IMG/VR virus record: IMGVR_UViG_3300045988_091582
Source of the DNA: a virus
Length of the DNA: 64,000 nt
Reading direction: 5' to 3' (one strand)
Below are positions 1-64,000 of the stretch, one piece after another. Within the stretch, counting starts at the first letter, position 1. Each line of letters opens with the position of its first letter. The notes below the pieces were generated by a model. It saw only the letters and a list, made by a program, of their open reading frames with translations, searched no databases and was not told where the DNA came from. The position numbers and the translations under genes were made by a program.

Positions 1-11601: not shown

Positions 11602-11785
11602 TTAAAAAATCCACTATATGTTTAAATTCTTGTTTATATTTTTTATATTTAGAATTATCTAAATTAGAAGAAAAATCTTCTAAAGATATATCTGAAATAA
11701 TTCCAAATATTAGACAAGCATTATTAAATGTTTCATCATCTAATTTACTACAATATTCTTCAAATTCATCTACCTGTTTAGTCAT
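11576..11785 (-). CDS. hypothetical protein
   Basis: Track ORF 69 aa. Confidence 0.3.
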   Translation of the reverse strand: MTKQVDEFEEYCSKLDDETFNNACLIFGIISDISLEDFSSNLDNSKYKKYKQEFKHIVDFLNDRNITKN

Positions 11786-12181
11786 AGTTATATGAATTAC
11801 ATTATCAATAACCTATAAATTTATATTATACTAATCAGGAAGGTCTTTAATACTCTGTATTAGTTGTTCTTTATTCATTTAATATTTCTTTTTGATTACA
11901 CGAGTAATATAGTCGAGGTATGGGATATTAAAAGTTAATTTTTGTAAAAGTTAATATTCTAAGATTTTTAAATTAAAATTTTAAAATTTTTTTAGGGAAG
12001 ATTTTATATAGCCCCCTGGGGTTTAAAAAATAGGGATTTTTGTAAGTAAGTAAGGATGATGTGGGATTTTAAAAATTAATTTTTATTATGTGGGAGGGAG
12101 TAGACTGCCCCTTAGAGCCCCCCACATATTTGGAGTAAAAACCAAACAAAAAATTATTAACAATTTAAAAAGTTAAAGATT

Positions 12182-12583
12182 ATGAAAATTTCAGTCGGTA
12201 AAAATGGTCAGGTGAACCATTCAGCTATGTCTGCTTCACAGATTGAGGCAGCTCTCAACAAGAGTGCTAACATCGTATTGTCACTTGGTGACAATGTTCA
12301 GTTGGACGCTAATGAGCGTACCATACCAGCCAACATGATGACTGGTACACCAGCGCAGTCTGTTGTCGTCTTAACAGCAACAGGCATCACTATTGATGGA
12401 CTCGATGGTGAAAGAACGGTAAATATGACAAGAATTTTGTCACAGGCTTGTCCAGGTTGTAATGACTTGCAAGCATGTGCCAAGTACTTGGAGGATAAGG
12501 GTATATCTACTATCACAGTGGATATTGAAACCCTTACAAATTATGGAAACGCTAAGCGTTTCTCTAATATCCGCTTGTCCTAA
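12182..12583 (+). CDS. hypothetical protein, higher-GC gene
   Basis: Track ORF 133 aa; visibly higher GC than surroundings; GC-rich hairpins upstream and a strong terminator downstream. Confidence 0.55.
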   Translation: MKISVGKNGQVNHSAMSASQIEAALNKSANIVLSLGDNVQLDANERTIPANMMTGTPAQSVVVLTATGITIDGLDGERTVNMTRILSQACPGCNDLQACAKYLEDKGISTITVDIETLTNYGNAKRFSNIRLS

Positions 12584-12586
12584 CCA

Positions 12587-12626
12587 AAAGGGGAGAGAGT
12601 AATCTCTCTCCTTTAAAATTTTTTTA
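12587..12626 (+). terminator. rho-independent terminator
   Basis: GGGGAGAGAG-TAAT-CTCTCTCC hairpin followed by a T run. Confidence 0.65.
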
Positions 12627-13233
12627 TAAATTTCTTTGTATTTTTTTGTATGTTCAAAACTATAAAAGGAGTTTATGGAAAAAATAGACTTGTTGACTTA
12701 GAAACTTTGGAATTCTACAATGTTCAACTTCCGACACAAATTGTTGGAATTTTTATGTTGCTCATTGAGAATGATAAAGTTATTGTGGTCAAATATGCAA
12801 TTTGGAGAAAAGAATGGAGTTGGTGGGGGATAAGTTGGGAATGGATAAGGAAGATTAGTTGTTTATATGGATTGGTATGAGTTTGTGCGCGCACGAACTC
12901 CCATCCACCAACCAAACCTTTCCTCAATTTCCCAATCTCTCCCACTAAAACCAACTTATATATCACTCCAAAGATCATCCTCACATCGAACAATTTATAA
13001 GAATTTTATACAATAATATTTTTATTCTTTGTAAGATGTTTTACTAAAAATAACAAAACAAAACAAAACACAAACAAAATTAAAGGTTTTTATTCTATAA
13101 GGTTGAAATCCCTGTCTAAAGTTTACTTTAGACGAAATCCTATAACGCAAAGCATACCTCAACGTGGTTTATAGGTCTTAAAACTAAAGTGCTTAAATTA
13201 AATTAGATTATTAACTCTTTAACATTTAAAATT

Positions 13234-13380
13234 ATGAAAGTAGTTATCAAAGAGAGTACTATCAAGGAACGCAGCCTACATTACAACTTTTGCTAAACCA
13301 GTAAAAGAGTTTAGAGGTTACACTTTGAAAGTTACTGGCAAATATAACAATCGTACAGGCGAATTTGAAAAATAAATCAA
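13234..13380 (+). pseudogene. frameshifted small ORF
   Basis: MKVVIKESTIKERSLHYNFC-stop; a +1 shift continues as TTFAKPVKEFRGYTLKVTGKYNNRTGEFEK. Confidence 0.3.
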
Positions 13381-13466
13381 GCTTCCACATTTCTATCAAG
13401 ACTCCTGAACATGAGTATAAACTGTTCACTTTTACATAAATAACACATTAACAAAAAACAAAAAAA

Positions 13467-13840
13467 ATGAAAAAGATTTTATTTAAGTCAGAGGAACTTA
13501 TTATTGTAGTAGACTCTGAATCAAAAGTAGTGTACGGAAACGTTTCGAGGAATGCAGCCTTAGAGTATCTTACTCCAAAGAATGCTATTGATTTCGCACG
13601 TTTACAAATGCTGTGTATACTTATTCTCTCAAGTAAGTATGTAGTAGCTAGAGAGATTAAAGTCACTACTAAAGTAGAAGTAACTGTCGCCTTCAGTAGT
13701 TAAGACTGCTGAAGATGCACTTCGTATAGCCGATAAATTCGGTCTTAAGGCAGAAGTGCAAAGAGAGCTTGATAATGGCGCTACGCCACTAGAAGCTCTT
13801 AAAGAGTGGGACATTCTATGATTGTTTTAGTCCATCCGAG
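13467..13840 (+). pseudogene. frameshifted ORF
   Basis: Track ORF 13467..13703 ends ...VAFSS-stop; the +1 frame continues as VKTAEDALRIADKFGLKAEVQRELDNGATPLEALKEWDIL. Confidence 0.3.
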
Positions 13841-14192
13841 TCCTGAGTAAGACTTTAAACTGCTCACTTTTACTTTGTAATCTCTACTATTCTTTTAGGG
13901 ATTGTAGCATTGTTATTTACAATAGTCAGAAAATTCTAACTTACGTAATGTAGTCTGATTGATGAAAGTATGTGTTAGCATTAGACGGACCATATAATAT
14001 GTTATTGCAGGTACATCTGCGAGAGATAAAAATTAAGATTGGCGTAACCCAATCGTAAATCTCATAATTATGCAATTCAACTCTTAGTAAAAGCTACTAA
14101 TATTCCATATTCAGTAGAATTAGCTAAGATCTCATAATTAACTCAGCGTAAAATGTGTTATGCGGTATTTAAACTTGTAAACAATTTAACGA

Positions 14193-14657
14193 ATGAAGAA
14201 ATACAACATTTGGAATAAAATTTTCCATAAAGGCGAATTAAACAAGAATGTTGCAGATTACAGACTCCAACAAGGTCTTGTTAATAGTTATGAGTGTTGG
14301 CTTACTAAAATTGGTAATGCCAATACTCTATCTGAGTGTATGATACTCCATAAACGTATTTGGCGTAAAGGTTTTCGTAATGCTAATCTTGGTCCAGATA
14401 AATATGGAATGTTTAGAACTAAAGATATAAACCTTATGACAATAAATGAGGTTTATATTGGAGGAATCTATGGTCTTAATACTTTAACCATTGCACAATG
14501 GGAAGACTGTAAAGAAGAACAGTATGATTCTGAACAAACTTGTTATAGCATTATTTTGTGTGCTTATAAAAGATTGTTAAAATCTAATATTATAGCACTT
14601 GCAGATAATGCTAAGTTATTAGTAGCAGAATACCAACAAAACAATTATAAGTTATGA
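14193..14657 (+). CDS. hypothetical protein
   Basis: Track ORF 154 aa. Confidence 0.45.
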   Translation: MKKYNIWNKIFHKGELNKNVADYRLQQGLVNSYECWLTKIGNANTLSECMILHKRIWRKGFRNANLGPDKYGMFRTKDINLMTINEVYIGGIYGLNTLTIAQWEDCKEEQYDSEQTCYSIILCAYKRLLKSNIIALADNAKLLVAEYQQNNYKL

Positions 14658-14739
14658 TATTCTTACAAAATATTATTTTAATTATCCTACTTGTAGGAAT
14701 GGGTAAAATAGCATATGATGATTTTAAAGAAATGAACTC

Positions 14740-15201
14740 ATGATAAATGTAATGCAGAATGAAAAGGAATATACAATTTCTGTATCTATTCCTTTTAAGA
14801 AAGTAGCATTCTCTGAAACTCCATCAAAAAGAGATTTCAAAGAATTTGCTGAGAAAGTGTTTGAAGCTTATACTGAAGTTATAGTACAAGCTTTAAAAGA
14901 CCGAATGAAAGCTTGTGCTAGTAATCTTATTAAGCACTCGGATAGTATAAAGTATTGTGATGATAAATACATTACATATACTAGAAAGTCTGGAGGAGAA
15001 CATACATTCTCTTTTAATGCTTATGAGACTATGCGAGGACTAGTTAAAAAAGTCCAGCAGTATAAGTTGGGCGAGTTGACTAAGTCTGAACTTAAACAGA
15101 TTGCTAAAGCTCTTTATTGGGTTGAGGATAAATCAGATATTGGAAAATATACATTCCAGGATTTAATTGATGTAATCGATGAATACAGAGAATTTAAATA
15201 A
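14740..15201 (+). CDS. hypothetical protein
   Basis: Track ORF 153 aa. Confidence 0.45.
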   Translation: MINVMQNEKEYTISVSIPFKKVAFSETPSKRDFKEFAEKVFEAYTEVIVQALKDRMKACASNLIKHSDSIKYCDDKYITYTRKSGGEHTFSFNAYETMRGLVKKVQQYKLGELTKSELKQIAKALYWVEDKSDIGKYTFQDLIDVIDEYREFK

Positions 15202-15550
15202 GAAAATTGTAACAGGTTGTGAGAGTCTTGCAGGTAAGGCTCTCACAATAGATCGTGATACTAGAACTTACCACATTGGTGATAGAGTAATTCCATTTTC
15301 TTCTTGTGTTATCAAGGAAGGTAGTATTTATTACTTAGCACCTATATGTAAAGTTCTTGTTGATATGGGCTTTAGAGGTGTAACAGATTTTACCTCTAAT
15401 ACAGTTACTTGTACTAGTTTTGATAATTGTAATCGCAATATTAAAACTGTAGGACTTGTAACTATTGATGATAGAGTATTTATTAAGATTACTCTTAATT
15501 CAGAGTTCCCAATATACGAAGGTTACGAATCTTTAAGAAGTATAGTTTAA
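15179..15550 (+). CDS. hypothetical protein
   Basis: Track ORF 123 aa. Confidence 0.45.
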   Translation: MNTENLNKKIVTGCESLAGKALTIDRDTRTYHIGDRVIPFSSCVIKEGSIYYLAPICKVLVDMGFRGVTDFTSNTVTCTSFDNCNRNIKTVGLVTIDDRVFIKITLNSEFPIYEGYESLRSIV

Positions 15551-15708
15551 AAGAATGAAGATAATCTCTGCACTCTAGTACTATAGAGTATAAATAAATA
15601 GTTGGCATCTTGGAAAGAAAATTGGTTAATCATAAGACAAGACTTATGTATTTTTAAAATAAAATAGTTATCAACAATATACAGTTTAGATCATTTTCGC
15701 TAGTTCGG

Positions 15709-15723
15709 TCTGTGATAGATAGG
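15709..15723 (+). repeat. TCTGTGATAGATAGG motif, copy 1
   Basis: Exact 15-mer; four copies in the window. Confidence 0.6.
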
Positions 15724-15792
15724 GCTAGTTACTTTAGTAATCTATTATGTTCATAAGCACTATAGATTACAAAGACAAATATTAGAGTTCAG

Positions 15793-15807
15793 TCTGTGAT
15801 AGATAGG
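15793..15807 (+). repeat. TCTGTGATAGATAGG motif, copy 2
   Basis: Exact 15-mer, 84 nt after copy 1. Confidence 0.6.
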
Positions 15808-16057
15808 TAAACCTACATCCTGCATATCCAAAGTAGCAGACTCTTAAATGAGAAAGGTGATGGCACATTATTAATAATTAAATAATTTAAAAAATGGAAA
15901 CAAAAGACATTATTAAGATTACAGCATTAGTCTTTTCTAAAAAGAAAACTATTGCACAAGTAAGTAAAGAGTACAAAGCTATTCATGGTAAAGAACTCCC
16001 AATTAAAAGTGACTTAGAAACATTACAAGCACAATTATCTTTGGGAGGGATTTATCA

Positions 16058-16417
16058 ATGGTAAAAATGGATCACAATACGTTGGGAGAATTAGTAATAA
16101 TGCTTTCAGCACAAATTGATGCAGAGTACAATATTTCTAAAACTGCACATTCCAACTATGCTAATGCTTTTAGTAAGAAATATCAATATCTTAATAATAC
16201 ATTAAGAACTATTTCTGGAGAAAGTGTGAAAGGAGGAACGTTTGCAGTATATATTAGAAATCCTTTACTAGTATTATCGGGACTAATTATGGATAAGTAC
16301 AAGAAAATATTATTTACAGATATAAAAGGTAACACTTTTATTGTAAATAATGTTAAATGGCTTTACCAATATATGAGTTTTAAAAACATTAATACAGAAC
16401 CAAGAATATATGGATAA
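16058..16417 (+). CDS. hypothetical protein
   Basis: Track ORF 119 aa. Confidence 0.4.
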   Translation: MVKMDHNTLGELVIMLSAQIDAEYNISKTAHSNYANAFSKKYQYLNNTLRTISGESVKGGTFAVYIRNPLLVLSGLIMDKYKKILFTDIKGNTFIVNNVKWLYQYMSFKNINTEPRIYG

Positions 16418-16808
16418 AGGTTTAATAGGAATTGCTATACTCGCTTTTATTCTATGCGTGATTTGGACTATTGCTGGTCATAATAGAATAATAAAACAAA
16501 TAAAACTTGATCAGTTAAGAGATATAAAAAGTAATATAAACAATGCTTTAAGTCTCTGCGATTGTTTGTATATACATATTAATATGTATAGTAAAGGATT
16601 TACTAGAGGTAAATCTTTAACATCTGATGGAATACTATTTCTATTAGATAAATTATCATCTAAAACTGTACTGTTCAAAGAAGGAACTTTAGAATATATC
16701 GAAGGTCATTATGAAGCTGATTCTGAAACTTATAAAACAGCATTAGCTACATATAAATCTAGATTAATTTCTGAAGTTAATCTTGAACTAGATAAATATA
16801 ACTATTAA
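16410..16808 (+). CDS. hypothetical membrane protein
   Basis: Track ORF 132 aa; N-terminal hydrophobic helix. Confidence 0.4.
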   Translation: MDKGLIGIAILAFILCVIWTIAGHNRIIKQIKLDQLRDIKSNINNALSLCDCLYIHINMYSKGFTRGKSLTSDGILFLLDKLSSKTVLFKEGTLEYIEGHYEADSETYKTALATYKSRLISEVNLELDKYNY

Positions 16809-16819
16809 TTTTAAAAATT

Positions 16820-17215
16820 ATGGAATTATTATTTAATGTTAAACAAAAAAATGTTGTAGCTAAGATTGGTGAAGACTACTTCTTTCTTAGCAAAAAGCCA
16901 AAGAAACTAAAGTTTGCTGATGAAAAGCATAAGACTTTAGTCTTAAAGCATTTTAAATCTCTGAAACCAACTATTGAAGAACATTCAGTTATTGATGAAT
17001 CGTTAACTGTAGATGAGTGGAAAGATTTTCCAGTATGGTTAGAGAATGAATCTAATGGTGCTGAAGGAAATCTTGAGATTACTAAATTTACTTATGGCAA
17101 TATTAAACTGTATGTAAATGGTGGATGTCTTTGTGGCAATGTTCCAGAATATACTTTAAAAGGCATCATTGAATTATTCAAACAATCTAAAACGAAAGAA
17201 AATGCAGACAATTAA
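16820..17215 (+). CDS. hypothetical protein
   Basis: Track ORF 131 aa. Confidence 0.4.
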   Translation: MELLFNVKQKNVVAKIGEDYFFLSKKPKKLKFADEKHKTLVLKHFKSLKPTIEEHSVIDESLTVDEWKDFPVWLENESNGAEGNLEITKFTYGNIKLYVNGGCLCGNVPEYTLKGIIELFKQSKTKENADN

Positions 17216-17717
17216 AAAAGTAAAGTACAGCATTGAGAGAGTTGGTAATAGTACGTTTTGTACTATGTCTTGTGATTTAAAGTACATAATGGATCACTTA
17301 GAAGGAGCTAATATAAAAGTTTCGAGTGCTAATACTTCGGTATTCCTAAAAATTGCAACTTCTAAAGAAAGAAAGATTTTCATTAAAAACCTTGCTTCTT
17401 GGGGACTTACTGTTAATAATTCTACTGTAACAATCGTTTCTAAAATTACTTTAAGTAAAAATGATAAGGACGACCAAGTAGTAGCTAATCGAATTGTAAG
17501 AGATAAAGCTATGCACACTATGTGTAAAGTTATTGCAAATGCTTTAAACCAGGCTTTAGATTCTACTTATAATAGACTAGCTAAAGTAAACAATATTATT
17601 AGTAAGTTAAATCACATTGCTTATTATTCAAAATATGGCGATGATACTACAGAGTGTGCTCCTGAGAATTGTACAAATATAAAAGAAGGACCTATAGATA
17701 TGGTTGCTATACTATAA
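17169..17717 (+). CDS. hypothetical protein
   Basis: Track ORF 182 aa. Confidence 0.45.
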   Translation: MNYSNNLKRKKMQTIKKVKYSIERVGNSTFCTMSCDLKYIMDHLEGANIKVSSANTSVFLKIATSKERKIFIKNLASWGLTVNNSTVTIVSKITLSKNDKDDQVVANRIVRDKAMHTMCKVIANALNQALDSTYNRLAKVNNIISKLNHIAYYSKYGDDTTECAPENCTNIKEGPIDMVAIL

Positions 17718-17886
17718 GACTGTCTTTGTATTATATTAAAGTTTAAAATTTGTAAAATACGATGATTTAAACTATAAAATTTGAAATTAACAAATTTTTA
17801 CTTTTACAATGGATATTTGAAACTATAGTAGAGTGTTGTTGAGAAACAATGCTCTATATATTAATAACTTTATAAAAATTATAATT

Positions 17887-18096
17887 ATGAAAGTTTTAAG
17901 AAAGATATATAATGTTATTAACAATAGCATTCAGTCTCGTGTAGTCAATTCTGAAGAAGAGGCTAACAAATACATTATTTCACTCAATAGAACTTTAGAA
18001 AATAAAGTATCTCTTGAGACAGTAAATAATAAACAGATAGAAGCCATTAAAATTAATGGTAAATGGTGTATATCTGAAACTGAAATAATAGAGTAA
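17887..18096 (+). CDS. hypothetical protein
   Basis: Track ORF 17833..18096; internal ATG at 17887 (MKVLRKIYN) is the more likely start. Confidence 0.35.
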   Translation: MKVLRKIYNVINNSIQSRVVNSEEEANKYIISLNRTLENKVSLETVNNKQIEAIKINGKWCISETEIIE

Positions 18097-18114
18097 TTCT
18101 GTAAAGTTCATATA

Positions 18115-18150
18115 TATTGTTGGCAACTAGCAGACAATTAGTTGCATTTG
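18115..18150 (+). promoter_or_regulatory. conserved hairpin element abutting tRNA-Arg
   Basis: ATATTGTTGGCAACTAGCAGACAATTAGTTGCATTTGG with GCAACTA/TAGTTGC stem; near-identical copy at 20636-20674 abuts tRNA-Leu. Confidence 0.45.
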
Positions 18151-18224
18151 GTCCTATAACTCAACTGGATTAGAGTACGAATCTTCTAAATTCGATGTTA
18201 TGCGTTCGAGCCGCATTAGGACCA
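18150..18224 (+). tRNA. tRNA-Arg(TCT)
   Basis: GGTCCTA/TAGGACC acceptor; anticodon arm CGAAT-CTTCTAA-ATTCG; T arm ATGCG-TTCGAGC-CGCAT. Confidence 0.75.
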
Positions 18225-18228
18225 CACA

Positions 18229-18301
18229 TGCGGAGGCTAGAGCACCTCGCTTTCCACAATTCATAGAGAGGTTATATTGGTTCGAATCCTTTACTCCGTA
18301 C
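18229..18301 (+). tRNA. tRNA-like sequence, structure unresolved (possible pseudo-tRNA)
   Basis: GGTTCGAATCC T-loop and a TGCGGAG/CTCCGTA acceptor-like pairing, but D, anticodon and T stems do not fold canonically. Confidence 0.2.
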
Positions 18302-18324
18302 TAATATTAAAAAGATTAAGTAAT

Positions 18325-18675
18325 ATGAAAAAGATTATTTTATTAATGAGTTTTATTGTATTAACTACAATAGCTCATGCGTTTAATTATGGTTCTATCA
18401 CTATTTATCAAGATGGTGAATGGAGTGCCCCATTTTACATTAAAACCTCAGTAGTTTATAATGAATCTAGAAAAACTATTACTTTTAGTAACAATAAATG
18501 GGGTAAGATGGTATTAAAAATATATTCTTCTGAAATGAAGGATGGAGTAGAAATCCATAACTGTGGAGAGGTTAATACAGGAAGACGTTATGTTGTCTTT
18601 ATTACAGTAAGAAATAACATTCCTTATATAACTCTTAGCACTTCCGCAGATACCATGTATTCATTTGGCTTTTAA
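18325..18675 (+). CDS. small secreted protein
   Basis: Track ORF 18277..18675; likely start MKKIILLMSFIVLTTIAHA (signal peptide) at 18325. Confidence 0.5.
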   Translation: MKKIILLMSFIVLTTIAHAFNYGSITIYQDGEWSAPFYIKTSVVYNESRKTITFSNNKWGKMVLKIYSSEMKDGVEIHNCGEVNTGRRYVVFITVRNNIPYITLSTSADTMYSFGF

Positions 18676-18729
18676 GTTTCCATAATAATGTGTTAACGTT
18701 TTACTAGTTTTCGATATAAACTAGTACTT

Positions 18730-18813
18730 ACGGTAGTAGCTCAGTGGCTAGAGCATCTCTTTTTATAATAGGTCATTTCGAGAAGGTCATTGGTTCGAAT
18801 CCTTTCTACCGTA
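18730..18813 (+). tRNA. tRNA-like gene with expanded anticodon loop
   Basis: Perfect ACGGTAG/CTACCGT acceptor and D arm GCTC-AGTGGCTA-GAGC; anticodon stem TCTC/GAGA encloses a ~20-nt loop; T stem carries two T-T mismatches. Confidence 0.35.
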
Positions 18814-18914
18814 CAAATTTAATTAATATATTGTTAATGTGTATAAATCCTAACTAATAAATCTATTAGTATAGGTAGGTGTTACCACTATTCTCCTTAC
18901 AGAAATGTGGGCTA

Positions 18915-18995
18915 TGCAAGGGTGCTTGAATGGTTAAAAGAAACTCCCCGATTTCTAAAGATGGGATATAATGTTGGTCCGAATCCAACCCCTTG
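18915..18995 (+). tRNA. tRNA-like gene, anticodon arm non-canonical
   Basis: GCAAGGG/CCCTTGC acceptor and T arm GTTGG-TCCGAAT-CCAAC; middle region does not give a 5-bp stem with 7-nt loop. Confidence 0.35.
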
Positions 18996-19169
18996 CACAA
19001 AATAAGATTATAAATTAGCTCTCTAAGCTTTAAGGTGAAGCACGAACCTTTTAAGTTCGGGAAGACAGGTCAGTACTGTCAGGGAGCACTATTAATTTTT
19101 AAGTTATTAAAAGTATTATTCATTTTAAAGTTGTTAAAAGTATTCATTTGTAATACACTAGATTCTCGA

Positions 19170-19184
19170 TCTGTGATAGATAGG
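19170..19184 (+). repeat. TCTGTGATAGATAGG motif, copy 3 (abuts tRNA)
   Basis: Exact 15-mer; its last two G are positions 1-2 of the tRNA-like gene at 19183. Confidence 0.6.
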
Positions 19185-19277
19185 CACTATCGTCTAGCTG
19201 GTTAAGACGCTACTTATTTAAAAGATATTATATTAAACTAAGTGGAAAGGCGATTTCGAGCATCGCTAGTGCTACCA
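19183..19277 (+). tRNA. tRNA-like gene with encoded CCA and 22-nt anticodon loop
   Basis: GGCACTA/TAGTGCT acceptor + A + CCA; D arm GTCT..AGAC; T arm GCGAT-TTCGAGC-ATCGC; anticodon stem CTACTTA/TAAGTGG encloses TTTAAAAGATATTATATTAAAC. Confidence 0.4.
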
Positions 19278-19365
19278 TTTCATTTTTTTATAAAACTAAT
19301 ACGATTAATGTTTGAAATATAAAGTTAGTGGACTTTATAACGTTAAAGAGTTGTTAGGCTTCTGG

Positions 19366-19379
19366 TCTGTGAAGATAGG
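19366..19379 (+). repeat. TCTGTGAAGATAGG motif variant, copy 4 (upstream of tRNA)
   Basis: One indel relative to the 15-mer; 9 nt upstream of the tRNA-Ser-like gene. Confidence 0.5.
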
Positions 19380-19388
19380 AAGCTTTAT

Positions 19389-19466
19389 GGAGAAATGACT
19401 GAGTGGCACCCTGCTAAGGTGTTAGTCATATTATGTGGCTCGAAGGTTCGAATCCTTCTTTCTCCG
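19389..19466 (+). tRNA. tRNA-Ser(GCT)-like, short D region
   Basis: GGAGAAA/TTTCTCC acceptor; anticodon arm CACC-CTGCTAA-GGTG (GCU); long variable arm; T arm GAAGG-TTCGAAT-CCTTC; only ~9 nt where the D arm should be. Confidence 0.45.
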
Positions 19467-19481
19467 CTTTATTAGATATCT

Positions 19482-19553
19482 GGGATATTGGTGTAACGAC
19501 AGCCACGTTGGGATTTGACCCCAAAAGAAGAGGTTTGACTCCTCTATATCCTT
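19482..19553 (+). tRNA. tRNA-Gln(TTG)
   Basis: GGGATAT/ATATCCT acceptor; anticodon arm TTGGG-ATTTGAC-CCCAA; T arm AGAGG-TTTGACT-CCTCT. Confidence 0.65.
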
Positions 19554-19575
19554 CTAATTTTAACAGGTGACTTAC

Positions 19576-19660
19576 GGTGTGGGAACCGTCATCTACGAGG
19601 GGTTAGATTGGTGAATAGCTCGTACGGGAATAAGCCTAAGGAGTTCGAATCTCTACACCT
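19576..19660 (+). tRNA. tRNA-like gene, fold unresolved
   Basis: GGTGTGG/CTACACC acceptor pairing (7/7) and GAGTTCGAATCTC T-loop; internal TACGAG/CTCGTA stem encloses a ~19-nt loop. Confidence 0.3.
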
Positions 19661-19849
19661 GACAATTTAATAGGTACTAAACAACTCTCAGTGATTCTAT
19701 TAAATAGCGTAATTACCTTAAAATTAATCATTTGGGTTAAAAAGAGAAAGAACGTTAGATAGCTGAGGACAATGGAATAGTTTAAATATAACCAGTGAAA
19801 ATTGCCTATTATTTAAATAGATTATTAACACATTAATTATAGATAAATT

Positions 19850-20239
19850 ATGACAAGACAAGATTATTTTATTAGTAAAACCAATTTAATAGCACAAATA
19901 GAAAGTGCTAAGAAATTTGGTTGTAAAAATGTACTCAAGTGTGCAAAATTAAACTTAGCTGAACTTGAAAAGAAGTATAAAGAAGAACATCTTTCTAATC
20001 CTCTGTTCAGTTACATGGTAACTGAGGAAGAAATGGATGAGCTTATTAGAAATGATGAAAAGCCTACATTTAAAATCAAAGTAACTTTTAAAAGTGGAGA
20101 AGCTTATGATTTAATGTTTTACCATGAACTTAAAAGTGGAGTTAAACATTCTGATGTTGTGAAATGGGCGATGAAAGGATTAATTAAAACTATTTATCAT
20201 CCTGAAAATATTGTAGATGCTCGTTTTATTATGGGTTAA
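19850..20239 (+). CDS. hypothetical protein
   Basis: Track ORF 129 aa. Confidence 0.45.
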   Translation: MTRQDYFISKTNLIAQIESAKKFGCKNVLKCAKLNLAELEKKYKEEHLSNPLFSYMVTEEEMDELIRNDEKPTFKIKVTFKSGEAYDLMFYHELKSGVKHSDVVKWAMKGLIKTIYHPENIVDARFIMG

Positions 20240-20244
20240 AAGAT

Positions 20245-20604
20245 ATGGAAATAAAAACAATACAAATTGACTCCGATACATTTTTAGTGTTTAAAGGACG
20301 AGAGTACAGACAGATAAACATAAATAACATTGTATGTATAAAAACATCTGGTAAATATAGTACTATAATAGATGTTCATGGCAATGGTATTATTGTATGT
20401 TGTTCATTAAAAAATATTTCACGTGTTTTATGTATTGATTTTATTCTTGCAACACAAGGATTTTTAATAAATCATAAATACATATCTGAAATAACTAGAA
20501 AGAATGATGAAAATAATACATATATCTTAAAGTTAAATGATGATGTCCATACAACTGTGGATATTTCATTACATGTAGCTACAAATATGTTAAAACAACT
20601 GTAA
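20245..20604 (+). CDS. hypothetical protein
   Basis: Track ORF 119 aa. Confidence 0.45.
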   Translation: MEIKTIQIDSDTFLVFKGREYRQININNIVCIKTSGKYSTIIDVHGNGIIVCCSLKNISRVLCIDFILATQGFLINHKYISEITRKNDENNTYILKLNDDVHTTVDISLHVATNMLKQL

Positions 20605-20635
20605 TACCATAATAGTTTTTAAAGTTTATAAATAA

Positions 20636-20674
20636 ATATTGTTGGCAACTAGCAGATAATTAGTTGCTATTTGG
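20636..20674 (+). promoter_or_regulatory. conserved hairpin element abutting tRNA-Leu
   Basis: ATATTGTTGGCAACTAGCAGATAATTAGTTGCTATTTGG; second copy of the 18115 element. Confidence 0.45.
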
Positions 20675-20756
20675 CTCAGTATCCGAATTGGTATAGGAGA
20701 TGGTCTTAAACACCATTGGACATGTGTCCGTACGGGTTCGAGTCCCGTCTGAGCTA
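20673..20756 (+). tRNA. tRNA-Leu(TAA), type II
   Basis: GGCTCAG/CTGAGCT acceptor; anticodon arm ATGGT-CTTAAAC-ACCAT; variable arm GGACA..TGTCC; T arm ACGGG-TTCGAGT-CCCGT. Confidence 0.75.
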
Positions 20757-20944
20757 CATAATTGATTATTTATTATGTTTTGAAAAATTAAAATCATTCA
20801 TAATTACTGTGAATTTGTGAAAATTTATAAGTAATGTAAAATTTTCGTTTTGTAGAAGATTTTATCTTTCTTTTAAACTCATATTGCTTGTGAAAGTAGT
20901 ATGAGTTTTTAAATAAGGCTATATAGCAATACTAGTATAAATAG

Positions 20945-21017
20945 AAATGTGTAGCTTAAAGCGGTAGAGCACTGACTAGGTAACCAGAGGTTGGCAGTTC
21001 GAGTCTGTCCGCATTTC
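20945..21017 (+). tRNA. tRNA-like gene, anticodon arm unresolved
   Basis: AAATGTG/CGCATTT acceptor; D arm GCTT..GAGC; T arm GGCAG-TTCGAGT-CTGTC; 17 nt between do not form a canonical arm. Confidence 0.35.
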
Positions 21018-21211
21018 CTTTTTCTATCATAAATTTTAATTTTTAAGTTATTAAAAATAAAAGAGTTTTGCTTGTGAAAGTAGAATTTTTTATCAAAATC
21101 AAAATGTGAAAACTTTAATAAGTCGGAGGACTTACAAAACTCAAAAAAGTGTGTCTTAGTGGCAGCTAGCAAGTAGGGAGGAGAGAATTAACGACTCTCA
21201 GACACATCTTC

Positions 21212-21284
21212 GGGCTTGTAGTTCAATCGGTTAAAACGGGAGACTCATAATCTCTTATTCTCGGTTCAATCCCGGGCGAGCCCA
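21212..21284 (+). tRNA. tRNA-Met(CAT)
   Basis: GGGCTTG/CGAGCCC acceptor; anticodon arm GGAGA-CTCATAA-TCTCT; T arm CTCGG-TTCAATC-CCGGG. Confidence 0.7.
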
Positions 21285-21375
21285 CTATTTCTTTTATTAT
21301 ATTATTCTATTTTAAAGAGTCTAATTAGTTAATCTAGTTAGGCTCTTTTTGTTTAATTAAATAACACATTAACAT

Positions 21376-21693
21376 ATGGAAAAAATAAATAAAATTATTG
21401 ATTCATTAAGTCCAGTAGAGCAACTTGTAATGTGTAATGCGTTACAAAAGAAGCTTAACAGAGGTCCTGAGTATACTATTAGGAAGAATGGAACTGGATA
21501 TTCCATTAAACCTAATGATAAGTATGAGAATGCCAATCATGGAACTGTATGCAATCTTGTTTTTGAAACTCCTGAAATGGCTCGTTTAGCTTATGCTATT
21601 TATTTAAATACTCAAAACAACTTGGTAGATATAATAGATAATATTAAATACGTGTTTAGACTTCTTAATATTGATTCAGAATGGGCAAAGTAG
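21376..21693 (+). CDS. hypothetical protein
   Basis: Track ORF 105 aa. Confidence 0.45.
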   Translation: MEKINKIIDSLSPVEQLVMCNALQKKLNRGPEYTIRKNGTGYSIKPNDKYENANHGTVCNLVFETPEMARLAYAIYLNTQNNLVDIIDNIKYVFRLLNIDSEWAK

Positions 21694-21890
21694 TATTACA
21701 AGTAAATGACATCTTTTCCCAAGCGTGGAGAGGATGTCAGAAACCTATGTGGTTTAAAATAGATAGAACTAATAACAGAATAGAAGTAGAGTGTCATTCA
21801 TTTGATGGTCTCAATGTATTTCCTGAAGTTTGGTCTTTAGATTCTACAGAAGCAGGATTTGAAATTGGTGACTATAAATTAGTTAAGTAA
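21681..21890 (+). CDS. hypothetical protein
   Basis: Track ORF 69 aa. Confidence 0.4.
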   Translation: MGKVVLQVNDIFSQAWRGCQKPMWFKIDRTNNRIEVECHSFDGLNVFPEVWSLDSTEAGFEIGDYKLVK

Positions 21891-21892
21891 TT

Positions 21893-22213
21893 ATGTGTTG
21901 GATTGAAAATATAAAAAAGTTGGATTTACAAATTGCTAATAGAGACATTGAAGTATATAAAATAGTATCAGATGCTAGTAAGCAATTTTGTAAATCCCTT
22001 ATTCAAGGGTTTATATATGAGGCTAATATAAGATATGAAATGGATGCTATGGAACTTGAAGAATCAAGTTTTGATAGTGCTTTTTGCCCTACTGATTTAA
22101 TTTATATTACAAAGGCTTATCATAGTTATACTAAGATACGCTTTACACTCAAGAAACCTTATGACCCATGTTCAACACCTGAATACAAGGGAATCATTGC
22201 AGGTAGCCTATAA
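21893..22213 (+). CDS. MCWI-family protein, copy 1 (C-terminus frameshifted)
   Basis: Track ORF 106 aa; after its stop the +1 frame encodes DNPYYVATFVIPKGSQYAVNWKGEIVSNQIIYTGRYLKL, matching the C-terminus of copy 2. Confidence 0.4.
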   Translation: MCWIENIKKLDLQIANRDIEVYKIVSDASKQFCKSLIQGFIYEANIRYEMDAMELEESSFDSAFCPTDLIYITKAYHSYTKIRFTLKKPYDPCSTPEYKGIIAGSL

Positions 22214-22341
22214 GGATTGATAATCCTTATTATGTAGCTACATTTGTAATTCCTAAGGGTTCTCAGTATGCTGTAAATTGGAAAGGCGAAATTGTTTCAA
22301 ATCAAATTATTTATACAGGTAGATATTTAAAATTATAGACT

Positions 22342-22779
22342 ATGTGTTGGATAGGTAAAGGTCCTGCTAAAATAGCAGAAAGAGATATTGTAGTGTATAA
22401 ACTTGGATACATGCTTGAGACTTCTAAAGAATTTCTAAGTTTATATCAAAGTTATGGGTATTATCCAAAAGGATTAAATAAAGTGATTACTTTAGTTCCT
22501 ATAACAGACGGAGTAAAATTACCTCAATTATTATCCTCTGATTTAGGAATAATTTACTCAGGTTATCATTCTTATAAAAGTATATCTCTACCTTTTAATA
22601 GGATGGGAATTTCTTCTAGATGTATCTTACTAGGTAATATTATGAAACGTATAAAGTTATATAATAATTATTATATAGGTACTTTCATTATACCTAAAGG
22701 TTCTGAATATTATGAAAATAAATGTGGAGAACTAGTTTCTTCTAATATTATTTACACAGGTAAATATTTAAAATTATGA
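22342..22779 (+). CDS. MCWI-family protein, copy 2
   Basis: Track ORF 145 aa; ends ...GTFIIPKGSEYYENKCGELVSSNIIYTGKYLKL. Confidence 0.5.
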   Translation: MCWIGKGPAKIAERDIVVYKLGYMLETSKEFLSLYQSYGYYPKGLNKVITLVPITDGVKLPQLLSSDLGIIYSGYHSYKSISLPFNRMGISSRCILLGNIMKRIKLYNNYYIGTFIIPKGSEYYENKCGELVSSNIIYTGKYLKL

Positions 22780-22994
22780 AAAAAGCATTATTAATTATAG
22801 GATTATTATTAACTGTTACTCTAGTTAATAGTTATAACTATCCTACTAGAAGTGGCTCTAAAGCACCAGCTTATGAGTATAAAACATTAGAAATAATGTA
22901 TGATTCTAAGAAACGCCCTCATAAGATAGTTATCTATAGTAGGCGGAGAGTAGGTATGGCGGCTGTTGATTTAGATGCAAATACATACAAATGA
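22776..22994 (+). CDS. small secreted protein
   Basis: Track ORF 72 aa; N-terminal signal peptide MKKALLIIGLLLTVTLVNS. Confidence 0.45.
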   Translation: MKKALLIIGLLLTVTLVNSYNYPTRSGSKAPAYEYKTLEIMYDSKKRPHKIVIYSRRRVGMAAVDLDANTYK

Positions 22995-23169
22995 TTATAC
23001 TTAAAGTATTGTTAGGGATAGTTATGATTGTATTATATATAATACTTAGAGTAAAACTATTAAATGAAACTCGAACTATATATAAAGCAGGATATTTCGC
23101 TGTAGGATTAGGAGTCTTTGCTATGATTTGGGCTGTTCTTTGGGCACTAAAATTAGCTAATTAGTTAGT
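22991..23169 (+). CDS. small membrane protein
   Basis: 59 codons MIILKVLLGIVMIVLYIIL...; two hydrophobic helices; ATGA overlap; ends in TAG; below track length cutoff. Confidence 0.3.
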
Positions 23170-23208
23170 ATGCTCCTTTTTATATTTAATACATTAACAA
23201 AATTAATT

Positions 23209-23556
23209 ATGGATGAACAAGAATTTTTTAATAAAATTAAAGAATTGCAAAAGCAACGAGACCTATTAAAGAAGGACGTTACAGTTTTAGAGTGTAAAAT
23301 TAATGAATTAAGAGATATACTAGAATTAAAATATATTAAAAAAGGATATTATACTAATAATCTTGGTTTATTCTGTAAAGTCTATGATATTAAAGGTGAC
23401 AATATACATGTGTATGAATTAGATACTACAGATTTACTAAGTCTTACAAAGGAAACCTATTATTGGAGATCTTTTGAAGAGACATATTACAAGAAATGTA
23501 CTAAAGAAGAGTATGATAAAGCTTTAGATTATATAGTTAAACATTTTAAAAGTTAA
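23209..23556 (+). CDS. coiled-coil protein
   Basis: Track ORF 23170..23556; probable start MDEQEFFNKIKELQKQRDLL at 23209. Confidence 0.4.
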   Translation: MDEQEFFNKIKELQKQRDLLKKDVTVLECKINELRDILELKYIKKGYYTNNLGLFCKVYDIKGDNIHVYELDTTDLLSLTKETYYWRSFEETYYKKCTKEEYDKALDYIVKHFKS

Positions 23557-23576
23557 ACATATGATACAAAAGAATT

Positions 23577-24014
23577 ATGGAAAGAAAATTAGGTGAAATA
23601 TTTACTTATAATGGTAAAATTTATCAGGTAGTAAAAGGTTTTTCATGTAAGGGTTGTGCTTTTATAAAGAATGGTTGTTGTGACTTAGTTAATGAACTTT
23701 TAGGTCCTTGTGATTATACTAAAAGAACTGATAAAACTAATGTAATATTTAAAGAAATAAATAATATGGAAATAAAGAATAATCAATTAACTATTGATAT
23801 TCCTGAAGGAATGGAGATAGATTTAGAAAATAGTGATTTAGCTAAAGGTATAGTTAGATTTAAGCAGAGTACTATTACTTATGAAGATACCTTAAAGCTA
23901 GACAAGAATTGTAAGAGTATAATTATCAATGAAAGCAATGCCTCTAAGTTAGTTACTTTAAGTAGACTAATGAATATTGCTAAATATTATAATGGGGATT
24001 GGAAGCCAAACTAG
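23577..24014 (+). CDS. Cys-rich hypothetical protein
   Basis: Track ORF 145 aa; CKGCAFIKNGCCDL..C Cys cluster. Confidence 0.45.
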   Translation: MERKLGEIFTYNGKIYQVVKGFSCKGCAFIKNGCCDLVNELLGPCDYTKRTDKTNVIFKEINNMEIKNNQLTIDIPEGMEIDLENSDLAKGIVRFKQSTITYEDTLKLDKNCKSIIINESNASKLVTLSRLMNIAKYYNGDWKPN

Positions 24015-24190
24015 AGTGATCAAAATGAATATAAATATTTTATTATATATAACGGCAATATCTATAAAGTAGATCATAATTGGACGACTATTTCTAATAA
24101 CATCTATTTTAAAAATAAAAAAGATGCTCAAGCAGTAATAGATAATCCTAATTTTAGAGATATTCTTGATGCCATTTATAAAAATTGATT

Positions 24191-24583
24191 ATGGAAACAT
24201 TAGAAGAACTAAAAAATAAATATAAGAAATTACAAGAAGAAAAAAATAATCTCTATAATAAAATTACAGCATTAGAAAATCAAGATAAACTTTCTAAGTT
24301 TACTGTTGGTGAATGTTACTTAGATACAAGACAAGATAATTTAATAAAAATTGTTTCAATACAAGGTAATTACGTATATTATATATGTTTAGACAATTTC
24401 TCTATTTGCAGAGAAAATTCTTGTCTACTTTACATTCAAGGCTGGAAAAAGATTACATCAAAACAGTTTAAGAATGCTTATCTTGCTGTAATGAAAGATA
24501 TTCAAGACCCAGACTTAGGAGATAGGATAGGATCTAATTGGAATACAGTTTATAACTCTATTGTAACTAGTGTTAATAGCTAA
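24191..24583 (+). CDS. hypothetical protein
   Basis: Track ORF 24185..24583; coiled-coil N-terminus. Confidence 0.4.
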   Translation: METLEELKNKYKKLQEEKNNLYNKITALENQDKLSKFTVGECYLDTRQDNLIKIVSIQGNYVYYICLDNFSICRENSCLLYIQGWKKITSKQFKNAYLAVMKDIQDPDLGDRIGSNWNTVYNSIVTSVNS

Positions 24584-24742
24584 TTATGAATACTAGATTA
24601 TCAGATTTAGAGCAACTAGTTTCTGAGATAAAAAAATTTAGACCTGATTGTAAAGTGGCTATCGATTACTTGAATAAAGTAATAGATAAACTTAAATATG
24701 AAGATATAATATACAATATGTTTTATTAAAATTAAGTAGATT

Positions 24743-25453
24743 ATGGAACAGAAACTTAATATAACAGAAATCTTGAAGAATAAACCAAGGGGTACTAAAT
24801 TGTATTCTATGATTCATGGTAAATGTAGTTCTGAAGCAGTAACAGATGAAATTTTTAAAATAAACTTCTGTACTTCAAAATTTGGTTTAACACAATCTGG
24901 AGAATGTACCTTAATTAAATTTGGTAATATGTATGATGGCGGAGAATGTATTATCTTCCCATCTAAGGAAATGCGTGATTGGTCTAAGTTCCAATGGGAA
25001 AAAGGTGATGTACTGATAAGTAATGATGGTGGCACAGAGGTTATCTTTGACAAATGGTACGATGATACTTATACAAGTTTTTATTGTAAGCATTACCTTA
25101 ACAGTGAAGATAAGAATAAAATCGTATATTACGAAGAATTCTTATGCACAACTGAAAGATATTCCCTTGAAGATAAGGATATTGCTCAGACCTACATTAA
25201 CACCATAGAGAAGCATTTGGGTGGCAAGCTCAATCTTGAAACTTTGGAGATTGAAAAGCCTAAGTGCGAGTTTAAGCCATTCGATAAAGTATTGGGGCGA
25301 AATGCGAAAGATGATGTATGGGAAGCTGACCTCTTTTCTCATTATAGAGAAGAATCACAATATCCTTTTCGGTGTATCGGATTTAGTCGTAAGTATTGTA
25401 TTCCTTACGAAGGTAATGAACATCTTCTAGGTACGACAGATAATTTTGAATAA
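24743..25453 (+). CDS. hypothetical protein
   Basis: Track ORF 236 aa. Confidence 0.5.
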   Translation: MEQKLNITEILKNKPRGTKLYSMIHGKCSSEAVTDEIFKINFCTSKFGLTQSGECTLIKFGNMYDGGECIIFPSKEMRDWSKFQWEKGDVLISNDGGTEVIFDKWYDDTYTSFYCKHYLNSEDKNKIVYYEEFLCTTERYSLEDKDIAQTYINTIEKHLGGKLNLETLEIEKPKCEFKPFDKVLGRNAKDDVWEADLFSHYREESQYPFRCIGFSRKYCIPYEGNEHLLGTTDNFE

Positions 25454-25564
25454 TACAACTTCCACGACACAGAATGAGCGAAAGTAAGTTAAGGCTTTAT
25501 GCCCATATACCTTCTTAGCCCCAGAACAATACTGGTCGTGGAGGTCACTATAAAACTTAAAAAT

Positions 25565-25690
25565 ATGATAGACGATAAGAAAATAGAAACTGTTGCAAAT
25601 GAATATAGTCAAGATAATTGTGGATATTCTTATAATATAAATAAACTTCTTGCTTTTAAGGCCGGTGCTAAGTGGGCTATCATATACTAA
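25565..25690 (+). CDS. small hypothetical protein
   Basis: MIDDKKIETVANEYSQDN...; part of track ORF 25499..25690; preceded by a long-range inverted repeat. Confidence 0.25.
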   Translation: MIDDKKIETVANEYSQDNCGYSYNINKLLAFKAGAKWAIIY

Positions 25691-25813
25691 ACTGATAGGA
25701 GAAATCGAATATAGTTTTATAACAGATGTTAATGATAGTATTAATTATTCAGATGCTATTAAAGAATACACATTTGCAGATGGAACTCCATTTGGTATAA
25801 GAGAAGAATAGTT

Positions 25814-26164
25814 ATGAGCAAAACAGATTTACATTCATCATTGCTTTTTCTAATGATTAAACTGGAAGAGGCTAAAAGCAATTCAATGTCTGACAAAAAC
25901 TTTGTTGCTGCATTAACAGATGTTCTCAGATATTTCCGTGATAATGGAGAATTAAAGAAAGCTTATGAAATCCAAAAGGATTCATTAACAAATATGGCTA
26001 ATAGTCCTTGGGCGAAATTAGTAATTGGTATGTTCACTTCAAAAGTACAAGAAGATAAAGTTGATGTAGAGTTGCCTGACATTGATGCTCTAATAAAAGA
26101 AAATACTTCTGATGAGTTTATTGAAAGGAAAATCAACGATATTCTAGGTATTAAAGAAAAATGA
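25814..26164 (+). CDS. hypothetical protein
   Basis: Track ORF 116 aa. Confidence 0.45.
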   Translation: MSKTDLHSSLLFLMIKLEEAKSNSMSDKNFVAALTDVLRYFRDNGELKKAYEIQKDSLTNMANSPWAKLVIGMFTSKVQEDKVDVELPDIDALIKENTSDEFIERKINDILGIKEK

Positions 26165-26310
26165 ACATGAATAATAACGATAATAACTTAGAAATCTTAG
26201 AAGAATTTACATACTCCATTCTCAAAGACCTAAAAAGTTTAGAACCAGATATATCTCAACTAGTAGATGGATATTTTTGGCATTTAGTAGTATAGAACTT
26301 AAAAAAATAA

Positions 26311-26610
26311 ATGATATTCTATAGATTTGGTGAAATTCCAGAAGATGCATGTTCATCTATATGGAACAATAATAATGAAGTAATAGGTAAAGAAAAGGGT
26401 GTGTCTGTTTATGAAGCTCATAAAAATATAAATGGAACATACTCTCCTGTTCTTCCATTTCCAACAAATGAGATGGCATTTAATGATTTTATATATAATG
26501 TAAAATACTTTACTGACAATAAATATCTAGTAACTGGTGATTTGTTAGATGAAACTGGTACTGATGGCGAACCATTAATTAAAAATGTAAAAATATTAAA
26601 AAAATTATAG
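26311..26610 (+). CDS. hypothetical protein
   Basis: Track ORF 99 aa. Confidence 0.45.
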   Translation: MIFYRFGEIPEDACSSIWNNNNEVIGKEKGVSVYEAHKNINGTYSPVLPFPTNEMAFNDFIYNVKYFTDNKYLVTGDLLDETGTDGEPLIKNVKILKKL

Positions 26611-26612
26611 TT

Positions 26613-27017
26613 ATGGAAACAGAAAATATAAATAACTATTCGGAAATGTCTATTGAGGACTTGGAAAAACTCAAAATAAAGTTTTTAAGTCAAAGAGACA
26701 ATTTAGAGAATACTATAGGAGAAATAGTAAGTAACATAAGAGCTAAAAAGATACAAGTTAATAATTGCGCTCTTAGAGAACATCCTTACTATAAAGATAA
26801 CACATCTTATCTAAAAGTAGTTATCAATGATGGTACTGGATATACTGTAACTAAAATCACTCCTGGTGGTAAATGTATAGGTATATACCAATTTAATGCA
26901 GATAATACTAACTTTTTAAAATATTATAAAATCTGCTCTCAATCTGAATGGGAAAGTGCCATAGATAGACTTAATATATGGTTTAAGGATGCTAGTTTAA
27001 AAATTAAAAAGTTATGA
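26613..27017 (+). CDS. hypothetical protein
   Basis: Track ORF 134 aa. Confidence 0.45.
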   Translation: METENINNYSEMSIEDLEKLKIKFLSQRDNLENTIGEIVSNIRAKKIQVNNCALREHPYYKDNTSYLKVVINDGTGYTVTKITPGGKCIGIYQFNADNTNFLKYYKICSQSEWESAIDRLNIWFKDASLKIKKL

Positions 27018-27253
27018 TTAAAGCAACAGAAGCAAAGACTATATCTAGGTCTGCTGTATTAGACCCACATATATTAGATCAAATAAGCTTTGCTATAATT
27101 AAAGAAGCTAGTCAAGGTAATTATGCAGCTTGGATTGGTCCTATACTTCCGCCAACTAATATTGACAAATATTATGATTACCTTAAAGAGTTAGGATTTG
27201 AGATTAGTCTTCGTTATAAGGGTGAATATGGAGTTTATGTAGTTTGGTGTTAA
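27014..27253 (+). CDS. hypothetical protein
   Basis: Track ORF 79 aa; ATGA overlap with upstream gene. Confidence 0.4.
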   Translation: MIKATEAKTISRSAVLDPHILDQISFAIIKEASQGNYAAWIGPILPPTNIDKYYDYLKELGFEISLRYKGEYGVYVVWC

Positions 27254-27272
27254 AAATAAAAAAATAAAAAAT

Positions 27273-27482
27273 ATGAATAAACTTTGGATATTACCAACAA
27301 TTTGTTTTATAATTGTTTTAGCTTGGTCAGTTCCTAGCTACTATTATCAGAAAGCAAAAATTCTGGAATTGCAAATAATTGTAGATAGACAGTCAAATGC
27401 TATTCAGCAACTTGAGAAGGAAAAGAATAATGCTGAAGTAACTATTCCACAGTATTTAGATAGCCTGCCTGGTGGTGATTAA
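27273..27482 (+). CDS. small membrane protein
   Basis: Track ORF 69 aa; N-terminal TM helix. Confidence 0.4.
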   Translation: MNKLWILPTICFIIVLAWSVPSYYYQKAKILELQIIVDRQSNAIQQLEKEKNNAEVTIPQYLDSLPGGD

Positions 27483-27590
27483 GTATCTATAATATGGATG
27501 CAGATATTCAATTTGTAATTCTATTCTTTATTATAATAGGAATATTAATTGTTTCTATGACTTTTTATTGTATTATATAAGTTAATTGTT

Positions 27591-28217
27591 ATGTATTTAG
27601 AAGGAGATAAATGGAAAAATTGGCACACTAAATGTTCTGATGCTGCCATTAAAGAGATCAAAAGTGAAGAAGATACTAAACTAAGTACTATATCAGTATC
27701 TAAATTACTTGAATATGCTCACACTGCACTACGTAATTGTGAGATTAATAATTTAGATCCTAATAAAGTTCCAGTATTTCTTACATTAGATCATAATAAG
27801 AACTTGTATTCTTATGTAGGATTATCTATATATAGTAGTAGTCAGTTAGGTACTTATGTAACTTTAGAGTCTTCAGATTATTATAAAATGTTCTATGTTG
27901 CTCCAGATTCTAAACCTGAAGTTGGGGAATATTGGAGAAGTAGAGGTGTAGGTTATGATTTGTCTGGTTTTGTAGTATCTAAACTATCTGGAGAACGTTT
28001 AACTAGATTAGTTAAATATGTATTAAATACAGATAAACCTCTGTCTCATCTAGATTACAGAGAATTTGAACCTGATTGGATTCAATTCAAGTTTCAAAAG
28101 GAAGAATTTAATTTGGAACTATTAGATAATCTCGCTAGAGAAAATGATGGTACAATTAATGAAAATATATTAAGACAATGTATGATTAATGATTCCGAAA
28201 AAGAGGCAGATTTATAA
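27591..28217 (+). CDS. hypothetical protein
   Basis: Track ORF 208 aa. Confidence 0.5.
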   Translation: MYLEGDKWKNWHTKCSDAAIKEIKSEEDTKLSTISVSKLLEYAHTALRNCEINNLDPNKVPVFLTLDHNKNLYSYVGLSIYSSSQLGTYVTLESSDYYKMFYVAPDSKPEVGEYWRSRGVGYDLSGFVVSKLSGERLTRLVKYVLNTDKPLSHLDYREFEPDWIQFKFQKEEFNLELLDNLARENDGTINENILRQCMINDSEKEADL

Positions 28218-28518
28218 TTTCTTTGATGACGGTAAATGTTCACCAAGCAGATTATATAAAGCTTATGTAAAGAAAGTAATTCCTTTTAATAAAGCTAATA
28301 TACATCTAAAGATACATTTAGTAAATAGTGCTCTTGATTATGATTGGATATGGAATGGAGATACTGATTATTTCATAGGTTGTTATATTCCTAAATATGA
28401 TAATCATCTTGTTTGGTTTGCAAGGACTAAATATGGTTCATGGTTTAGTATGGATATTCAATCTAATTGGCAAGGAGGATTGTTAGATGTCAATAGAGAT
28501 GTTCAATTTAGTTTTTAA
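28189..28518 (+). CDS. hypothetical protein
   Basis: Track ORF 109 aa. Confidence 0.45.
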   Translation: MIPKKRQIYNFFDDGKCSPSRLYKAYVKKVIPFNKANIHLKIHLVNSALDYDWIWNGDTDYFIGCYIPKYDNHLVWFARTKYGSWFSMDIQSNWQGGLLDVNRDVQFSF

Positions 28519-28601
28519 CATTAATTAAGTTTTAAATTATGAGTAATGAAGATAAAATAGATCCAGATAATTACAATTATCTGCGTTAGTATATAATTCA
28601 T

Positions 28602-28629
28602 AAAAGAGTTCTAACTTAGGACTCTTTTT
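28602..28629 (+). terminator. terminator-like hairpin
   Basis: AAAAGAGTTCTAACTTAGGACTCTTTTT. Confidence 0.4.
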
Positions 28630-29002
28630 AAATTGGGGCTAAACTAGTATTTGATTGTCTAGGAGATAAGAAACACAGCAAGACAGTTGGAAAGACAACA
28701 AAACAATAAATGCTAGAGTTATCAATATGACTCCTGCTTATCAGGCTGCCGCCTAATAAGTCGAGCAGCACTTGCTTAGGAACAGAAAGGTGCACTATTT
28801 TCCATTTCTTTATTAGTTCTCTGTATACTTTAGGAACAGAGTGGTGGAAGTTGACAATATATAAATCTTGTCAACCCTAACAGACAAGGACAGTCTTTAA
28901 AACCTATGCTGTAAGAACGTTTTGATGCAAATAGGCAAGACGACGGGGCAGTACCGTCTAGCTCCACTAGTTCATAGATTGTTTTTATTATTATTTGTTT
29001 TT
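28630..29002 (+). ncRNA. candidate structured non-coding RNA
   Basis: ~370 nt with no credible ORF, bracketed by terminators; internal hairpins GTTGACA..TGTCAAC and GACGG..CCGTC; somewhat higher GC. Confidence 0.3.
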
Positions 29003-29038
29003 AATCCCTGGGCTATTATTATAGTTCAGGGATTTTTG
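29003..29038 (+). terminator. rho-independent terminator
   Basis: AATCCCTG..CAGGGATT stem followed by TTTTTG. Confidence 0.55.
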
Positions 29039-29058
29039 TTTAATTTTAACTGTTAATT

Positions 29059-29904
29059 ATGGGAATTTTTAGTAATTTTTTAAAAGAAAACAAAAAAGAA
29101 CAAAAGCCTTTAATAACTATAGATAAAGAATTATCTAAGTTAGCGGTAGATTTAGTAGTGGTTTCAGAAGGCACAGCATTAGTTCCTTTAAAATCTAATG
29201 ATTTGTCTGGAGAATATGCCAGATTATGTGGATTAGGATTAGACAATAGTGCAAATGCCAAATTCTTAAAAGACAGAATGCGTGATATTGATGCATATAA
29301 TAGAAATATTATAAAAGCTCGTGAGTTATTAAATTATATAAAGACTGTAAATGAGTTTTTAGGAGACTCTGTTATATTAGTTAGTAGACCTTCTTTTTAT
29401 AAATTATGCCGTAAGTATGAATTATCTATTGGACGTCTTGAACAGTTTACTGGAGTTATACCTGATGATAATTTAAAAGAATTATCTGATATGGATAATT
29501 ACTCTGGTTATGTAAAATTAGACACAAACAAAAATATGGTGAGAATTATAAAAATATATAACACCAGTGATAAGAGTGATTCTGATATTCGTAAATGCCT
29601 AGATTATAACTTTAATATTGTTCCAGGTCATGGTACTGTATATAATATGAACTATATTGAAGGGTTTGAAAATGAGAAATGGGCTGAAGCAGTAGGTTTA
29701 GATGTGCATTATATGCGTAGGGACGAAGTGTTTATAGCTTGTCCAAAATCAAATCTACAAGAGAAAGTAGTTATAGTTTCTCACCCTGTAGACCCAATAA
29801 TATTTCAATATTGTCCTTTTGGAGTATTGATATATACTATGTGGGGAAAAGAAGCTGAAGATAAAGTATTTGAAGAATATAAAAAGTTAAGAGCTATAAA
29901 ATAA
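29059..29904 (+). CDS. hypothetical protein
   Basis: Track ORF 281 aa. Confidence 0.5.
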   Translation: MGIFSNFLKENKKEQKPLITIDKELSKLAVDLVVVSEGTALVPLKSNDLSGEYARLCGLGLDNSANAKFLKDRMRDIDAYNRNIIKARELLNYIKTVNEFLGDSVILVSRPSFYKLCRKYELSIGRLEQFTGVIPDDNLKELSDMDNYSGYVKLDTNKNMVRIIKIYNTSDKSDSDIRKCLDYNFNIVPGHGTVYNMNYIEGFENEKWAEAVGLDVHYMRRDEVFIACPKSNLQEKVVIVSHPVDPIIFQYCPFGVLIYTMWGKEAEDKVFEEYKKLRAIK

Positions 29905-30009
29905 TTATGGAAGAATATATTAATAACTCTATTAAAATAATTGATGATATGTTACACAACATAGACATTCTTATAAATTTATTAAAGTAATTATTAAACA
30001 TTTATTAAA

Positions 30010-31164
30010 ATGGGTAAACAAATTTGGTTACAAGATGGCAATATTTTTAGTCAGGGCAGTGCTACAACAGTATCTCATCCTGAAGGATTACCGAAAGGTA
30101 TTTATGAAGTAAAACTCTCAATGACTGGATTTTATTTAAGTAAAATCGCTGAGTCTTTTACGTTTGATTACAAACTGTATGGTCTAAACCAGAAATTTAT
30201 TGATTATGTCTTAAAGACATATGAGAACACTACAGGAAATTTAGGTGTTCTGCTAGATGGAATCAAAGGAACTGGTAAAACAGTCACCGCAAAGGAATTT
30301 TGTAATCGTTTACAGCTTCCTGTAATCTTAGTACAATCAATGGGCAGTGATACTAATAGTAAATTAATAAAATATTTATCTACGTCTATTGATTTTGACT
30401 GTATCTTCTTCTTTGATGAATATGAGAAAGAATTTAAAAATTCTTCCGATGTTCTTTCTTTTATGGATGGTACTTATAACTCTATTTATCGTAAGGTATT
30501 TTTACTTACTACTAATGAGTTAAATGTAGACCCAAACCTTCTTGGTAGACCTTCTAGAATAAGATATAAAAAGTCTTTTAATAATCTTTCAGAAGAAGTT
30601 ACTAGAGAAATTCTTAACGATATCTTGGAAGATAAAACTGCTATAGAAAAAGTTATAGAGTTAACTCATTCTATGAATATTATTACTATAGATTTAATTA
30701 AAGCTATAGCTACTGAAATTAATATTCATGGAGTAGAAGCTCTTCCTGATATTAAAGAGACCTTTAATATTGAGTTTTCTAGATTTTCTTATTTATATAG
30801 AGAAGTACAAGTTAGACATTGTGGCTTGAAATTTACTCCTGAAAATATAAATAATTTATTGAAAATTTATAATCAGTATAGAGAACTTAAAAAGAAAGAT
30901 TGGGAAAATCGTTCTCACGAAGAAAAAGAATTCTGTAACGAATGGTCTTCTAAGTTCAGTGAAGATTATGGTTCTACTACTGAAGATAAAGAATTGAAAT
31001 ATCTAGAGACTGGAGACTATTTTGTAGATGATCGTATATTAATGGTAAATATTGCAGAAAAGTATGTAGTAACTATGACTGATTATGGATATATTAGAAT
31101 ATATTTAATTAATAGTTGCTATTCTACAAGTAAAGCTACAGGTCTTGTAAATTATAAATTATAA
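30010..31164 (+). CDS. AAA+ family ATPase
   Basis: Walker A GIKGTGKT, Walker B IFFFDEYE, arginine-finger-like LLGRPSRIRY. Confidence 0.65.
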   Translation: MGKQIWLQDGNIFSQGSATTVSHPEGLPKGIYEVKLSMTGFYLSKIAESFTFDYKLYGLNQKFIDYVLKTYENTTGNLGVLLDGIKGTGKTVTAKEFCNRLQLPVILVQSMGSDTNSKLIKYLSTSIDFDCIFFFDEYEKEFKNSSDVLSFMDGTYNSIYRKVFLLTTNELNVDPNLLGRPSRIRYKKSFNNLSEEVTREILNDILEDKTAIEKVIELTHSMNIITIDLIKAIATEINIHGVEALPDIKETFNIEFSRFSYLYREVQVRHCGLKFTPENINNLLKIYNQYRELKKKDWENRSHEEKEFCNEWSSKFSEDYGSTTEDKELKYLETGDYFVDDRILMVNIAEKYVVTMTDYGYIRIYLINSCYSTSKATGLVNYKL

Positions 31165-31243
31165 AAAAATAAATGCCCCCTTGTAATTAACATCAGTTAG
31201 TTCTTAGATATTTAATTTTTATTATTTAAACATTTACAAATTT

Positions 31244-32797
31244 ATGGAACATTTAGTTCTTATTGGTGTTGTCGCAGTCGCTATTATTGTACTGCTTGTT
31301 ATTATTGCTACAATGTATGTTAAAGCTCCTCCTTCGATGGCATACATTCTTTCAGGTTTTCGTAAGGAGCCACGAGTACTTATCGGTAATGGTGGAGTAA
31401 AAATTCCTGTACTTGAGCGATTGGATAAAGTATATCTTGGTCAAGTAACAGTTGATGTTAAGACTTCACAGCCAGTCCCTACTCATGATTTCTTGGATGT
31501 AATGGTAGATGCCGTATGTAAAGTTAGGGTAAAACCTGATACAGAAGGCACTAGACTTGCAGCTAAGAACTTCTTGAATATGAACTCTGTTCAGATTGCT
31601 GCTCAGGTAAAAGATTCTTTGGAAGGTAATATGCGTGAAGTAGTAGGCTCTCTTGACTTGATTAAAATTAACACTGATAGAGATGCATTCTCTGATGAAA
31701 TTCAGAAGAAGGCAGCTCCTGATATGGCTAAGTTAGGTCTTGAGATTTTGTCTTGCAATATTCAGAATATTACTGATGAGAAGGGCTTGATCCGTGATTT
31801 GGGTGCTGATAATACAGCAGCTATTCAGAAGAATGCTAAAATTACCCGTGCTAATGCTGATAGAGATGTAGCTAAGGCTCAGGCTGAAGCTGACAATGAG
31901 GCTAATGAAGCACGAGTAAAAGCTGACACCATTATTGCTGAACGTAATAATGAGTTAGCTATTAAGAGAGCTGAACTGAAGAGATTGTCTGATATTAAGA
32001 AGGCTGAATCTGATGCTGCATATAAAATTCAGCAACAGGAGCAGCAGAAGACTATTAATATCAAGACTGTAGATGCTGATATTGAGAAGACTCGTATGGA
32101 ACAGACTTTGTCTGAGGAGAAGATCAAGATTAAGCAGAATGAGTATCTTGCAGATGTAAATGCTAAGGCTGATGCTGATAAGTATCAGACAGAGATTGAT
32201 GCTCAGGCTGCTTTGGAGAAGCAGAAGCGTGAAGCTGAGGCAGAAGCTTATAAAGCAGAGCAGGCTGCTAAGGCTGTAAAAGCTAAAGCTGAAGCTAATC
32301 GTTATTCTCAGGAACAGGAAGCAGCAGGTATTCGTGCTAAGGGTGAAGCTGAAGCATATGCTACTCAGCAGACTATGACTGCTGAGGCTGCAGGTATTAA
32401 AGCTAAGCTTTTAGCAGAAGCTGAAGGTGTTAAGGCTAAAGGTCTTGCAGAGGCTGAAGCTATGCAGAAGAAGGCTGAGGCTTACAGTAAGTATGGTCCA
32501 GCGGCTATAATTGATACTATCTCAGATCTTTATAAGGATGTTCTTCCTGATATGGCTAAGCATATTGCAGAGCCTATGAGTAAGATTGGTAGTATGACAG
32601 TTTATGGTACCAATGGTACTGAGGCTTCTGGTATTTCAGGTAATGTACCTGCTGTTATCAAACAAACTCGTGACATGGTAAAGGATGCCACAGGTGTAGA
32701 TATGGCAGAAATTATGAAGGCTAACACTATTGAAGCTAAGGTTAACAAGAATGTTAACGTTAATGGCGACGTAGAGAACACCAACGTAAATGTGTAA
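31244..32797 (+). CDS. SPFH/band-7 (flotillin-like) protein
   Basis: N-terminal TM helix, SPFH-like core, long Ala/Glu/Lys-rich coiled coil; higher-GC gene. Confidence 0.6.
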   Translation: MEHLVLIGVVAVAIIVLLVIIATMYVKAPPSMAYILSGFRKEPRVLIGNGGVKIPVLERLDKVYLGQVTVDVKTSQPVPTHDFLDVMVDAVCKVRVKPDTEGTRLAAKNFLNMNSVQIAAQVKDSLEGNMREVVGSLDLIKINTDRDAFSDEIQKKAAPDMAKLGLEILSCNIQNITDEKGLIRDLGADNTAAIQKNAKITRANADRDVAKAQAEADNEANEARVKADTIIAERNNELAIKRAELKRLSDIKKAESDAAYKIQQQEQQKTINIKTVDADIEKTRMEQTLSEEKIKIKQNEYLADVNAKADADKYQTEIDAQAALEKQKREAEAEAYKAEQAAKAVKAKAEANRYSQEQEAAGIRAKGEAEAYATQQTMTAEAAGIKAKLLAEAEGVKAKGLAEAEAMQKKAEAYSKYGPAAIIDTISDLYKDVLPDMAKHIAEPMSKIGSMTVYGTNGTEASGISGNVPAVIKQTRDMVKDATGVDMAEIMKANTIEAKVNKNVNVNGDVENTNVNV

Positions 32798-32811
32798 ACA
32801 CTAAGTATCAC

Positions 32812-32842
32812 AGAGGGAGGGAATAATCTCTCCCTCTTTTTC
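32812..32842 (+). terminator. rho-independent terminator
   Basis: AGAGGGAGGG-AATAAT-CTCTCCCTC + TTTTT. Confidence 0.65.
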
Positions 32843-32859
32843 TAACTTTTAAAAATTTT

Positions 32860-34893
32860 ATGGAATACTTAGATTTTAGAAATCTTGTTACAGAAGCATG
32901 TAATAAGATGATTAAAGAGAACAAGCATCTCTTTATTCTTGACACTCAAAAAGAATTTTTATGGATGGCTTATATGGAATCTTTCCCTGAAGGAGCCGTA
33001 CGTCAAGAATTTAACTGTGTAAATTGTAAACATTTCATTACTCGCTATGGAGTATTAATCTCTGTGGATGAGAACTATAAAATACATTCTTACTGGGAGG
33101 ATGTTCACGCTGAAGGAATGTTTGCTAAAGTTGTAGATAATATGTTACAAGTGCTTAAAAATACTAAAATTAGAAATGCATTTGTTACAGAAGAGACTAC
33201 AATGGGTTGTAAATGTAATCAGCAGATACTACCTTCTAAAGAAATAATTACTTGGAACCATTTTTATGCTACTCCTACACGTAATTTAATTATGGATAAG
33301 TCTCAGACTCCAACATTCCGTGCAGGTGCTAAATCTTCACATGATGTATGGGTAAGAACTTTATCTGAAATTAATTATAATTCTGTACAAACAGTATTAG
33401 ACTTAATTGCAGATGATAATCTTTATAGAGGTGACACTTATCTGCGTCAAGTGAGTGCTTTAAAGACTGCTCTTGATACAATAGAGAGTAAGCACTTGGA
33501 AGGTTTTGAATTAGATAATTATGCTTGGATATCTTCCTGTGTACTTCCTGATGCTGTAACACATATACTTAATAGTGCTATAGGTCAGCTTCTTAAAGAT
33601 ATAACTGATACTAACAATGTTGAAAGTTCAGTTAAGAAGTTTGAAGCTATGGTTGCTCCTTATAATTATAAGAGACCTAAAGGTATTATCACCAAAACCC
33701 AGGTAGAAAATGCTTATAAAACTGTAGTAGAACTTGGTTATGAAGATTCTTTAGAAAGACGTCATGCTAAAGTAGAAGATATATCTATTGAAGATGTTAT
33801 CTTTGTAAATAGAGAAACTCGTAAGAGAATGTTAGGAGGATTTGATTCTCTTATGAATGAAACTTCTAATACTAGCAAAGCTGCTACAGATTTTGAGAAG
33901 ACTGCTATTCCAACAACTATGGAAGAGTTCCTTAATAATATTGTTTCTAAGGCTAGTAAGCTTGAATTATTCTTTGACAATAAGTTAAATAATAATTTAG
34001 TAACTCTTACTGCTCCAGTCAATAAAGAAGCTCCTTCTATGTTTAAATGGACTAATGGTTTTGCTTGGGCATACAATGGTAATATCTCTGATGCTATTAA
34101 ACAACGTGTAAAAGAAGTAGGAGGTAAGGTAGATGGCTATATGAGAATCTCTCTTCATTGGTATAATTACGATGATTTGGATTTACATATGATAAGTCCT
34201 TATGGACATGTCTGCTACAATAACAAATGTAACTTACTTGATGTAGATATGAATGCCTGTGGAGGTAGCGCCTCTGCAGAACGTGAGTTCCCTAAGAAGT
34301 TTTCCCGTGATGCTGTAGAAAATATCATTTTCTCAGGAATTCCTAAAGCAGGTACTTATAAAGTATTTATTAACAACTTTGAAAAAGTTGAAAATATTGA
34401 TTTAGGATTTGAAGTAGAAGTAGAACTCAATGGAGTTGTTCATACTTATGTATATAACAAAGATATTCCTGATAAAAGTGATGTTTCAGTATTAGACTTT
34501 ACTTCTAATGGACGTGAAGTTATCTTTACTAAGGAACATTTAAGTAGTACTACAGCATCTAAAGAAATTTGGGGAGTAAAGACTCAGAACTTCGTTGAAG
34601 TATCTGCTATATGCTTATCTCCAAATTACTGGGGAAATAATAAAGTAGGTGCTAAGCACTATTTCTTTATGTTAAAGGATTGTAAGAATCCAGATGCTGT
34701 TCGTGGATATTTTAATGAGTATCTTAAAGACGAACTCACTAAGAATCATAAGAGAGTATTTGAAGTATTAGCATCTAAAGCTTTAACTCCTTATGATGAT
34801 AATCAGATGAGTGGTTTAGGATTTATAGCAACTTCTCGTAACCAAATTATGGTTAGAGTAGATTCAGGTAAAATTTATAAAGTAAACATTTAA
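32860..34893 (+). CDS. large hypothetical protein (677 aa)
   Basis: Track ORF; CVNCKHF Cys cluster; GGKVDGYMR resembles a KxDG nucleotidyltransferase motif, but this is weak. Confidence 0.5.
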   Translation: MEYLDFRNLVTEACNKMIKENKHLFILDTQKEFLWMAYMESFPEGAVRQEFNCVNCKHFITRYGVLISVDENYKIHSYWEDVHAEGMFAKVVDNMLQVLKNTKIRNAFVTEETTMGCKCNQQILPSKEIITWNHFYATPTRNLIMDKSQTPTFRAGAKSSHDVWVRTLSEINYNSVQTVLDLIADDNLYRGDTYLRQVSALKTALDTIESKHLEGFELDNYAWISSCVLPDAVTHILNSAIGQLLKDITDTNNVESSVKKFEAMVAPYNYKRPKGIITKTQVENAYKTVVELGYEDSLERRHAKVEDISIEDVIFVNRETRKRMLGGFDSLMNETSNTSKAATDFEKTAIPTTMEEFLNNIVSKASKLELFFDNKLNNNLVTLTAPVNKEAPSMFKWTNGFAWAYNGNISDAIKQRVKEVGGKVDGYMRISLHWYNYDDLDLHMISPYGHVCYNNKCNLLDVDMNACGGSASAEREFPKKFSRDAVENIIFSGIPKAGTYKVFINNFEKVENIDLGFEVEVELNGVVHTYVYNKDIPDKSDVSVLDFTSNGREVIFTKEHLSSTTASKEIWGVKTQNFVEVSAICLSPNYWGNNKVGAKHYFFMLKDCKNPDAVRGYFNEYLKDELTKNHKRVFEVLASKALTPYDDNQMSGLGFIATSRNQIMVRVDSGKIYKVNI

Positions 34894-34905
34894 TAATTAA
34901 CAACA

Positions 34906-35274
34906 ATGTACAAAGAAGCATTACAGAAGAAATTACGTTTTAAGACAAACAAGGGTATGATTACTACAGAAGATTTGTTCGACTTATCTCTGCAGAATCT
35001 TAACACTTTAGCTATCATGCTGGATAAGAAGATTAGTGAGGCTCCTAAGAAGTCTTTCATTGAAGAGCTTCCAGCTGAAGAAAATGATGATGAACTTCGT
35101 TTCAGCATCGTAAAAGATGTAATTAATATTAAATTAAAGGCTCGTAAAGACAATATTAATAGAGCCCAGATTGATGCTCGTAACAAACGTATTGCTGAGC
35201 TTATCGCAAAGAAAGAGGACGAAGTTCTTGAGAATAAATCTATTGAAGAGCTTCGTGCTATGATTCAAAATTAA
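34906..35274 (+). CDS. hypothetical protein
   Basis: Track ORF 122 aa; acidic/coiled-coil. Confidence 0.45.
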   Translation: MYKEALQKKLRFKTNKGMITTEDLFDLSLQNLNTLAIMLDKKISEAPKKSFIEELPAEENDDELRFSIVKDVINIKLKARKDNINRAQIDARNKRIAELIAKKEDEVLENKSIEELRAMIQN

Positions 35275-35402
35275 AATTTTTAAGATTTTATTTTTAGAAA
35301 AAAAATTCACAACTATAATAACATCAGTAATAAGGAATACTTATTGAACGTTGTGAAACGTGAATTATAGTCGTGATAATTAAAAGGAAACTCAATCTTT
35401 TG

Positions 35403-35432
35403 AGGGGACTCTATTTAGAGTCCCCTCTTTTA
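35403..35432 (+). terminator. rho-independent terminator
   Basis: GAGGGGACTCTATTTAGAGTCCCCTC + TTTT. Confidence 0.65.
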
Positions 35433-35439
35433 GTTTATT

Positions 35440-35661
35440 ATGACTAGCAAATTTAAATTGTATGAAAGTATTGTCTTAGACAATATTAAATTTACAGTTA
35501 CTAATATTAGTGTAATTCCACAATGTGCTCAATATATAGATAATAAATTTGTCTATTTATTTGATTTTAATTATTCTTTAAGTTATGGGGATTACAAGAT
35601 AGAACTCACAGAAACAGAAATAAATAATTTAATTAAAAATAATAAAGTAAACAAAAATTAA
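35440..35661 (+). CDS. hypothetical protein
   Basis: Track ORF 73 aa. Confidence 0.4.
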   Translation: MTSKFKLYESIVLDNIKFTVTNISVIPQCAQYIDNKFVYLFDFNYSLSYGDYKIELTETEINNLIKNNKVNKN

Positions 35662-35831
35662 CTTTTTTAATTTTATAATTAAATTATATTTACATCACAA
35701 ACGGGTTAGGACTGTTATAGTTACGAATTTCACGATTAACCTGATTCCCAGATGTATATATCTATAAATATACTGACTTTTTTGAAGATTTCAACATGAA
35801 ATTGGAAGGGTCGTACTTACCTTAGTACACA

Positions 35832-35865
35832 GAACCGAGAATTGGGAAGTTCTCGGTTCATTTTT
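35832..35865 (+). terminator. rho-independent terminator
   Basis: GAACCGAGAATTGGGAAGTTCTCGGTTC + TTTTT. Confidence 0.6.
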
Positions 35866-35940
35866 AAATTTTATTAAAATTATATTTTGAATAATAAAAT
35901 TTAGATTTATAATAGTCATTACGATAAAAAAGAATAAAAA

Positions 35941-36097
35941 ATGAAGAAATTACTTGTATTTAGTGTATTATTTACACTTTTGAGTTGTTCTACTGGTTCA
36001 AATAATTCAGTAAATTCAACTTCAAATGATTCTATTAATGTTGATACTACAGTAGTTGATACTACTGCTATTGATTCAACTGTGTGTCCTGATTAAT
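35941..36097 (+). CDS. small lipoprotein
   Basis: MKKLLVFSVLFTLLSC signal peptide with LSC lipobox; 51 codons, then hairpin GTCCTGATTAATCAGGAC; below track cutoff. Confidence 0.4.
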
Positions 36098-36107
36098 CAG
36101 GACTTTC

Positions 36108-36188
36108 GTCTAGATAGCCAAGTGGTCAACGGCAGCAAGCTGTTAACTTGCCCCGAAAGGTTCCTAGGTTCGAATCCTAGTCTAGGCG
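36108..36188 (+). tRNA. tRNA-like gene, anticodon GTT with long variable region
   Basis: GTCTAGA/TCTAGGC acceptor; D arm GCC..GGC; anticodon arm GCAAG-CTGTTAA-CTTGC; T arm CTAGG-TTCGAAT-CCTAG; 12-nt variable region is unusual for a GUU anticodon. Confidence 0.45.
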
Positions 36189-36200
36189 CAATAAACATAT

Positions 36201-36271
36201 GGAGTATTAAGCCCTGTTGGTAAGGGAACTAGACTGTCACTCTAGTAAAACTAAGGGTCCCTTATATTCCG
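36201..36271 (+). tRNA. tRNA-Asp(GTC)-like, no canonical T arm
   Basis: GGAGTAT/ATATTCC acceptor; anticodon arm CTAGA-CTGTCAC-TCTAG; T region replaced by a short AAGG-GTC-CCTT hairpin. Confidence 0.35.
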
Positions 36272-36404
36272 CAAATAATGGAGAGCACCTAGTTGTTAAC
36301 TGGGTGGTTGTTAGAGGTAGCGGTGGCAGCCTGATAGCTCAATGTATTATTAGAATATGGTCACGATAGTTTGCCCGTCTAATGCCATATTCGCCTTTAT
36401 TCTA

Positions 36405-36476
36405 GCTTCAATAGCACAGTGGTAGTGCAGCTCACTTGTAATGAGCAGGTCGTGGGTCCGAATCCTACTTGAAGCT
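36405..36476 (+). tRNA. tRNA-Thr(TGT)
   Basis: GCTTCAA/TTGAAGC acceptor; D arm GCAC-AGTGGTA-GTGC; anticodon arm GCTCA-CTTGTAA-TGAGC; T arm GTGGG-TCCGAAT-CCTAC. Confidence 0.75.
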
Positions 36477-36656
36477 CTCTAATTTAACATGGAGCATGTA
36501 CCAAAGCAGTATCTTAACTCAAGGGGCATTGAAAAGAGAGGTAACGTTACTCATAATATAGTCATGTCGAAGGTTGAGAGAACCTTATAAAAAGTCATCG
36601 ATAGATGGTACTGAAAGACTTTGCTTCGCCGAAAATTCTTTAAAACAACATATATC

Positions 36657-36725
36657 GCGGATGTGGTGTAATGGTAACATGCTAGGCTCATAACCTAGAG
36701 TAGTCGTTCAAATCGAACATCCGCA
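36657..36725 (+). tRNA. tRNA-Met/Ile(CAT)
   Basis: GCGGATG/CATCCGC acceptor; anticodon arm CTAGG-CTCATAA-CCTAG; T loop TTCAAAT with a weak 3-bp stem. Confidence 0.6.
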
Positions 36726-36787
36726 AGATTCACATAGTAAGAACCTCCACGTGGTGTGAATTGGGTAATGCTAATCTTACTAAAAAT

Positions 36788-36871
36788 TATCTAGTATGTG
36801 AAGTGGTCAAACACAACAAACTGTAAATTTGTCGCTATTTAGCTTCGGGAGTTCGAATCTCTCCTAGACAA
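36788..36871 (+). tRNA. tRNA-Tyr(GTA), type II
   Basis: TATCTAG/CTAGACA acceptor (one A-C mismatch); D arm TGTG..CACA; anticodon arm ACAAA-CTGTAAA-TTTGT; long variable arm; T arm GGGAG-TTCGAAT-CTCTC. Confidence 0.55.
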
Positions 36872-36891
36872 CTAATTAAAAAATAAATAAT

Positions 36892-37368
36892 ATGGAAAAA
36901 ACTTTTAATTATCAATCTGACGCAAACTTTTATGATAAAAAGGATTTTATTATAGCTGTTTTAAAAAGAAAAATAAATAGTTTTAAAGAGTATGATGCTG
37001 AAAGAAAAAAACATTATGCTGGTTTAGAACAAAAAGTTGGAGAATTAGAGTCTTATATAGACGAATTAGAAAATGGACTTAGTATAGATTCTTTAAATAA
37101 TAAGATTCAGTCTTTAGAAAATGAGATTGAGAAACAGAATCTTAAAATTAGAGAGTTAAGAGCTAAAGTTAATATATCTTTATTTGATGATACTAAATCT
37201 TTTAGAGAATTAGAATCTATGGCAAATAATTTGAAAGACTTTAATAGTATGAAATTGGCTATTAAAGATCTTAGAAAACAACTTAAAGATAATAAAAAAA
37301 CTATATCTGATTTAATATATGAATTAACACAAGCAAAACTTAAAATAAAACAATTAACTGGAGAGTAA
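36892..37368 (+). CDS. coiled-coil protein
   Basis: Track ORF 158 aa; heptad-rich. Confidence 0.45.
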   Translation: MEKTFNYQSDANFYDKKDFIIAVLKRKINSFKEYDAERKKHYAGLEQKVGELESYIDELENGLSIDSLNNKIQSLENEIEKQNLKIRELRAKVNISLFDDTKSFRELESMANNLKDFNSMKLAIKDLRKQLKDNKKTISDLIYELTQAKLKIKQLTGE

Positions 37369-37378
37369 TCTCCAATTT

Positions 37379-37452
37379 GGGGCGTCGGCTCAAGTGGTCA
37401 GCACCTGCTTTGCACGCAGGCATTCTTAGGAGTTCGAATCTCCTACGCTCCA
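37379..37452 (+). tRNA. tRNA-Ala(TGC)
   Basis: GGGGCGT/ACGCTCC acceptor; anticodon arm CCTGC-TTTGCAC-GCAGG; T arm AGGAG-TTCGAAT-CTCCT. Confidence 0.75.
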
Positions 37453-37470
37453 CTATTAAATTAAATATTT

Positions 37471-37809
37471 ATGAAAATAACTATTGATACAGACAATCTA
37501 GAAACATTAAAGTATAAAACTGAAGATGTTCCTATTTTAATGAAAACTTTCCAACAATTAATAAATAAATTAATGTATGAAGTAATAGGGAATTATTATT
37601 CTGTAGACGATGTTCCTGAAGATGTCCCAAAATGGGTAAAAGAAGAACTATTTAATGTAGGAAAAACCTGTTATGTGGATGGGCATATGAATAAAGAATA
37701 TATCTTTAAAGGTATTCAAGAAACATTTGAGGATTATTATTATATATTAGAAGATAATAATAAAAAAATTTCTTATTCTTCATGCGTTGGAAAGATATCT
37801 TATAAATAA
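37471..37809 (+). CDS. hypothetical protein
   Basis: Track ORF 112 aa. Confidence 0.45.
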   Translation: MKITIDTDNLETLKYKTEDVPILMKTFQQLINKLMYEVIGNYYSVDDVPEDVPKWVKEELFNVGKTCYVDGHMNKEYIFKGIQETFEDYYYILEDNNKKISYSSCVGKISYK

Positions 37810-37810
37810 T

Positions 37811-37878
37811 GTAGGATTAGTGTAGCTGAAGGCGCACATCACACTTCCAATGTGTGGGTTTGATTCCCACATCCTACA
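37811..37878 (+). tRNA. tRNA-Trp(CCA)-like, compact
   Basis: GTAGGAT/ATCCTAC acceptor; anticodon arm CACAC-TTCCAAT-GTGTG; T arm GTGGG-TTTGATT-CCCAC overlaps the anticodon stem; only 68 nt. Confidence 0.45.
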
Positions 37879-38345
37879 CCATAACAAAGCTCTAGAATAC
37901 TAGTTACAGGAGCAACGTAACTTATAGGGTGCCTCTCAACGATGCATACTCGCCTATTAGGTGTCGTAGAACCTACGAACTGGAATGATTCGATGGTTTT
38001 TTGCATTCCTATAGAATCCTAAATAATAAAAATAGAGACCATAAGATTGTCTCTAACAGGGGTGATTTACCTGGGATTCTTAATTTTTTAAATTCTCCTC
38101 CTAGATATTTTATAAGTTAAACTTTAAATTTGATTTACTATGATGAAAATTTTAAAAAGAACTTTAAAAGCATTTAAGAAGGGTTGGATTTGGTATGCTA
38201 ATCAATATTGTAGATTATACATGCCTCCAATTATTTAATCTTATTATTTAATTTGTAAGTACCAAAGGGGTACTTACTGATGTTGGGTCGGGCAATAAGC
38301 TCGACTTTTTTTGTTTGTATACATTTTTTAAAAATTTTATATATT

Positions 38346-38666
38346 ATGGGAATAATTAATACATTTAAAACAACATTAGACAATATTAATGGTGCTACTT
38401 GGATTAATAACGTTAAAATAGAAGGAGCACAAACCATTAGTATTAATAATGGTAAAATTTATGTAGATGGAAAATTAAGAGAAGATCTTAGTGAACCATC
38501 TATTGAAATAAAAATAGAAGGTACTGTAAATAGTGTACACACTGGTAGTGGCAATGTTTCAATTACAGGTAATGTTACCGCTATTAGTACTTCTAGTGGT
38601 GATATAAATTGTAAAGACGTTAAAGGTGGGATACAAACAATGAGTGGGGATATATATTATAACTAA
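38346..38666 (+). CDS. hypothetical protein
   Basis: Part of track ORF 38280..38666; ATG at 38346 (MGIINTFKTT) is the more likely start. Confidence 0.4.
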   Translation: MGIINTFKTTLDNINGATWINNVKIEGAQTISINNGKIYVDGKLREDLSEPSIEIKIEGTVNSVHTGSGNVSITGNVTAISTSSGDINCKDVKGGIQTMSGDIYYN

Positions 38667-38680
38667 AAAGATTATTTATA

Positions 38681-39064
38681 ATGAAAAGATTTAAATTTAT
38701 ATTAATATTATTATGTTTTTTATGTACTAAAAGTATTGCTCAAACTGTAACTCATGTAACTCTTACTTGTTATCAACCAGTAAAGAGTCAGTGTAATAAT
38801 GAGCCATTAATTACAGCTGATGGTTCTAAAATTAATCTACATCATTTAAAACATAATAAAATTAAGTGGTGTGCTATATCTCGTGATTTACTTTATTTAT
38901 TTCCAAAGAATAAACCTAAAAAAGTATTTATAGATGGATTTGGAATATATGAAGTTAGGGATGTCATGAATAAAAGACATAAGCATCGTATTGATATATT
39001 AATACATCCTAAAAATTCTAAGAGAATTAGTATTAAGAATGTAAAAATTAAAATTCTTAAATAA
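38681..39064 (+). CDS. secreted hypothetical protein
   Basis: Track ORF 127 aa; signal peptide MKRFKFILILLCFLCTKSIAQ. Confidence 0.5.
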   Translation: MKRFKFILILLCFLCTKSIAQTVTHVTLTCYQPVKSQCNNEPLITADGSKINLHHLKHNKIKWCAISRDLLYLFPKNKPKKVFIDGFGIYEVRDVMNKRHKHRIDILIHPKNSKRISIKNVKIKILK

Positions 39065-39200
39065 ATTTTTTAATTATATAATGAACAGATGACATTAAAA
39101 GAAATTGTAGAAGCCTTTGATGGTAAGAAGAAAGGGACTAGTAAGTTTATCTTATTAGTCCCTATTTTTGTATTAGCATTACTAATATTTATTAATTTAA

Positions 39201-39401
39201 ATGGTTAAGTATAAAAAGTGTGGAGCATTACGAATTAGAGTAGATGGTAATAAATGTATTGTAGTAAATCTTAAATTACCTTCTATCACTAGTCGTAGTA
39301 CTTCGTATTTAGATTTTTTAAGAGAAACTATTTTAGATAGTAATAAGCAAGAGTTTAATAATGCTGTAGAAACAATCTGTACTAGGATTAAATCTTTATA
39401 G
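39201..39401 (+). CDS. hypothetical protein
   Basis: Track ORF 66 aa. Confidence 0.35.
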   Translation: MVKYKKCGALRIRVDGNKCIVVNLKLPSITSRSTSYLDFLRETILDSNKQEFNNAVETICTRIKSL

Positions 39402-39466
39402 TATTATTCATCTTACTTATCATAACGCAGATGATTGTTAGTATAAAATTATTAGTATGATTAAAT

Positions 39467-39649
39467 GTGTTTATTGATTTAACATTAGACAATGATAGTA
39501 TTAATAGAAGATATTTAATAGCCGTAGATGATATTTCCTTAGTAGAAGAAGTTGGTGAAAGCTCTTATATTATGTTAAAGAGTGGAAACTGCTTATCTGT
39601 GAAGGAATCTATTGATTATGTAAAATCTTTATTAGACAATGTCAAATGA
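39467..39649 (+). CDS. hypothetical protein
   Basis: Track ORF 60 aa. Confidence 0.35.
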   Translation: MFIDLTLDNDSINRRYLIAVDDISLVEEVGESSYIMLKSGNCLSVKESIDYVKSLLDNVK

Positions 39650-39863
39650 AAAAGTAAAAATTGATTTTGGATGTGGAACTTCACTTATTTCAGGGTCTTT
39701 CCTGATTTTATTGATAGCTAAAGTTCTCTCACATTCAGATATTTCATGGTTAGTTGTTTTTAGTCCACTCTTAATAGGAATAGGACTTGTAATTATATTA
39801 TGTATTATAGGGTTAATTTTATATTATATACCTGATGGAAGATTTAACAGACATTATAAATGA
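39639..39863 (+). CDS. small membrane protein
   Basis: Track ORF 74 aa; two hydrophobic helices. Confidence 0.4.
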   Translation: MSNEKVKIDFGCGTSLISGSFLILLIAKVLSHSDISWLVVFSPLLIGIGLVIILCIIGLILYYIPDGRFNRHYK

Positions 39864-39899
39864 TTTAGACGATTATTGGAATGATCTAGAAGCAGATTA

Positions 39900-40082
39900 T
39901 TGGAATTCTTTAGAAAAAGAAGGACTATGAATTCAGATACTGCTAAAATAAAAGCAAATAAAGCTTGGAAAACATTAATTGCAGAGTCTTCTTATCTATT
40001 AATGTCTAGTAGAGAGTTAGAAAAGTGTAAAAACTTTTTTATTCTAGGATATTATACAGCAATTATGGATTCTAACTTATGA
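39900..40082 (+). CDS. hypothetical protein
   Basis: Track ORF 60 aa; alternative start at 39927. Confidence 0.3.
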   Translation: MEFFRKRRTMNSDTAKIKANKAWKTLIAESSYLLMSSRELEKCKNFFILGYYTAIMDSNL

Positions 40083-40306
40083 ATTATCAAAAAGCTAGTC
40101 AAGTATCTTTATTAGTAGAATTGGTTAAATCTTCTGAAATAGTGTCTAAAGAATATTCTGAAGCACGTATACCAGAAGATTTAATTTCTAATATAAAGAT
40201 ATTGTGTATGAAAGATAGTAGTTTTAGAAGAAGTTTCTATAGTATAATGCAGAAACTTGGAAAGAAATATTTAGATATTTATATAAATAAATTATCAGAG
40301 TTATGA
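40079..40306 (+). CDS. hypothetical protein
   Basis: Track ORF 75 aa. Confidence 0.4.
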   Translation: MNYQKASQVSLLVELVKSSEIVSKEYSEARIPEDLISNIKILCMKDSSFRRSFYSIMQKLGKKYLDIYINKLSEL

Positions 40307-40806
40307 ACTTAGTTTGGCTAAAATTAATAAAGCGAATCTTAACTCATAAGTATTATGTTGCTAAATATTGTTTTCAAATAGGATTATATTGGCAAGGTAT
40401 TACTCATGATTTATCTAAATTTAGTTTTACAGAATTCTCAAGAGCTATTAAGTACTGGGATGATAATATAAGTTCATTAGCAAATGAACGTAAAATATTA
40501 GGATATAGTCAAACATTCCTTCATCATAGAGGACGAAATCCTCATCATTATGAATATTGGATACATTCTTTAGATGATGGAGGAGTTCCTGCTAGAATGC
40601 CTAAAAAATATGTTTTAGAACTTATATGTGATTATTTAGCGGCAGCTAAAACATATGGAGCTGACCCTAGAAAAGAATATACATGGTGGGCTAAACAACA
40701 ATCTCATATGAAAATCCACAAAGAAACTAAGGATTATATAACTGAAGTGTTTTATAAATATAGTATAGGTTTAACATTAAAAGAATCAATTAATGGAAAT
40801 TATTAA
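40303..40806 (+). CDS. hypothetical protein, possible HD-type metal-dependent hydrolase
   Basis: Track ORF 167 aa; His-rich motifs ITHDLSKF and LHHRGRNPHHYEYW; assignment weak. Confidence 0.4.
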   Translation: MNLVWLKLIKRILTHKYYVAKYCFQIGLYWQGITHDLSKFSFTEFSRAIKYWDDNISSLANERKILGYSQTFLHHRGRNPHHYEYWIHSLDDGGVPARMPKKYVLELICDYLAAAKTYGADPRKEYTWWAKQQSHMKIHKETKDYITEVFYKYSIGLTLKESINGNY

Positions 40807-42346
40807 TGCAACTGATGGCTACAAGCTTGGTCATCATCGTATGTACCCAGAGGGTACACAAATGGTTTATAGTAACTGGACTCCTAGAAGTAATCGTTAC
40901 TTCCCAGAAGCTACAGAAGGTTCTGTAGTATTTGGTATTCAGTACTTTGTAAAAAAGTATTTGATAGAGGAATTTAACGAATGGTTTGTTCTTCCTAAGG
41001 AAGAAGCTATTAAACAGTTTTCTTATCGTGTAGGTAACTTTGTAGATATTAATCAGGTTGGAACAAAGCATATTGAGGAGCTTTATGATTTAGAATATCT
41101 TCCTATTGAAATTAAAGCTCTTCCTGAAGGTTCTATCTGTCCTATAAGAGTACCTATGATGACTATTAAAAATACTCTTCCTGATTTCTTCTGGTTGACT
41201 AATTATTTGGAGACTCTGATTAGTTGTACTCTATGGCTTCCTTGTACTTCTGCAACAAGTGCTCGTCTTTATAAGAAGAGACTTATGGAACATGCTAAAA
41301 AGACTGGATTCCCAGAAGATGTAAATTTAGGCTTCTCTTGTCACGATTTTTCAATGAGAGGTATGGCAGGACTTGATGCATCTGTTATTTCAGGTATGGC
41401 TCATATGACCTCATTCTGTGGTAGTGAAACAATTCCTGCTATCGAAGCAGTAGAGCATTATTATAATGCAGATGTTACTAAAGAACTCGTAGCTGCAACT
41501 GTTCCGGCTTCAGAACATTCAGTAATGTGCGCAGGGGGTGAAGATGGCGAGATTGAAACATATCGTCGTCTTATTAATGATCTATATCCAACAGGTATTA
41601 TCTCAATAGTATCTGATACTTGGGATTTCTGGCAGGTAGTTGAGAAATTCTTGCCTAAGCTTAAAGCAGACATTATAAAGCGTAATGGTCGAGTAGTAAT
41701 TCGCCCTGATAGTGGTGATCCAGTAGATATTATCTGTGGTCTTCGTACAAATCCTCATTACCACACTGCGATGAAGGAAGGTAAGTATTACTGTGATTTC
41801 AATCCATTTATGGATGATGATGAAAGTCATTATGTAGAAGTATCTGAAGGTCAGTATTATGGAGCATATTATATGCTAGGTAAAATCTTTGGATGGAATA
41901 CTACAGTAAATGATTATCGTTATCCAAGCACTAAGATTGGATTGCTTTATGGAGATTCTATCACTCTAGAACGTCAACGTGATATCTATACCAGATTAGA
42001 GAGTGCTCATATGGCAGCTTGTAATCTTGTTCTTGGTATTGGATCTTACACTTATCAGTTTAAGAGTCGTGATTCTTTAGGATTCGCAGTTAAAGCAACT
42101 GCTTGTATAATTAATGGCAGACTTATAGAAATTTATAAGCATCCAAAGACTGATGATGGAACGAAGAACTCTCTCAAAGGTCTTATTAGAGTTGAAGAAG
42201 AGAATGGTAAGTATGTCGCTTATGACCAGCAGACTAAGGATGCAGAACTGCAAGGTTGTCTTAAAACAATCTTTGTAGATGGAGAATTAGTAAGAGAATA
42301 TTCTCTTTCTGAAATTCGTGAACGTGTAAATTCAACATTAGTATGA
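40793..42346 (+). CDS. nadV: nicotinamide phosphoribosyltransferase (NAMPT/NadV)
   Basis: 517 aa; N-terminal ATDGYKLGHHRMYPEGT.MVYSN...R.. and overall length match the NAMPT family. Confidence 0.7.
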   Translation: MEIINATDGYKLGHHRMYPEGTQMVYSNWTPRSNRYFPEATEGSVVFGIQYFVKKYLIEEFNEWFVLPKEEAIKQFSYRVGNFVDINQVGTKHIEELYDLEYLPIEIKALPEGSICPIRVPMMTIKNTLPDFFWLTNYLETLISCTLWLPCTSATSARLYKKRLMEHAKKTGFPEDVNLGFSCHDFSMRGMAGLDASVISGMAHMTSFCGSETIPAIEAVEHYYNADVTKELVAATVPASEHSVMCAGGEDGEIETYRRLINDLYPTGIISIVSDTWDFWQVVEKFLPKLKADIIKRNGRVVIRPDSGDPVDIICGLRTNPHYHTAMKEGKYYCDFNPFMDDDESHYVEVSEGQYYGAYYMLGKIFGWNTTVNDYRYPSTKIGLLYGDSITLERQRDIYTRLESAHMAACNLVLGIGSYTYQFKSRDSLGFAVKATACIINGRLIEIYKHPKTDDGTKNSLKGLIRVEEENGKYVAYDQQTKDAELQGCLKTIFVDGELVREYSLSEIRERVNSTLV

Positions 42347-42837
42347 TAGAAATTGTTAATGGAGATTTACTCCAATCAAATTTACCTCTTATAGCTCATC
42401 AAACTAATTGTTTGGGAGTAATGGGAGCAGGTATAGCTAGATCTATTAAAAATAAATGGAATATTGTATATACACAATATGTTGATATCTGTAAAACTTT
42501 TGAATATTCTAAAGATTTATTAGGTAAATGTCAAGTATGTGTAACTGAAGAATTACCTATTAGATTTGTAGCTAATTTATTTGGTGAATATTCTTTTACT
42601 GAATCAGTAGCTCCTTTTGAAAATAGACATACTGATTATAATGCTCTTAAAAAAGCTTTGTTAAATTTAAAAGCTTTTTGTGAAGACGAAGAAGTAACAG
42701 AAGTAGGTATTCCTTATAAATTAGGATGTGGATTAGCAGGTGGAGATTGGGATGGAGTAGTTTATCCTATGCTACAAGAACTTTTTGCTAATGATTCAAC
42801 AATAACTCTTTATATTTATAAATTATGCAACAATTAA
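42343..42837 (+). CDS. macro-domain protein (ADP-ribose binding/processing)
   Basis: 164 aa; IVNGDL...IAHQTNCLGVMGAGIA matches macro-domain NAAN..LGGGGV.GAI. Confidence 0.55.
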   Translation: MIEIVNGDLLQSNLPLIAHQTNCLGVMGAGIARSIKNKWNIVYTQYVDICKTFEYSKDLLGKCQVCVTEELPIRFVANLFGEYSFTESVAPFENRHTDYNALKKALLNLKAFCEDEEVTEVGIPYKLGCGLAGGDWDGVVYPMLQELFANDSTITLYIYKLCNN

Positions 42838-43634
42838 ATTTAGTACATCTAGAAGATAGTGATATTAAATATTCTATCTCTAGATTTCCTGATGGTGAAG
42901 TTCAAATTTCATTAGAAGAATTCAGTCATAAAGAGCAAGTATTAGTTAAATGTAGAATTACTAATGCTGAAGACTTGTTTATACTTATGCAAGTTTTAGA
43001 TATTCTTGATAGACATGAAGTTCTGTATAAGTTAAATATCTATTATTTAATGAGTATGAGAATGGATCGAGTAATGGATTTCAATAGACCTTTTACTTTA
43101 AAAATAGTCTTAAATTCGCTAAAAAATTGTAATGCAGACGTTATTAAAATCTTAGAACCTCATTCTGATGTTTATTATGATTTTAGATTTGGAAGAAAAT
43201 TTACTGAATTATATATAGGAAATAGTCTTTCAAACACTGTATGGAATGATTTTCAAATGGTTCTTCCAGACGCAGGAGCTAAAGAAAGATATGATTTCCA
43301 ATTTAATAAAACTGCACTTACTTGTAGTAAAGTCCGAGACTTAACTACAGGAAAGATTTTAGAAATTAAAATAGATAATCCTGAAGTAATTAGTGATAAA
43401 CCTCTATTAATTCTTGATGATTTGTGTGATGGTGGAGGAACTTTCTGTGGTATTGCTAAAGCGTTTAATGCTTTAGATATTCCTAAAGAACGTTTAAATA
43501 TTGCAGTTACTCATATGGTAAATCCTAAGGGTATAAAGAATTTGTCAGAAAACTTTAATCACGTATGGTTTACTAACTCTTATAAAGACTGGGACAATCT
43601 TCCTGAGAATGTTACAATGTTAAAGGTTATCTGA
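42825..43634 (+). CDS. prs: ribose-phosphate pyrophosphokinase (PRPP synthetase)-like
   Basis: 269 aa; RFPDGEVQISL N-terminal motif and PRPP-binding loop LLILDDLCDGGGTF. Confidence 0.6.
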   Translation: MQQLNLVHLEDSDIKYSISRFPDGEVQISLEEFSHKEQVLVKCRITNAEDLFILMQVLDILDRHEVLYKLNIYYLMSMRMDRVMDFNRPFTLKIVLNSLKNCNADVIKILEPHSDVYYDFRFGRKFTELYIGNSLSNTVWNDFQMVLPDAGAKERYDFQFNKTALTCSKVRDLTTGKILEIKIDNPEVISDKPLLILDDLCDGGGTFCGIAKAFNALDIPKERLNIAVTHMVNPKGIKNLSENFNHVWFTNSYKDWDNLPENVTMLKVI

Positions 43635-43775
43635 TGTATATTTTGGAACTTATTATAACTATTATTTTGGTAATAATTATAACTGATCCAAGATTAGATA
43701 TTACAGATAGTCAATGTATATTGTGGTATTCAAACTTTGAAGGAGAACGTTGTTATTTAATACTTTGGAATAAAA

Positions 43776-44102
43776 ATGATCATTATAAATAAAAATGAAT
43801 TAGACCCTAACTTAATTTATGATATTAATTTAGAGTTAGAAGCATTATTTACAGATAGTACAACTTGGGAAATTAGTTCTAGTACTGGAGATTTAGATGA
43901 TGCTTCCGATATACGAATTGTTATTAAAGGTGAGGGACATTGCTATATTTCTACAATAAATGATACTGAAGGGTACGTTAGAGATTTGTTAAATAGTTAT
44001 AGAAAAGCTCATAATTTTGATACTTTTTGTATGTCTACAACGTACTTTGATCCTGAAAAGAATGGAATAGTATTTGAATATGCAGATTACATATCTTTAT
44101 AA
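43776..44102 (+). CDS. hypothetical protein
   Basis: Track ORF 108 aa. Confidence 0.45.
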   Translation: MIIINKNELDPNLIYDINLELEALFTDSTTWEISSSTGDLDDASDIRIVIKGEGHCYISTINDTEGYVRDLLNSYRKAHNFDTFCMSTTYFDPEKNGIVFEYADYISL

Positions 44103-44104
44103 CT

Positions 44105-44518
44105 ATGTTACAGATTTATACTGATGGTGCTTATAAATCTTCTATTGACCAAGGAGGTATTGGAGTAGTATGGATGAAGGATGATAAAGTATTTAAAAAG
44201 TACTCTAAAGTCTTTAAACATACTACTAATAATAAAATGGAATTAATTGCTATGTTATGTGCTTTTAAGTCTATTAAAACTCCAATGGATGAAGTAGAGT
44301 TTATAAGTGATAGTCAATATGTACTAGGGTGTCTTACTATGGGTTGGAAGAAAAAGAAGAATGTAGAACTCTGGAATATTTTAGATAAAGAATATGAAAG
44401 AGTTAAATCTTTAGTAAAAAATATAAAATTTACCCATGTTAGAGGGCATCAAGATTGTTTTGGTAATAATCTAGCGGATGAGTTAGCTAGTAATGCTAGC
44501 TTAGAATTACTAGAATAA
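44105..44518 (+). CDS. rnhA: ribonuclease HI
   Basis: 137 aa; IYTDGA...NNKMEL...FISDSQYV...HVRGHQD..GNNLADELA matches RNase H catalytic motifs. Confidence 0.7.
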   Translation: MLQIYTDGAYKSSIDQGGIGVVWMKDDKVFKKYSKVFKHTTNNKMELIAMLCAFKSIKTPMDEVEFISDSQYVLGCLTMGWKKKKNVELWNILDKEYERVKSLVKNIKFTHVRGHQDCFGNNLADELASNASLELLE

Positions 44519-44679
44519 TGTATTTAGTTATATCAATAATAATTGTTTTTACATGTGTGGCTATTTATATTGGATCTGCATTTGCTGTTATGTATAGATG
44601 GGATGAAAATAGTATCAGCATTAATATTAGCATGTCCAATTATAAATACGTTATTAGCACTGTATTACCTGTATCCTAA
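44518..44679 (+). CDS. small membrane protein
   Basis: 53 codons MYLVISIIIVFTCVAIYIGSAFAV...; below track cutoff. Confidence 0.3.
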   Translation: MYLVISIIIVFTCVAIYIGSAFAVMYRWDENSISINISMSNYKYVISTVLPVS

Positions 44680-44721
44680 GTTAACAGAAACTTTAAGTAA
44701 AATTTTTAAAAATAATTAATT

Positions 44722-44901
44722 ATGGCTAAAGAAATTGTAAAAGTAACAGTAGACACTATTACTATTTATCGTACTACTGGTGGTAAAATTGCGGTAAAAC
44801 GTAGTGATAGATTAAAACCAAGTAGATATTTCGATGATATCAAAGATGCTCGTAAGTATGCTGAAGAGCACTTTGAAGGTAATGTCTCAGAGTCTCTCTA
44901 A
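44722..44901 (+). CDS. small hypothetical protein
   Basis: 59 codons MAKEIVKVTVDTITIYRTTGGKIAVKR...; below track cutoff. Confidence 0.3.
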   Translation: MAKEIVKVTVDTITIYRTTGGKIAVKRSDRLKPSRYFDDIKDARKYAEEHFEGNVSESL

Positions 44902-45178
44902 GACATTTTCATTTCTAGAGTGATAAATTGTTCATGATTCTAAATTTAGAAGTTTGTAGACTATTCTAGACGTGTCTATGACTAAATTATGGTATTTTAC
45001 CTAGATAATTTTAATATTACACAGATGATTAATTTTCTTTTAATTTTCAATTCTAGTTAAAATGAAGTATAAGGCAAAGCTTGAAAGACTTCGTCAGAAG
45101 CAGGTATGGTGGGATAAGCTCCCTCAAGCAGTAAAAAATGCAACAACAAGACCTGGTGGTATTGGATCAAAATAATCT

Positions 45179-45496
45179 ATGATAATTAAAGAATCTGATT
45201 TTGAATTAAGATCTTCAACAAATGATGAAAGTTGTCCTCATTGGGATTTATATATTATGAAAACCATTAATGCCAAATCTAAAACTAGAGAGGCTAGAGA
45301 GGAACTTACTTTAGCAGGATATGGATTAACCTTATCTGGAGCTATGGCATCAATTGCTAGATATAGAGTAGCTAGAGCTAATCCTGAAAAGGCTTTTACT
45401 ATGCAACAATATTTAGATTCCTATACAAAAGAACTTCATAGATTATATGATATTGTGGGAGAAACTCCTAATAATACTACTTTGATGGAGGAATGA
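45179..45496 (+). CDS. hypothetical protein
   Basis: Track ORF 105 aa. Confidence 0.45.
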   Translation: MIIKESDFELRSSTNDESCPHWDLYIMKTINAKSKTREAREELTLAGYGLTLSGAMASIARYRVARANPEKAFTMQQYLDSYTKELHRLYDIVGETPNNTTLMEE

Positions 45497-45762
45497 TTAA
45501 GTCCATTCCTATAACTACTTGGAGAGACGAACATCATAGAGACATTACAGTTTCTAAGATGTTCGTCTATGAACTTACAGCATATGCTCATTATAAAGAT
45601 AGAGAGGAATTGTTAGGTAGTAAGTTTATATCTTCAAATAAACCTCTTAAAGAGAGAGTACAAGTTACTAAAAAGATTGGATATAGAATTATAAAATCCA
45701 TTGACTTAGTATCAGCTCCTCTAGATTATATTATTAATAATTCTAAATTTAAAAAATTATGA
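45493..45762 (+). CDS. hypothetical protein
   Basis: Track ORF 89 aa. Confidence 0.45.
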   Translation: MIKSIPITTWRDEHHRDITVSKMFVYELTAYAHYKDREELLGSKFISSNKPLKERVQVTKKIGYRIIKSIDLVSAPLDYIINNSKFKKL

Positions 45763-46181
45763 CAAATACTAAGCAGAAATTTGTAGATTACAGAGAAGGT
45801 AGTTTTGTAGACTTTGAAGGTAAGGATCATTACTTTGTAGTATGTGTTGTTCTTAGAGAAAGTGCTATATTTGAAAATCCTACTAGAATTCTTAGTTTTG
45901 GAGTATCTTTCTGTAACCCAGTAGATAAACACAACAATGAACTTGGTAAGAAAATTGCTTATGGTAAAAGTATTAGTAATAGAAATACCAATGTACTAAT
46001 AGGTAGAGCAGGACTCCTTAATATTGAGACTGTAAAATACATACTTGATAATGAAGTCAATCACGTAAAACAATATCCTGAGCAGTATAGTGTTCCATAT
46101 GCTAAAGCTAAAGATAAATATGAAAAATCTAAAGCTTTAGCTGAAAAAGCAGCTTTATATAATAAAGTAGCAGCAGATTAA
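45759..46181 (+). CDS. hypothetical protein
   Basis: Track ORF 140 aa. Confidence 0.5.
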   Translation: MTNTKQKFVDYREGSFVDFEGKDHYFVVCVVLRESAIFENPTRILSFGVSFCNPVDKHNNELGKKIAYGKSISNRNTNVLIGRAGLLNIETVKYILDNEVNHVKQYPEQYSVPYAKAKDKYEKSKALAEKAALYNKVAAD

Positions 46182-46513
46182 TGAAATTCTTAGATAGATT
46201 AATTTTAATATTAATTTTTATTACTATTATAGGGTCTACTATCTTTTTATATAGAGGATTTAAATCTACTACTGTAATGCCTACAGATACCTTAGAAAGA
46301 AAAATAGACTCATTAAATAGTAAGAAAAATTCTATTAAAGTTAATATCAATAAGTGTGATACTGCTATCTACTATAATAAAACTATCTATGTTAAAGAGA
46401 AGGACAATATTATTAAGCAGTCTCCTGATAGCGACATGCAGTTTTTCACAAACTACATTCGAGAAGTCGGGAGAAAACTTCTTATTGACACCGTATCAAT
46501 TAAAAATAACTAA
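46181..46513 (+). CDS. membrane-anchored hypothetical protein
   Basis: Track ORF 110 aa; N-terminal TM helix. Confidence 0.45.
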   Translation: MKFLDRLILILIFITIIGSTIFLYRGFKSTTVMPTDTLERKIDSLNSKKNSIKVNINKCDTAIYYNKTIYVKEKDNIIKQSPDSDMQFFTNYIREVGRKLLIDTVSIKNN

Positions 46514-46754
46514 TCTTATTTTTAATGAGCATAAATATTTACTAGTAAATGATAGTCTACAAAAAATTCAAATAAATAACTACAAATCTTTGGTAAATAC
46601 AATGGATAGTACGCTAACATATAAAGATTATCAAATAAAGATTCAATCTGATAAAAATAATGAATTGTATATACAAAATAAAAAATTATCAAAATTGAAT
46701 TATTTATTTGGAGGTATAAGTATATTATCTATAATATGTGCTCTAATACATTAG
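46389..46754 (+). CDS. lipoprotein
   Basis: Within track ORF 46356..46754; MLKRRTILLSSLLIATCSFSQ lipobox signal peptide; overlaps the preceding gene out of frame by ~125 nt. Confidence 0.4.
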   Translation: MLKRRTILLSSLLIATCSFSQTTFEKSGENFLLTPYQLKITNLIFNEHKYLLVNDSLQKIQINNYKSLVNTMDSTLTYKDYQIKIQSDKNNELYIQNKKLSKLNYLFGGISILSIICALIH

Positions 46755-46962
46755 ATACTTACATAAAGGATACTGACGGTAAGAAATTTAAATTTCCAGA
46801 TAGAGATTGTAAGAATTGTAAAAGATATAAATGCTTAGTAAATATGGACATGCTTAAATGTAATTTTGCTAAGTATGGATGCAGAAATTATAATCCTAGA
46901 TAACTAAAATTACTAAAAATTGATAAATAATATTTACGCCTTGAAAAAGGATTACCATATTA

Positions 46963-47301
46963 TTGCGGAAATTTATTTATCAATTAATGGTTGTTTATAG
47001 TAAATTACTTGAGAAATTTAATGATAGCTTAGGCTATGTAATATATGTATTCGAATTGTTAGATAATGAGGATAAGCTTAGAGAAAAGACTAAATACCTT
47101 ATGTGTACTCAACCTCCTAATTGGAGTGCTGCTACTATAAATTATGGGGATATTGGTTATCTCGAAGTGAAGCCTGTAATAGCAGGAATAGATGAATGGT
47201 ACGATGGAGACACACAACAGAAATACAGATATAATAATGTCTGGTTTATTAAGTTTGTCCCTCAAAGACCTAAAAACGTAGATGATATAATAATACAATA
47301 A
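46963..47301 (+). CDS. hypothetical protein
   Basis: Track ORF 112 aa. Confidence 0.4.
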   Translation: MRKFIYQLMVVYSKLLEKFNDSLGYVIYVFELLDNEDKLREKTKYLMCTQPPNWSAATINYGDIGYLEVKPVIAGIDEWYDGDTQQKYRYNNVWFIKFVPQRPKNVDDIIIQ

Positions 47302-47317
47302 ATAATCTTTAAGATTT

Positions 47318-48304
47318 ATGACAACAGTTTTAGGTGATAAACTCAATCAAGCTTTAGAAGCTAAGAATAATGATGTAGAAACATTTCTCTGGAAAGGTTC
47401 CAGAAAAATTGTAGATGGTGAACGTGTTCAGTCTTCCATAAAAATGGTAGATATGACTGAAGAAGAATTACGTAAAGCATATAAACATTGTGAATCAATG
47501 CTTTATAGTGACAACTATGAAAATCCTGGACGACGAGTTTTGTTGGAACAGATTGAAGACCAAAGAACTCGATGCAATGCTGAGTTGTTCTTAATTTGGC
47601 TATTGTACCCAGGTGAAGGTAGTACTAGACAAGGTATTGTAAGAACTAGTTTCTTTAATATGCTCAATCAACAGATTACTTCTCAGGCAGAACAGTTTGC
47701 TAAAGATAATGCAGAAAGAGGTGAGGGAGAGACAAATGCTAGCGCTATTGCAGAAACTCTCTTTAAAGAATGGACTCTTAATGATATTATGAATAGTGAT
47801 GAAGATTCATTTACTATGTTTGCTTCATTGCCATTGTATATTGTTAGAGAAGCTTGTTTGTCTGCTTTAGGTAAATGTGTTCGTAAGCATATTACTCTTA
47901 CATTCATTACTGAGCTTGGATTGTGGTTTACACGTTCTGAATTATTAGAATTAAATAAGAAAGATGAGAATGGTCGTTTAATAGATAGAATTAAGCAAGT
48001 TGCTGAACTTCTAAATATTAAACTGAGAGATCCTAAGAATCCTGAAGACAAGAAAGGTCTTGTTTTAAAAATTGATGATAGAAAAGGCTTAACTCTAAAA
48101 GAGTTTAGTGCAATGCTTACTTTCCGTAAGGATAAATATGATAAGCGTTATAATGATCTGACTAAAGTACAATTAGAAACCTTAAGAGATAAAGTTTTAC
48201 TTCATCTTGAAAATAAGGTTAGATGGCAAGCTTCAGAATGGGAGAAGCGTATTAAGCAAATCAAAGCAGTAGCTGCTTACAATGGCTACAAACTCTCTGA
48301 TTGA
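47318..48304 (+). CDS. hypothetical protein
   Basis: Track ORF 328 aa. Confidence 0.5.
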   Translation: MTTVLGDKLNQALEAKNNDVETFLWKGSRKIVDGERVQSSIKMVDMTEEELRKAYKHCESMLYSDNYENPGRRVLLEQIEDQRTRCNAELFLIWLLYPGEGSTRQGIVRTSFFNMLNQQITSQAEQFAKDNAERGEGETNASAIAETLFKEWTLNDIMNSDEDSFTMFASLPLYIVREACLSALGKCVRKHITLTFITELGLWFTRSELLELNKKDENGRLIDRIKQVAELLNIKLRDPKNPEDKKGLVLKIDDRKGLTLKEFSAMLTFRKDKYDKRYNDLTKVQLETLRDKVLLHLENKVRWQASEWEKRIKQIKAVAAYNGYKLSD

Positions 48305-49893
48305 AGGAGAATTATTTCATAAAATCACTAGAGACGAACGACAAGAAGAGTGTCGTAGAAAATGGATAAAAAATCGTTGTGTAGGGACAATAGTAGCGTC
48401 CACTGGCTTTGGTACTGTAAAAGCGGATCATATATCTGTTAATTACAATGCCGTTCCGATAGAGGAATCTTCGGAATTATTATCGAGCAAAATCGGTGGA
48501 AGCCCTATAGAGGGTAATACCGAGGTAATAGAAGAAATTAAAGAATCTTCTACACCGTACAGCATAGAGAATGAACCTAATAAATAGTCTAGTTACTAAC
48601 TAGACTATTTTTATTAGAATATAATTTCTCCACGAGTGTTCGATGCCCCAACTGAAATAAGTGGGTAAAAATTTATGCGGGGCTTATTAGTAATAGTAAG
48701 AAGTATAGATAAAAAGCTATACGATAACAAGACCGAAATCCAGAATAGGACTAAACTGTATTAAAACAGTGCTAAAACACTTTCCACAATATCGAGTACT
48801 AATAATTGTACCAACAGAAACTTTACAAAAACAATGGTGTGGTTATATAGATTCTAATGGGCTAGGATTAAGTTGTGATGTACAAATAATAAACACTGTA
48901 ATAAAACATCCTGCCAAATATGATCTTTTAGTATTAGATGAGGCGCATAGATATGCAGCTGAGACTTTTGTAAGATTGTTTGAAGTAATAAAATACCAAT
49001 TTATCTTAGGTCTTACAGCTACTTTTGAGCGTCTTGATGGTAGAGATAAAATATTAGCAAAATACTGTCCAGTAATTGATACTATTGATATTAACACTTG
49101 TCTTGCAAATGGTTGGGTTAGCCCATATAAAGAATATCTAGTCTTAGTAAATGTTGATGATTTAGAAGAATATGAAAAAATAAATAAAGAATTCATTTCT
49201 CATTTTGAATTCTTCGGATTCTCTTGGGAGTTAGTTAATAAATTAGCTGGTCCTATGGGTTGGCGAAATAAACTACTCCTAAGAGATTCTATGTGTAGTG
49301 ATCCTAACAAGAAATCTGAAGTACTACAAAGTATAAATTATCATGCTATCAGATTTTGGGCTACTATGCACGAAAAGAAAGCTTTCATAAATAATCACCC
49401 AAAGAAAATTGAAATAGTAAAGAAAATTATAGAAGCTAGAAAGGATAAAAAAATAATAACTTTTGCTAATAATATTAAAATGGCAGAAAAAATTCCTAAT
49501 GCTACTGTATATTCTAGTAGAACTTCTAAGAAAAGAAGTGCTACAGCTATTGAAGATTTTAACTCTGGAAAGATAACTTTATTATCTACAGTAAAAAAAG
49601 CTGATGAAGGACTTGATGTAAAAGGTCTTTCTGTAGCTATTATATTTGGATTAGATAGTTCAACTACTAGAGCTTGTCAACGAAGAGGAAGGTCAATCCG
49701 TTTTGAAAAAGGTAAGACAGCAGAGATATTCAATATAGTATTAAATAGGACTCAAGAAACTAAGTGGTTTTATGATTCTCATAAGGGAGATTCTTTTATA
49801 ACTATAGACGAATCAGAATTGGATAAAGTATTACAAGGTAAAGACTTTACCCCAGGTGAAAAGATAGTTCCTAAATTTGATTTTAGATTCTGA
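48282..49893 (+). CDS. SF2 (DEAH) helicase, gene split by a 349-nt intervening sequence
   Basis: Exon 1 48282-48413 ends ...TRDERQEECRRKW..CVGTIVASTGFG; exon 2 48763-49893 begins KTVLKHFPQYRVLIIVPT..., has VLDEAH and GLTATF; joining restores Walker A ASTGFGKT. Confidence 0.55.
48414..48762 (+). other. intervening sequence in helicase gene (intron-like, type unresolved)
   Basis: 349 nt; shifts frame 0 to frame 1 as exon joining requires; exon-1 frame reads in for 58 codons to a stop; contains a terminator-like hairpin. Confidence 0.4.
48586..48613 (+). terminator. terminator-like hairpin inside the intervening sequence
   Basis: TAGTCTAGTTACTAACTAGACTA + TTTTT. Confidence 0.4.
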
Positions 49894-49971
49894 ATCTATG
49901 TATTAATATCGCTCTGAAAAGAGATTAACTTAATTACAGTATGGAAGATTTTTAATTATCCGAATTACTGT

Positions 49972-50583
49972 ATGTTTGATTTAAACATTGATGAAGAAAT
50001 AACAATTTTAGAAAAATATAATATTACTCCTACTGAATTATTTGTTGTTAAAGCTATAAATGCCTATATAGAAGATTATTCAGAAGATTATCTTCGTAGG
50101 TATTTAGCTATTGATAAAAAATATGTAGGAAGTTTTATAGATGTACTTAAATCTTTACAAGATAAAGGTCTTATCCTTAAAAGTTATAAAATTATTCCAG
50201 GAATGAAATTAGTTCCTGAAGAGATACCATTTAATAAAAACTTCTTAAAATGTTTAGCTAAGAGTTCCTTTGAAATGGGAAAAGAACTTAGAGAACATTA
50301 TCCTAGATTTAGAAATATTAATGGATGCTTAACTAGTATGCTAGGTGTTTCTAAAAAGTTTAATAGTCTTGAAGATGCTTATAGAACTTATGGAAAGAAA
50401 ATTCATTGGAATGAAGAACTTCATAAAAAGATTATTGATTTACTAGATTGGGAAGCTAATACTGATAATGGTATTATTAATTATAGCTTAGCTACATTTA
50501 TTGTAGATGAAAAATGGGAAGATCTTGAAGCTTTAAAGAATGGAGATTCAGGTATGAATTATAATTCAATCACCACTCTGTGA
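49972..50583 (+). CDS. hypothetical protein
   Basis: Track ORF 203 aa. Confidence 0.5.
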   Translation: MFDLNIDEEITILEKYNITPTELFVVKAINAYIEDYSEDYLRRYLAIDKKYVGSFIDVLKSLQDKGLILKSYKIIPGMKLVPEEIPFNKNFLKCLAKSSFEMGKELREHYPRFRNINGCLTSMLGVSKKFNSLEDAYRTYGKKIHWNEELHKKIIDLLDWEANTDNGIINYSLATFIVDEKWEDLEALKNGDSGMNYNSITTL

Positions 50584-51662
50584 GTTTAGAAAGTTTTAAA
50601 CGTTCGATAGAGCTTGGTAGACAAGGATTTAATCAAGGATTTAGTATGGGTCTTCCTAAATTGGAAGAATTAATAGGAGGTATTACTAAAAGTACCATGA
50701 CTCTTTTATTTGCGAGTTCAGGACAAGGTAAAAGTTCATGCGTATTATATTCTTATATATACGCTCCTTTAAAAGAGCATTTAGAAGATAATAAATTAAG
50801 AATTATTTTCTTTGCTCTTGAAATGAAAGAAGACTTTATTATAGCTAAATTATTAAGTACTTATTTATATGATACCTATCATATTGTTGTAACTGCTAAA
50901 CAAATATTATCTATAGGTAAAGATTATATTTTACCTGACGATTTATATGAGTATGTACAACTAGGATATGATTGGCTAGAAAAAGTATATAAAGTACTAA
51001 CTATATACGAAGGCTCTTTTAATTCTGATAAGCTCATAAAAGTTACAATGGAAGAGCTTAAAAAAGAAGGAGAATTTATAGAGAATAAATATATTCCGAA
51101 AGACCCTGAAAAAGTAATACTTTCAGTAACTGACCATGTTGGATTGATCCAGCCATCTAATGGAAGGAACAGAAAAGGAGAGATTGATGATTATACTAAT
51201 AAATTAGTTATCATTAGAAATAAAACAGGATTATCTCCAATTATTGTTATGCAATCCAATAGAGCAGTGGCTAACATGGAAAGAAAAAAGAATGAAGCTT
51301 TCATGGAGCCAATGGTGGAGGATATTAAGGAAACATCCACTGTTTCAGAGAATTCTGAAATTATTTTAGCTGTATATAATCCTCAAGTTGATAAAAGAAC
51401 AACTTATAGAGGTTATCAAGTTAAAGAAATGGGTTATAGGTTCCGAAGTATTCTTGTACTAAAGTCAAGATATGGAGAAAACCAAGTAGCTGATTGTTGT
51501 TTCTTTGACGGTGCAGTAAATAAGTGGATGGAAATGCCTAAGCCAGAAGAAATCTTTGATTATTCTAGATATCGAGCTACAAATAACAGTTCAACAGATA
51601 ATATAATAAAGAATGAAGATAAAGATGAAAAAGTGAAAAATAAATTAGACTATAGTTTATGA
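50580..51662 (+). CDS. DnaB-like replicative helicase (RecA-fold domain)
   Basis: 360 aa; GF..GLPKLEELIGGI..STMTLLFASSGQGKSS Walker A in DnaB C-terminal-domain context; Walker B-like VTDHVGLI. Confidence 0.55.
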   Translation: MSLESFKRSIELGRQGFNQGFSMGLPKLEELIGGITKSTMTLLFASSGQGKSSCVLYSYIYAPLKEHLEDNKLRIIFFALEMKEDFIIAKLLSTYLYDTYHIVVTAKQILSIGKDYILPDDLYEYVQLGYDWLEKVYKVLTIYEGSFNSDKLIKVTMEELKKEGEFIENKYIPKDPEKVILSVTDHVGLIQPSNGRNRKGEIDDYTNKLVIIRNKTGLSPIIVMQSNRAVANMERKKNEAFMEPMVEDIKETSTVSENSEIILAVYNPQVDKRTTYRGYQVKEMGYRFRSILVLKSRYGENQVADCCFFDGAVNKWMEMPKPEEIFDYSRYRATNNSSTDNIIKNEDKDEKVKNKLDYSL

Positions 51663-52411
51663 TTATTGGTTTAGCAGGTTTGAGTGGCACCGGAAAAAGC
51701 ACTTCTTTGCGTTATTTAGATTATAAAACAACATTTATTATTAGTTGTACTAATAAGCAGCTTCAAATTCCTGGATTTAGACGTAAATACAAGAAAGCTG
51801 AAGTTGTAAATAAAAAGCCAGTTGGAAATTGGCTTGTATCTAATGATTATACTACTATTGGTAAGTGGTTGAAAATTATTGATAAATTACGTCCTGATAT
51901 TAAGACAGTAGTTGTAGATGATGCTAACTATTGTCTTTCAAATAATATAATGGATTCTGCTCTTGAAAAAGGTTGGGATAAGCACGTTGTGTTTGCTAAA
52001 AATTACTATGATTTAATCATGGAAGCTAGTGAACTGCGTGAGGATCTTAATGTAGTATTCATTAGTCATATTATTAATGCTGGTACTGACCTCGACGAAC
52101 ATTGGCAGTTATATTCTAGTGGTAAAATGTTGGATAGAACCGTAAATATTGACGGTTTATTTTCTTATATTTTATATACTGAACGCCAGGTTGATGATGA
52201 TGGCAATATTAGTTATTTCTTTAGAACTAAAACCAACGGTAACGATACTTGTCGTAGTGTTGACGGATGTTTTAAAGATAAACTGATTGAACCTAATATG
52301 CAGAAGGTTTTAGATACTATCCATAACTTTGAATATAGTGAGGAAGAAGAAATCGCAGATGACAATAATGAAACCAATAATGATGACAATATTTTAAATG
52401 AAGCTAATTAA
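51659..52411 (+). CDS. P-loop NTPase (possible helicase loader)
   Basis: 250 aa; Walker A GLAGLSGTGKST, Walker B VVVDDAN; acidic C-terminus. Confidence 0.5.
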   Translation: MIIGLAGLSGTGKSTSLRYLDYKTTFIISCTNKQLQIPGFRRKYKKAEVVNKKPVGNWLVSNDYTTIGKWLKIIDKLRPDIKTVVVDDANYCLSNNIMDSALEKGWDKHVVFAKNYYDLIMEASELREDLNVVFISHIINAGTDLDEHWQLYSSGKMLDRTVNIDGLFSYILYTERQVDDDGNISYFFRTKTNGNDTCRSVDGCFKDKLIEPNMQKVLDTIHNFEYSEEEEIADDNNETNNDDNILNEAN

Positions 52412-53003
52412 AATGACAATTAAGTCCGAGTGGCTTAATGAAGAAACTGGAGAAATTTTTACTGATACACGTGAATTGAAGGATGATTCTGTAAAGAAGC
52501 CGTCTACTCGTAAGTCTTCTTCTAAAAAGAAAGACTCAGAAGTGGATGATACAAATCCTAATCCACTATTAATTCTTGAGGAGAATAAGTATATTCTTAA
52601 TAAGGCTGCTGTTGAGGCTCTTGGTGTAGAACCAGGAGATAAAGTAGATATTAAACAGCAGAAGCTTAATAAGAAAGAGTGCCTAGTTATCGGAGCTACT
52701 GAAACATTTGGTACGCAGTCAGGTAATAAATTAACTCAGAAAAATGCAGTTTCATATAGAGGAAAGAATAACCAGAACCTTGCTGAGCATGGTAATGAGT
52801 TTACTTTCACTCCACATCCTAAAATTGATGGATTGTTTATATTAACAGGTAATCGAGAGCCTGAGATTAAAGAAGATGTAGTCCCTGAAGCAGAGGATAT
52901 TGCATCAGAAGATGAATTAGATGACGAAATGGCTAGTCTTATTGACGGCAGCGCAGATGATACAGAAATCTCAGATAATGATTTTAATTTCGATAATCTT
53001 TAA
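52398..53003 (+). CDS. acidic hypothetical protein
   Basis: Track ORF 201 aa; Asp/Glu-rich tail. Confidence 0.45.
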   Translation: MKLIKMTIKSEWLNEETGEIFTDTRELKDDSVKKPSTRKSSSKKKDSEVDDTNPNPLLILEENKYILNKAAVEALGVEPGDKVDIKQQKLNKKECLVIGATETFGTQSGNKLTQKNAVSYRGKNNQNLAEHGNEFTFTPHPKIDGLFILTGNREPEIKEDVVPEAEDIASEDELDDEMASLIDGSADDTEISDNDFNFDNL

Positions 53004-53015
53004 TAATATAGCAAT

Positions 53016-53786
53016 ATGAATTTAAATTTTGGTGGTCTTGGTGATATTAATCCTACAAGTAAGAAAGGTCTTCGTCCTTATGGAATTTATCTCGTTCAGT
53101 TAAAAAGTGTAGAAACTAAAGAGGGTAAAGGTAAGCAAGACCCTGACACAACTTGGAAATCTCTAGTACTTCATTTTGAAGGTGAACAAGGAACTTATCA
53201 AGAATCATTGTTTTATCCTAATGAAAGTTCTGCTAAAAGATATGAGGGTAAGAGAAAAGATTCTAAAGGTGTAGAGTTCCCATATGTACTTCCTTCAGCA
53301 TTTGAGCAGCTTAAGGGTTTTATGCTGCATATTATAACAGTAGTAGGAGGTGATAAGGCTAAAGAATTGTTTGTAACTAAAGCTCCTGCTTGTAAGAGTA
53401 CTGACCAATTCATGCAGCTTTTCCAGGCAGTATTGACTAAGTATTGTATGAATAAAAACTTTTATTTAAAGCTTAGTGGTCGTAAGGAAAAGAAAAAGGA
53501 TGAAAAAGGAATTATGAAGGAAACTGGTAATGTATTTGCCAAAATTCCTGATATTGGAGCTATTAATAGTGATGGACAGTTCTATATCCGTGATAATTTT
53601 GCTAGCTTAGAGGAAGATAAATTGTCATTCTCTAGTTATGAGATTAAACAGAAGGAGGATATGGAGAAGCGTAAGCCTACTGCTCCTGTGCCAGCAGCTG
53701 ATTCAGAAGAGGCTAAATCTATTGACTCTACTGAAGGCAAGGAGGCTCAAGATGAAGACTTCGACGCTATGCTGGCAGATATGTAG
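53016..53786 (+). CDS. putative single-stranded DNA-binding protein
   Basis: 256 aa; SSB-like acidic C-terminal tip ...QDEDFDAMLADM; sits in the replication module; inference only. Confidence 0.4.
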   Translation: MNLNFGGLGDINPTSKKGLRPYGIYLVQLKSVETKEGKGKQDPDTTWKSLVLHFEGEQGTYQESLFYPNESSAKRYEGKRKDSKGVEFPYVLPSAFEQLKGFMLHIITVVGGDKAKELFVTKAPACKSTDQFMQLFQAVLTKYCMNKNFYLKLSGRKEKKKDEKGIMKETGNVFAKIPDIGAINSDGQFYIRDNFASLEEDKLSFSSYEIKQKEDMEKRKPTAPVPAADSEEAKSIDSTEGKEAQDEDFDAMLADM

Positions 53787-53809
53787 TAATTATAAAGTAA
53801 GTAGTTTTT

Positions 53810-54820
53810 ATGGAATTAGATTTTTCTTATAAACCAGATATTACTAAGGACTACTTACTTAAATATAACACAGAGGAAGCCTATATGGAGTATTATCTTG
53901 GCGTAAAAGTTTCAAAAAAATTAATTTGTAATCCTTTACGTAAAGATAAAAATCCTACGGCTTCCTTTTTTCGTAACTCTAAAGGAGAACTTATATTTCA
54001 TGATTTTAATGGAAGTTTTTATGGAAACTTTATATCTGTAATTATGACTAAATATGCTTGTAAATACCATCAAGCATTAGACATTATAGCTAAAGATTTT
54101 GGCTTATTAAAAGGACAAAATAATTATCATTCTGTAATACAATCAAGCACTTCTTTTGTTAAAACAAACGAGCCAGCAGATATACGAGTAGAAATAAAAA
54201 ATTTCTCAGAAGATGAATTAAAATGGTGGAGTAAGCAAGGAGTTTCTTTAGAATTACTAAATAAATATAAAGTATATTCTTGTCGTACTGTATTTTTAAA
54301 TGGTAATATTCAAACTATAAAGACCAAAGATAACTTTATCTTCGGATATTATGGAGGAACAATGCAAGGTAAAGAATTATGGAGAATTTATTATCCTAAA
54401 CGTAAGGAATATAGATTTCTAACAAATTGGCCCTCTAAAAAGGTTCAGGGTTATAGTCAGTTACCTAAAAAAGGTAATTTATTAGTCATAACTAAAAGTA
54501 TGAAAGATACTATGTGTTTAAGGGGTTTAGGTGTAACAGCTTGTGCTCCAAATAGTGAGACACAATGGTTATCTGAAAACATGTTAAATGATCTAAAAGA
54601 AAGATTTACTTATATAGTAACTTTTTATGATAATGATAGACCTGGAATGTTTAATATGGCTAAAATAAGAAGAAATCATCCAGAATTACTTTATTTCTTT
54701 ATACCTCATAAATTCAAAGTAAAAGATATAAGTGATTTTTATAAAAAATATGGTCGACAGAATACTTTAAAATTTATAAAGTATTATATAAAAAAATTAA
54801 GTAACTATGTCAAAAAGTAA
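53810..54820 (+). CDS. DNA primase (Toprim domain)
   Basis: 336 aa; Toprim acidic motif YIVTFYDNDRPG; zinc-binding-like N-terminus. Confidence 0.5.
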   Translation: MELDFSYKPDITKDYLLKYNTEEAYMEYYLGVKVSKKLICNPLRKDKNPTASFFRNSKGELIFHDFNGSFYGNFISVIMTKYACKYHQALDIIAKDFGLLKGQNNYHSVIQSSTSFVKTNEPADIRVEIKNFSEDELKWWSKQGVSLELLNKYKVYSCRTVFLNGNIQTIKTKDNFIFGYYGGTMQGKELWRIYYPKRKEYRFLTNWPSKKVQGYSQLPKKGNLLVITKSMKDTMCLRGLGVTACAPNSETQWLSENMLNDLKERFTYIVTFYDNDRPGMFNMAKIRRNHPELLYFFIPHKFKVKDISDFYKKYGRQNTLKFIKYYIKKLSNYVKK

Positions 54821-54866
54821 TTAGAATCTGAATACTGCTATTAGAATAACATATAAGAATGGCGAT

Positions 54867-55358
54867 GTGCACGATTATACATCTATAGAAGAATGCTCCG
54901 AAAAAACTAAAATAAGTCAGGCAGCTCTTAAAATTAGATGTAATAAATCTGGAAAAATGGCTGATGGCACTTTATATGAATGGATAGATAGCCATACTAA
55001 GAAGAGTTATCAAGCTAAAAAGAGTCGTAGGAAAGGACAAAAATATGAATTAGATATAATACACGAGCTTACAGATTTAGGTTTTAAGGGATTAAAAAGC
55101 TCTAGATCAGAATCCCGTAACTTAGATAATGCAAAAATAGATATTGCAGAAACTGAAGATCATTTAAGTTGTTATATTCAATGTAAAGCTACTGCTAATA
55201 CTCCAAATATTGAAAAAATCTCAGAGGAATGTAATTATAAAGACCGTCCTCTAGCAATATTTTGGAAAAAGCAAAAACCTGAAGTAGGAACTAAATGTCC
55301 AGAGTTTGTACTTATACCTAAAGAATATTTTTATAAATTAATTAAGCATGAAATCTGA
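54867..55358 (+). CDS. hypothetical protein
   Basis: Track ORF 163 aa. Confidence 0.45.
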   Translation: MHDYTSIEECSEKTKISQAALKIRCNKSGKMADGTLYEWIDSHTKKSYQAKKSRRKGQKYELDIIHELTDLGFKGLKSSRSESRNLDNAKIDIAETEDHLSCYIQCKATANTPNIEKISEECNYKDRPLAIFWKKQKPEVGTKCPEFVLIPKEYFYKLIKHEI

Positions 55359-55404
55359 ATAATATATAAAATTAATACATTCTAAGAATCCTGATTTATA
55401 GTGT

Positions 55405-56517
55405 ATGACAGAGTACACAGGAGCTAAATGTATTATGACTGTACAATGTAAAATATGTGGAAATATATTTAAAAGAAGAGCAGATTCTCTAAAAATAAAC
55501 TGTACTTGCCCAACTTGCAGTAAATTAGCTAAATTAGATAAAACTAAAAATAAATTTTTAGATTATATTCGGCTACATAACATTAAGTTAATAGGAACTT
55601 ATATAGATACAAAGTCTAAGATAAAATATAAGTGTTTAAAATGTGGTTATGTATGGAGCACCACTCCAGAATCAATAATGCAAGAACATGGTTGTGCAAA
55701 ATGTGCTTCTCATATAAGTTATAAATTGACTACAGAAGATTTTATAGAAAAAGCCAAACAAGTGCAATAGGGCAATTACGATTATTCAAATACAAAGTAT
55801 ACTGTAGCTAATGCAAAATTAACAATAGGTTGCCCTAGACATGGTTTATTTGAAATTTTTCCAAATAATTTTATAAGAAGAGGTATATGTCCAAAATGCA
55901 GCATCGAATAGCGCGCTTCAAATAGAAGATTATCTATTAAAGATTTTGTAGAAAAAGCTCGGCGAGTTCATGGAAACAAGTATGATTATAGTAAAGTAAA
56001 ATACTTTAATAGACAAACAAAAGTATCCATAATATGTCCTACACATGGGGAATTTATGCAAACTCCTGCACACCATTTAAAAGGTTGTGGATGTTAGAAA
56101 TGCAGTTAGTCACATGGAGAAAATTTTGTGGAACAATATTTATAGTCTAAAAATATTTTATTTCAATAGTAGTACGTTGTACATGTTCCTGAAAATATTA
56201 GAAGTTCAGGGAAAATATATGTTGATTTTTATATAAGATCTTTAAACACAATTATTGAATATAATGGTAAACAACATTATATTCCTATAAAACATTTTGG
56301 AGGATAGTTAGCATTTGATTCTTAGAAAAAACGTGATAACTATTTACGGCGATATTGTTTGGATAATAAAATTAGATTAATTGAATTACCTGAGGGAATA
56401 AGTTTTGATATATTGCGAGATTATCTAGATACTTATTTAATAGATAGCCTCCAACAATGGTTCCTATGGATTTCTTTTATACTTTATTAGAATGTTATTC
56501 TAAAAGTAATAATTTAA
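55405..56517 (+). CDS. homing-endonuclease-like protein (Zn-ribbon repeats + DUF559/Vsr-like PD-(D/E)xK), TAG-recoded
   Basis: Track ORF 55405..55770 continues in frame to TAA 56515-56517 through ~10 TAG; repeated KYDYSKVKY..IICP.HGEF..GCGC modules; YVDFYI...IEYNGKQHY nuclease motif. Confidence 0.55.
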
Positions 56518-56518
56518 T

Positions 56519-56707
56519 ATGAGAGAACTATTAACCTTAATAGTAATAGATTTTATAATAAGTATAATATTAATTTTACTTAAGATTTCTGGGATATTAT
56601 TATGGAGTTGGATAACATTAGCAGTGGTAATATTTTTATCACTTCCAATTACCATGATAATATTATTTATTATTATAATGATAATTATATATAACAATAC
56701 CAAATGA
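56519..56707 (+). CDS. small membrane protein
   Basis: Track ORF 62 aa; two hydrophobic helices; opposite-strand ORF 56500..56754 judged spurious. Confidence 0.35.
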   Translation: MRELLTLIVIDFIISIILILLKISGILLWSWITLAVVIFLSLPITMIILFIIIMIIIYNNTK

Positions 56708-56949
56708 ATAATTATATTTTTGCAATTTGTCAGAGTAATAAAAATAAACTTCATAAGTTAACAGCATCTTCATATGAAGAAGCCGTTGAAAAGGCTAAAG
56801 AAGAAGTTGATAAGTACTTAAATTTAGACGATGATACATATGCTATTCTTGATAATAATGATAGCTGGATAAATATCAGAGCTGAATTGGCTAAGAAAGG
56901 TATTGGGGTAACATATATAAGAGATATTGAGGAATTATTTAATCTATGA
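56704..56949 (+). CDS. hypothetical protein
   Basis: Track ORF 81 aa. Confidence 0.45.
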   Translation: MNNYIFAICQSNKNKLHKLTASSYEEAVEKAKEEVDKYLNLDDDTYAILDNNDSWINIRAELAKKGIGVTYIRDIEELFNL

Positions 56950-57482
56950 AATTAAGAATTGGTTTAGATTTAGATGATACATTAAATGAGTTTATGAATC
57001 CATATTTAAAAAGATTTGGATATCCTAAGTCTGATGGAGAAATAACAAAAAATGTACAACAAGTTTTAATAAAAGACAGAGAATGGTGGATAAATCTTCC
57101 AGTAAAAAATAAAATAAACTTTATACCTGAATTATATTGTACTAAAAGAGTATGCAATAAAGACTATAGTAAAACATGGCTAAAGAATAATGGTTATCCT
57201 AGTAAACCTGTTTATCAAGTCTTATGCCAGCGTGCTAATAAAGCTCGATATATAAAAGGTAGAGTTGATATTTTCATTGATGATTCTGTTAGTAATTTTA
57301 TTCAGATGAATCTAGCAGGATTACCTTGCTTATTAATAGCTTCTGAATCTAATGAAAAATGGGGTCCTTATGGTAAGATTTATAGTTTAGATAAAGAAGA
57401 GATAGAATATGGGTATGAATGTATAAAAGAGTCGGAAGACTTTAATAATTACTTACGTGAAATTAAGTCAAATTTCTATTAA
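56946..57482 (+). CDS. HAD-superfamily 5'(3')-deoxyribonucleotidase-like hydrolase
   Basis: 178 aa; IGLDLDDTL matches HAD motif I; VDIFIDDS matches motif IV. Confidence 0.55.
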   Translation: MKLRIGLDLDDTLNEFMNPYLKRFGYPKSDGEITKNVQQVLIKDREWWINLPVKNKINFIPELYCTKRVCNKDYSKTWLKNNGYPSKPVYQVLCQRANKARYIKGRVDIFIDDSVSNFIQMNLAGLPCLLIASESNEKWGPYGKIYSLDKEEIEYGYECIKESEDFNNYLREIKSNFY

Positions 57483-58503
57483 ACCTCTGATAGAGACTTT
57501 AAGAGTTGAAGATATTGATGACAATACTTATTTCTCAGAAAAGTATAATAATTATATCTCAAACTCTAGATTATCTAAAATAAATCCAGATCAAGATGGT
57601 TCTCCAACAGAGTTCTTTGATAATTGGGGTAAGACTAAGTTAAATACAACTAGCTTAGAATTTGGTAGTTGGTTGCATACTTTAGTTTTACAACCTAATG
57701 ACTTCTTTCTAACAGACGTTAGCAGACCTACTGCTAAAATGGGATCAATGGCAGATTATATTTATAAGAAAACACAAGGTATCAATGTTACTAATGATAT
57801 TATATTAGAAGCATCTGATAAATGTGATTATTTTAAAGATAAAATGTCAGATAAAAAAATAGAAAAAGTATTAGCAGACTGCACTCAATACTGGTGTGAT
57901 AGAAAAGCTTTTGAAAAAGAAAATAATGATACTAGAACACCAATATTTACAGATCCTAAAAATCACGCTAAACTAAAAGTCTGTCTAGAATCTTTAAATA
58001 GTGATACACAAATTCAATCTTTACTAAACCCTGAAGGATTACTAGAACAACCAATTATTGGTAATGAGATAGCTTTCCTTATAGATGTTTTAGTAGAGGC
58101 TCCAGAGCATAAACCTTTTATACTAAAAATTAAATCAAAACTTGATAATTATAGTATAGATAAAGAAGAAGGAATAATCACTGTAAATGATTTAAAAACC
58201 ACAGGAGATTTGATAAATAATTTTGCTAAAGGAGCTCTTATTAAATATCACTATTATAGAGAAATGGCTTTATATAGTTGGTTATTAACTATGGCTGCTA
58301 AGAAGAATTATAACATTGAGAATCCTAAAATTAGAAGTAATTTTTTAGTAGTAGAAACTATTCCAAATTTTAATACTAAAGTAGTTCCTATGACTAGAGA
58401 ACTTTTTAATAAAGGATTTAAAGAGTTTACTCACCTTCTTAAATTAGTAGCATTCTATTGTATGCATGGTTATGAGGGATTCGGAATTACTCAAGAGACC
58501 TGA
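57457..58503 (+). CDS. PD-(D/E)xK nuclease (RecB/YqaJ-like)
   Basis: 348 aa; ITVNDLKTTGD (D..E.K core) and FLVVETIPN. Confidence 0.5.
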   Translation: MKLSQISIKPLIETLRVEDIDDNTYFSEKYNNYISNSRLSKINPDQDGSPTEFFDNWGKTKLNTTSLEFGSWLHTLVLQPNDFFLTDVSRPTAKMGSMADYIYKKTQGINVTNDIILEASDKCDYFKDKMSDKKIEKVLADCTQYWCDRKAFEKENNDTRTPIFTDPKNHAKLKVCLESLNSDTQIQSLLNPEGLLEQPIIGNEIAFLIDVLVEAPEHKPFILKIKSKLDNYSIDKEEGIITVNDLKTTGDLINNFAKGALIKYHYYREMALYSWLLTMAAKKNYNIENPKIRSNFLVVETIPNFNTKVVPMTRELFNKGFKEFTHLLKLVAFYCMHGYEGFGITQET

Positions 58504-58825
58504 TTATACTAAACTTTCCGATTTATATCGTAAATATTTTAGTTTAGGGTCTTTAGGAGAAAGTATAAATTTAAAATTTGCACTTATATCGTTACTTGGA
58601 TATATGGTAAATTCTATGAAAAAGAAAAAACCTGGAGTTACTTATTATGAAGTAACTGCTAAATTAGCAGAAAAAACAGGTCTTGATGAAGATACAATAC
58701 AAGCTATTGCTATCATCACTGAGGATTTTTCATATGGATGTACCGATTTTCCAACATTTGGCGTGCAACCAAAAGATATGCCAGCAAAAATAAGAGAATT
58801 AATGGGGAAATTTCTTCCATTCTAA
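58466..58825 (+). CDS. hypothetical protein
   Basis: Track ORF 119 aa. Confidence 0.4.
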   Translation: MVMRDSELLKRPDYTKLSDLYRKYFSLGSLGESINLKFALISLLGYMVNSMKKKKPGVTYYEVTAKLAEKTGLDEDTIQAIAIITEDFSYGCTDFPTFGVQPKDMPAKIRELMGKFLPF

Positions 58826-58953
58826 AAAAATTAATTTTTTTATAATTTTCTTTTTGGAGGCAAAAAATATAGATTATATTAGCATTACAAAGATAAAGAA
58901 AAAACATCGCAGATGATTTGATAATAAGAATTAATGTTAATATATTTTTGAAA

Positions 58954-59598
58954 ATGAGTGAAATTTTTAATTTTAAGAGTTTTGAAGTAAATGCAGAAAC
59001 AAAGGAAGCAGCAGTAGCACAGGTAGAGAAAGAGAATTTCCATATTAATGGTGATGCAACACAGGCATGGAAGAAGTTCCATGAGAGAAATACTAAAGTA
59101 ACTTCTAATGATGAGAAGGAATTTAAGCTGGAGTATTTGAAGAAAAAGACTAAGAATGCTCCTGGTAGTGGTTTCATTGTAACTCTTTCTAGTGCTGTTG
59201 TAAGTACACGTGAGCGTCCTTGGAAGGTTGTTGATATTAAGACTGAGGGTAAGCGTGATACTCAGAAGAAGTTTGATTTGGTAGACCACGATACAAAGGA
59301 AGTACTGAAGACTTTGAAGTCTGAGCGTGTAAAGAACGAGAAGGCTGGCGAGCCAATTCTTGATAAGGATGGTAACGATACTGGTCGTGTTGAGCCAGAT
59401 ACAAAGGTTATTCGTCCTACTAAGACCGCAGCTAAGGAAATGGCTAAGGAACTTATTAAGAAGGGCTTTAAGGGTCAGATCGATATCGTTCAGGGTAAGG
59501 AGTCTATTGGTTCTGATCCAGTAGTAGCTACTGTAACTTATACTCCATCTAAGAGTACTAAGAATGGTCGCTATATGTTCTTTGGTTTGGAATTTTAA
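58954..59598 (+). CDS. hypothetical Lys/Glu-rich protein, higher-GC gene
   Basis: Within track ORF 58918..59598; start MSEIFNFKSF at 58954; elevated GC; followed by a strong terminator. Confidence 0.5.
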   Translation: MSEIFNFKSFEVNAETKEAAVAQVEKENFHINGDATQAWKKFHERNTKVTSNDEKEFKLEYLKKKTKNAPGSGFIVTLSSAVVSTRERPWKVVDIKTEGKRDTQKKFDLVDHDTKEVLKTLKSERVKNEKAGEPILDKDGNDTGRVEPDTKVIRPTKTAAKEMAKELIKKGFKGQIDIVQGKESIGSDPVVATVTYTPSKSTKNGRYMFFGLEF

Positions 59599-59622
59599 TT
59601 TTATCCCATAACTTTTAAAAGT

Positions 59623-59656
59623 AAGGCAGGTGCTCGCGAGAGTATCTGCCTTTTGT
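59623..59656 (+). terminator. rho-independent terminator
   Basis: AAGGCAGGTGCTCGCGAGAGTATCTGCCTT + TTGT. Confidence 0.55.
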
Positions 59657-59729
59657 AATTTAGATACCTTTATTTTACTAGATACTTTTATTTATAAAGG
59701 CGTAACAGCTATCTAATTTTTAAAAAAGT

Positions 59730-61256
59730 ATGAAACAAGCAACAAAATCTTCTTATATTAAGTTCTTTAATGATGCAATTAATAATAATCATTCTTTAAA
59801 AGCTCAATGTACTATATCAGGAAAAAATATAAATACTGTATATATGACAATAAGAAATCTTAGAAAGAAAGAAAATAAAGACGAAGACGATAAGAAGATA
59901 TTGGAATTATATGACAGACTAAAGAATACTAAGAAAAAAGAAGTAAAGAAAGATACAGATGATGCTTCTAATACTTGGGAAATAAGAGACGAAGAGACTG
60001 GTAAAATTACTGGATATAAATTTGAGATTTTCAGAAGAAATAAGCCCGCAATCACAGGAGTCTTTACTAGAAACGAAATGAATAGTGTATATAGAATGTA
60101 TACTTATTACGGTTCTGGTTTAACCCAGCAGATTGTCAGCAGATATTTCCCAGACTATTCTCTTATTGACTTTAAAAGAATTTTACGAGCTTTTAATATT
60201 ACTAAAGCATCTTCTCCATTTGCTCCTCATATGTATGAAGAATATACTGAGGATGAATTAAAAGAAATGCATCTTAGAGAAAAAGAGAATGATTTCTTAA
60301 AAAGAATAGAGAAAGATGAAGTAAAGGATTTAAGAGCTTTAGTTACTAAATTAACTAAGGAAACTTCTAAGTCTTTAAATAAGGAACTTATAGAAACTAC
60401 TATTAAAAATACAATAAAGGATTATAAAGAACTTCCAGTAAATATTAATAATAAAGAAGCAAAATATCCTGATTTAATTATATGGTTATCTGATTTGCAT
60501 ATTGGAGCTTATAATGCTAAGTATAGTAGTTTTGTACAGTTACCTTCTTATGATGTTCCAGAAATTAAATCTAGATTATCTAGAATTGTGGAGTCTTTTG
60601 TAGGACAAGAATATCATTCTGTATATATAGTTAATCTTGGTGATTCTATTGATGGGTTCAATAAAGAAACTACTAGAGGAGGTCATGAACTTCCTGAGAT
60701 TCTTGATAATAAAGAAATTAGTGAAGCATTTATAGAGTGTATGATGGAATTCTTCGCTACTCTTACAGTAAAAGTAAAAAGTAAAGATTTTAATTATCTC
60801 TCTATAGGAGAATCTAATCATGGTGGGGATTTTGAATGGTTAAACCAGAAACTCTTAGCTGCATATTTAACTAAATATAATGTTAAGAGTTATATTAGTA
60901 ACTATCCTATTGATAATTTTATCATTGGAGATCATCAATTTCTATATGCTCATGGTAAAGATAATAATTCTCAGACTAGACAATTTCCTCTTACTTTAAA
61001 CCCTCAGACTGAATTATTCTTTGCTAATTATATAGCAGAAAAAGGTATATACAGTCCTCATATTTATGTAGTAAAAGGGGATTTACATAATTATGCTTAT
61101 ACTACTGGTAAGCAGTTTGATTATATTTCAGTAGGTAGTATGTATGGTAGTAGTAATTATATTACAGCTAACTTTGGACATACTAAATGGAGTATTAATT
61201 ATACTATCGTAAAAGATAAAGATATTTTGATGGGAACTATTAAAGGAAATAATTAA
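59730..61256 (+). CDS. calcineurin-like metallophosphoesterase (SbcD/Mre11-like?)
   Basis: 508 aa; DLHIG, GDSIDG and GESNHGG match metallophosphatase motifs I-III; coiled-coil N-terminus. Confidence 0.55.
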   Translation: MKQATKSSYIKFFNDAINNNHSLKAQCTISGKNINTVYMTIRNLRKKENKDEDDKKILELYDRLKNTKKKEVKKDTDDASNTWEIRDEETGKITGYKFEIFRRNKPAITGVFTRNEMNSVYRMYTYYGSGLTQQIVSRYFPDYSLIDFKRILRAFNITKASSPFAPHMYEEYTEDELKEMHLREKENDFLKRIEKDEVKDLRALVTKLTKETSKSLNKELIETTIKNTIKDYKELPVNINNKEAKYPDLIIWLSDLHIGAYNAKYSSFVQLPSYDVPEIKSRLSRIVESFVGQEYHSVYIVNLGDSIDGFNKETTRGGHELPEILDNKEISEAFIECMMEFFATLTVKVKSKDFNYLSIGESNHGGDFEWLNQKLLAAYLTKYNVKSYISNYPIDNFIIGDHQFLYAHGKDNNSQTRQFPLTLNPQTELFFANYIAEKGIYSPHIYVVKGDLHNYAYTTGKQFDYISVGSMYGSSNYITANFGHTKWSINYTIVKDKDILMGTIKGNN

Positions 61257-61525
61257 TGAGAGACATAAAACTTCCAGAAACATCTGATAAATCTATAGAT
61301 ATCTCTGCTATAGATACAGATACTGAAGGTATTATCTTAGCATACAAAGGTAATAAACCAATAGGATTTATTGGATATGACGATGATAATAATGAGTGGG
61401 TATACTTAGATGATATTACTATAAATTGTAGTTATAAACGAGACGAAAATTTATTATATTTATTAAGGAACGTAATATCAAGTAATTACGCAGATAGTTT
61501 TAAATTAGTCGATTTTGGACAATGA
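61256..61525 (+). CDS. small paralogous protein, copy A
   Basis: Track ORF 89 aa; similar to 61522..61731 and 62338..62562. Confidence 0.45.
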   Translation: MRDIKLPETSDKSIDISAIDTDTEGIILAYKGNKPIGFIGYDDDNNEWVYLDDITINCSYKRDENLLYLLRNVISSNYADSFKLVDFGQ

Positions 61526-61731
61526 AATATATTAATATTCCTAAAAGTAGTGATACTACTATAGATTTAGCAGCTATTACTGGTAATTATAAAGGTATAA
61601 TTATCGCTTATAAAGAAGGTATGGCTGTTGGAAGAATTTCATATTGTTCAGATACTGAAATGTGGTATTTTTGCGACAATATAGCAGATAATTTTAGATT
61701 ATTAGAATTTTATACTAACAACGATGATTAG
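61522..61731 (+). CDS. small paralogous protein, copy B
   Basis: Track ORF 69 aa; tandem paralog with ATGA overlap. Confidence 0.45.
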   Translation: MKYINIPKSSDTTIDLAAITGNYKGIIIAYKEGMAVGRISYCSDTEMWYFCDNIADNFRLLEFYTNNDD

Positions 61732-62344
61732 CAGAGAAGACGTTTTACAGGAAGCTTTACATAAGTGTTTTGTAGAAATGTATAGATGGGCTCAGCCTTC
61801 TATAGATTTGGATGAGCTTATTAAGAATGGATTTAAAGATAGTGAGAAAGATCCTTTATATGCTAGACATTATTTATCTCAAGATAATTTTAATTATATA
61901 AGAGGTACTTATATGAATGCTTATGGTATTAATGATACTTGGGATGATACTTTTGAAATATTAATTAAGCAACTCTTAGAAGGAGGTATAGAAGATGACT
62001 ATAAAGAAGCTACTCCTGATAAACCTGCTTATAGAGATTATAAAAAAGTTCTCCCATTAAAAGAAGTTCTTACTTGCCCAGGAGAAGTTAATACTATTAT
62101 TAACTATATAAAGAAATGTCAAAACTTTTATAAAGGACATTGCTATGAAACTAATAAATTTTCTTGTAGTATTGCATTAGGTCCTAGTCCTAATTGTAAT
62201 GCAAAACATGTTACAGAATATTGGCATAGTCATGGAAAACCAGAGTTTAAAATAGTAGAATATAATATCTCAGATGTTATTTATGGAGACGGAGACTTTG
62301 AAGAAGTATCTGATGAAGAATTTCTTGCTACATTAAGATGGTAA
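61724..62344 (+). CDS. hypothetical protein
   Basis: Track ORF 206 aa. Confidence 0.5.
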   Translation: MISREDVLQEALHKCFVEMYRWAQPSIDLDELIKNGFKDSEKDPLYARHYLSQDNFNYIRGTYMNAYGINDTWDDTFEILIKQLLEGGIEDDYKEATPDKPAYRDYKKVLPLKEVLTCPGEVNTIINYIKKCQNFYKGHCYETNKFSCSIALGPSPNCNAKHVTEYWHSHGKPEFKIVEYNISDVIYGDGDFEEVSDEEFLATLRW

Positions 62345-62562
62345 CTAATGACATTACTAAAGATAACAAAACACTACTTATCTGCTATAAAAATTCATAT
62401 CCCTGTGGGCAAATATTATACAACGGGAGTAAGTGGATATATATTACTAGTGTAGATATAAATAAAGTTAATTATGCGGAAGATACTCCACATAATTTAG
62501 TACAAAAATTATTAGATAAAGAAATTATTGATAACATAATGTTTTTCACATACAATGGATAG
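62338..62562 (+). CDS. small paralogous protein, copy C
   Basis: Track ORF 74 aa; ...LICYKNSYPCGQILYNGSKWIY resembles copies A and B. Confidence 0.45.
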   Translation: MVTNDITKDNKTLLICYKNSYPCGQILYNGSKWIYITSVDINKVNYAEDTPHNLVQKLLDKEIIDNIMFFTYNG

Positions 62563-63349
62563 AATGCCAACTGAATTTACTTTAGAAGAAGTACTAGAAG
62601 GAAAAGCTACTAGTATTAAAGGTAAAGATTATCTTCCTACTAGAGGATATATTGAACCTTTCTTAGAAAGAGTTCAAAAATTAACTTCTGATATTAGAGT
62701 ACATGTAAAATTACCTGATCAAATTACTTATAATAAAAATGGTGATATAGATACTGCTGATTTAACTTTTAATAGAGTATGGTTAGAAGCAGTATTACCA
62801 AATGAATATTCAGTAGATAATCATAAAGAAACTATAAATATGTTGTATGGATTAGATACTAGAAAACCTATAATAAAGTTTTTTAGAACAGGATTAAATA
62901 TGGCATGTTTAAATATGTGTGTATTTAATCCTAGTTATATAAGGGTTTCTGAATTATCTCCTGATAAACCTGTGGATTATTCTCCTGTAAAAACTTTAGT
63001 AGAAGCTACTGATTCATTAGGAGTTTTTCTTAAAACTTTGAAAAATACTGAATTTAACACTTCAGAATCTAATATAAATATCAGTTTAGGATATTGGGTA
63101 AGACAAGCTATAACTGAATTTGAAGATAACGGTTTTGGTAAAATAAAGTTAGCTACTTCTGAAGTTATAGCTTCTTATAAACGTATGTTTGAAGATTCTA
63201 AATCTGATTATTATATAGGAATTAATGGAGAAGCTTCAATGTTTGAAGTTTATAATAGTTTTACAGAAGGTATTTCAAATGATAATAATAAGGATATTAT
63301 GAATAAATTTGAAAAATGTGTATTACTTAAAAAGATTTTAAATTTGTAA
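62555..63349 (+). CDS. hypothetical protein
   Basis: Track ORF 264 aa. Confidence 0.5.
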   Translation: MDRMPTEFTLEEVLEGKATSIKGKDYLPTRGYIEPFLERVQKLTSDIRVHVKLPDQITYNKNGDIDTADLTFNRVWLEAVLPNEYSVDNHKETINMLYGLDTRKPIIKFFRTGLNMACLNMCVFNPSYIRVSELSPDKPVDYSPVKTLVEATDSLGVFLKTLKNTEFNTSESNINISLGYWVRQAITEFEDNGFGKIKLATSEVIASYKRMFEDSKSDYYIGINGEASMFEVYNSFTEGISNDNNKDIMNKFEKCVLLKKILNL

Positions 63350-63540
63350 AAATTTAGTTGCTTTTTGTATAAATTTATATATAGAATTATTGATTTTAAA
63401 ATAATAGATACACTCTCTTTTTTAGATGAAACAAAAATTTAATTTTTGAAATAACTATATAAGCACTATATTATTAGTTCAGTACTAGTATTATAGTGCT
63501 TATTTCGTAGATGATTTAAAATGTTAATTTATAAATGTTA

Positions 63541-64000
63541 TTTATGGTAATAAAGAGAGACGGAATTAAAGAAGAATTTAACAGAAACAAAATTAGAGAT
63601 GCTGTACTAAAGGCTTTTGGAATTGCCCAAAATTCTAGTAAAACAATGGATGAAGATACTTACAGAGCAGTTACTGAGATAACTAATTCTGTAGTAGAAA
63701 CTGAAGATCAATCTATTGAGGATATTCAAGACCAAATTGAAGAACTCTTAATGGATTTAGGATATCACGACGTAGCTAAAAAATATATTCTATATCGTAA
63801 AGAACGTGAAGATATTAGAAATCATGCTACTAGAGATATTGAATTTATTCATAATTTTGTAAAGTCCGATAATACTGCTAATGCTACTATTGATGATAAT
63901 AGTAATGTGGGAACTAAAGGTATTGGAGTATTAAACGCTGAAATACATAAAGTTGATAATAAACTTACTAATACAGAATGGTGGGAAAGTTTTGTAAAGA
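63541..64000 (+). CDS. ribonucleotide reductase N-terminal ATP-cone (NrdD/NrdA-like), runs past window end
   Basis: MVIKRDGIKEEFNRNKIRDAVLKAF matches the ATP-cone consensus (VIKRDG..E.F...KI..AI); open to the window edge. Confidence 0.5.

Follow-up and report, generated by a model that had tools for sequence, protein, structure and literature searches.

We analysed a window of 64,000 nt from the virus IMGVR_UViG_3300045988_091582 (IMG/VR), in which a gene for an XPB/Rad25-like SF2 helicase is interrupted between the Gly and Lys codons of its Walker A motif (GGU/AAA); all features described here lie on the + strand. Translation gives a first exon of 44 codons (48282-48413) that ends in ...VASTGFG and has U48413, the nucleotide at the 5′ splice site, as its final base, and a second exon (48736-49893) that begins with KSRIGLNCIKTVLKHF and continues to the stop codon. 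Between them lie 322 nt (48414-48735, 3n+1) that contain no endonuclease gene and end with G48735. Reading across the join gives ASTGFG/KSRIGLNCIKTVLKHF, in which the P-loop GFGKS is formed as GFG/KS, and the predicted spliced product is a 429-aa protein with ResIII and Helicase_C domains. The frame of exon 1 extends 58 codons into the intervening sequence, and unspliced RNA would yield a truncated product of 101 aa only.

An earlier note on this DNA had described a single SF2 helicase gene split in Walker A by 349 nt, with a 3′ junction at 48762/48763 that joined GFG to KT. Much of that description stands: ORF 48282-48587 reads ...RDERQEEC...VASTGFG before an unrelated tail leads to a stop, the frame from 48763 gives KTVLKHF...VLIIVPT...VLDEAH...GLTATF, 349 is indeed 3n+1, and the two parts belong to one interrupted gene. 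The length and the 3′ junction do not. Alignment with intact homologs, which the note had suggested, fixed the junction 27 nt upstream, at 48735/48736. An intact homolog (L002, 45% identical) spans the join without a gap, and in XPB structures the helix after GKT aligns gap-free across it. Eleven intron-less alleles (96-97% nucleotide identity), each of 1287 nt or 429 codons, read ...TTTGGT/AAGAGCAGAATAGGACTAAACTGTATTAAAACAGTG, that is GGT/AAG..., at the empty site (intron-less helicase site, ACTGGATTTGGT/AAGAGCAGAATA). Positions 48736-48762 are exon and code for KSRIGLNCI; a junction at 48762/48763 would remove these residues, which are found in all intact homologs, and the KT at 48763-48768 is a chance K-T nine residues downstream, in the helix that follows the P-loop. 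At the 5′ boundary, residues 3-37 of the intact protein L002 give a tblastn match that stops at the end of exon 1, homology to the relative MT835492 stops exactly at 48413/48414, and that to the relative L001 likewise ends exactly after 48413. A homology break at exactly this position puts the split far beyond chance. The RNA expected around the join after ligation is ...UUUGGU/AAAUCCAGA.

The intervening sequence has the helices of a group I intron, which we scored by MAFFT alignment and pair counting in 22 diverse relatives. The exon strand of P1, UGGU (48410-48413), read from the sequence, pairs with the internal guide sequence GCCG (48450-48453), the 3′ strand of P1, and U48413·G48450 forms the splice-site wobble. 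P1 is short in the window, with four exon pairs of which two are wobbles; the ends of its loop L1 (48414-48449) lengthen it by A48414-U48449, U48416-A48447, G48417-C48446 and U48418-A48445. At other insertion sites the guide tracks the exon (exon/guide GCGAU/GUCGC, AUGCU/GGCGU, GAGGU/GCCUC and AUGGU/GCCGU). Two other guide candidates, GUGGAAGCC (48495-48503) and AAUACC, were rejected, as they do not covary with the variants of the exon 1 Gly codon (GGC/GGA/GGT) and lie inside P4-P5. In the window intron we see no P10 pairing to exon 2. The P2 hairpin UUCCGA/UCGGAA (48454-48476) is present in both the MFE and the centroid folds and has compensatory variants in the printed sequences of relatives (UUUCGA/UCGAAA in L005, UUCCAA/UUGGAA in L006 and UUCUG/CAGAA in L001).

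The core follows. The 5′ strand of P3, UCGAGC (48483-48488), pairs with GUUCGA (48638-48643), with compensatory changes in six of six pairs and 99.2% of cells paired. P4 (48493-48497/48519-48523) encloses P5 (48503-48506/48511-48514) within 48493-48523, with 100% and 80% of cells paired, respectively, and J4/5 and J5/4 are A-rich. P6 (48524-48526/48554-48556) and P6a (48529-48535/48546-48552), which together span 48524-48556, have compensatory changes in 8 of 10 pairs and 97.7% pairing. The 5′ strand of P7 (48560-48566) consists of C48560, a bulged A48561 and GCAUA (48562-48566), and is 100% paired with UAUGCG (48674-48679); three of its pairs covary (AU/GC/CG, AU/GC and UA/CG), three are invariant, and the bulge is a single A or C after the first, covarying pair. 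G48562-C48678 and C48563-G48677 do not vary in any of the 22 sequences, and the candidate for guanosine binding on this structural model is one of these two pairs. P7.1 (48567-48630; GAGAA 48567-48571/UUCUC 48626-48630; 4 of 5 pairs compensatory, 99.1% paired) closes a conserved loop, UGAAY...GAAUAUAAU. The 3′ strand of P3 forms with P7 the group I pseudoknot (P3, P7, P3′, P7′), and is followed by the P8 hairpin (48644-48667; 4 of 5 compensatory, 98.2% paired) and the A-rich J8/7 (48668-48673), which has the family consensus GAAAAUR and conserved columns in alignment A2.

Within the P7.1 loop lies an optional hairpin (48584-48608), which most family members lack or replace with unrelated hairpins; the stop codon of the ORF that reads through from exon 1 (48585-48587) sits in its 5′ arm. 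This is the palindrome that the earlier note had called terminator-like. The palindrome is there (9 bp, 48584-48592/48600-48608, followed by a U-run), but as a P7.1-loop hairpin that the terminator scan did not flag; we rejected it both as a terminator and as the R/S (P7) elements.

Downstream of P7, the 5′ strand of P9.0 (GG, 48681-48682) pairs with C48733 and C48734, which directly precede the terminal omega-G; 82% of cells are paired, against 7-46% in slid controls, and AU and GC types covary. P9 (48683-48700) has 7 bp and a GNRA tetraloop (GUAA, 48690-48693), with 100% pairing and 5 of 7 pairs compensatory, and P9.1 (48703-48722; 100% paired, 6 of 7 compensatory) has the invariant loop AUAAAAAG. 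The 3′ tail (48723-48735) comprises GAUAACA, AGACC and the omega-G, G48735, with the junction taken from the intron-less alleles. For the tail ACCG, CGGU of P4 and the exon GGU were also considered as pairing partners and rejected; the covarying partner is J7/9, hence P9.0. A terminal G is found in every family intron whose 3′ junction is fixed by exon homology. The earlier note had been unable to place an omega-G, which holds for the junction it used; at the corrected junction it is G48735, set by the covarying 2-bp P9.0.

Taken over the 22 relatives, 98.1% of 1172 pair cells are standard, against 69.6% in shuffles and 33-42% with slid partners; compensatory changes occur in 42 of 54 pairs and back every helix. 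The strand order (P3, P4, P5, P6, P7, P7.1, P3′, P8, P7′, P9) is the canonical group I order with the P3/P7 pseudoknot. The MFE z-score is -5.85. P2, P3, P4, P5, P6, P7.1, P9 and P9.1 all appear in the centroid fold. These results make it very likely that 48414-48735 is a group I intron in an XPB/Rad25-like SF2 helicase gene of a human-gut phage, whose splicing we infer from the modelled fold. Indeed, a group I intron with a different junction was among the possibilities that the earlier note had left open.

By analogy with the group I family, and with catalysis inferred from structure, the transcript would fold into the group I core, and the exon end UGGU would pair with the guide GCCG with U48413 and G48450 forming the wobble. 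From its binding site in P7, an external guanosine would then attack the 5′ splice site; G48735, placed by P9.0, would next occupy the guanosine site, and the 3′-OH of exon 1 would attack the 3′ splice site. The ligated message would encode the intact 429-aa helicase (ASTGFGKSRIGL...). Since the frame of exon 1 runs across P2-P7, translating ribosomes could disturb folding.

Could the two reading frames instead be a gene in pieces or a pseudogene, in which a mobile endonuclease cassette split the helicase at the DNA level, no RNA is spliced, and each ORF is translated on its own or neither is? Free-standing endonucleases do split phage genes (T-even nrdA, gene 39/60), ORF 48282-48587 stops inside a hairpin with a U-run after it, and the GTG at 48769 could begin a second ORF. 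However, the insert has a complete and strongly covarying group I core. The GTG lies 11 codons past the true start of exon 2, so that the conserved KSRIGLNCIKT would be lost, and a split inside the P-loop would leave neither piece alone with a nucleotide-binding site. Both exons, moreover, are intact and 96-99% identical to the intron-less alleles, with no frameshifts or stops. We consider this explanation very improbable.

Slightly less probable still is another intron class (group II, archaeal bulge-helix-bulge or an undescribed ribozyme) or translational bypassing. In favour of this are the earlier failure to find an omega-G and the lack of an Rfam group I match. A search with group I and group II models had been proposed in the earlier note; Rfam gave no intron-family match for the window at the gathering score or for the region at E≤10, only chance matches (BTnc049, L10 leader). 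The Intron_gpI model (RF00028) likewise matched none of 15 family loci at the gathering score and none of 6 at E≤10. Coverage of phage introns by that model is known to have gaps (PMC11878797), and the missing match therefore counts against the coverage of the model more than against group I membership. Against another class, the helix order, pseudoknot, bulged P7, P1 U·G, P9.0 and terminal G all fit group I. There is no Rfam group II match either, and the group II marks are missing: the 5′ end is ACUGU, not GUGYG, the 3′ end is CCG, not AY, no domain V-like hairpin can be read from the sequence, and 322 nt is far too short for a class whose members exceed 600 nt. As for bypassing, the sequence lacks matched take-off and landing codons, and we know of no precedent for bypassing of 322 nt.

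The group I intron has lost a gene. In L001, L011 and L012, the P1 loop at the same site carries a 104-nt leader and a LAGLIDADG ORF of 319 aa. The L001 ORF matches Pfam LAGLIDADG_3 with E = 5e-8 and LAGLIDADG_1 weakly, has two LAGLIDADG motifs (YWLGFIFADGY and FIRGYFDGDGCF), and reaches ~190 nt into the ribozyme core. Its residues 278-318 match window positions 48459-48581 with 85% identity (tblastn). The ORF tail that the earlier note had taken for unrelated, low-complexity sequence is the remnant of this deleted endonuclease gene, its C-terminal ~42 codons (48459-48587) fused in frame to exon 1 and overlapping P2 through P7. Judged by this match, the window intron is a deletion allele from which most of the LAGLIDADG ORF is gone and whose L1 is the leftover. 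The last ~42 codons were probably kept because they overlap the ribozyme helices P2-P7. With the ORF lost, any maturase help would need to act in trans. The L001 insert of 1212 nt, a multiple of three with a LAGLIDADG ORF, might be taken for an intein, and was rejected as such: across the junction the sequence reads GGT TTC AAT TAA, with the stop three codons past the junction. These stops in the exon frame and the 3n+1 length of the window insert exclude protein splicing.

In close relatives the helicase site is empty or holds either the 322-nt form or the 1212-nt form with the LAGLIDADG ORF in the P1 loop. Among relatives, a neighbouring DnaB-like gene is interrupted by the same family at the same Gly/Lys junction (GGTATTGGT/AAGAGTTCT), and near-identical contigs show all four combinations: both the helicase and the DnaB-like intron, either one alone, or neither. 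Alleles with and without the intron have different exon-2 flanks. On the evidence of these alleles the intron is a mobile element, of an ordinary kind and a known class. The same alleles bear on an assembly or sequencing artefact as the source of the apparent insertion: the window is metagenome-type sequence and the relatives are 'UNVERIFIED' records, but the 322-nt insert, with small differences, recurs on several independent contigs (L005/L144, L010/L148 and L145), and longer and shorter alleles share the site, which makes an artefact extremely unlikely.

The family comprises at least 120 IMG/VR loci on viral contigs and is also found in 87 phage records, including the crAss-like cr6_1, cr118_1, cr7_1 and cr131_1; the ORF adjoining it in cr6_1 is annotated 'intron-encoded endonuclease'. 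We tentatively suggest, as a possibility somewhat short of an even chance, that the family is a lineage of its own among phage group I introns, distinct in structure, very widespread and outside current models, and that it moved between two unrelated P-loop genes of one phage, those for the SF2 helicase and the DnaB-like helicase, each time at Gly/Lys and apparently with the short exon flank AAATC. Its proposed marks are a single P7.1 with the UGAAY...GAAUAUAAU loop, the P9.1 loop AUAAAAAG and the GAUAACA tail. If this is so, a covariance model of the lineage would bring to light many split genes that are now hidden in phages of the gut and of Firmicutes. The helicase and DnaB-like insertions, at the same P-loop codon junction, nicely illustrate in nature how an intron spreads between target sites that resemble each other. 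For annotation, a single helicase of 429 aa, with its join at 48413/48736, should be called, not two ORFs and not the 420 aa given by the earlier junction. The Rfam model overlooks a group I intron family that is abundant in phages, and protein-domain screens also overlook those versions that lack the endonuclease, so such split genes are likely under-annotated in gut phage genomes. Knowledge of how group I introns work is unchanged by these findings.

Inteins in the P-loops of replicative helicases are mobile, carry a LAGLIDADG endonuclease and target the Walker A coding sequence; unlike them, the window element would be removed at the RNA level. In subgroup IA2, domain 7 holds the hairpins P7.1 and P7.2, and P9.0/P9.1/P9.2 is extended (PMC4227781). 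The window family shows a single covarying P7.1, in whose loop a nested hairpin is optional, and P9.0, P9 and P9.1 with no P9.2; in contrast to the IA2 pair, its single P7.1 has a conserved 14-nt loop. Like other phage group I introns with homing endonucleases (T4 td/nrdB/nrdD, Twort, Bastillevirinae; PMC3984707, PMC11878797), the window intron lies in a highly conserved motif of a DNA-metabolism gene, is patchy among close relatives and comes with or without an endonuclease ORF, housed in a peripheral loop; unlike them, its family is missed by RF00028. The enzymes of phage introns are mostly GIY-YIG, HNH, PD-(D/E)xK or EDxHD (PMC3984707), whereas that of the window family is a LAGLIDADG endonuclease whose ORF starts in the P1 loop. 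Large crAss-like phages of the human gut (Zeta group, 145-192 kb) carry numerous group I introns in their core genes, and some of these introns contain LAGLIDADG ORFs (PMC7886860); similarly, the window's relatives lie on contigs of 97-190 kb and the family is found in crAss-like records. The Zeta-group introns were found via endonuclease domains, so an allele without the endonuclease, as here, would be missed. The group IA intron of Bacillus thuringiensis nrdF has an endonuclease allele and a mostly deleted one, both of which splice in vivo (PMC2248736). There the host gene is nrdF, the enzyme is of the GIY-YIG type and the ORF starts in P6a, unlike in the window family, but both introns have endonuclease-coding and deleted alleles and an ORF that overlaps the core helices.

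We compared the XPB-like helicase gene of the window (48282-49893) with its relatives. As the earlier note had stated, the gene lies in two frames: exon 1 (48282-48413, encoding MATNSLIEGELFHKITRDERQEECRRKWIKNRCVGTIVASTGFG) continues in frame past 48413 to a stop at 48585-48587, and a second frame is read from 48763 to 49893 (KTVLKHF...VLIIVPT...VLDEAH...GLTATF). A 96% identical relative, MT835492 (L001; such handles denote loci of relatives), follows the window up to the very base 48413, loses similarity there and regains it at 48474; at the 48413 site it carries a far longer insert with a 319-aa ORF inside. An unsplit homologue, L002 (45% identical), reads TGFGKTRCAINCLKAVLSKYPTIRALVVVPT and aligns with the window without gaps only when exon 2 starts at 48736 (TGFGKSRIGLNCIKTVLKHFPQYRVLIIVPT); tblastn placed its residues 38-71 at 48736-48837. 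Scanning viral contigs with the spliced protein gave 11 intron-less alleles (96-97% DNA identity), each of 1287 nt (429 codons), which run from ...ACTGGATTTGGT into AAGAGCAGAATAGGACTAAACTGTATTAAAACAGTG... across the join, that is, STGFGKSRIGLNCIKTVL. The best solved structural match of the helicase is to archaeal XPB/Rad25 structures (E = 2e-23), where GKS-RIGLNCIKTVL aligns to GKT-HVAMAAINELS. Because of the break in L001, the gapless alignment with L002, the intron-less alleles and the XPB/Rad25 alignment, the predicted intron is 48414-48735 (322 nt, 3n+1), with U48413 before it and G48735 as its last base. The earlier note had rightly suspected an intron splitting the helicase, with group I among its options, but misplaced its 3′ junction at 48762/48763. 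The KT codons that it joined to exon 1 (48763-48768) sit nine codons into exon 2, and its junction would remove KSRIGLNCI. The check it proposed, alignment with intact homologues, is what set the start of exon 2, through L002 and the 11 intron-less alleles.

Side-by-side reading of about 75 distinct copies of the family to which the insert belongs gave a common helix order. The 5′ splice site is followed by a variable loop, a GYCG-like guide and hairpin P2, then by the P3 5′ strand, an A-rich J3/4, P4 around a short P5 with A-rich joints, and P6/P6a. Next come the P7 5′ strand, GUA[G/A/C](A/C)GC[R]UA, P7.1 enclosing a conserved loop (UGAAY...GAAUAUAAU), and the P3 3′ strand. P8, J8/7 (GAAAAUR) and the P7 3′ strand, UA[Y]GC[Y/G], lead to P9 with a GNRA loop, P9.1 with the loop AUAAAAAG, and a 3′ end at which GAUAACA is followed by 3-5 nt and G. 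With its strands in the order P3, P7, P3′, P7′, the fold contains the group I pseudoknot.

When 22 diverse copies were aligned with MAFFT, standard pairs made up 98.1% of 1172 pair cells, against 69.6% in column shuffles and 33-42% with slid partners. Two-sided changes were present in 42 of 54 pairs and all nine helices were supported; all six pairs of P3 were compensatory. P7 was 100% paired (three pairs covarying, three invariant), its first pair being followed by one bulged A or C and then by invariant G-C and C-G pairs. The guanosine-binding P7 of the Tetrahymena and Azoarcus ribozymes has this bulge and G-C detail. By analogy, the arrangement has the layout of the guanosine-binding helix and is the candidate site, the group I G-binding site being located in P7 (PMC3984707). 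Thermodynamic folding of the 322 nt gave z = -5.85, with P2, P3, P4, P5, P6, P7.1, P9 and P9.1 in the centroid structure. A peripheral helix separates P7 from P3′, which suggests subgroup IA, although the intron shows only part of the IA2 pattern of P7.1 plus P7.2 and P9.2 (PMC4227781).

Both ends of the intron fit this fold. The guide immediately precedes P2. In the window it is GCCG (48450-48453), to which exon UGGU (48410-48413) pairs with a U48413·G48450 wobble, and the P1 helix extends into the intron. A conserved P1 U·G pair is a group I hallmark (PMC4227781). The guide tracks the exon at other sites: exon GCGAU with guide GUCGC (L060, L044, L131), AUGCU with GGCGU (L035), GAGGU with GCCUC (L074) and AUGGU with GCCGU (L045). 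At the 3′ end, the two bases preceding the terminal G form P9.0 with a dinucleotide of the P7-to-P9 joint (82% paired in the raw alignment, slid controls 7-46%), AU and GC types covarying. This pairing explains the variable tail (ACC, ACU, AUC, GCC) and sets G48735 as omega-G, which could not be placed at the junction first proposed. The terminator-like palindrome is present (48584-48592/48600-48608) and lies within the P7.1 loop as an optional hairpin. As a terminator or defining part it was rejected, being missing or swapped for unrelated hairpins in most family members; a terminator scan did not flag 48584-48608.

The Rfam search suggested for the intron type gave no match in the insert region up to E<=10. 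A pattern scan of viral contigs with a 20-nt stretch common to the helicase insert and a second L001 insert, in a DnaB-like gene, found 10 loci, and a second, with GATAAAAAGN{5,9}GATAACA, found at least 120. An nhmmer profile built from the 285-nt 3′ part recovered over 100 of the latter (E to 1e-40 for non-seed relatives). In INPHARED, 87 records contain the family (34 Staphylococcus, 19 Bacillus), other carriers being Clostridium and Clostridioides phages and the crAss-like cr6_1, cr118_1, cr7_1 and cr131_1. The ORF adjoining the cr6_1 copy is annotated 'intron-encoded endonuclease', and Staphylococcus phage ROSA has an HNH ORF upstream of the core. Rfam RF00028 detected none of 21 family loci; in L035 it does detect a classical group I intron adjoining two family copies. 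Two or three copies lie within 1-2 kb in L035 (1654-1917, 1967-2217, 2493-2668) and L061 (415-1950). The Intron_gpI match of L035 sits between two copies; therefore, single genes there are interrupted several times.

The insertion is exact and polymorphic. The helicase site is empty in 11 contigs, holds 322 nt in the window, L005, L010 and L145, 386 nt in L003, and 1212 nt with the ORF in L001, L011 and L012; L147 starts like the 322-nt allele and is ~314 nt long. A more distant helicase homologue (45% identical) has a family member between the same two codons (577 nt in L006, 1223 nt in L007). The optional 319-aa ORF of L001 matches Pfam LAGLIDADG_3 (E = 5e-8; motifs YWLGFIFADGY and FIRGYFDGDGCF) and lies between 5′ splice site and guide, within the P1 loop; its final ~60 codons pass through P2 to P7, with the stop codon in the P7.1 loop. 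The window retains just the last ~42 codons, fused in frame to exon 1 (tblastn 48459-48581, 85% identity), so the ORF tail dismissed earlier as unrelated low-complexity sequence is real but is endonuclease remnant. At 48414-48587 the exon-1 frame extends 58 codons into the intron before its stop, across P2-P7; the ORF-containing allele has TAA three codons past the junction.

In L001 (5821-6201, 381 nt), L004 (738-2091, 1354 nt with its LAGLIDADG ORF) and L005, the same intron family interrupts the DnaB-like gene, again within a Walker A motif and between the codons for Gly and Lys (SSGIG, KSS); its core has 74.5% identity to that of the helicase copy. In the window the DnaB-like gene is unsplit (50580-51662, Pfam DnaB_C). 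Near-identical contigs show all four presence/absence combinations of the two introns. Exon 2 starts with AAATC[C/A]AG in intron-plus alleles and with AAGAGCAG (helicase) or AAAAGTTC/AAGAGTTC (DnaB-like) in intron-less ones, with a switch of serine codon family (window 48736-48741 versus L135-L152 at ~2633; window 50714-50722 versus L001 6202-6210). With three differences in six bases against ~3% divergence overall, the short exon flank looks as though it came in together with the intron.

Around the intron is a replication module (47318-54820) of an unknown 328-aa ORF, the XPB-like helicase, an unknown 203-aa ORF, the DnaB-like helicase and an AAA_24-like ATPase, with a primase further on and exonuclease-like ORFs downstream (57457-61256). 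A nicotinamide phosphoribosyltransferase is encoded at 40793-42346, and 11 tRNA genes form two clusters (18150-21284, 36108-36871; Rfam tRNA, 41-68 bits). A 272-aa minus-strand ORF (10529-11347) matches HNH endonuclease families (phrog_10822, E = 4e-42) and may be another mobile element.

Two-step self-splicing started by guanosine would restore the helicase mRNA. Against this stand the short P1 of the window, no visible P10 in its intron, the entry of the exon-1 frame into the core, and an allele without a maturase gene. Co-infecting related phages would supply the endonuclease for homing, and the 3′ end of the ORF would be retained for its second role as part of the ribozyme core.

An intron allele that has lost most of its endonuclease gene and is still functional has a precedent in nrdF of B. 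thuringiensis (PMC2248736). That phages carry group I introns in conserved genes of DNA metabolism is well known (PMC3984707). Large crAss-like gut phages are reported to have them at high density, as detected via endonuclease domains (PMC7886860). According to a recent study, the models of Rfam and GISSD do not cover phage introns completely (PMC11878797). The insert is an ordinary mobile group I intron, of modest extra interest for a family to which the Rfam model is blind, an allele without endonuclease, and twin insertions in two P-loop genes.

Follow-up and report, generated by a model that had tools for sequence, protein, structure and literature searches.

The window, i.e. the whole 64-kb stretch of phage DNA analysed here, probably contains a free-standing homing-endonuclease gene (HEG), which encodes four zinc ribbons and a Vsr-like nuclease, lies at the 3′ end of a resolvase-like gene within the replication/recombination operon and is written in the late code of the phage, in which TAG stands for glutamine (Table 1). 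An earlier note on this DNA had described an ORF that closes at TAG 55768, with a frame running on to TAA 56515 through about ten TAG codons. The exact number is ten; every in-frame stop between 55405 and 56517 was TAG, and neither TAA nor TGA occurred before the terminal TAA (56515-56517). TAG accounts for only 27% of the stop trinucleotides on the HEG strand, and the probability of ten out of ten in-frame stops being TAG was about 2e-6. The probability of finding no TAA or TGA over 384 codons was about 2e-12 at the given composition, and a chance open frame was rejected on both counts. The same TAG positions were present in independent assemblies (ENA, IMG/VR and Logan). The start proposed at 55405 had to be revised: the orthologues L002/P0001, L008 and L003/P0003 begin with MKSE(Q/TAG)YI... 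at an ATG equivalent to 55348, which is located 57 nt upstream and overlaps the resolvase stop by 11 nt. Nine of the TAGs counted earlier lie in conserved coding sequence, whereas the tenth, at 56488, lies in a frame-shifted relic; for this reason neither this TAG nor the TAA stop was used as evidence of recoding.

Table 1. Position of the HEG, its parts and related elements in the window
Feature	Position	Strand	Remarks
Recoded late block, codon-usage reference	1158..9801	+	TAG = 65% of Gln codons
Predicted suppressor-type tRNA, anticodon UUA	18730..18814	+	ARAGORN; Rfam tRNA 51 bits
Resolvase-like nuclease gene (phrog_244), target/host gene	54807..55358	+	conserved in-frame TAG 54822 if ATG 54807 is the start
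Segment differing from HE-less relative	55077..56454	+	232 bp in its place in MT835492 (blastn)
Variant resolvase 3′ portion linked to HEG	55077..55358	+	diverged from MT835492
Free-standing HEG	55348..56517	+	limits from orthologues; frame to TAA 56515 here
Four zinc-ribbon modules (treble-clef; CapR/DUF4379/DUF723-type), presumed DNA-binding array	55348..56112	+	
Window-specific in-frame TAA, codon 5	55360..55362	+	TAG in L002 and L008; CAA in L003
Extra in-frame TAG, codon 18, upstream of 55405	55399..55401	+	TAG in window, L002, L008 and L003
Standard-code ORF	55405..55770	+	121 aa, zinc-ribbon modules only; closes at first internal TAG
Nine TAG (Gln) codons inside conserved coding sequence	55768..56325	+	55768, 55909, 56095, 56107, 56143, 56167, 56170, 56305, 56323
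Vsr-like/EDxHD-type PD-(D/E)XK nuclease domain	56113..56436	+	predicted fold; D 56224, E 56257, H 56275, D 56335
Window-specific 7-nt deletion site (GATA[TCAGATA]GCC)	56443..56447	+	DNA comparison with L002
Relic of original resolvase 3′ end (MVPMDFFYTLLECYSKSNNLI, then stop)	56457..56522	+	matches end of HE-less MT835492 resolvase gene

Comparison with orthologous sequences indicates that TAG is read as glutamine in the HEG. At codon 254 the window has TAG where both L002 and L008 have CAG, codon 273 is CAA in the window, TAG in L002 and CAG in L008, and TAG and glutamine codons were exchanged relative to L003 at more than ten positions. For the window and its orthologues dN/dS was 0.14-0.19 over 364 codons (0.16-0.19 for the window against orthologues and 0.14 between orthologues). 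Values of 0.14-0.17 were obtained for codons 142-364, i.e. 3′ of the first internal TAG, compared with 0.7-2.1 for a +1-frame control. The claim that the gene is TAG-recoded was thus borne out both by the codon exchanges and by the constraint beyond the first internal TAG. Loss of homology past this TAG, which the earlier note had named as the outcome contradicting its reading, was not observed: the TAG=Q translation matched phrog_559 over residues 107-331 (E=7e-71), a match that spans the TAGs. Peptides predicted across the TAG-to-Q positions include AKQVQQGNYDYSNTK, CSIEQR and CSQSHGENFVEQYLQSK. The protein had 1760 homologues at E<=1e-5, one of which (P0001) was 94% identical over the full length. 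With TAG as the only in-frame stop, interchange with CAA/CAG and selection maintained across the TAGs, the gene shows features expected of late-type genes using code 15 (TAG = Gln).

The glutamine codons of the HEG comprise ten TAG (53%), nine CAA and no CAG; in the late block the corresponding numbers are 103, 47 and 9 (Fisher p=0.32 for HEG versus late block). Fifty-one early ORFs open under the standard code (10,417 codons) contained 0 TAG, 156 CAA and 113 CAG. As these ORFs had been selected as TAG-free, their TAG count is zero by construction, and the CAG share of CAA plus CAG was therefore taken as an independent contrast; it was 0/9 in the HEG and 113/269 in the early ORFs (p=0.012). 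The glutamine codon usage of the HEG is that of the recoded late block and not that of the early ORFs. One ORF of the late block also showed a transglycosylase domain of a kind known from virion proteins.

The genes around the HEG (DnaB-like helicase, Sak4-like, primase and exonuclease VIII-like) are all open in the standard code, and the flanking helicase, primase and exonuclease genes contain no TAG. The earlier description of the surroundings as a standard-code replication module therefore applies to these genes, but the module is not absolutely free of TAG, since, with ATG 54807 as the start, the sixth codon of the resolvase-like gene would be a conserved TAG; the standard-code ORF of this gene starts at GTG 54867. 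About ten ORFs of the early region seem to end at TAG. Between 10 and 64 kb the HEG was the only homology-supported ORF requiring more than two TAG read-throughs. Two further early-region ORFs with many TAGs (34253-34543 and 37691-38026) were dismissed as low-complexity sequence or overlaps with real genes or RNA, and a window-specific segment of 1.85 kb (40398-42250) was rejected as an endonuclease, as its sequence reads as a NAMPT-like gene. A terminator-like site on the + strand was not found near the HEG, and the scan for sigma-70 promoters and terminators was uninformative (31 sites, with 25.9 +/- 5.1 expected). TAG-rich islands of the same kind were observed at at least ten other loci: homologues with 2-12 TAGs and mostly TAG-free neighbours occur in L003, L008-L011, L016, L020, L029, L047, L048 and L072. 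A short paralogue without any TAG was found in L045, in a genome that also holds a TAG-rich copy. With this recurrence, the occurrence of mobile nucleases in late code inside early modules becomes a testable rule. Standard-code gene callers truncate such genes, here to 121 aa, so that homing endonucleases are under-annotated in recoded phages, and predictors that assign the code block by block may misassign such islands.

A canonical suppressor tRNA with a CUA anticodon was not detected by ARAGORN or Rfam in the 64 kb searched, out of some 160 kb in the whole genome, or in the partial records of two relatives, MT835492 and MT835539; all predictions of suppressor type obtained from these sequences had the anticodon UUA. 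The only well-supported suppressor-like tRNA of the window carries the anticodon UUA and differs by one base from its counterpart in MT835539. That this tRNA is the actual decoder of TAG, acting like an ochre suppressor, is very improbable; in that case the TAA at codon 5 could be read by it as well. In-frame TAA codons of L020 and L029, considered as signs of TAA read-through, proved to be stops upstream of start codons, and a late-gene TAG/TAA pair in the comparison with MT835539 was due to a misaligned alignment edge; TAA read-through thus found no support. An exact-pattern scan of IMG/VR for the UUA tRNA yielded nothing. A second ARAGORN prediction, tRNA-Sup(tta) at 19183-19277, was distrusted as a suppressor, as its counterpart in MT835539 is an ordinary tRNA-Glu(UUC), relative to which the window has 19 nt inserted. 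The three hits of a regular-expression scan for CUA anticodon stem-loops all fell within coding sequence. A non-canonical tRNA-like element with CUA in its loop was present at 18914-18995, but was rejected as a CUA suppressor; its fold was no better than that of shuffled sequences (z -1.5) and in the L088 homologue the first anticodon position is occupied by A and not by C. The HEG may depend on a suppressor tRNA for its expression, as had been proposed before.

With TAG translated as glutamine, both DUF4379 (30.3 bits, cut-off 24.5) and CapR (25.1 bits, cut-off 24.2) exceeded their Pfam cut-offs, in agreement with the zinc-ribbon repeats noticed earlier; DUF723 was sub-threshold in the window protein (12.8-15 bits) and reached 48.9 bits in the homologue P0084. 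The Cys/His columns, arranged as paired ligand sets, were invariant across the four repeats. The residues D293, E304, H310 and D330 of the C-terminal domain were conserved at >=90% in 66 homologues. The composite E...D...H...D motif of the EDxHD class (Vsr E25, D51, H69 and D97) may be represented here; its first Glu (in S-x-G/L-E) is a consensus residue only. The AF2 model of the protein (mean pLDDT 90) displays the Vsr-like variant of the PD-(D/E)XK fold. When searched against all PDB chains, the sequence produced nothing above noise (E>=0.47), and the link to Vsr was therefore drawn from the structure model. Regarding the proposed DUF559/Vsr-like C-terminus, the quoted motifs are present and the predicted fold is Vsr-like, whereas Pfam DUF559 stayed below threshold on the isolated domain (E=0.17). 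PHROG 559 and GenBank annotations label the protein as HNH. No HNH Pfam family turned up at E<=10, no HNH motif was seen and the sole nuclease-like domain folds like Vsr; the HNH label seems to reflect habit in annotation. T5orf172 likewise gave no match with the window protein.

The HEG is free-standing. Residence within an intron or intein was rejected, since the upstream gene is complete with its own stop, the HEG start overlaps it and the Rfam scan of the whole window found no intron family. The gene is also mobile. MT835492, which is 94-97% identical, lacks it at the exact site, with clean flanks of 96-97% identity, and so do 13 closely related IMG/VR contigs; the HE-less state was the commoner one (13 versus about 3 contigs). 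This agrees with the behaviour of a selfish element, for which comparison with related genomes had been suggested in the earlier note. A distinct paralogue, 43% identical, occupies the same 3′ junction in L091. By contrast, the idea that the gene had moved in from the recoded compartment was not upheld: orthologues are located at the same site in phages that are only about 69% identical in DNA, with turnover of TAG, CAG and CAA in place.

The 13 HE-less relatives carry an alternative resolvase 3′ allele, and the variant allele of the window tracks with the HEG, i.e. a polymorphism of HE+ and HE- alleles is linked to the resolvase allele. The variant 3′ portion may be a co-conversion tract or a resistant allele. 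Identity to L003, a distant HE+ phage, reached 85-95% over positions 55038-55277, compared with 45-66% over the 5′ part of the resolvase gene and about 65% over the HEG. Resolvase residues 54-163 (from about 55026) were >=92% identical in L090 and L092 (tblastn), and through WKKQK they differed by one residue in L002 and L003. Judged by these identities, distant HE+ phages resemble each other more in the resolvase 3′ segment than in the HEG, a pattern that simple co-transfer of a single cassette does not predict. Downstream, the following gene starts (56519) within the relic of the original resolvase end, an overlap also present in the HE-less allele, and orthologues read this relic in frame as the C-terminal tail of the endonuclease. 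By comparing the HE+ allele of the window with the HE- allele of MT835492, located at about 30.85-31.25 kb, the candidate target of a new Vsr-like endonuclease can be defined.

These observations are consistent with the following course of events. The HEG would probably be co-transcribed with the early/middle replication genes, as there is no intergenic space and its ATG overlaps the resolvase stop. Under the standard code of the host, possibly a Prevotella, ribosomes would halt at the TAGs, in the orthologues as early as codons 5 and 18, and no nuclease would be made; in the window the longest possible product would be the 121-aa zinc-ribbon fragment. Once TAG-to-Gln decoding, which the recoded late genes need as well, is active, the full-length enzyme would be produced. 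Since the gene is written in the late code, its product is probably made only after the phage has switched codes, and late expression would thus be read from the code. In co-infecting relatives whose allele lacks the HEG, the enzyme would then cut close to where the resolvase gene ends, and recombinational repair would copy the HEG along with the adjoining variant 3′ segment of the resolvase gene. The original 3′ end of this gene, now displaced, serves as the C-terminal tail and stop codon of the HEG.

The TAGs might have been selected as a translational timer. It is possible, though doubtful, that the HEG family uses the code switch in this way systematically, with in-frame TAG (TGA in opal-recoded phages) favoured by selection in numerous independent lineages because it restricts the nuclease to the late stage. 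If so, the late nuclease would meet replicated co-infecting genomes as targets and templates and early self-damage would be avoided, and stop-codon recoding would police or serve mobile elements in addition to lysis and structural genes. The TAGs could instead reflect tolerance. A tentative explanation along this line is neutral drift of the HEG to the TAG equilibrium of the genome, late-only translation being a non-adaptive by-product; a gene dispensable to the phage would experience no selection against the C-to-T changes that turn CAG into TAG. The low GC content of the genome (30%), the continuing turnover of TAG and CAG between close orthologues and the late block, in which nearly all CAG has become TAG (9 versus 103), the same end state as in the HEG, speak for drift. 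It is opposed by the purifying selection on the HEG (dN/dS about 0.15), according to which its product, which can be made only after the code switch, must matter. Also, the one clearly accessory early-region gene examined, the window-specific NAMPT-like ORF at 40781-42346, contains no TAG, and the same islands recur in at least ten lineages of the family. Neither the NAMPT-like ORF nor the recurrence of the islands separates permitted from selected TAGs.

Two changes are private to the window copy. At codon 5, the TAA probably represents a nonsense lesion, judged from the orthologous codons, and ATG 55405 would thereby become the first usable start. Owing to the 7-nt deletion, the final 24 codons have left the frame conserved in orthologues, and TAG 56488 and the TAA stop therefore lie in what remains, out of frame, of the 3′ end of the neighbouring gene; L002, L008, L003 and P0002-P0004 keep the tail ...Q-PPA(I/M)(I/V)P(M/I)D(F/Y)FY... 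in frame. Because of these two lesions the window copy may be inactive, and its sequence suggests that it may be N-terminally truncated or beginning to decay. That it is already a decaying pseudogene, with both changes marking the onset of the degeneration usual for HEGs, is conceivable but rather unlikely. The lesions being absent from L002, L008 and L003, which have TAG or CAA at codon 5 and an in-frame tail, would fit such decay. However, no other frameshift and no other TAA or TGA occurred across 364 codons, and the dN/dS of the window copy (0.16-0.19) was judged no higher than that between orthologues (0.14). Restart at ATG 55405 could cost only 19 residues, the lost tail lies outside the nuclease domain of the AF2 model, and the nuclease and three zinc-ribbon modules are intact.

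Less likely still is a domesticated late nuclease or DNA-binding factor, serving competitor exclusion or the degradation of host or satellite DNA, of which the 121-aa product might act early as a CapR-like repressor. In other systems, zinc fingers of the CapR type have been recruited as repressors (PMC10448857), and the gene has been kept at one site, under purifying selection, across phages about 69% identical in DNA. Its presence or absence among genomes 94-97% identical, with the HE-less state prevailing, is however typical of a selfish element. An early short product is also not conserved, since the TAGs at codons 5 and 18 of the orthologues precede 55405, and ATG 55405 itself is not conserved (L003 has CISEY). 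Finally, true stops followed by a dead remnant or by sequencing or assembly noise are practically ruled out: the early-region ORFs seemingly ending at TAG would suit this view, but it is contradicted by the exclusive use of TAG (P about 2e-6), the lack of TAA and TGA (P about 2e-12), the strong homology and purifying selection downstream and the repetition of the TAG positions in independent assemblies.

The preferred reading, a mobile free-standing HEG in late code, has parallels in known systems. The seg and mob genes of T4-type phages encode free-standing homing endonucleases that spread by intronless homing with co-conversion of flanking markers, and T4-type homing endonucleases are gated by late promoters or mRNA structure. 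Like seg and mob, the HEG lies between or at the end of conserved genes, varies among close relatives and has a linked divergent flank. It differs from them in its nuclease family, in the in-frame fusion of its ORF to the target-gene 3′ end that was displaced and in its translation, which would be gated by stop-codon recoding. I-Bth0305I of Bacillus phage 0305phi8-36 is an EDxHD homing endonuclease encoded by a group I intron in recA, with NUMOD/HTH DNA binding (PMC3239194). The D-to-H spacing of 17 in the HEG equals that of D196-H213 in I-Bth0305I, whereas the HEG is free-standing, as are Hef-type phage enzymes, of which free-standing members are named in the same report (PMC3239194), carries four zinc-ribbon modules in place of NUMOD/HTH and contains in-frame TAGs. 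T5orf172 (GIY-YIG-type) phage homing endonucleases carry CapR/DUF723/DUF4379 zinc-finger arrays (Barth et al. 2023, PMC10448857). The HEG shares with them a 'beads-on-a-string' array as the presumed DNA-recognition part, a position next to essential replication genes and at a boundary of sequence exchange between related phages; its catalytic domain is, in contrast, predicted to be Vsr-like and not T5orf172/GIY-YIG.

The direct conceptual precedent comes from Agate phages, in which a group I intron within an early gene encodes a TGA-recoded endonuclease that favours the recoded stop; Borges et al. (bioRxiv 10.1101/2021.08.26.457843) proposed that its in-frame stops delay the endonuclease until late infection. 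Of the four families that they found preferentially recoded in TAG crAss-like phages, none was a TAG-recoded endonuclease (10.1101/2021.08.26.457843). With so similar a published case the HEG extends a known idea. Both genes lie in the early region of a stop-recoded gut phage and are enriched in the recoded stop. The Agate gene is intron-encoded with TGA = Trp; new in the HEG are the TAG = Gln code, the Vsr-like/EDxHD nuclease with zinc-ribbon arrays and the free-standing arrangement fused to a displaced tail. Moreover, the pattern of the HEG was found at more than ten loci and was accompanied by presence and absence of the gene at the population level.

Read from ATG 55405, the endonuclease gene runs to TAA at 56515-56517 through exactly ten internal stops, all of them TAG, as the earlier note had described (about ten TAGs); in the standard code the ORF ends at the first of these, so that 121 aa are open (55405-55770), also as described. 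With TAG comprising 27% of stop trinucleotides in this strand of 30% GC, the probability of ten out of ten stops being TAG was about 2e-6, and that of a TAA/TGA-free run of 384 codons, calculated from composition, was about 2e-12. The TAG-only open frame is real and chance is excluded. Translation with TAG as Gln and homology search, suggested beforehand as a check, gave a match to phrog_559 (E=7e-71, residues 107-331), so the frame past the TAG has homologues. The protein has 1760 homologues in the database; along its whole length it shares 94% identity with one of them, P0001.

Orthologue DNA was recovered for three homologues, i.e. the close orthologue loci L002 (ENA contig) and L008 (IMG/VR) and the distant endonuclease-containing phage L003 (158.8-kb Logan contig). 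Their in-frame stops were solely TAG (13, 11 and 12 codons, respectively). The window has TAG at codon 254, where both L002 and L008 have CAG; codon 273 reads CAA, TAG and CAG in the window, L002 and L008, respectively, and swaps between TAG and Gln codons were observed in both directions at more than ten positions when the window was compared with L003. Among the three close orthologues (window copy, L002 and L008), dN/dS was 0.14-0.19 over 364 codons and 0.14-0.17 in the part that follows the first internal TAG (codons 142-364); the controls gave 0.7-2.1 (+1 frame) and 0.05-0.08 (neighbouring primase). These comparisons show that the TAGs lie within coding sequence and are read as Gln.

In the orthologues the protein starts MKSE(Q)YIKLIHSKNPDL(Q)CMTEY, and the corresponding ATG of the window lies at 55348, which gives an 11-nt overlap with the resolvase stop (55356-55358) and brings in one more TAG, at 55399. 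Codon 5 (55360) is TAA in the window, TAG in L002 and L008 and CAA in L003. Near the end of the gene, 7 nt that L002 has are missing from the window (GATA[TCAGATA]GCC, about 56443-56447). The orthologue tail continues in frame as ...Q-PPA(I/M)(I/V)P(M/I)D(F/Y)FY..., the close orthologues and P0001 ending with ...FFYTLLECYSK(S/N)NNLI*, whereas the window tail consists of 24 frame-shifted codons unlike those of the orthologues. In the relative without the endonuclease gene, the resolvase gene ends with sequence that matches 56457-56522 of the window. Because the window-specific 7-nt loss shifts the frame of the tail, the tenth TAG (56488) is an accident of the shifted frame. Both lesions, the TAA at codon 5 and the 7-nt loss, are private to the window copy, and its first usable start is probably ATG 55405.

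The repeated Zn-ribbon modules noticed earlier were recovered as four repeats with invariant Cys/His ligands in an alignment of 66 homologues, and Pfam matches to DUF4379 (treble-clef zinc finger, 30.3 bits) and to the CapR homology domain (25.1 bits) were both over cut-off; DUF723 was also found in homologues. CapR/DUF723/DUF4379 zinc fingers are the DNA-binding arrays described in phage homing endonucleases (PMC10448857). In the C-terminal block, D293, E304, H310 and D330 are conserved at 90% or above in the 66-homologue alignment. This block had been read as a DUF559/Vsr-like nuclease. Foldseek agreed on Vsr for the nuclease domain of the predicted structure; the DUF559 match in Pfam was sub-threshold. 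The AlphaFold2 model of P0001 had a mean pLDDT of 90, and a PDB sequence search with the endonuclease protein gave no match. An 'EDxHD' family of Vsr-like homing endonucleases has been defined by I-Bth0305I (PMC3239194). The 'HNH' label of phrog_559 was not supported.

Features of the window considered in the analysis
Feature	Position	Strand	Remarks
Large ORFs of the late block	1158-9801	+	5-48 in-frame TAGs per ORF
UUA-anticodon tRNA	18730-18814		ARAGORN; Rfam 51 bits; one base differs from MT835539 counterpart
Non-canonical tRNA-like element	18914-18995		UUCUAAA (CUA) at anticodon-loop position
ORFs with TAG, then TAA/TGA	21373-21705, 26311-26631, 46317-46766, 48186-48599, 53016-53789, 62317-62574		and others
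DnaB-like helicase	50646-51659		neighbour of endonuclease gene
Sak4-like annealing protein	51659-52408		neighbour of endonuclease gene
DNA primase	53810-54817		neighbour of endonuclease gene
Resolvase-like nuclease, phrog_244	54867-55358		directly upstream of endonuclease gene
In-frame TAGs, frame from 55405	55768, 55909, 56095, 56107, 56143, 56167, 56170, 56305, 56323, 56488	+	
Exonuclease VIII-like gene	57457-58500		neighbour of endonuclease gene

The window derives from a human-gut phage with 92-97% identity to the unannotated GenBank scaffolds MT835492 and MT835539. One ORF of the late block carries a virion-type transglycosylase domain, and nearly all long ORFs beyond about 12 kb are open in the standard code. 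The claim that the endonuclease gene is embedded in a standard-code replication module held for its replication and recombination neighbours, but is qualified by the resolvase-like gene, whose codon 6 (54822) is a conserved in-frame TAG if ATG 54807 is taken as its start. This early TAG is also present in MT835492 and, at codon 3, in L003 (9466-9474). Since the N-terminal extension (window 54807-54824 region) is conserved at the protein level, a longer, suppression-dependent version of this 'early' gene may exist as well. In about ten early-region ORFs the apparent stop is TAG, and an in-frame TAA or TGA comes 1-11 codons later; these second stops look like backups that would keep C-terminal extensions short after TAG has become a Gln codon. 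A 521-aa ORF at 40781-42346 (segment 40398-42250), absent from MT835492 and by eye resembling nicotinamide phosphoribosyltransferase, contains no TAG at all and would thus seem to be an accessory gene remaining in the standard code.

Gln codons in the late block were TAG 103, CAA 47 and CAG 9, in the endonuclease gene TAG 10, CAA 9 and CAG 0, and in 51 ORFs open in the standard code (10,417 codons) TAG 0 by construction, CAA 156 and CAG 113. Usage in the endonuclease gene did not differ from the late set (p=0.32); CAG is missing from it and nearly so from the late genes (versus early, p=0.012). The contrast in TAG share with the early set (p=1e-13) is non-independent, that set being defined as TAG-free. 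In late genes (1158-9801 versus 12000-64000) TAG in effect took the place of CAG, not CAA, and Gln content is about twice that of early genes. The remaining TAG-rich 'ORFs' of the early region were rejected as genes. Among 80 homologous loci in IMG/VR, in-frame stops were TAG only in 11 and TGA only in four. Homologues with 2-12 TAGs, next to flanking ORFs with mostly none, were observed in L003, L008-L011, L016, L020, L029, L047, L048 and L072, and the genome of L045, a short paralogue without TAG, also holds a TAG-rich copy.

No CUA-anticodon tRNA was detected by ARAGORN or Rfam in the window, MT835492 or MT835539. The T stem of the UUA-anticodon tRNA contains two U-U mismatches, and the molecule also shows either a long variable arm or an 11-nt insert. 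Ochre suppressors of E. coli with UUA anticodons read UAG as well. No evidence of TAA decoding was found in the homologue loci or the late-gene comparison. A second UUA call (19183-19277) was not accepted as a suppressor: it is homologous to a normal tRNA-Glu(UUC) of MT835539, but its anticodon arm carries 19 inserted nt. The acceptor stem (7 bp) and the T arm of the non-canonical element are both perfectly paired, but its overall fold is unconvincing, and neither ARAGORN nor Rfam called it in the window. Its homologue in L088 (IMG/VR contig 3300045988_079570) has AUA in place of CUA and retains the acceptor stem via a compensatory G-C to A-T change.

Directly 3' of tRNA-Gln(UUG), about 270 bp (19563-19830) are 89-90% identical to Prevotella Lak megaphages (e.g. 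MK250029, 461683-461954), which are otherwise unrelated to the window phage and are counted among TAG-recoded phages by Borges et al. (bioRxiv 10.1101/2021.08.26.457843). The first 100 nt or so look tRNA-like (acceptor and T arm), but the loop has 8 nt and there is a long additional region; the segment matched no Rfam family and folded no better than shuffles. Possible readings are a shared non-coding RNA and a recoding-linked mobile piece. A tRNA-Trp(CCA) look-alike with encoded CCA end (37811-37885, GTAGGAT...ATCCTACACCA) was unreported by ARAGORN and by Rfam at gathering threshold. Downstream of it, to about 38020, lie some 130 nt of GC-richer, possibly structured sequence, and the area partly overlaps the window-specific segment 37381-37850.

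Because the endonuclease gene has no space for a promoter of its own and a scan, which is weak evidence, revealed no + strand terminator nearby, it is likely co-transcribed with the replication genes. The nuclease domain could not be made before TAG is decoded as Gln; after the code switch the full protein would be made and could attack co-infecting genomes lacking the gene. As the protein is under purifying selection and its translation would be possible only after the switch, we infer that the endonuclease acts late. The TAGs may be selected as a timer or may simply be tolerated. Borges et al. (bioRxiv 10.1101/2021.08.26.457843) reported preferential use of TGA by a group I intron endonuclease that is inserted in an early gene of TGA-recoded Agate phages, and proposed that its production is delayed by the in-frame stops. 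The idea of a recoded early-region endonuclease is already known and the window gene is a further example, differing in its code, its nuclease family and in being free-standing; it adds recurrence and population-level mobility evidence.

The comparison of related genomes suggested earlier revealed presence and absence at this site. MT835492 aligns at 96-97% on both flanks and has 232 bp in place of window 55077-56454. In a survey of the resolvase locus in IMG/VR, 13 closely related contigs lacked the endonuclease gene, and all 13 carried a resolvase 3' allele of the MT835492 type (94-99% identical). The window-type allele (at least 92%) was found in the endonuclease-containing contigs L090 (= L008) and L092, and also in L002 and L003. 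Presence and absence with a linked allele are the signatures expected of homing with co-conversion by a putative cleavage activity. The earlier suggestion that the gene had moved in from the recoded compartment was not supported, because it has long been resident here and its TAG codons have turned over in situ. Between the window and L003, phages otherwise 45-70% identical, the segment 55038-55277 stands out with 85-95% identity, exceeding the endonuclease gene (about 65%) and the 5' part of the resolvase gene (45-66%). Simple co-transfer leaves the higher conservation of this linked segment unexplained; the segment may be the recognition region, a resistant allele that was exchanged recently, or a hot spot of recombination.

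Other paralogues were observed at this site and elsewhere in related genomes. L091 has a different one (43% identical, three TAGs) at the same site, fused to the same ...MDFFYTLLECYSKSNNLI tail, and TAG-rich paralogues lie between primase and resolvase in L029 and L047. The contig of L016/L103, a close relative (exonuclease VIII protein 98% identical), has no gene here and carries another paralogue at the equivalent of window ~63.35 kb. This second paralogue (L016 6004-7347, IMG/VR 3300045988_105372; 447 aa, two TAGs) is intergenic and has no counterpart at window ~63350-63440; its frame likewise ends by entering flanking target sequence (...IIDTLSFLDETK...).
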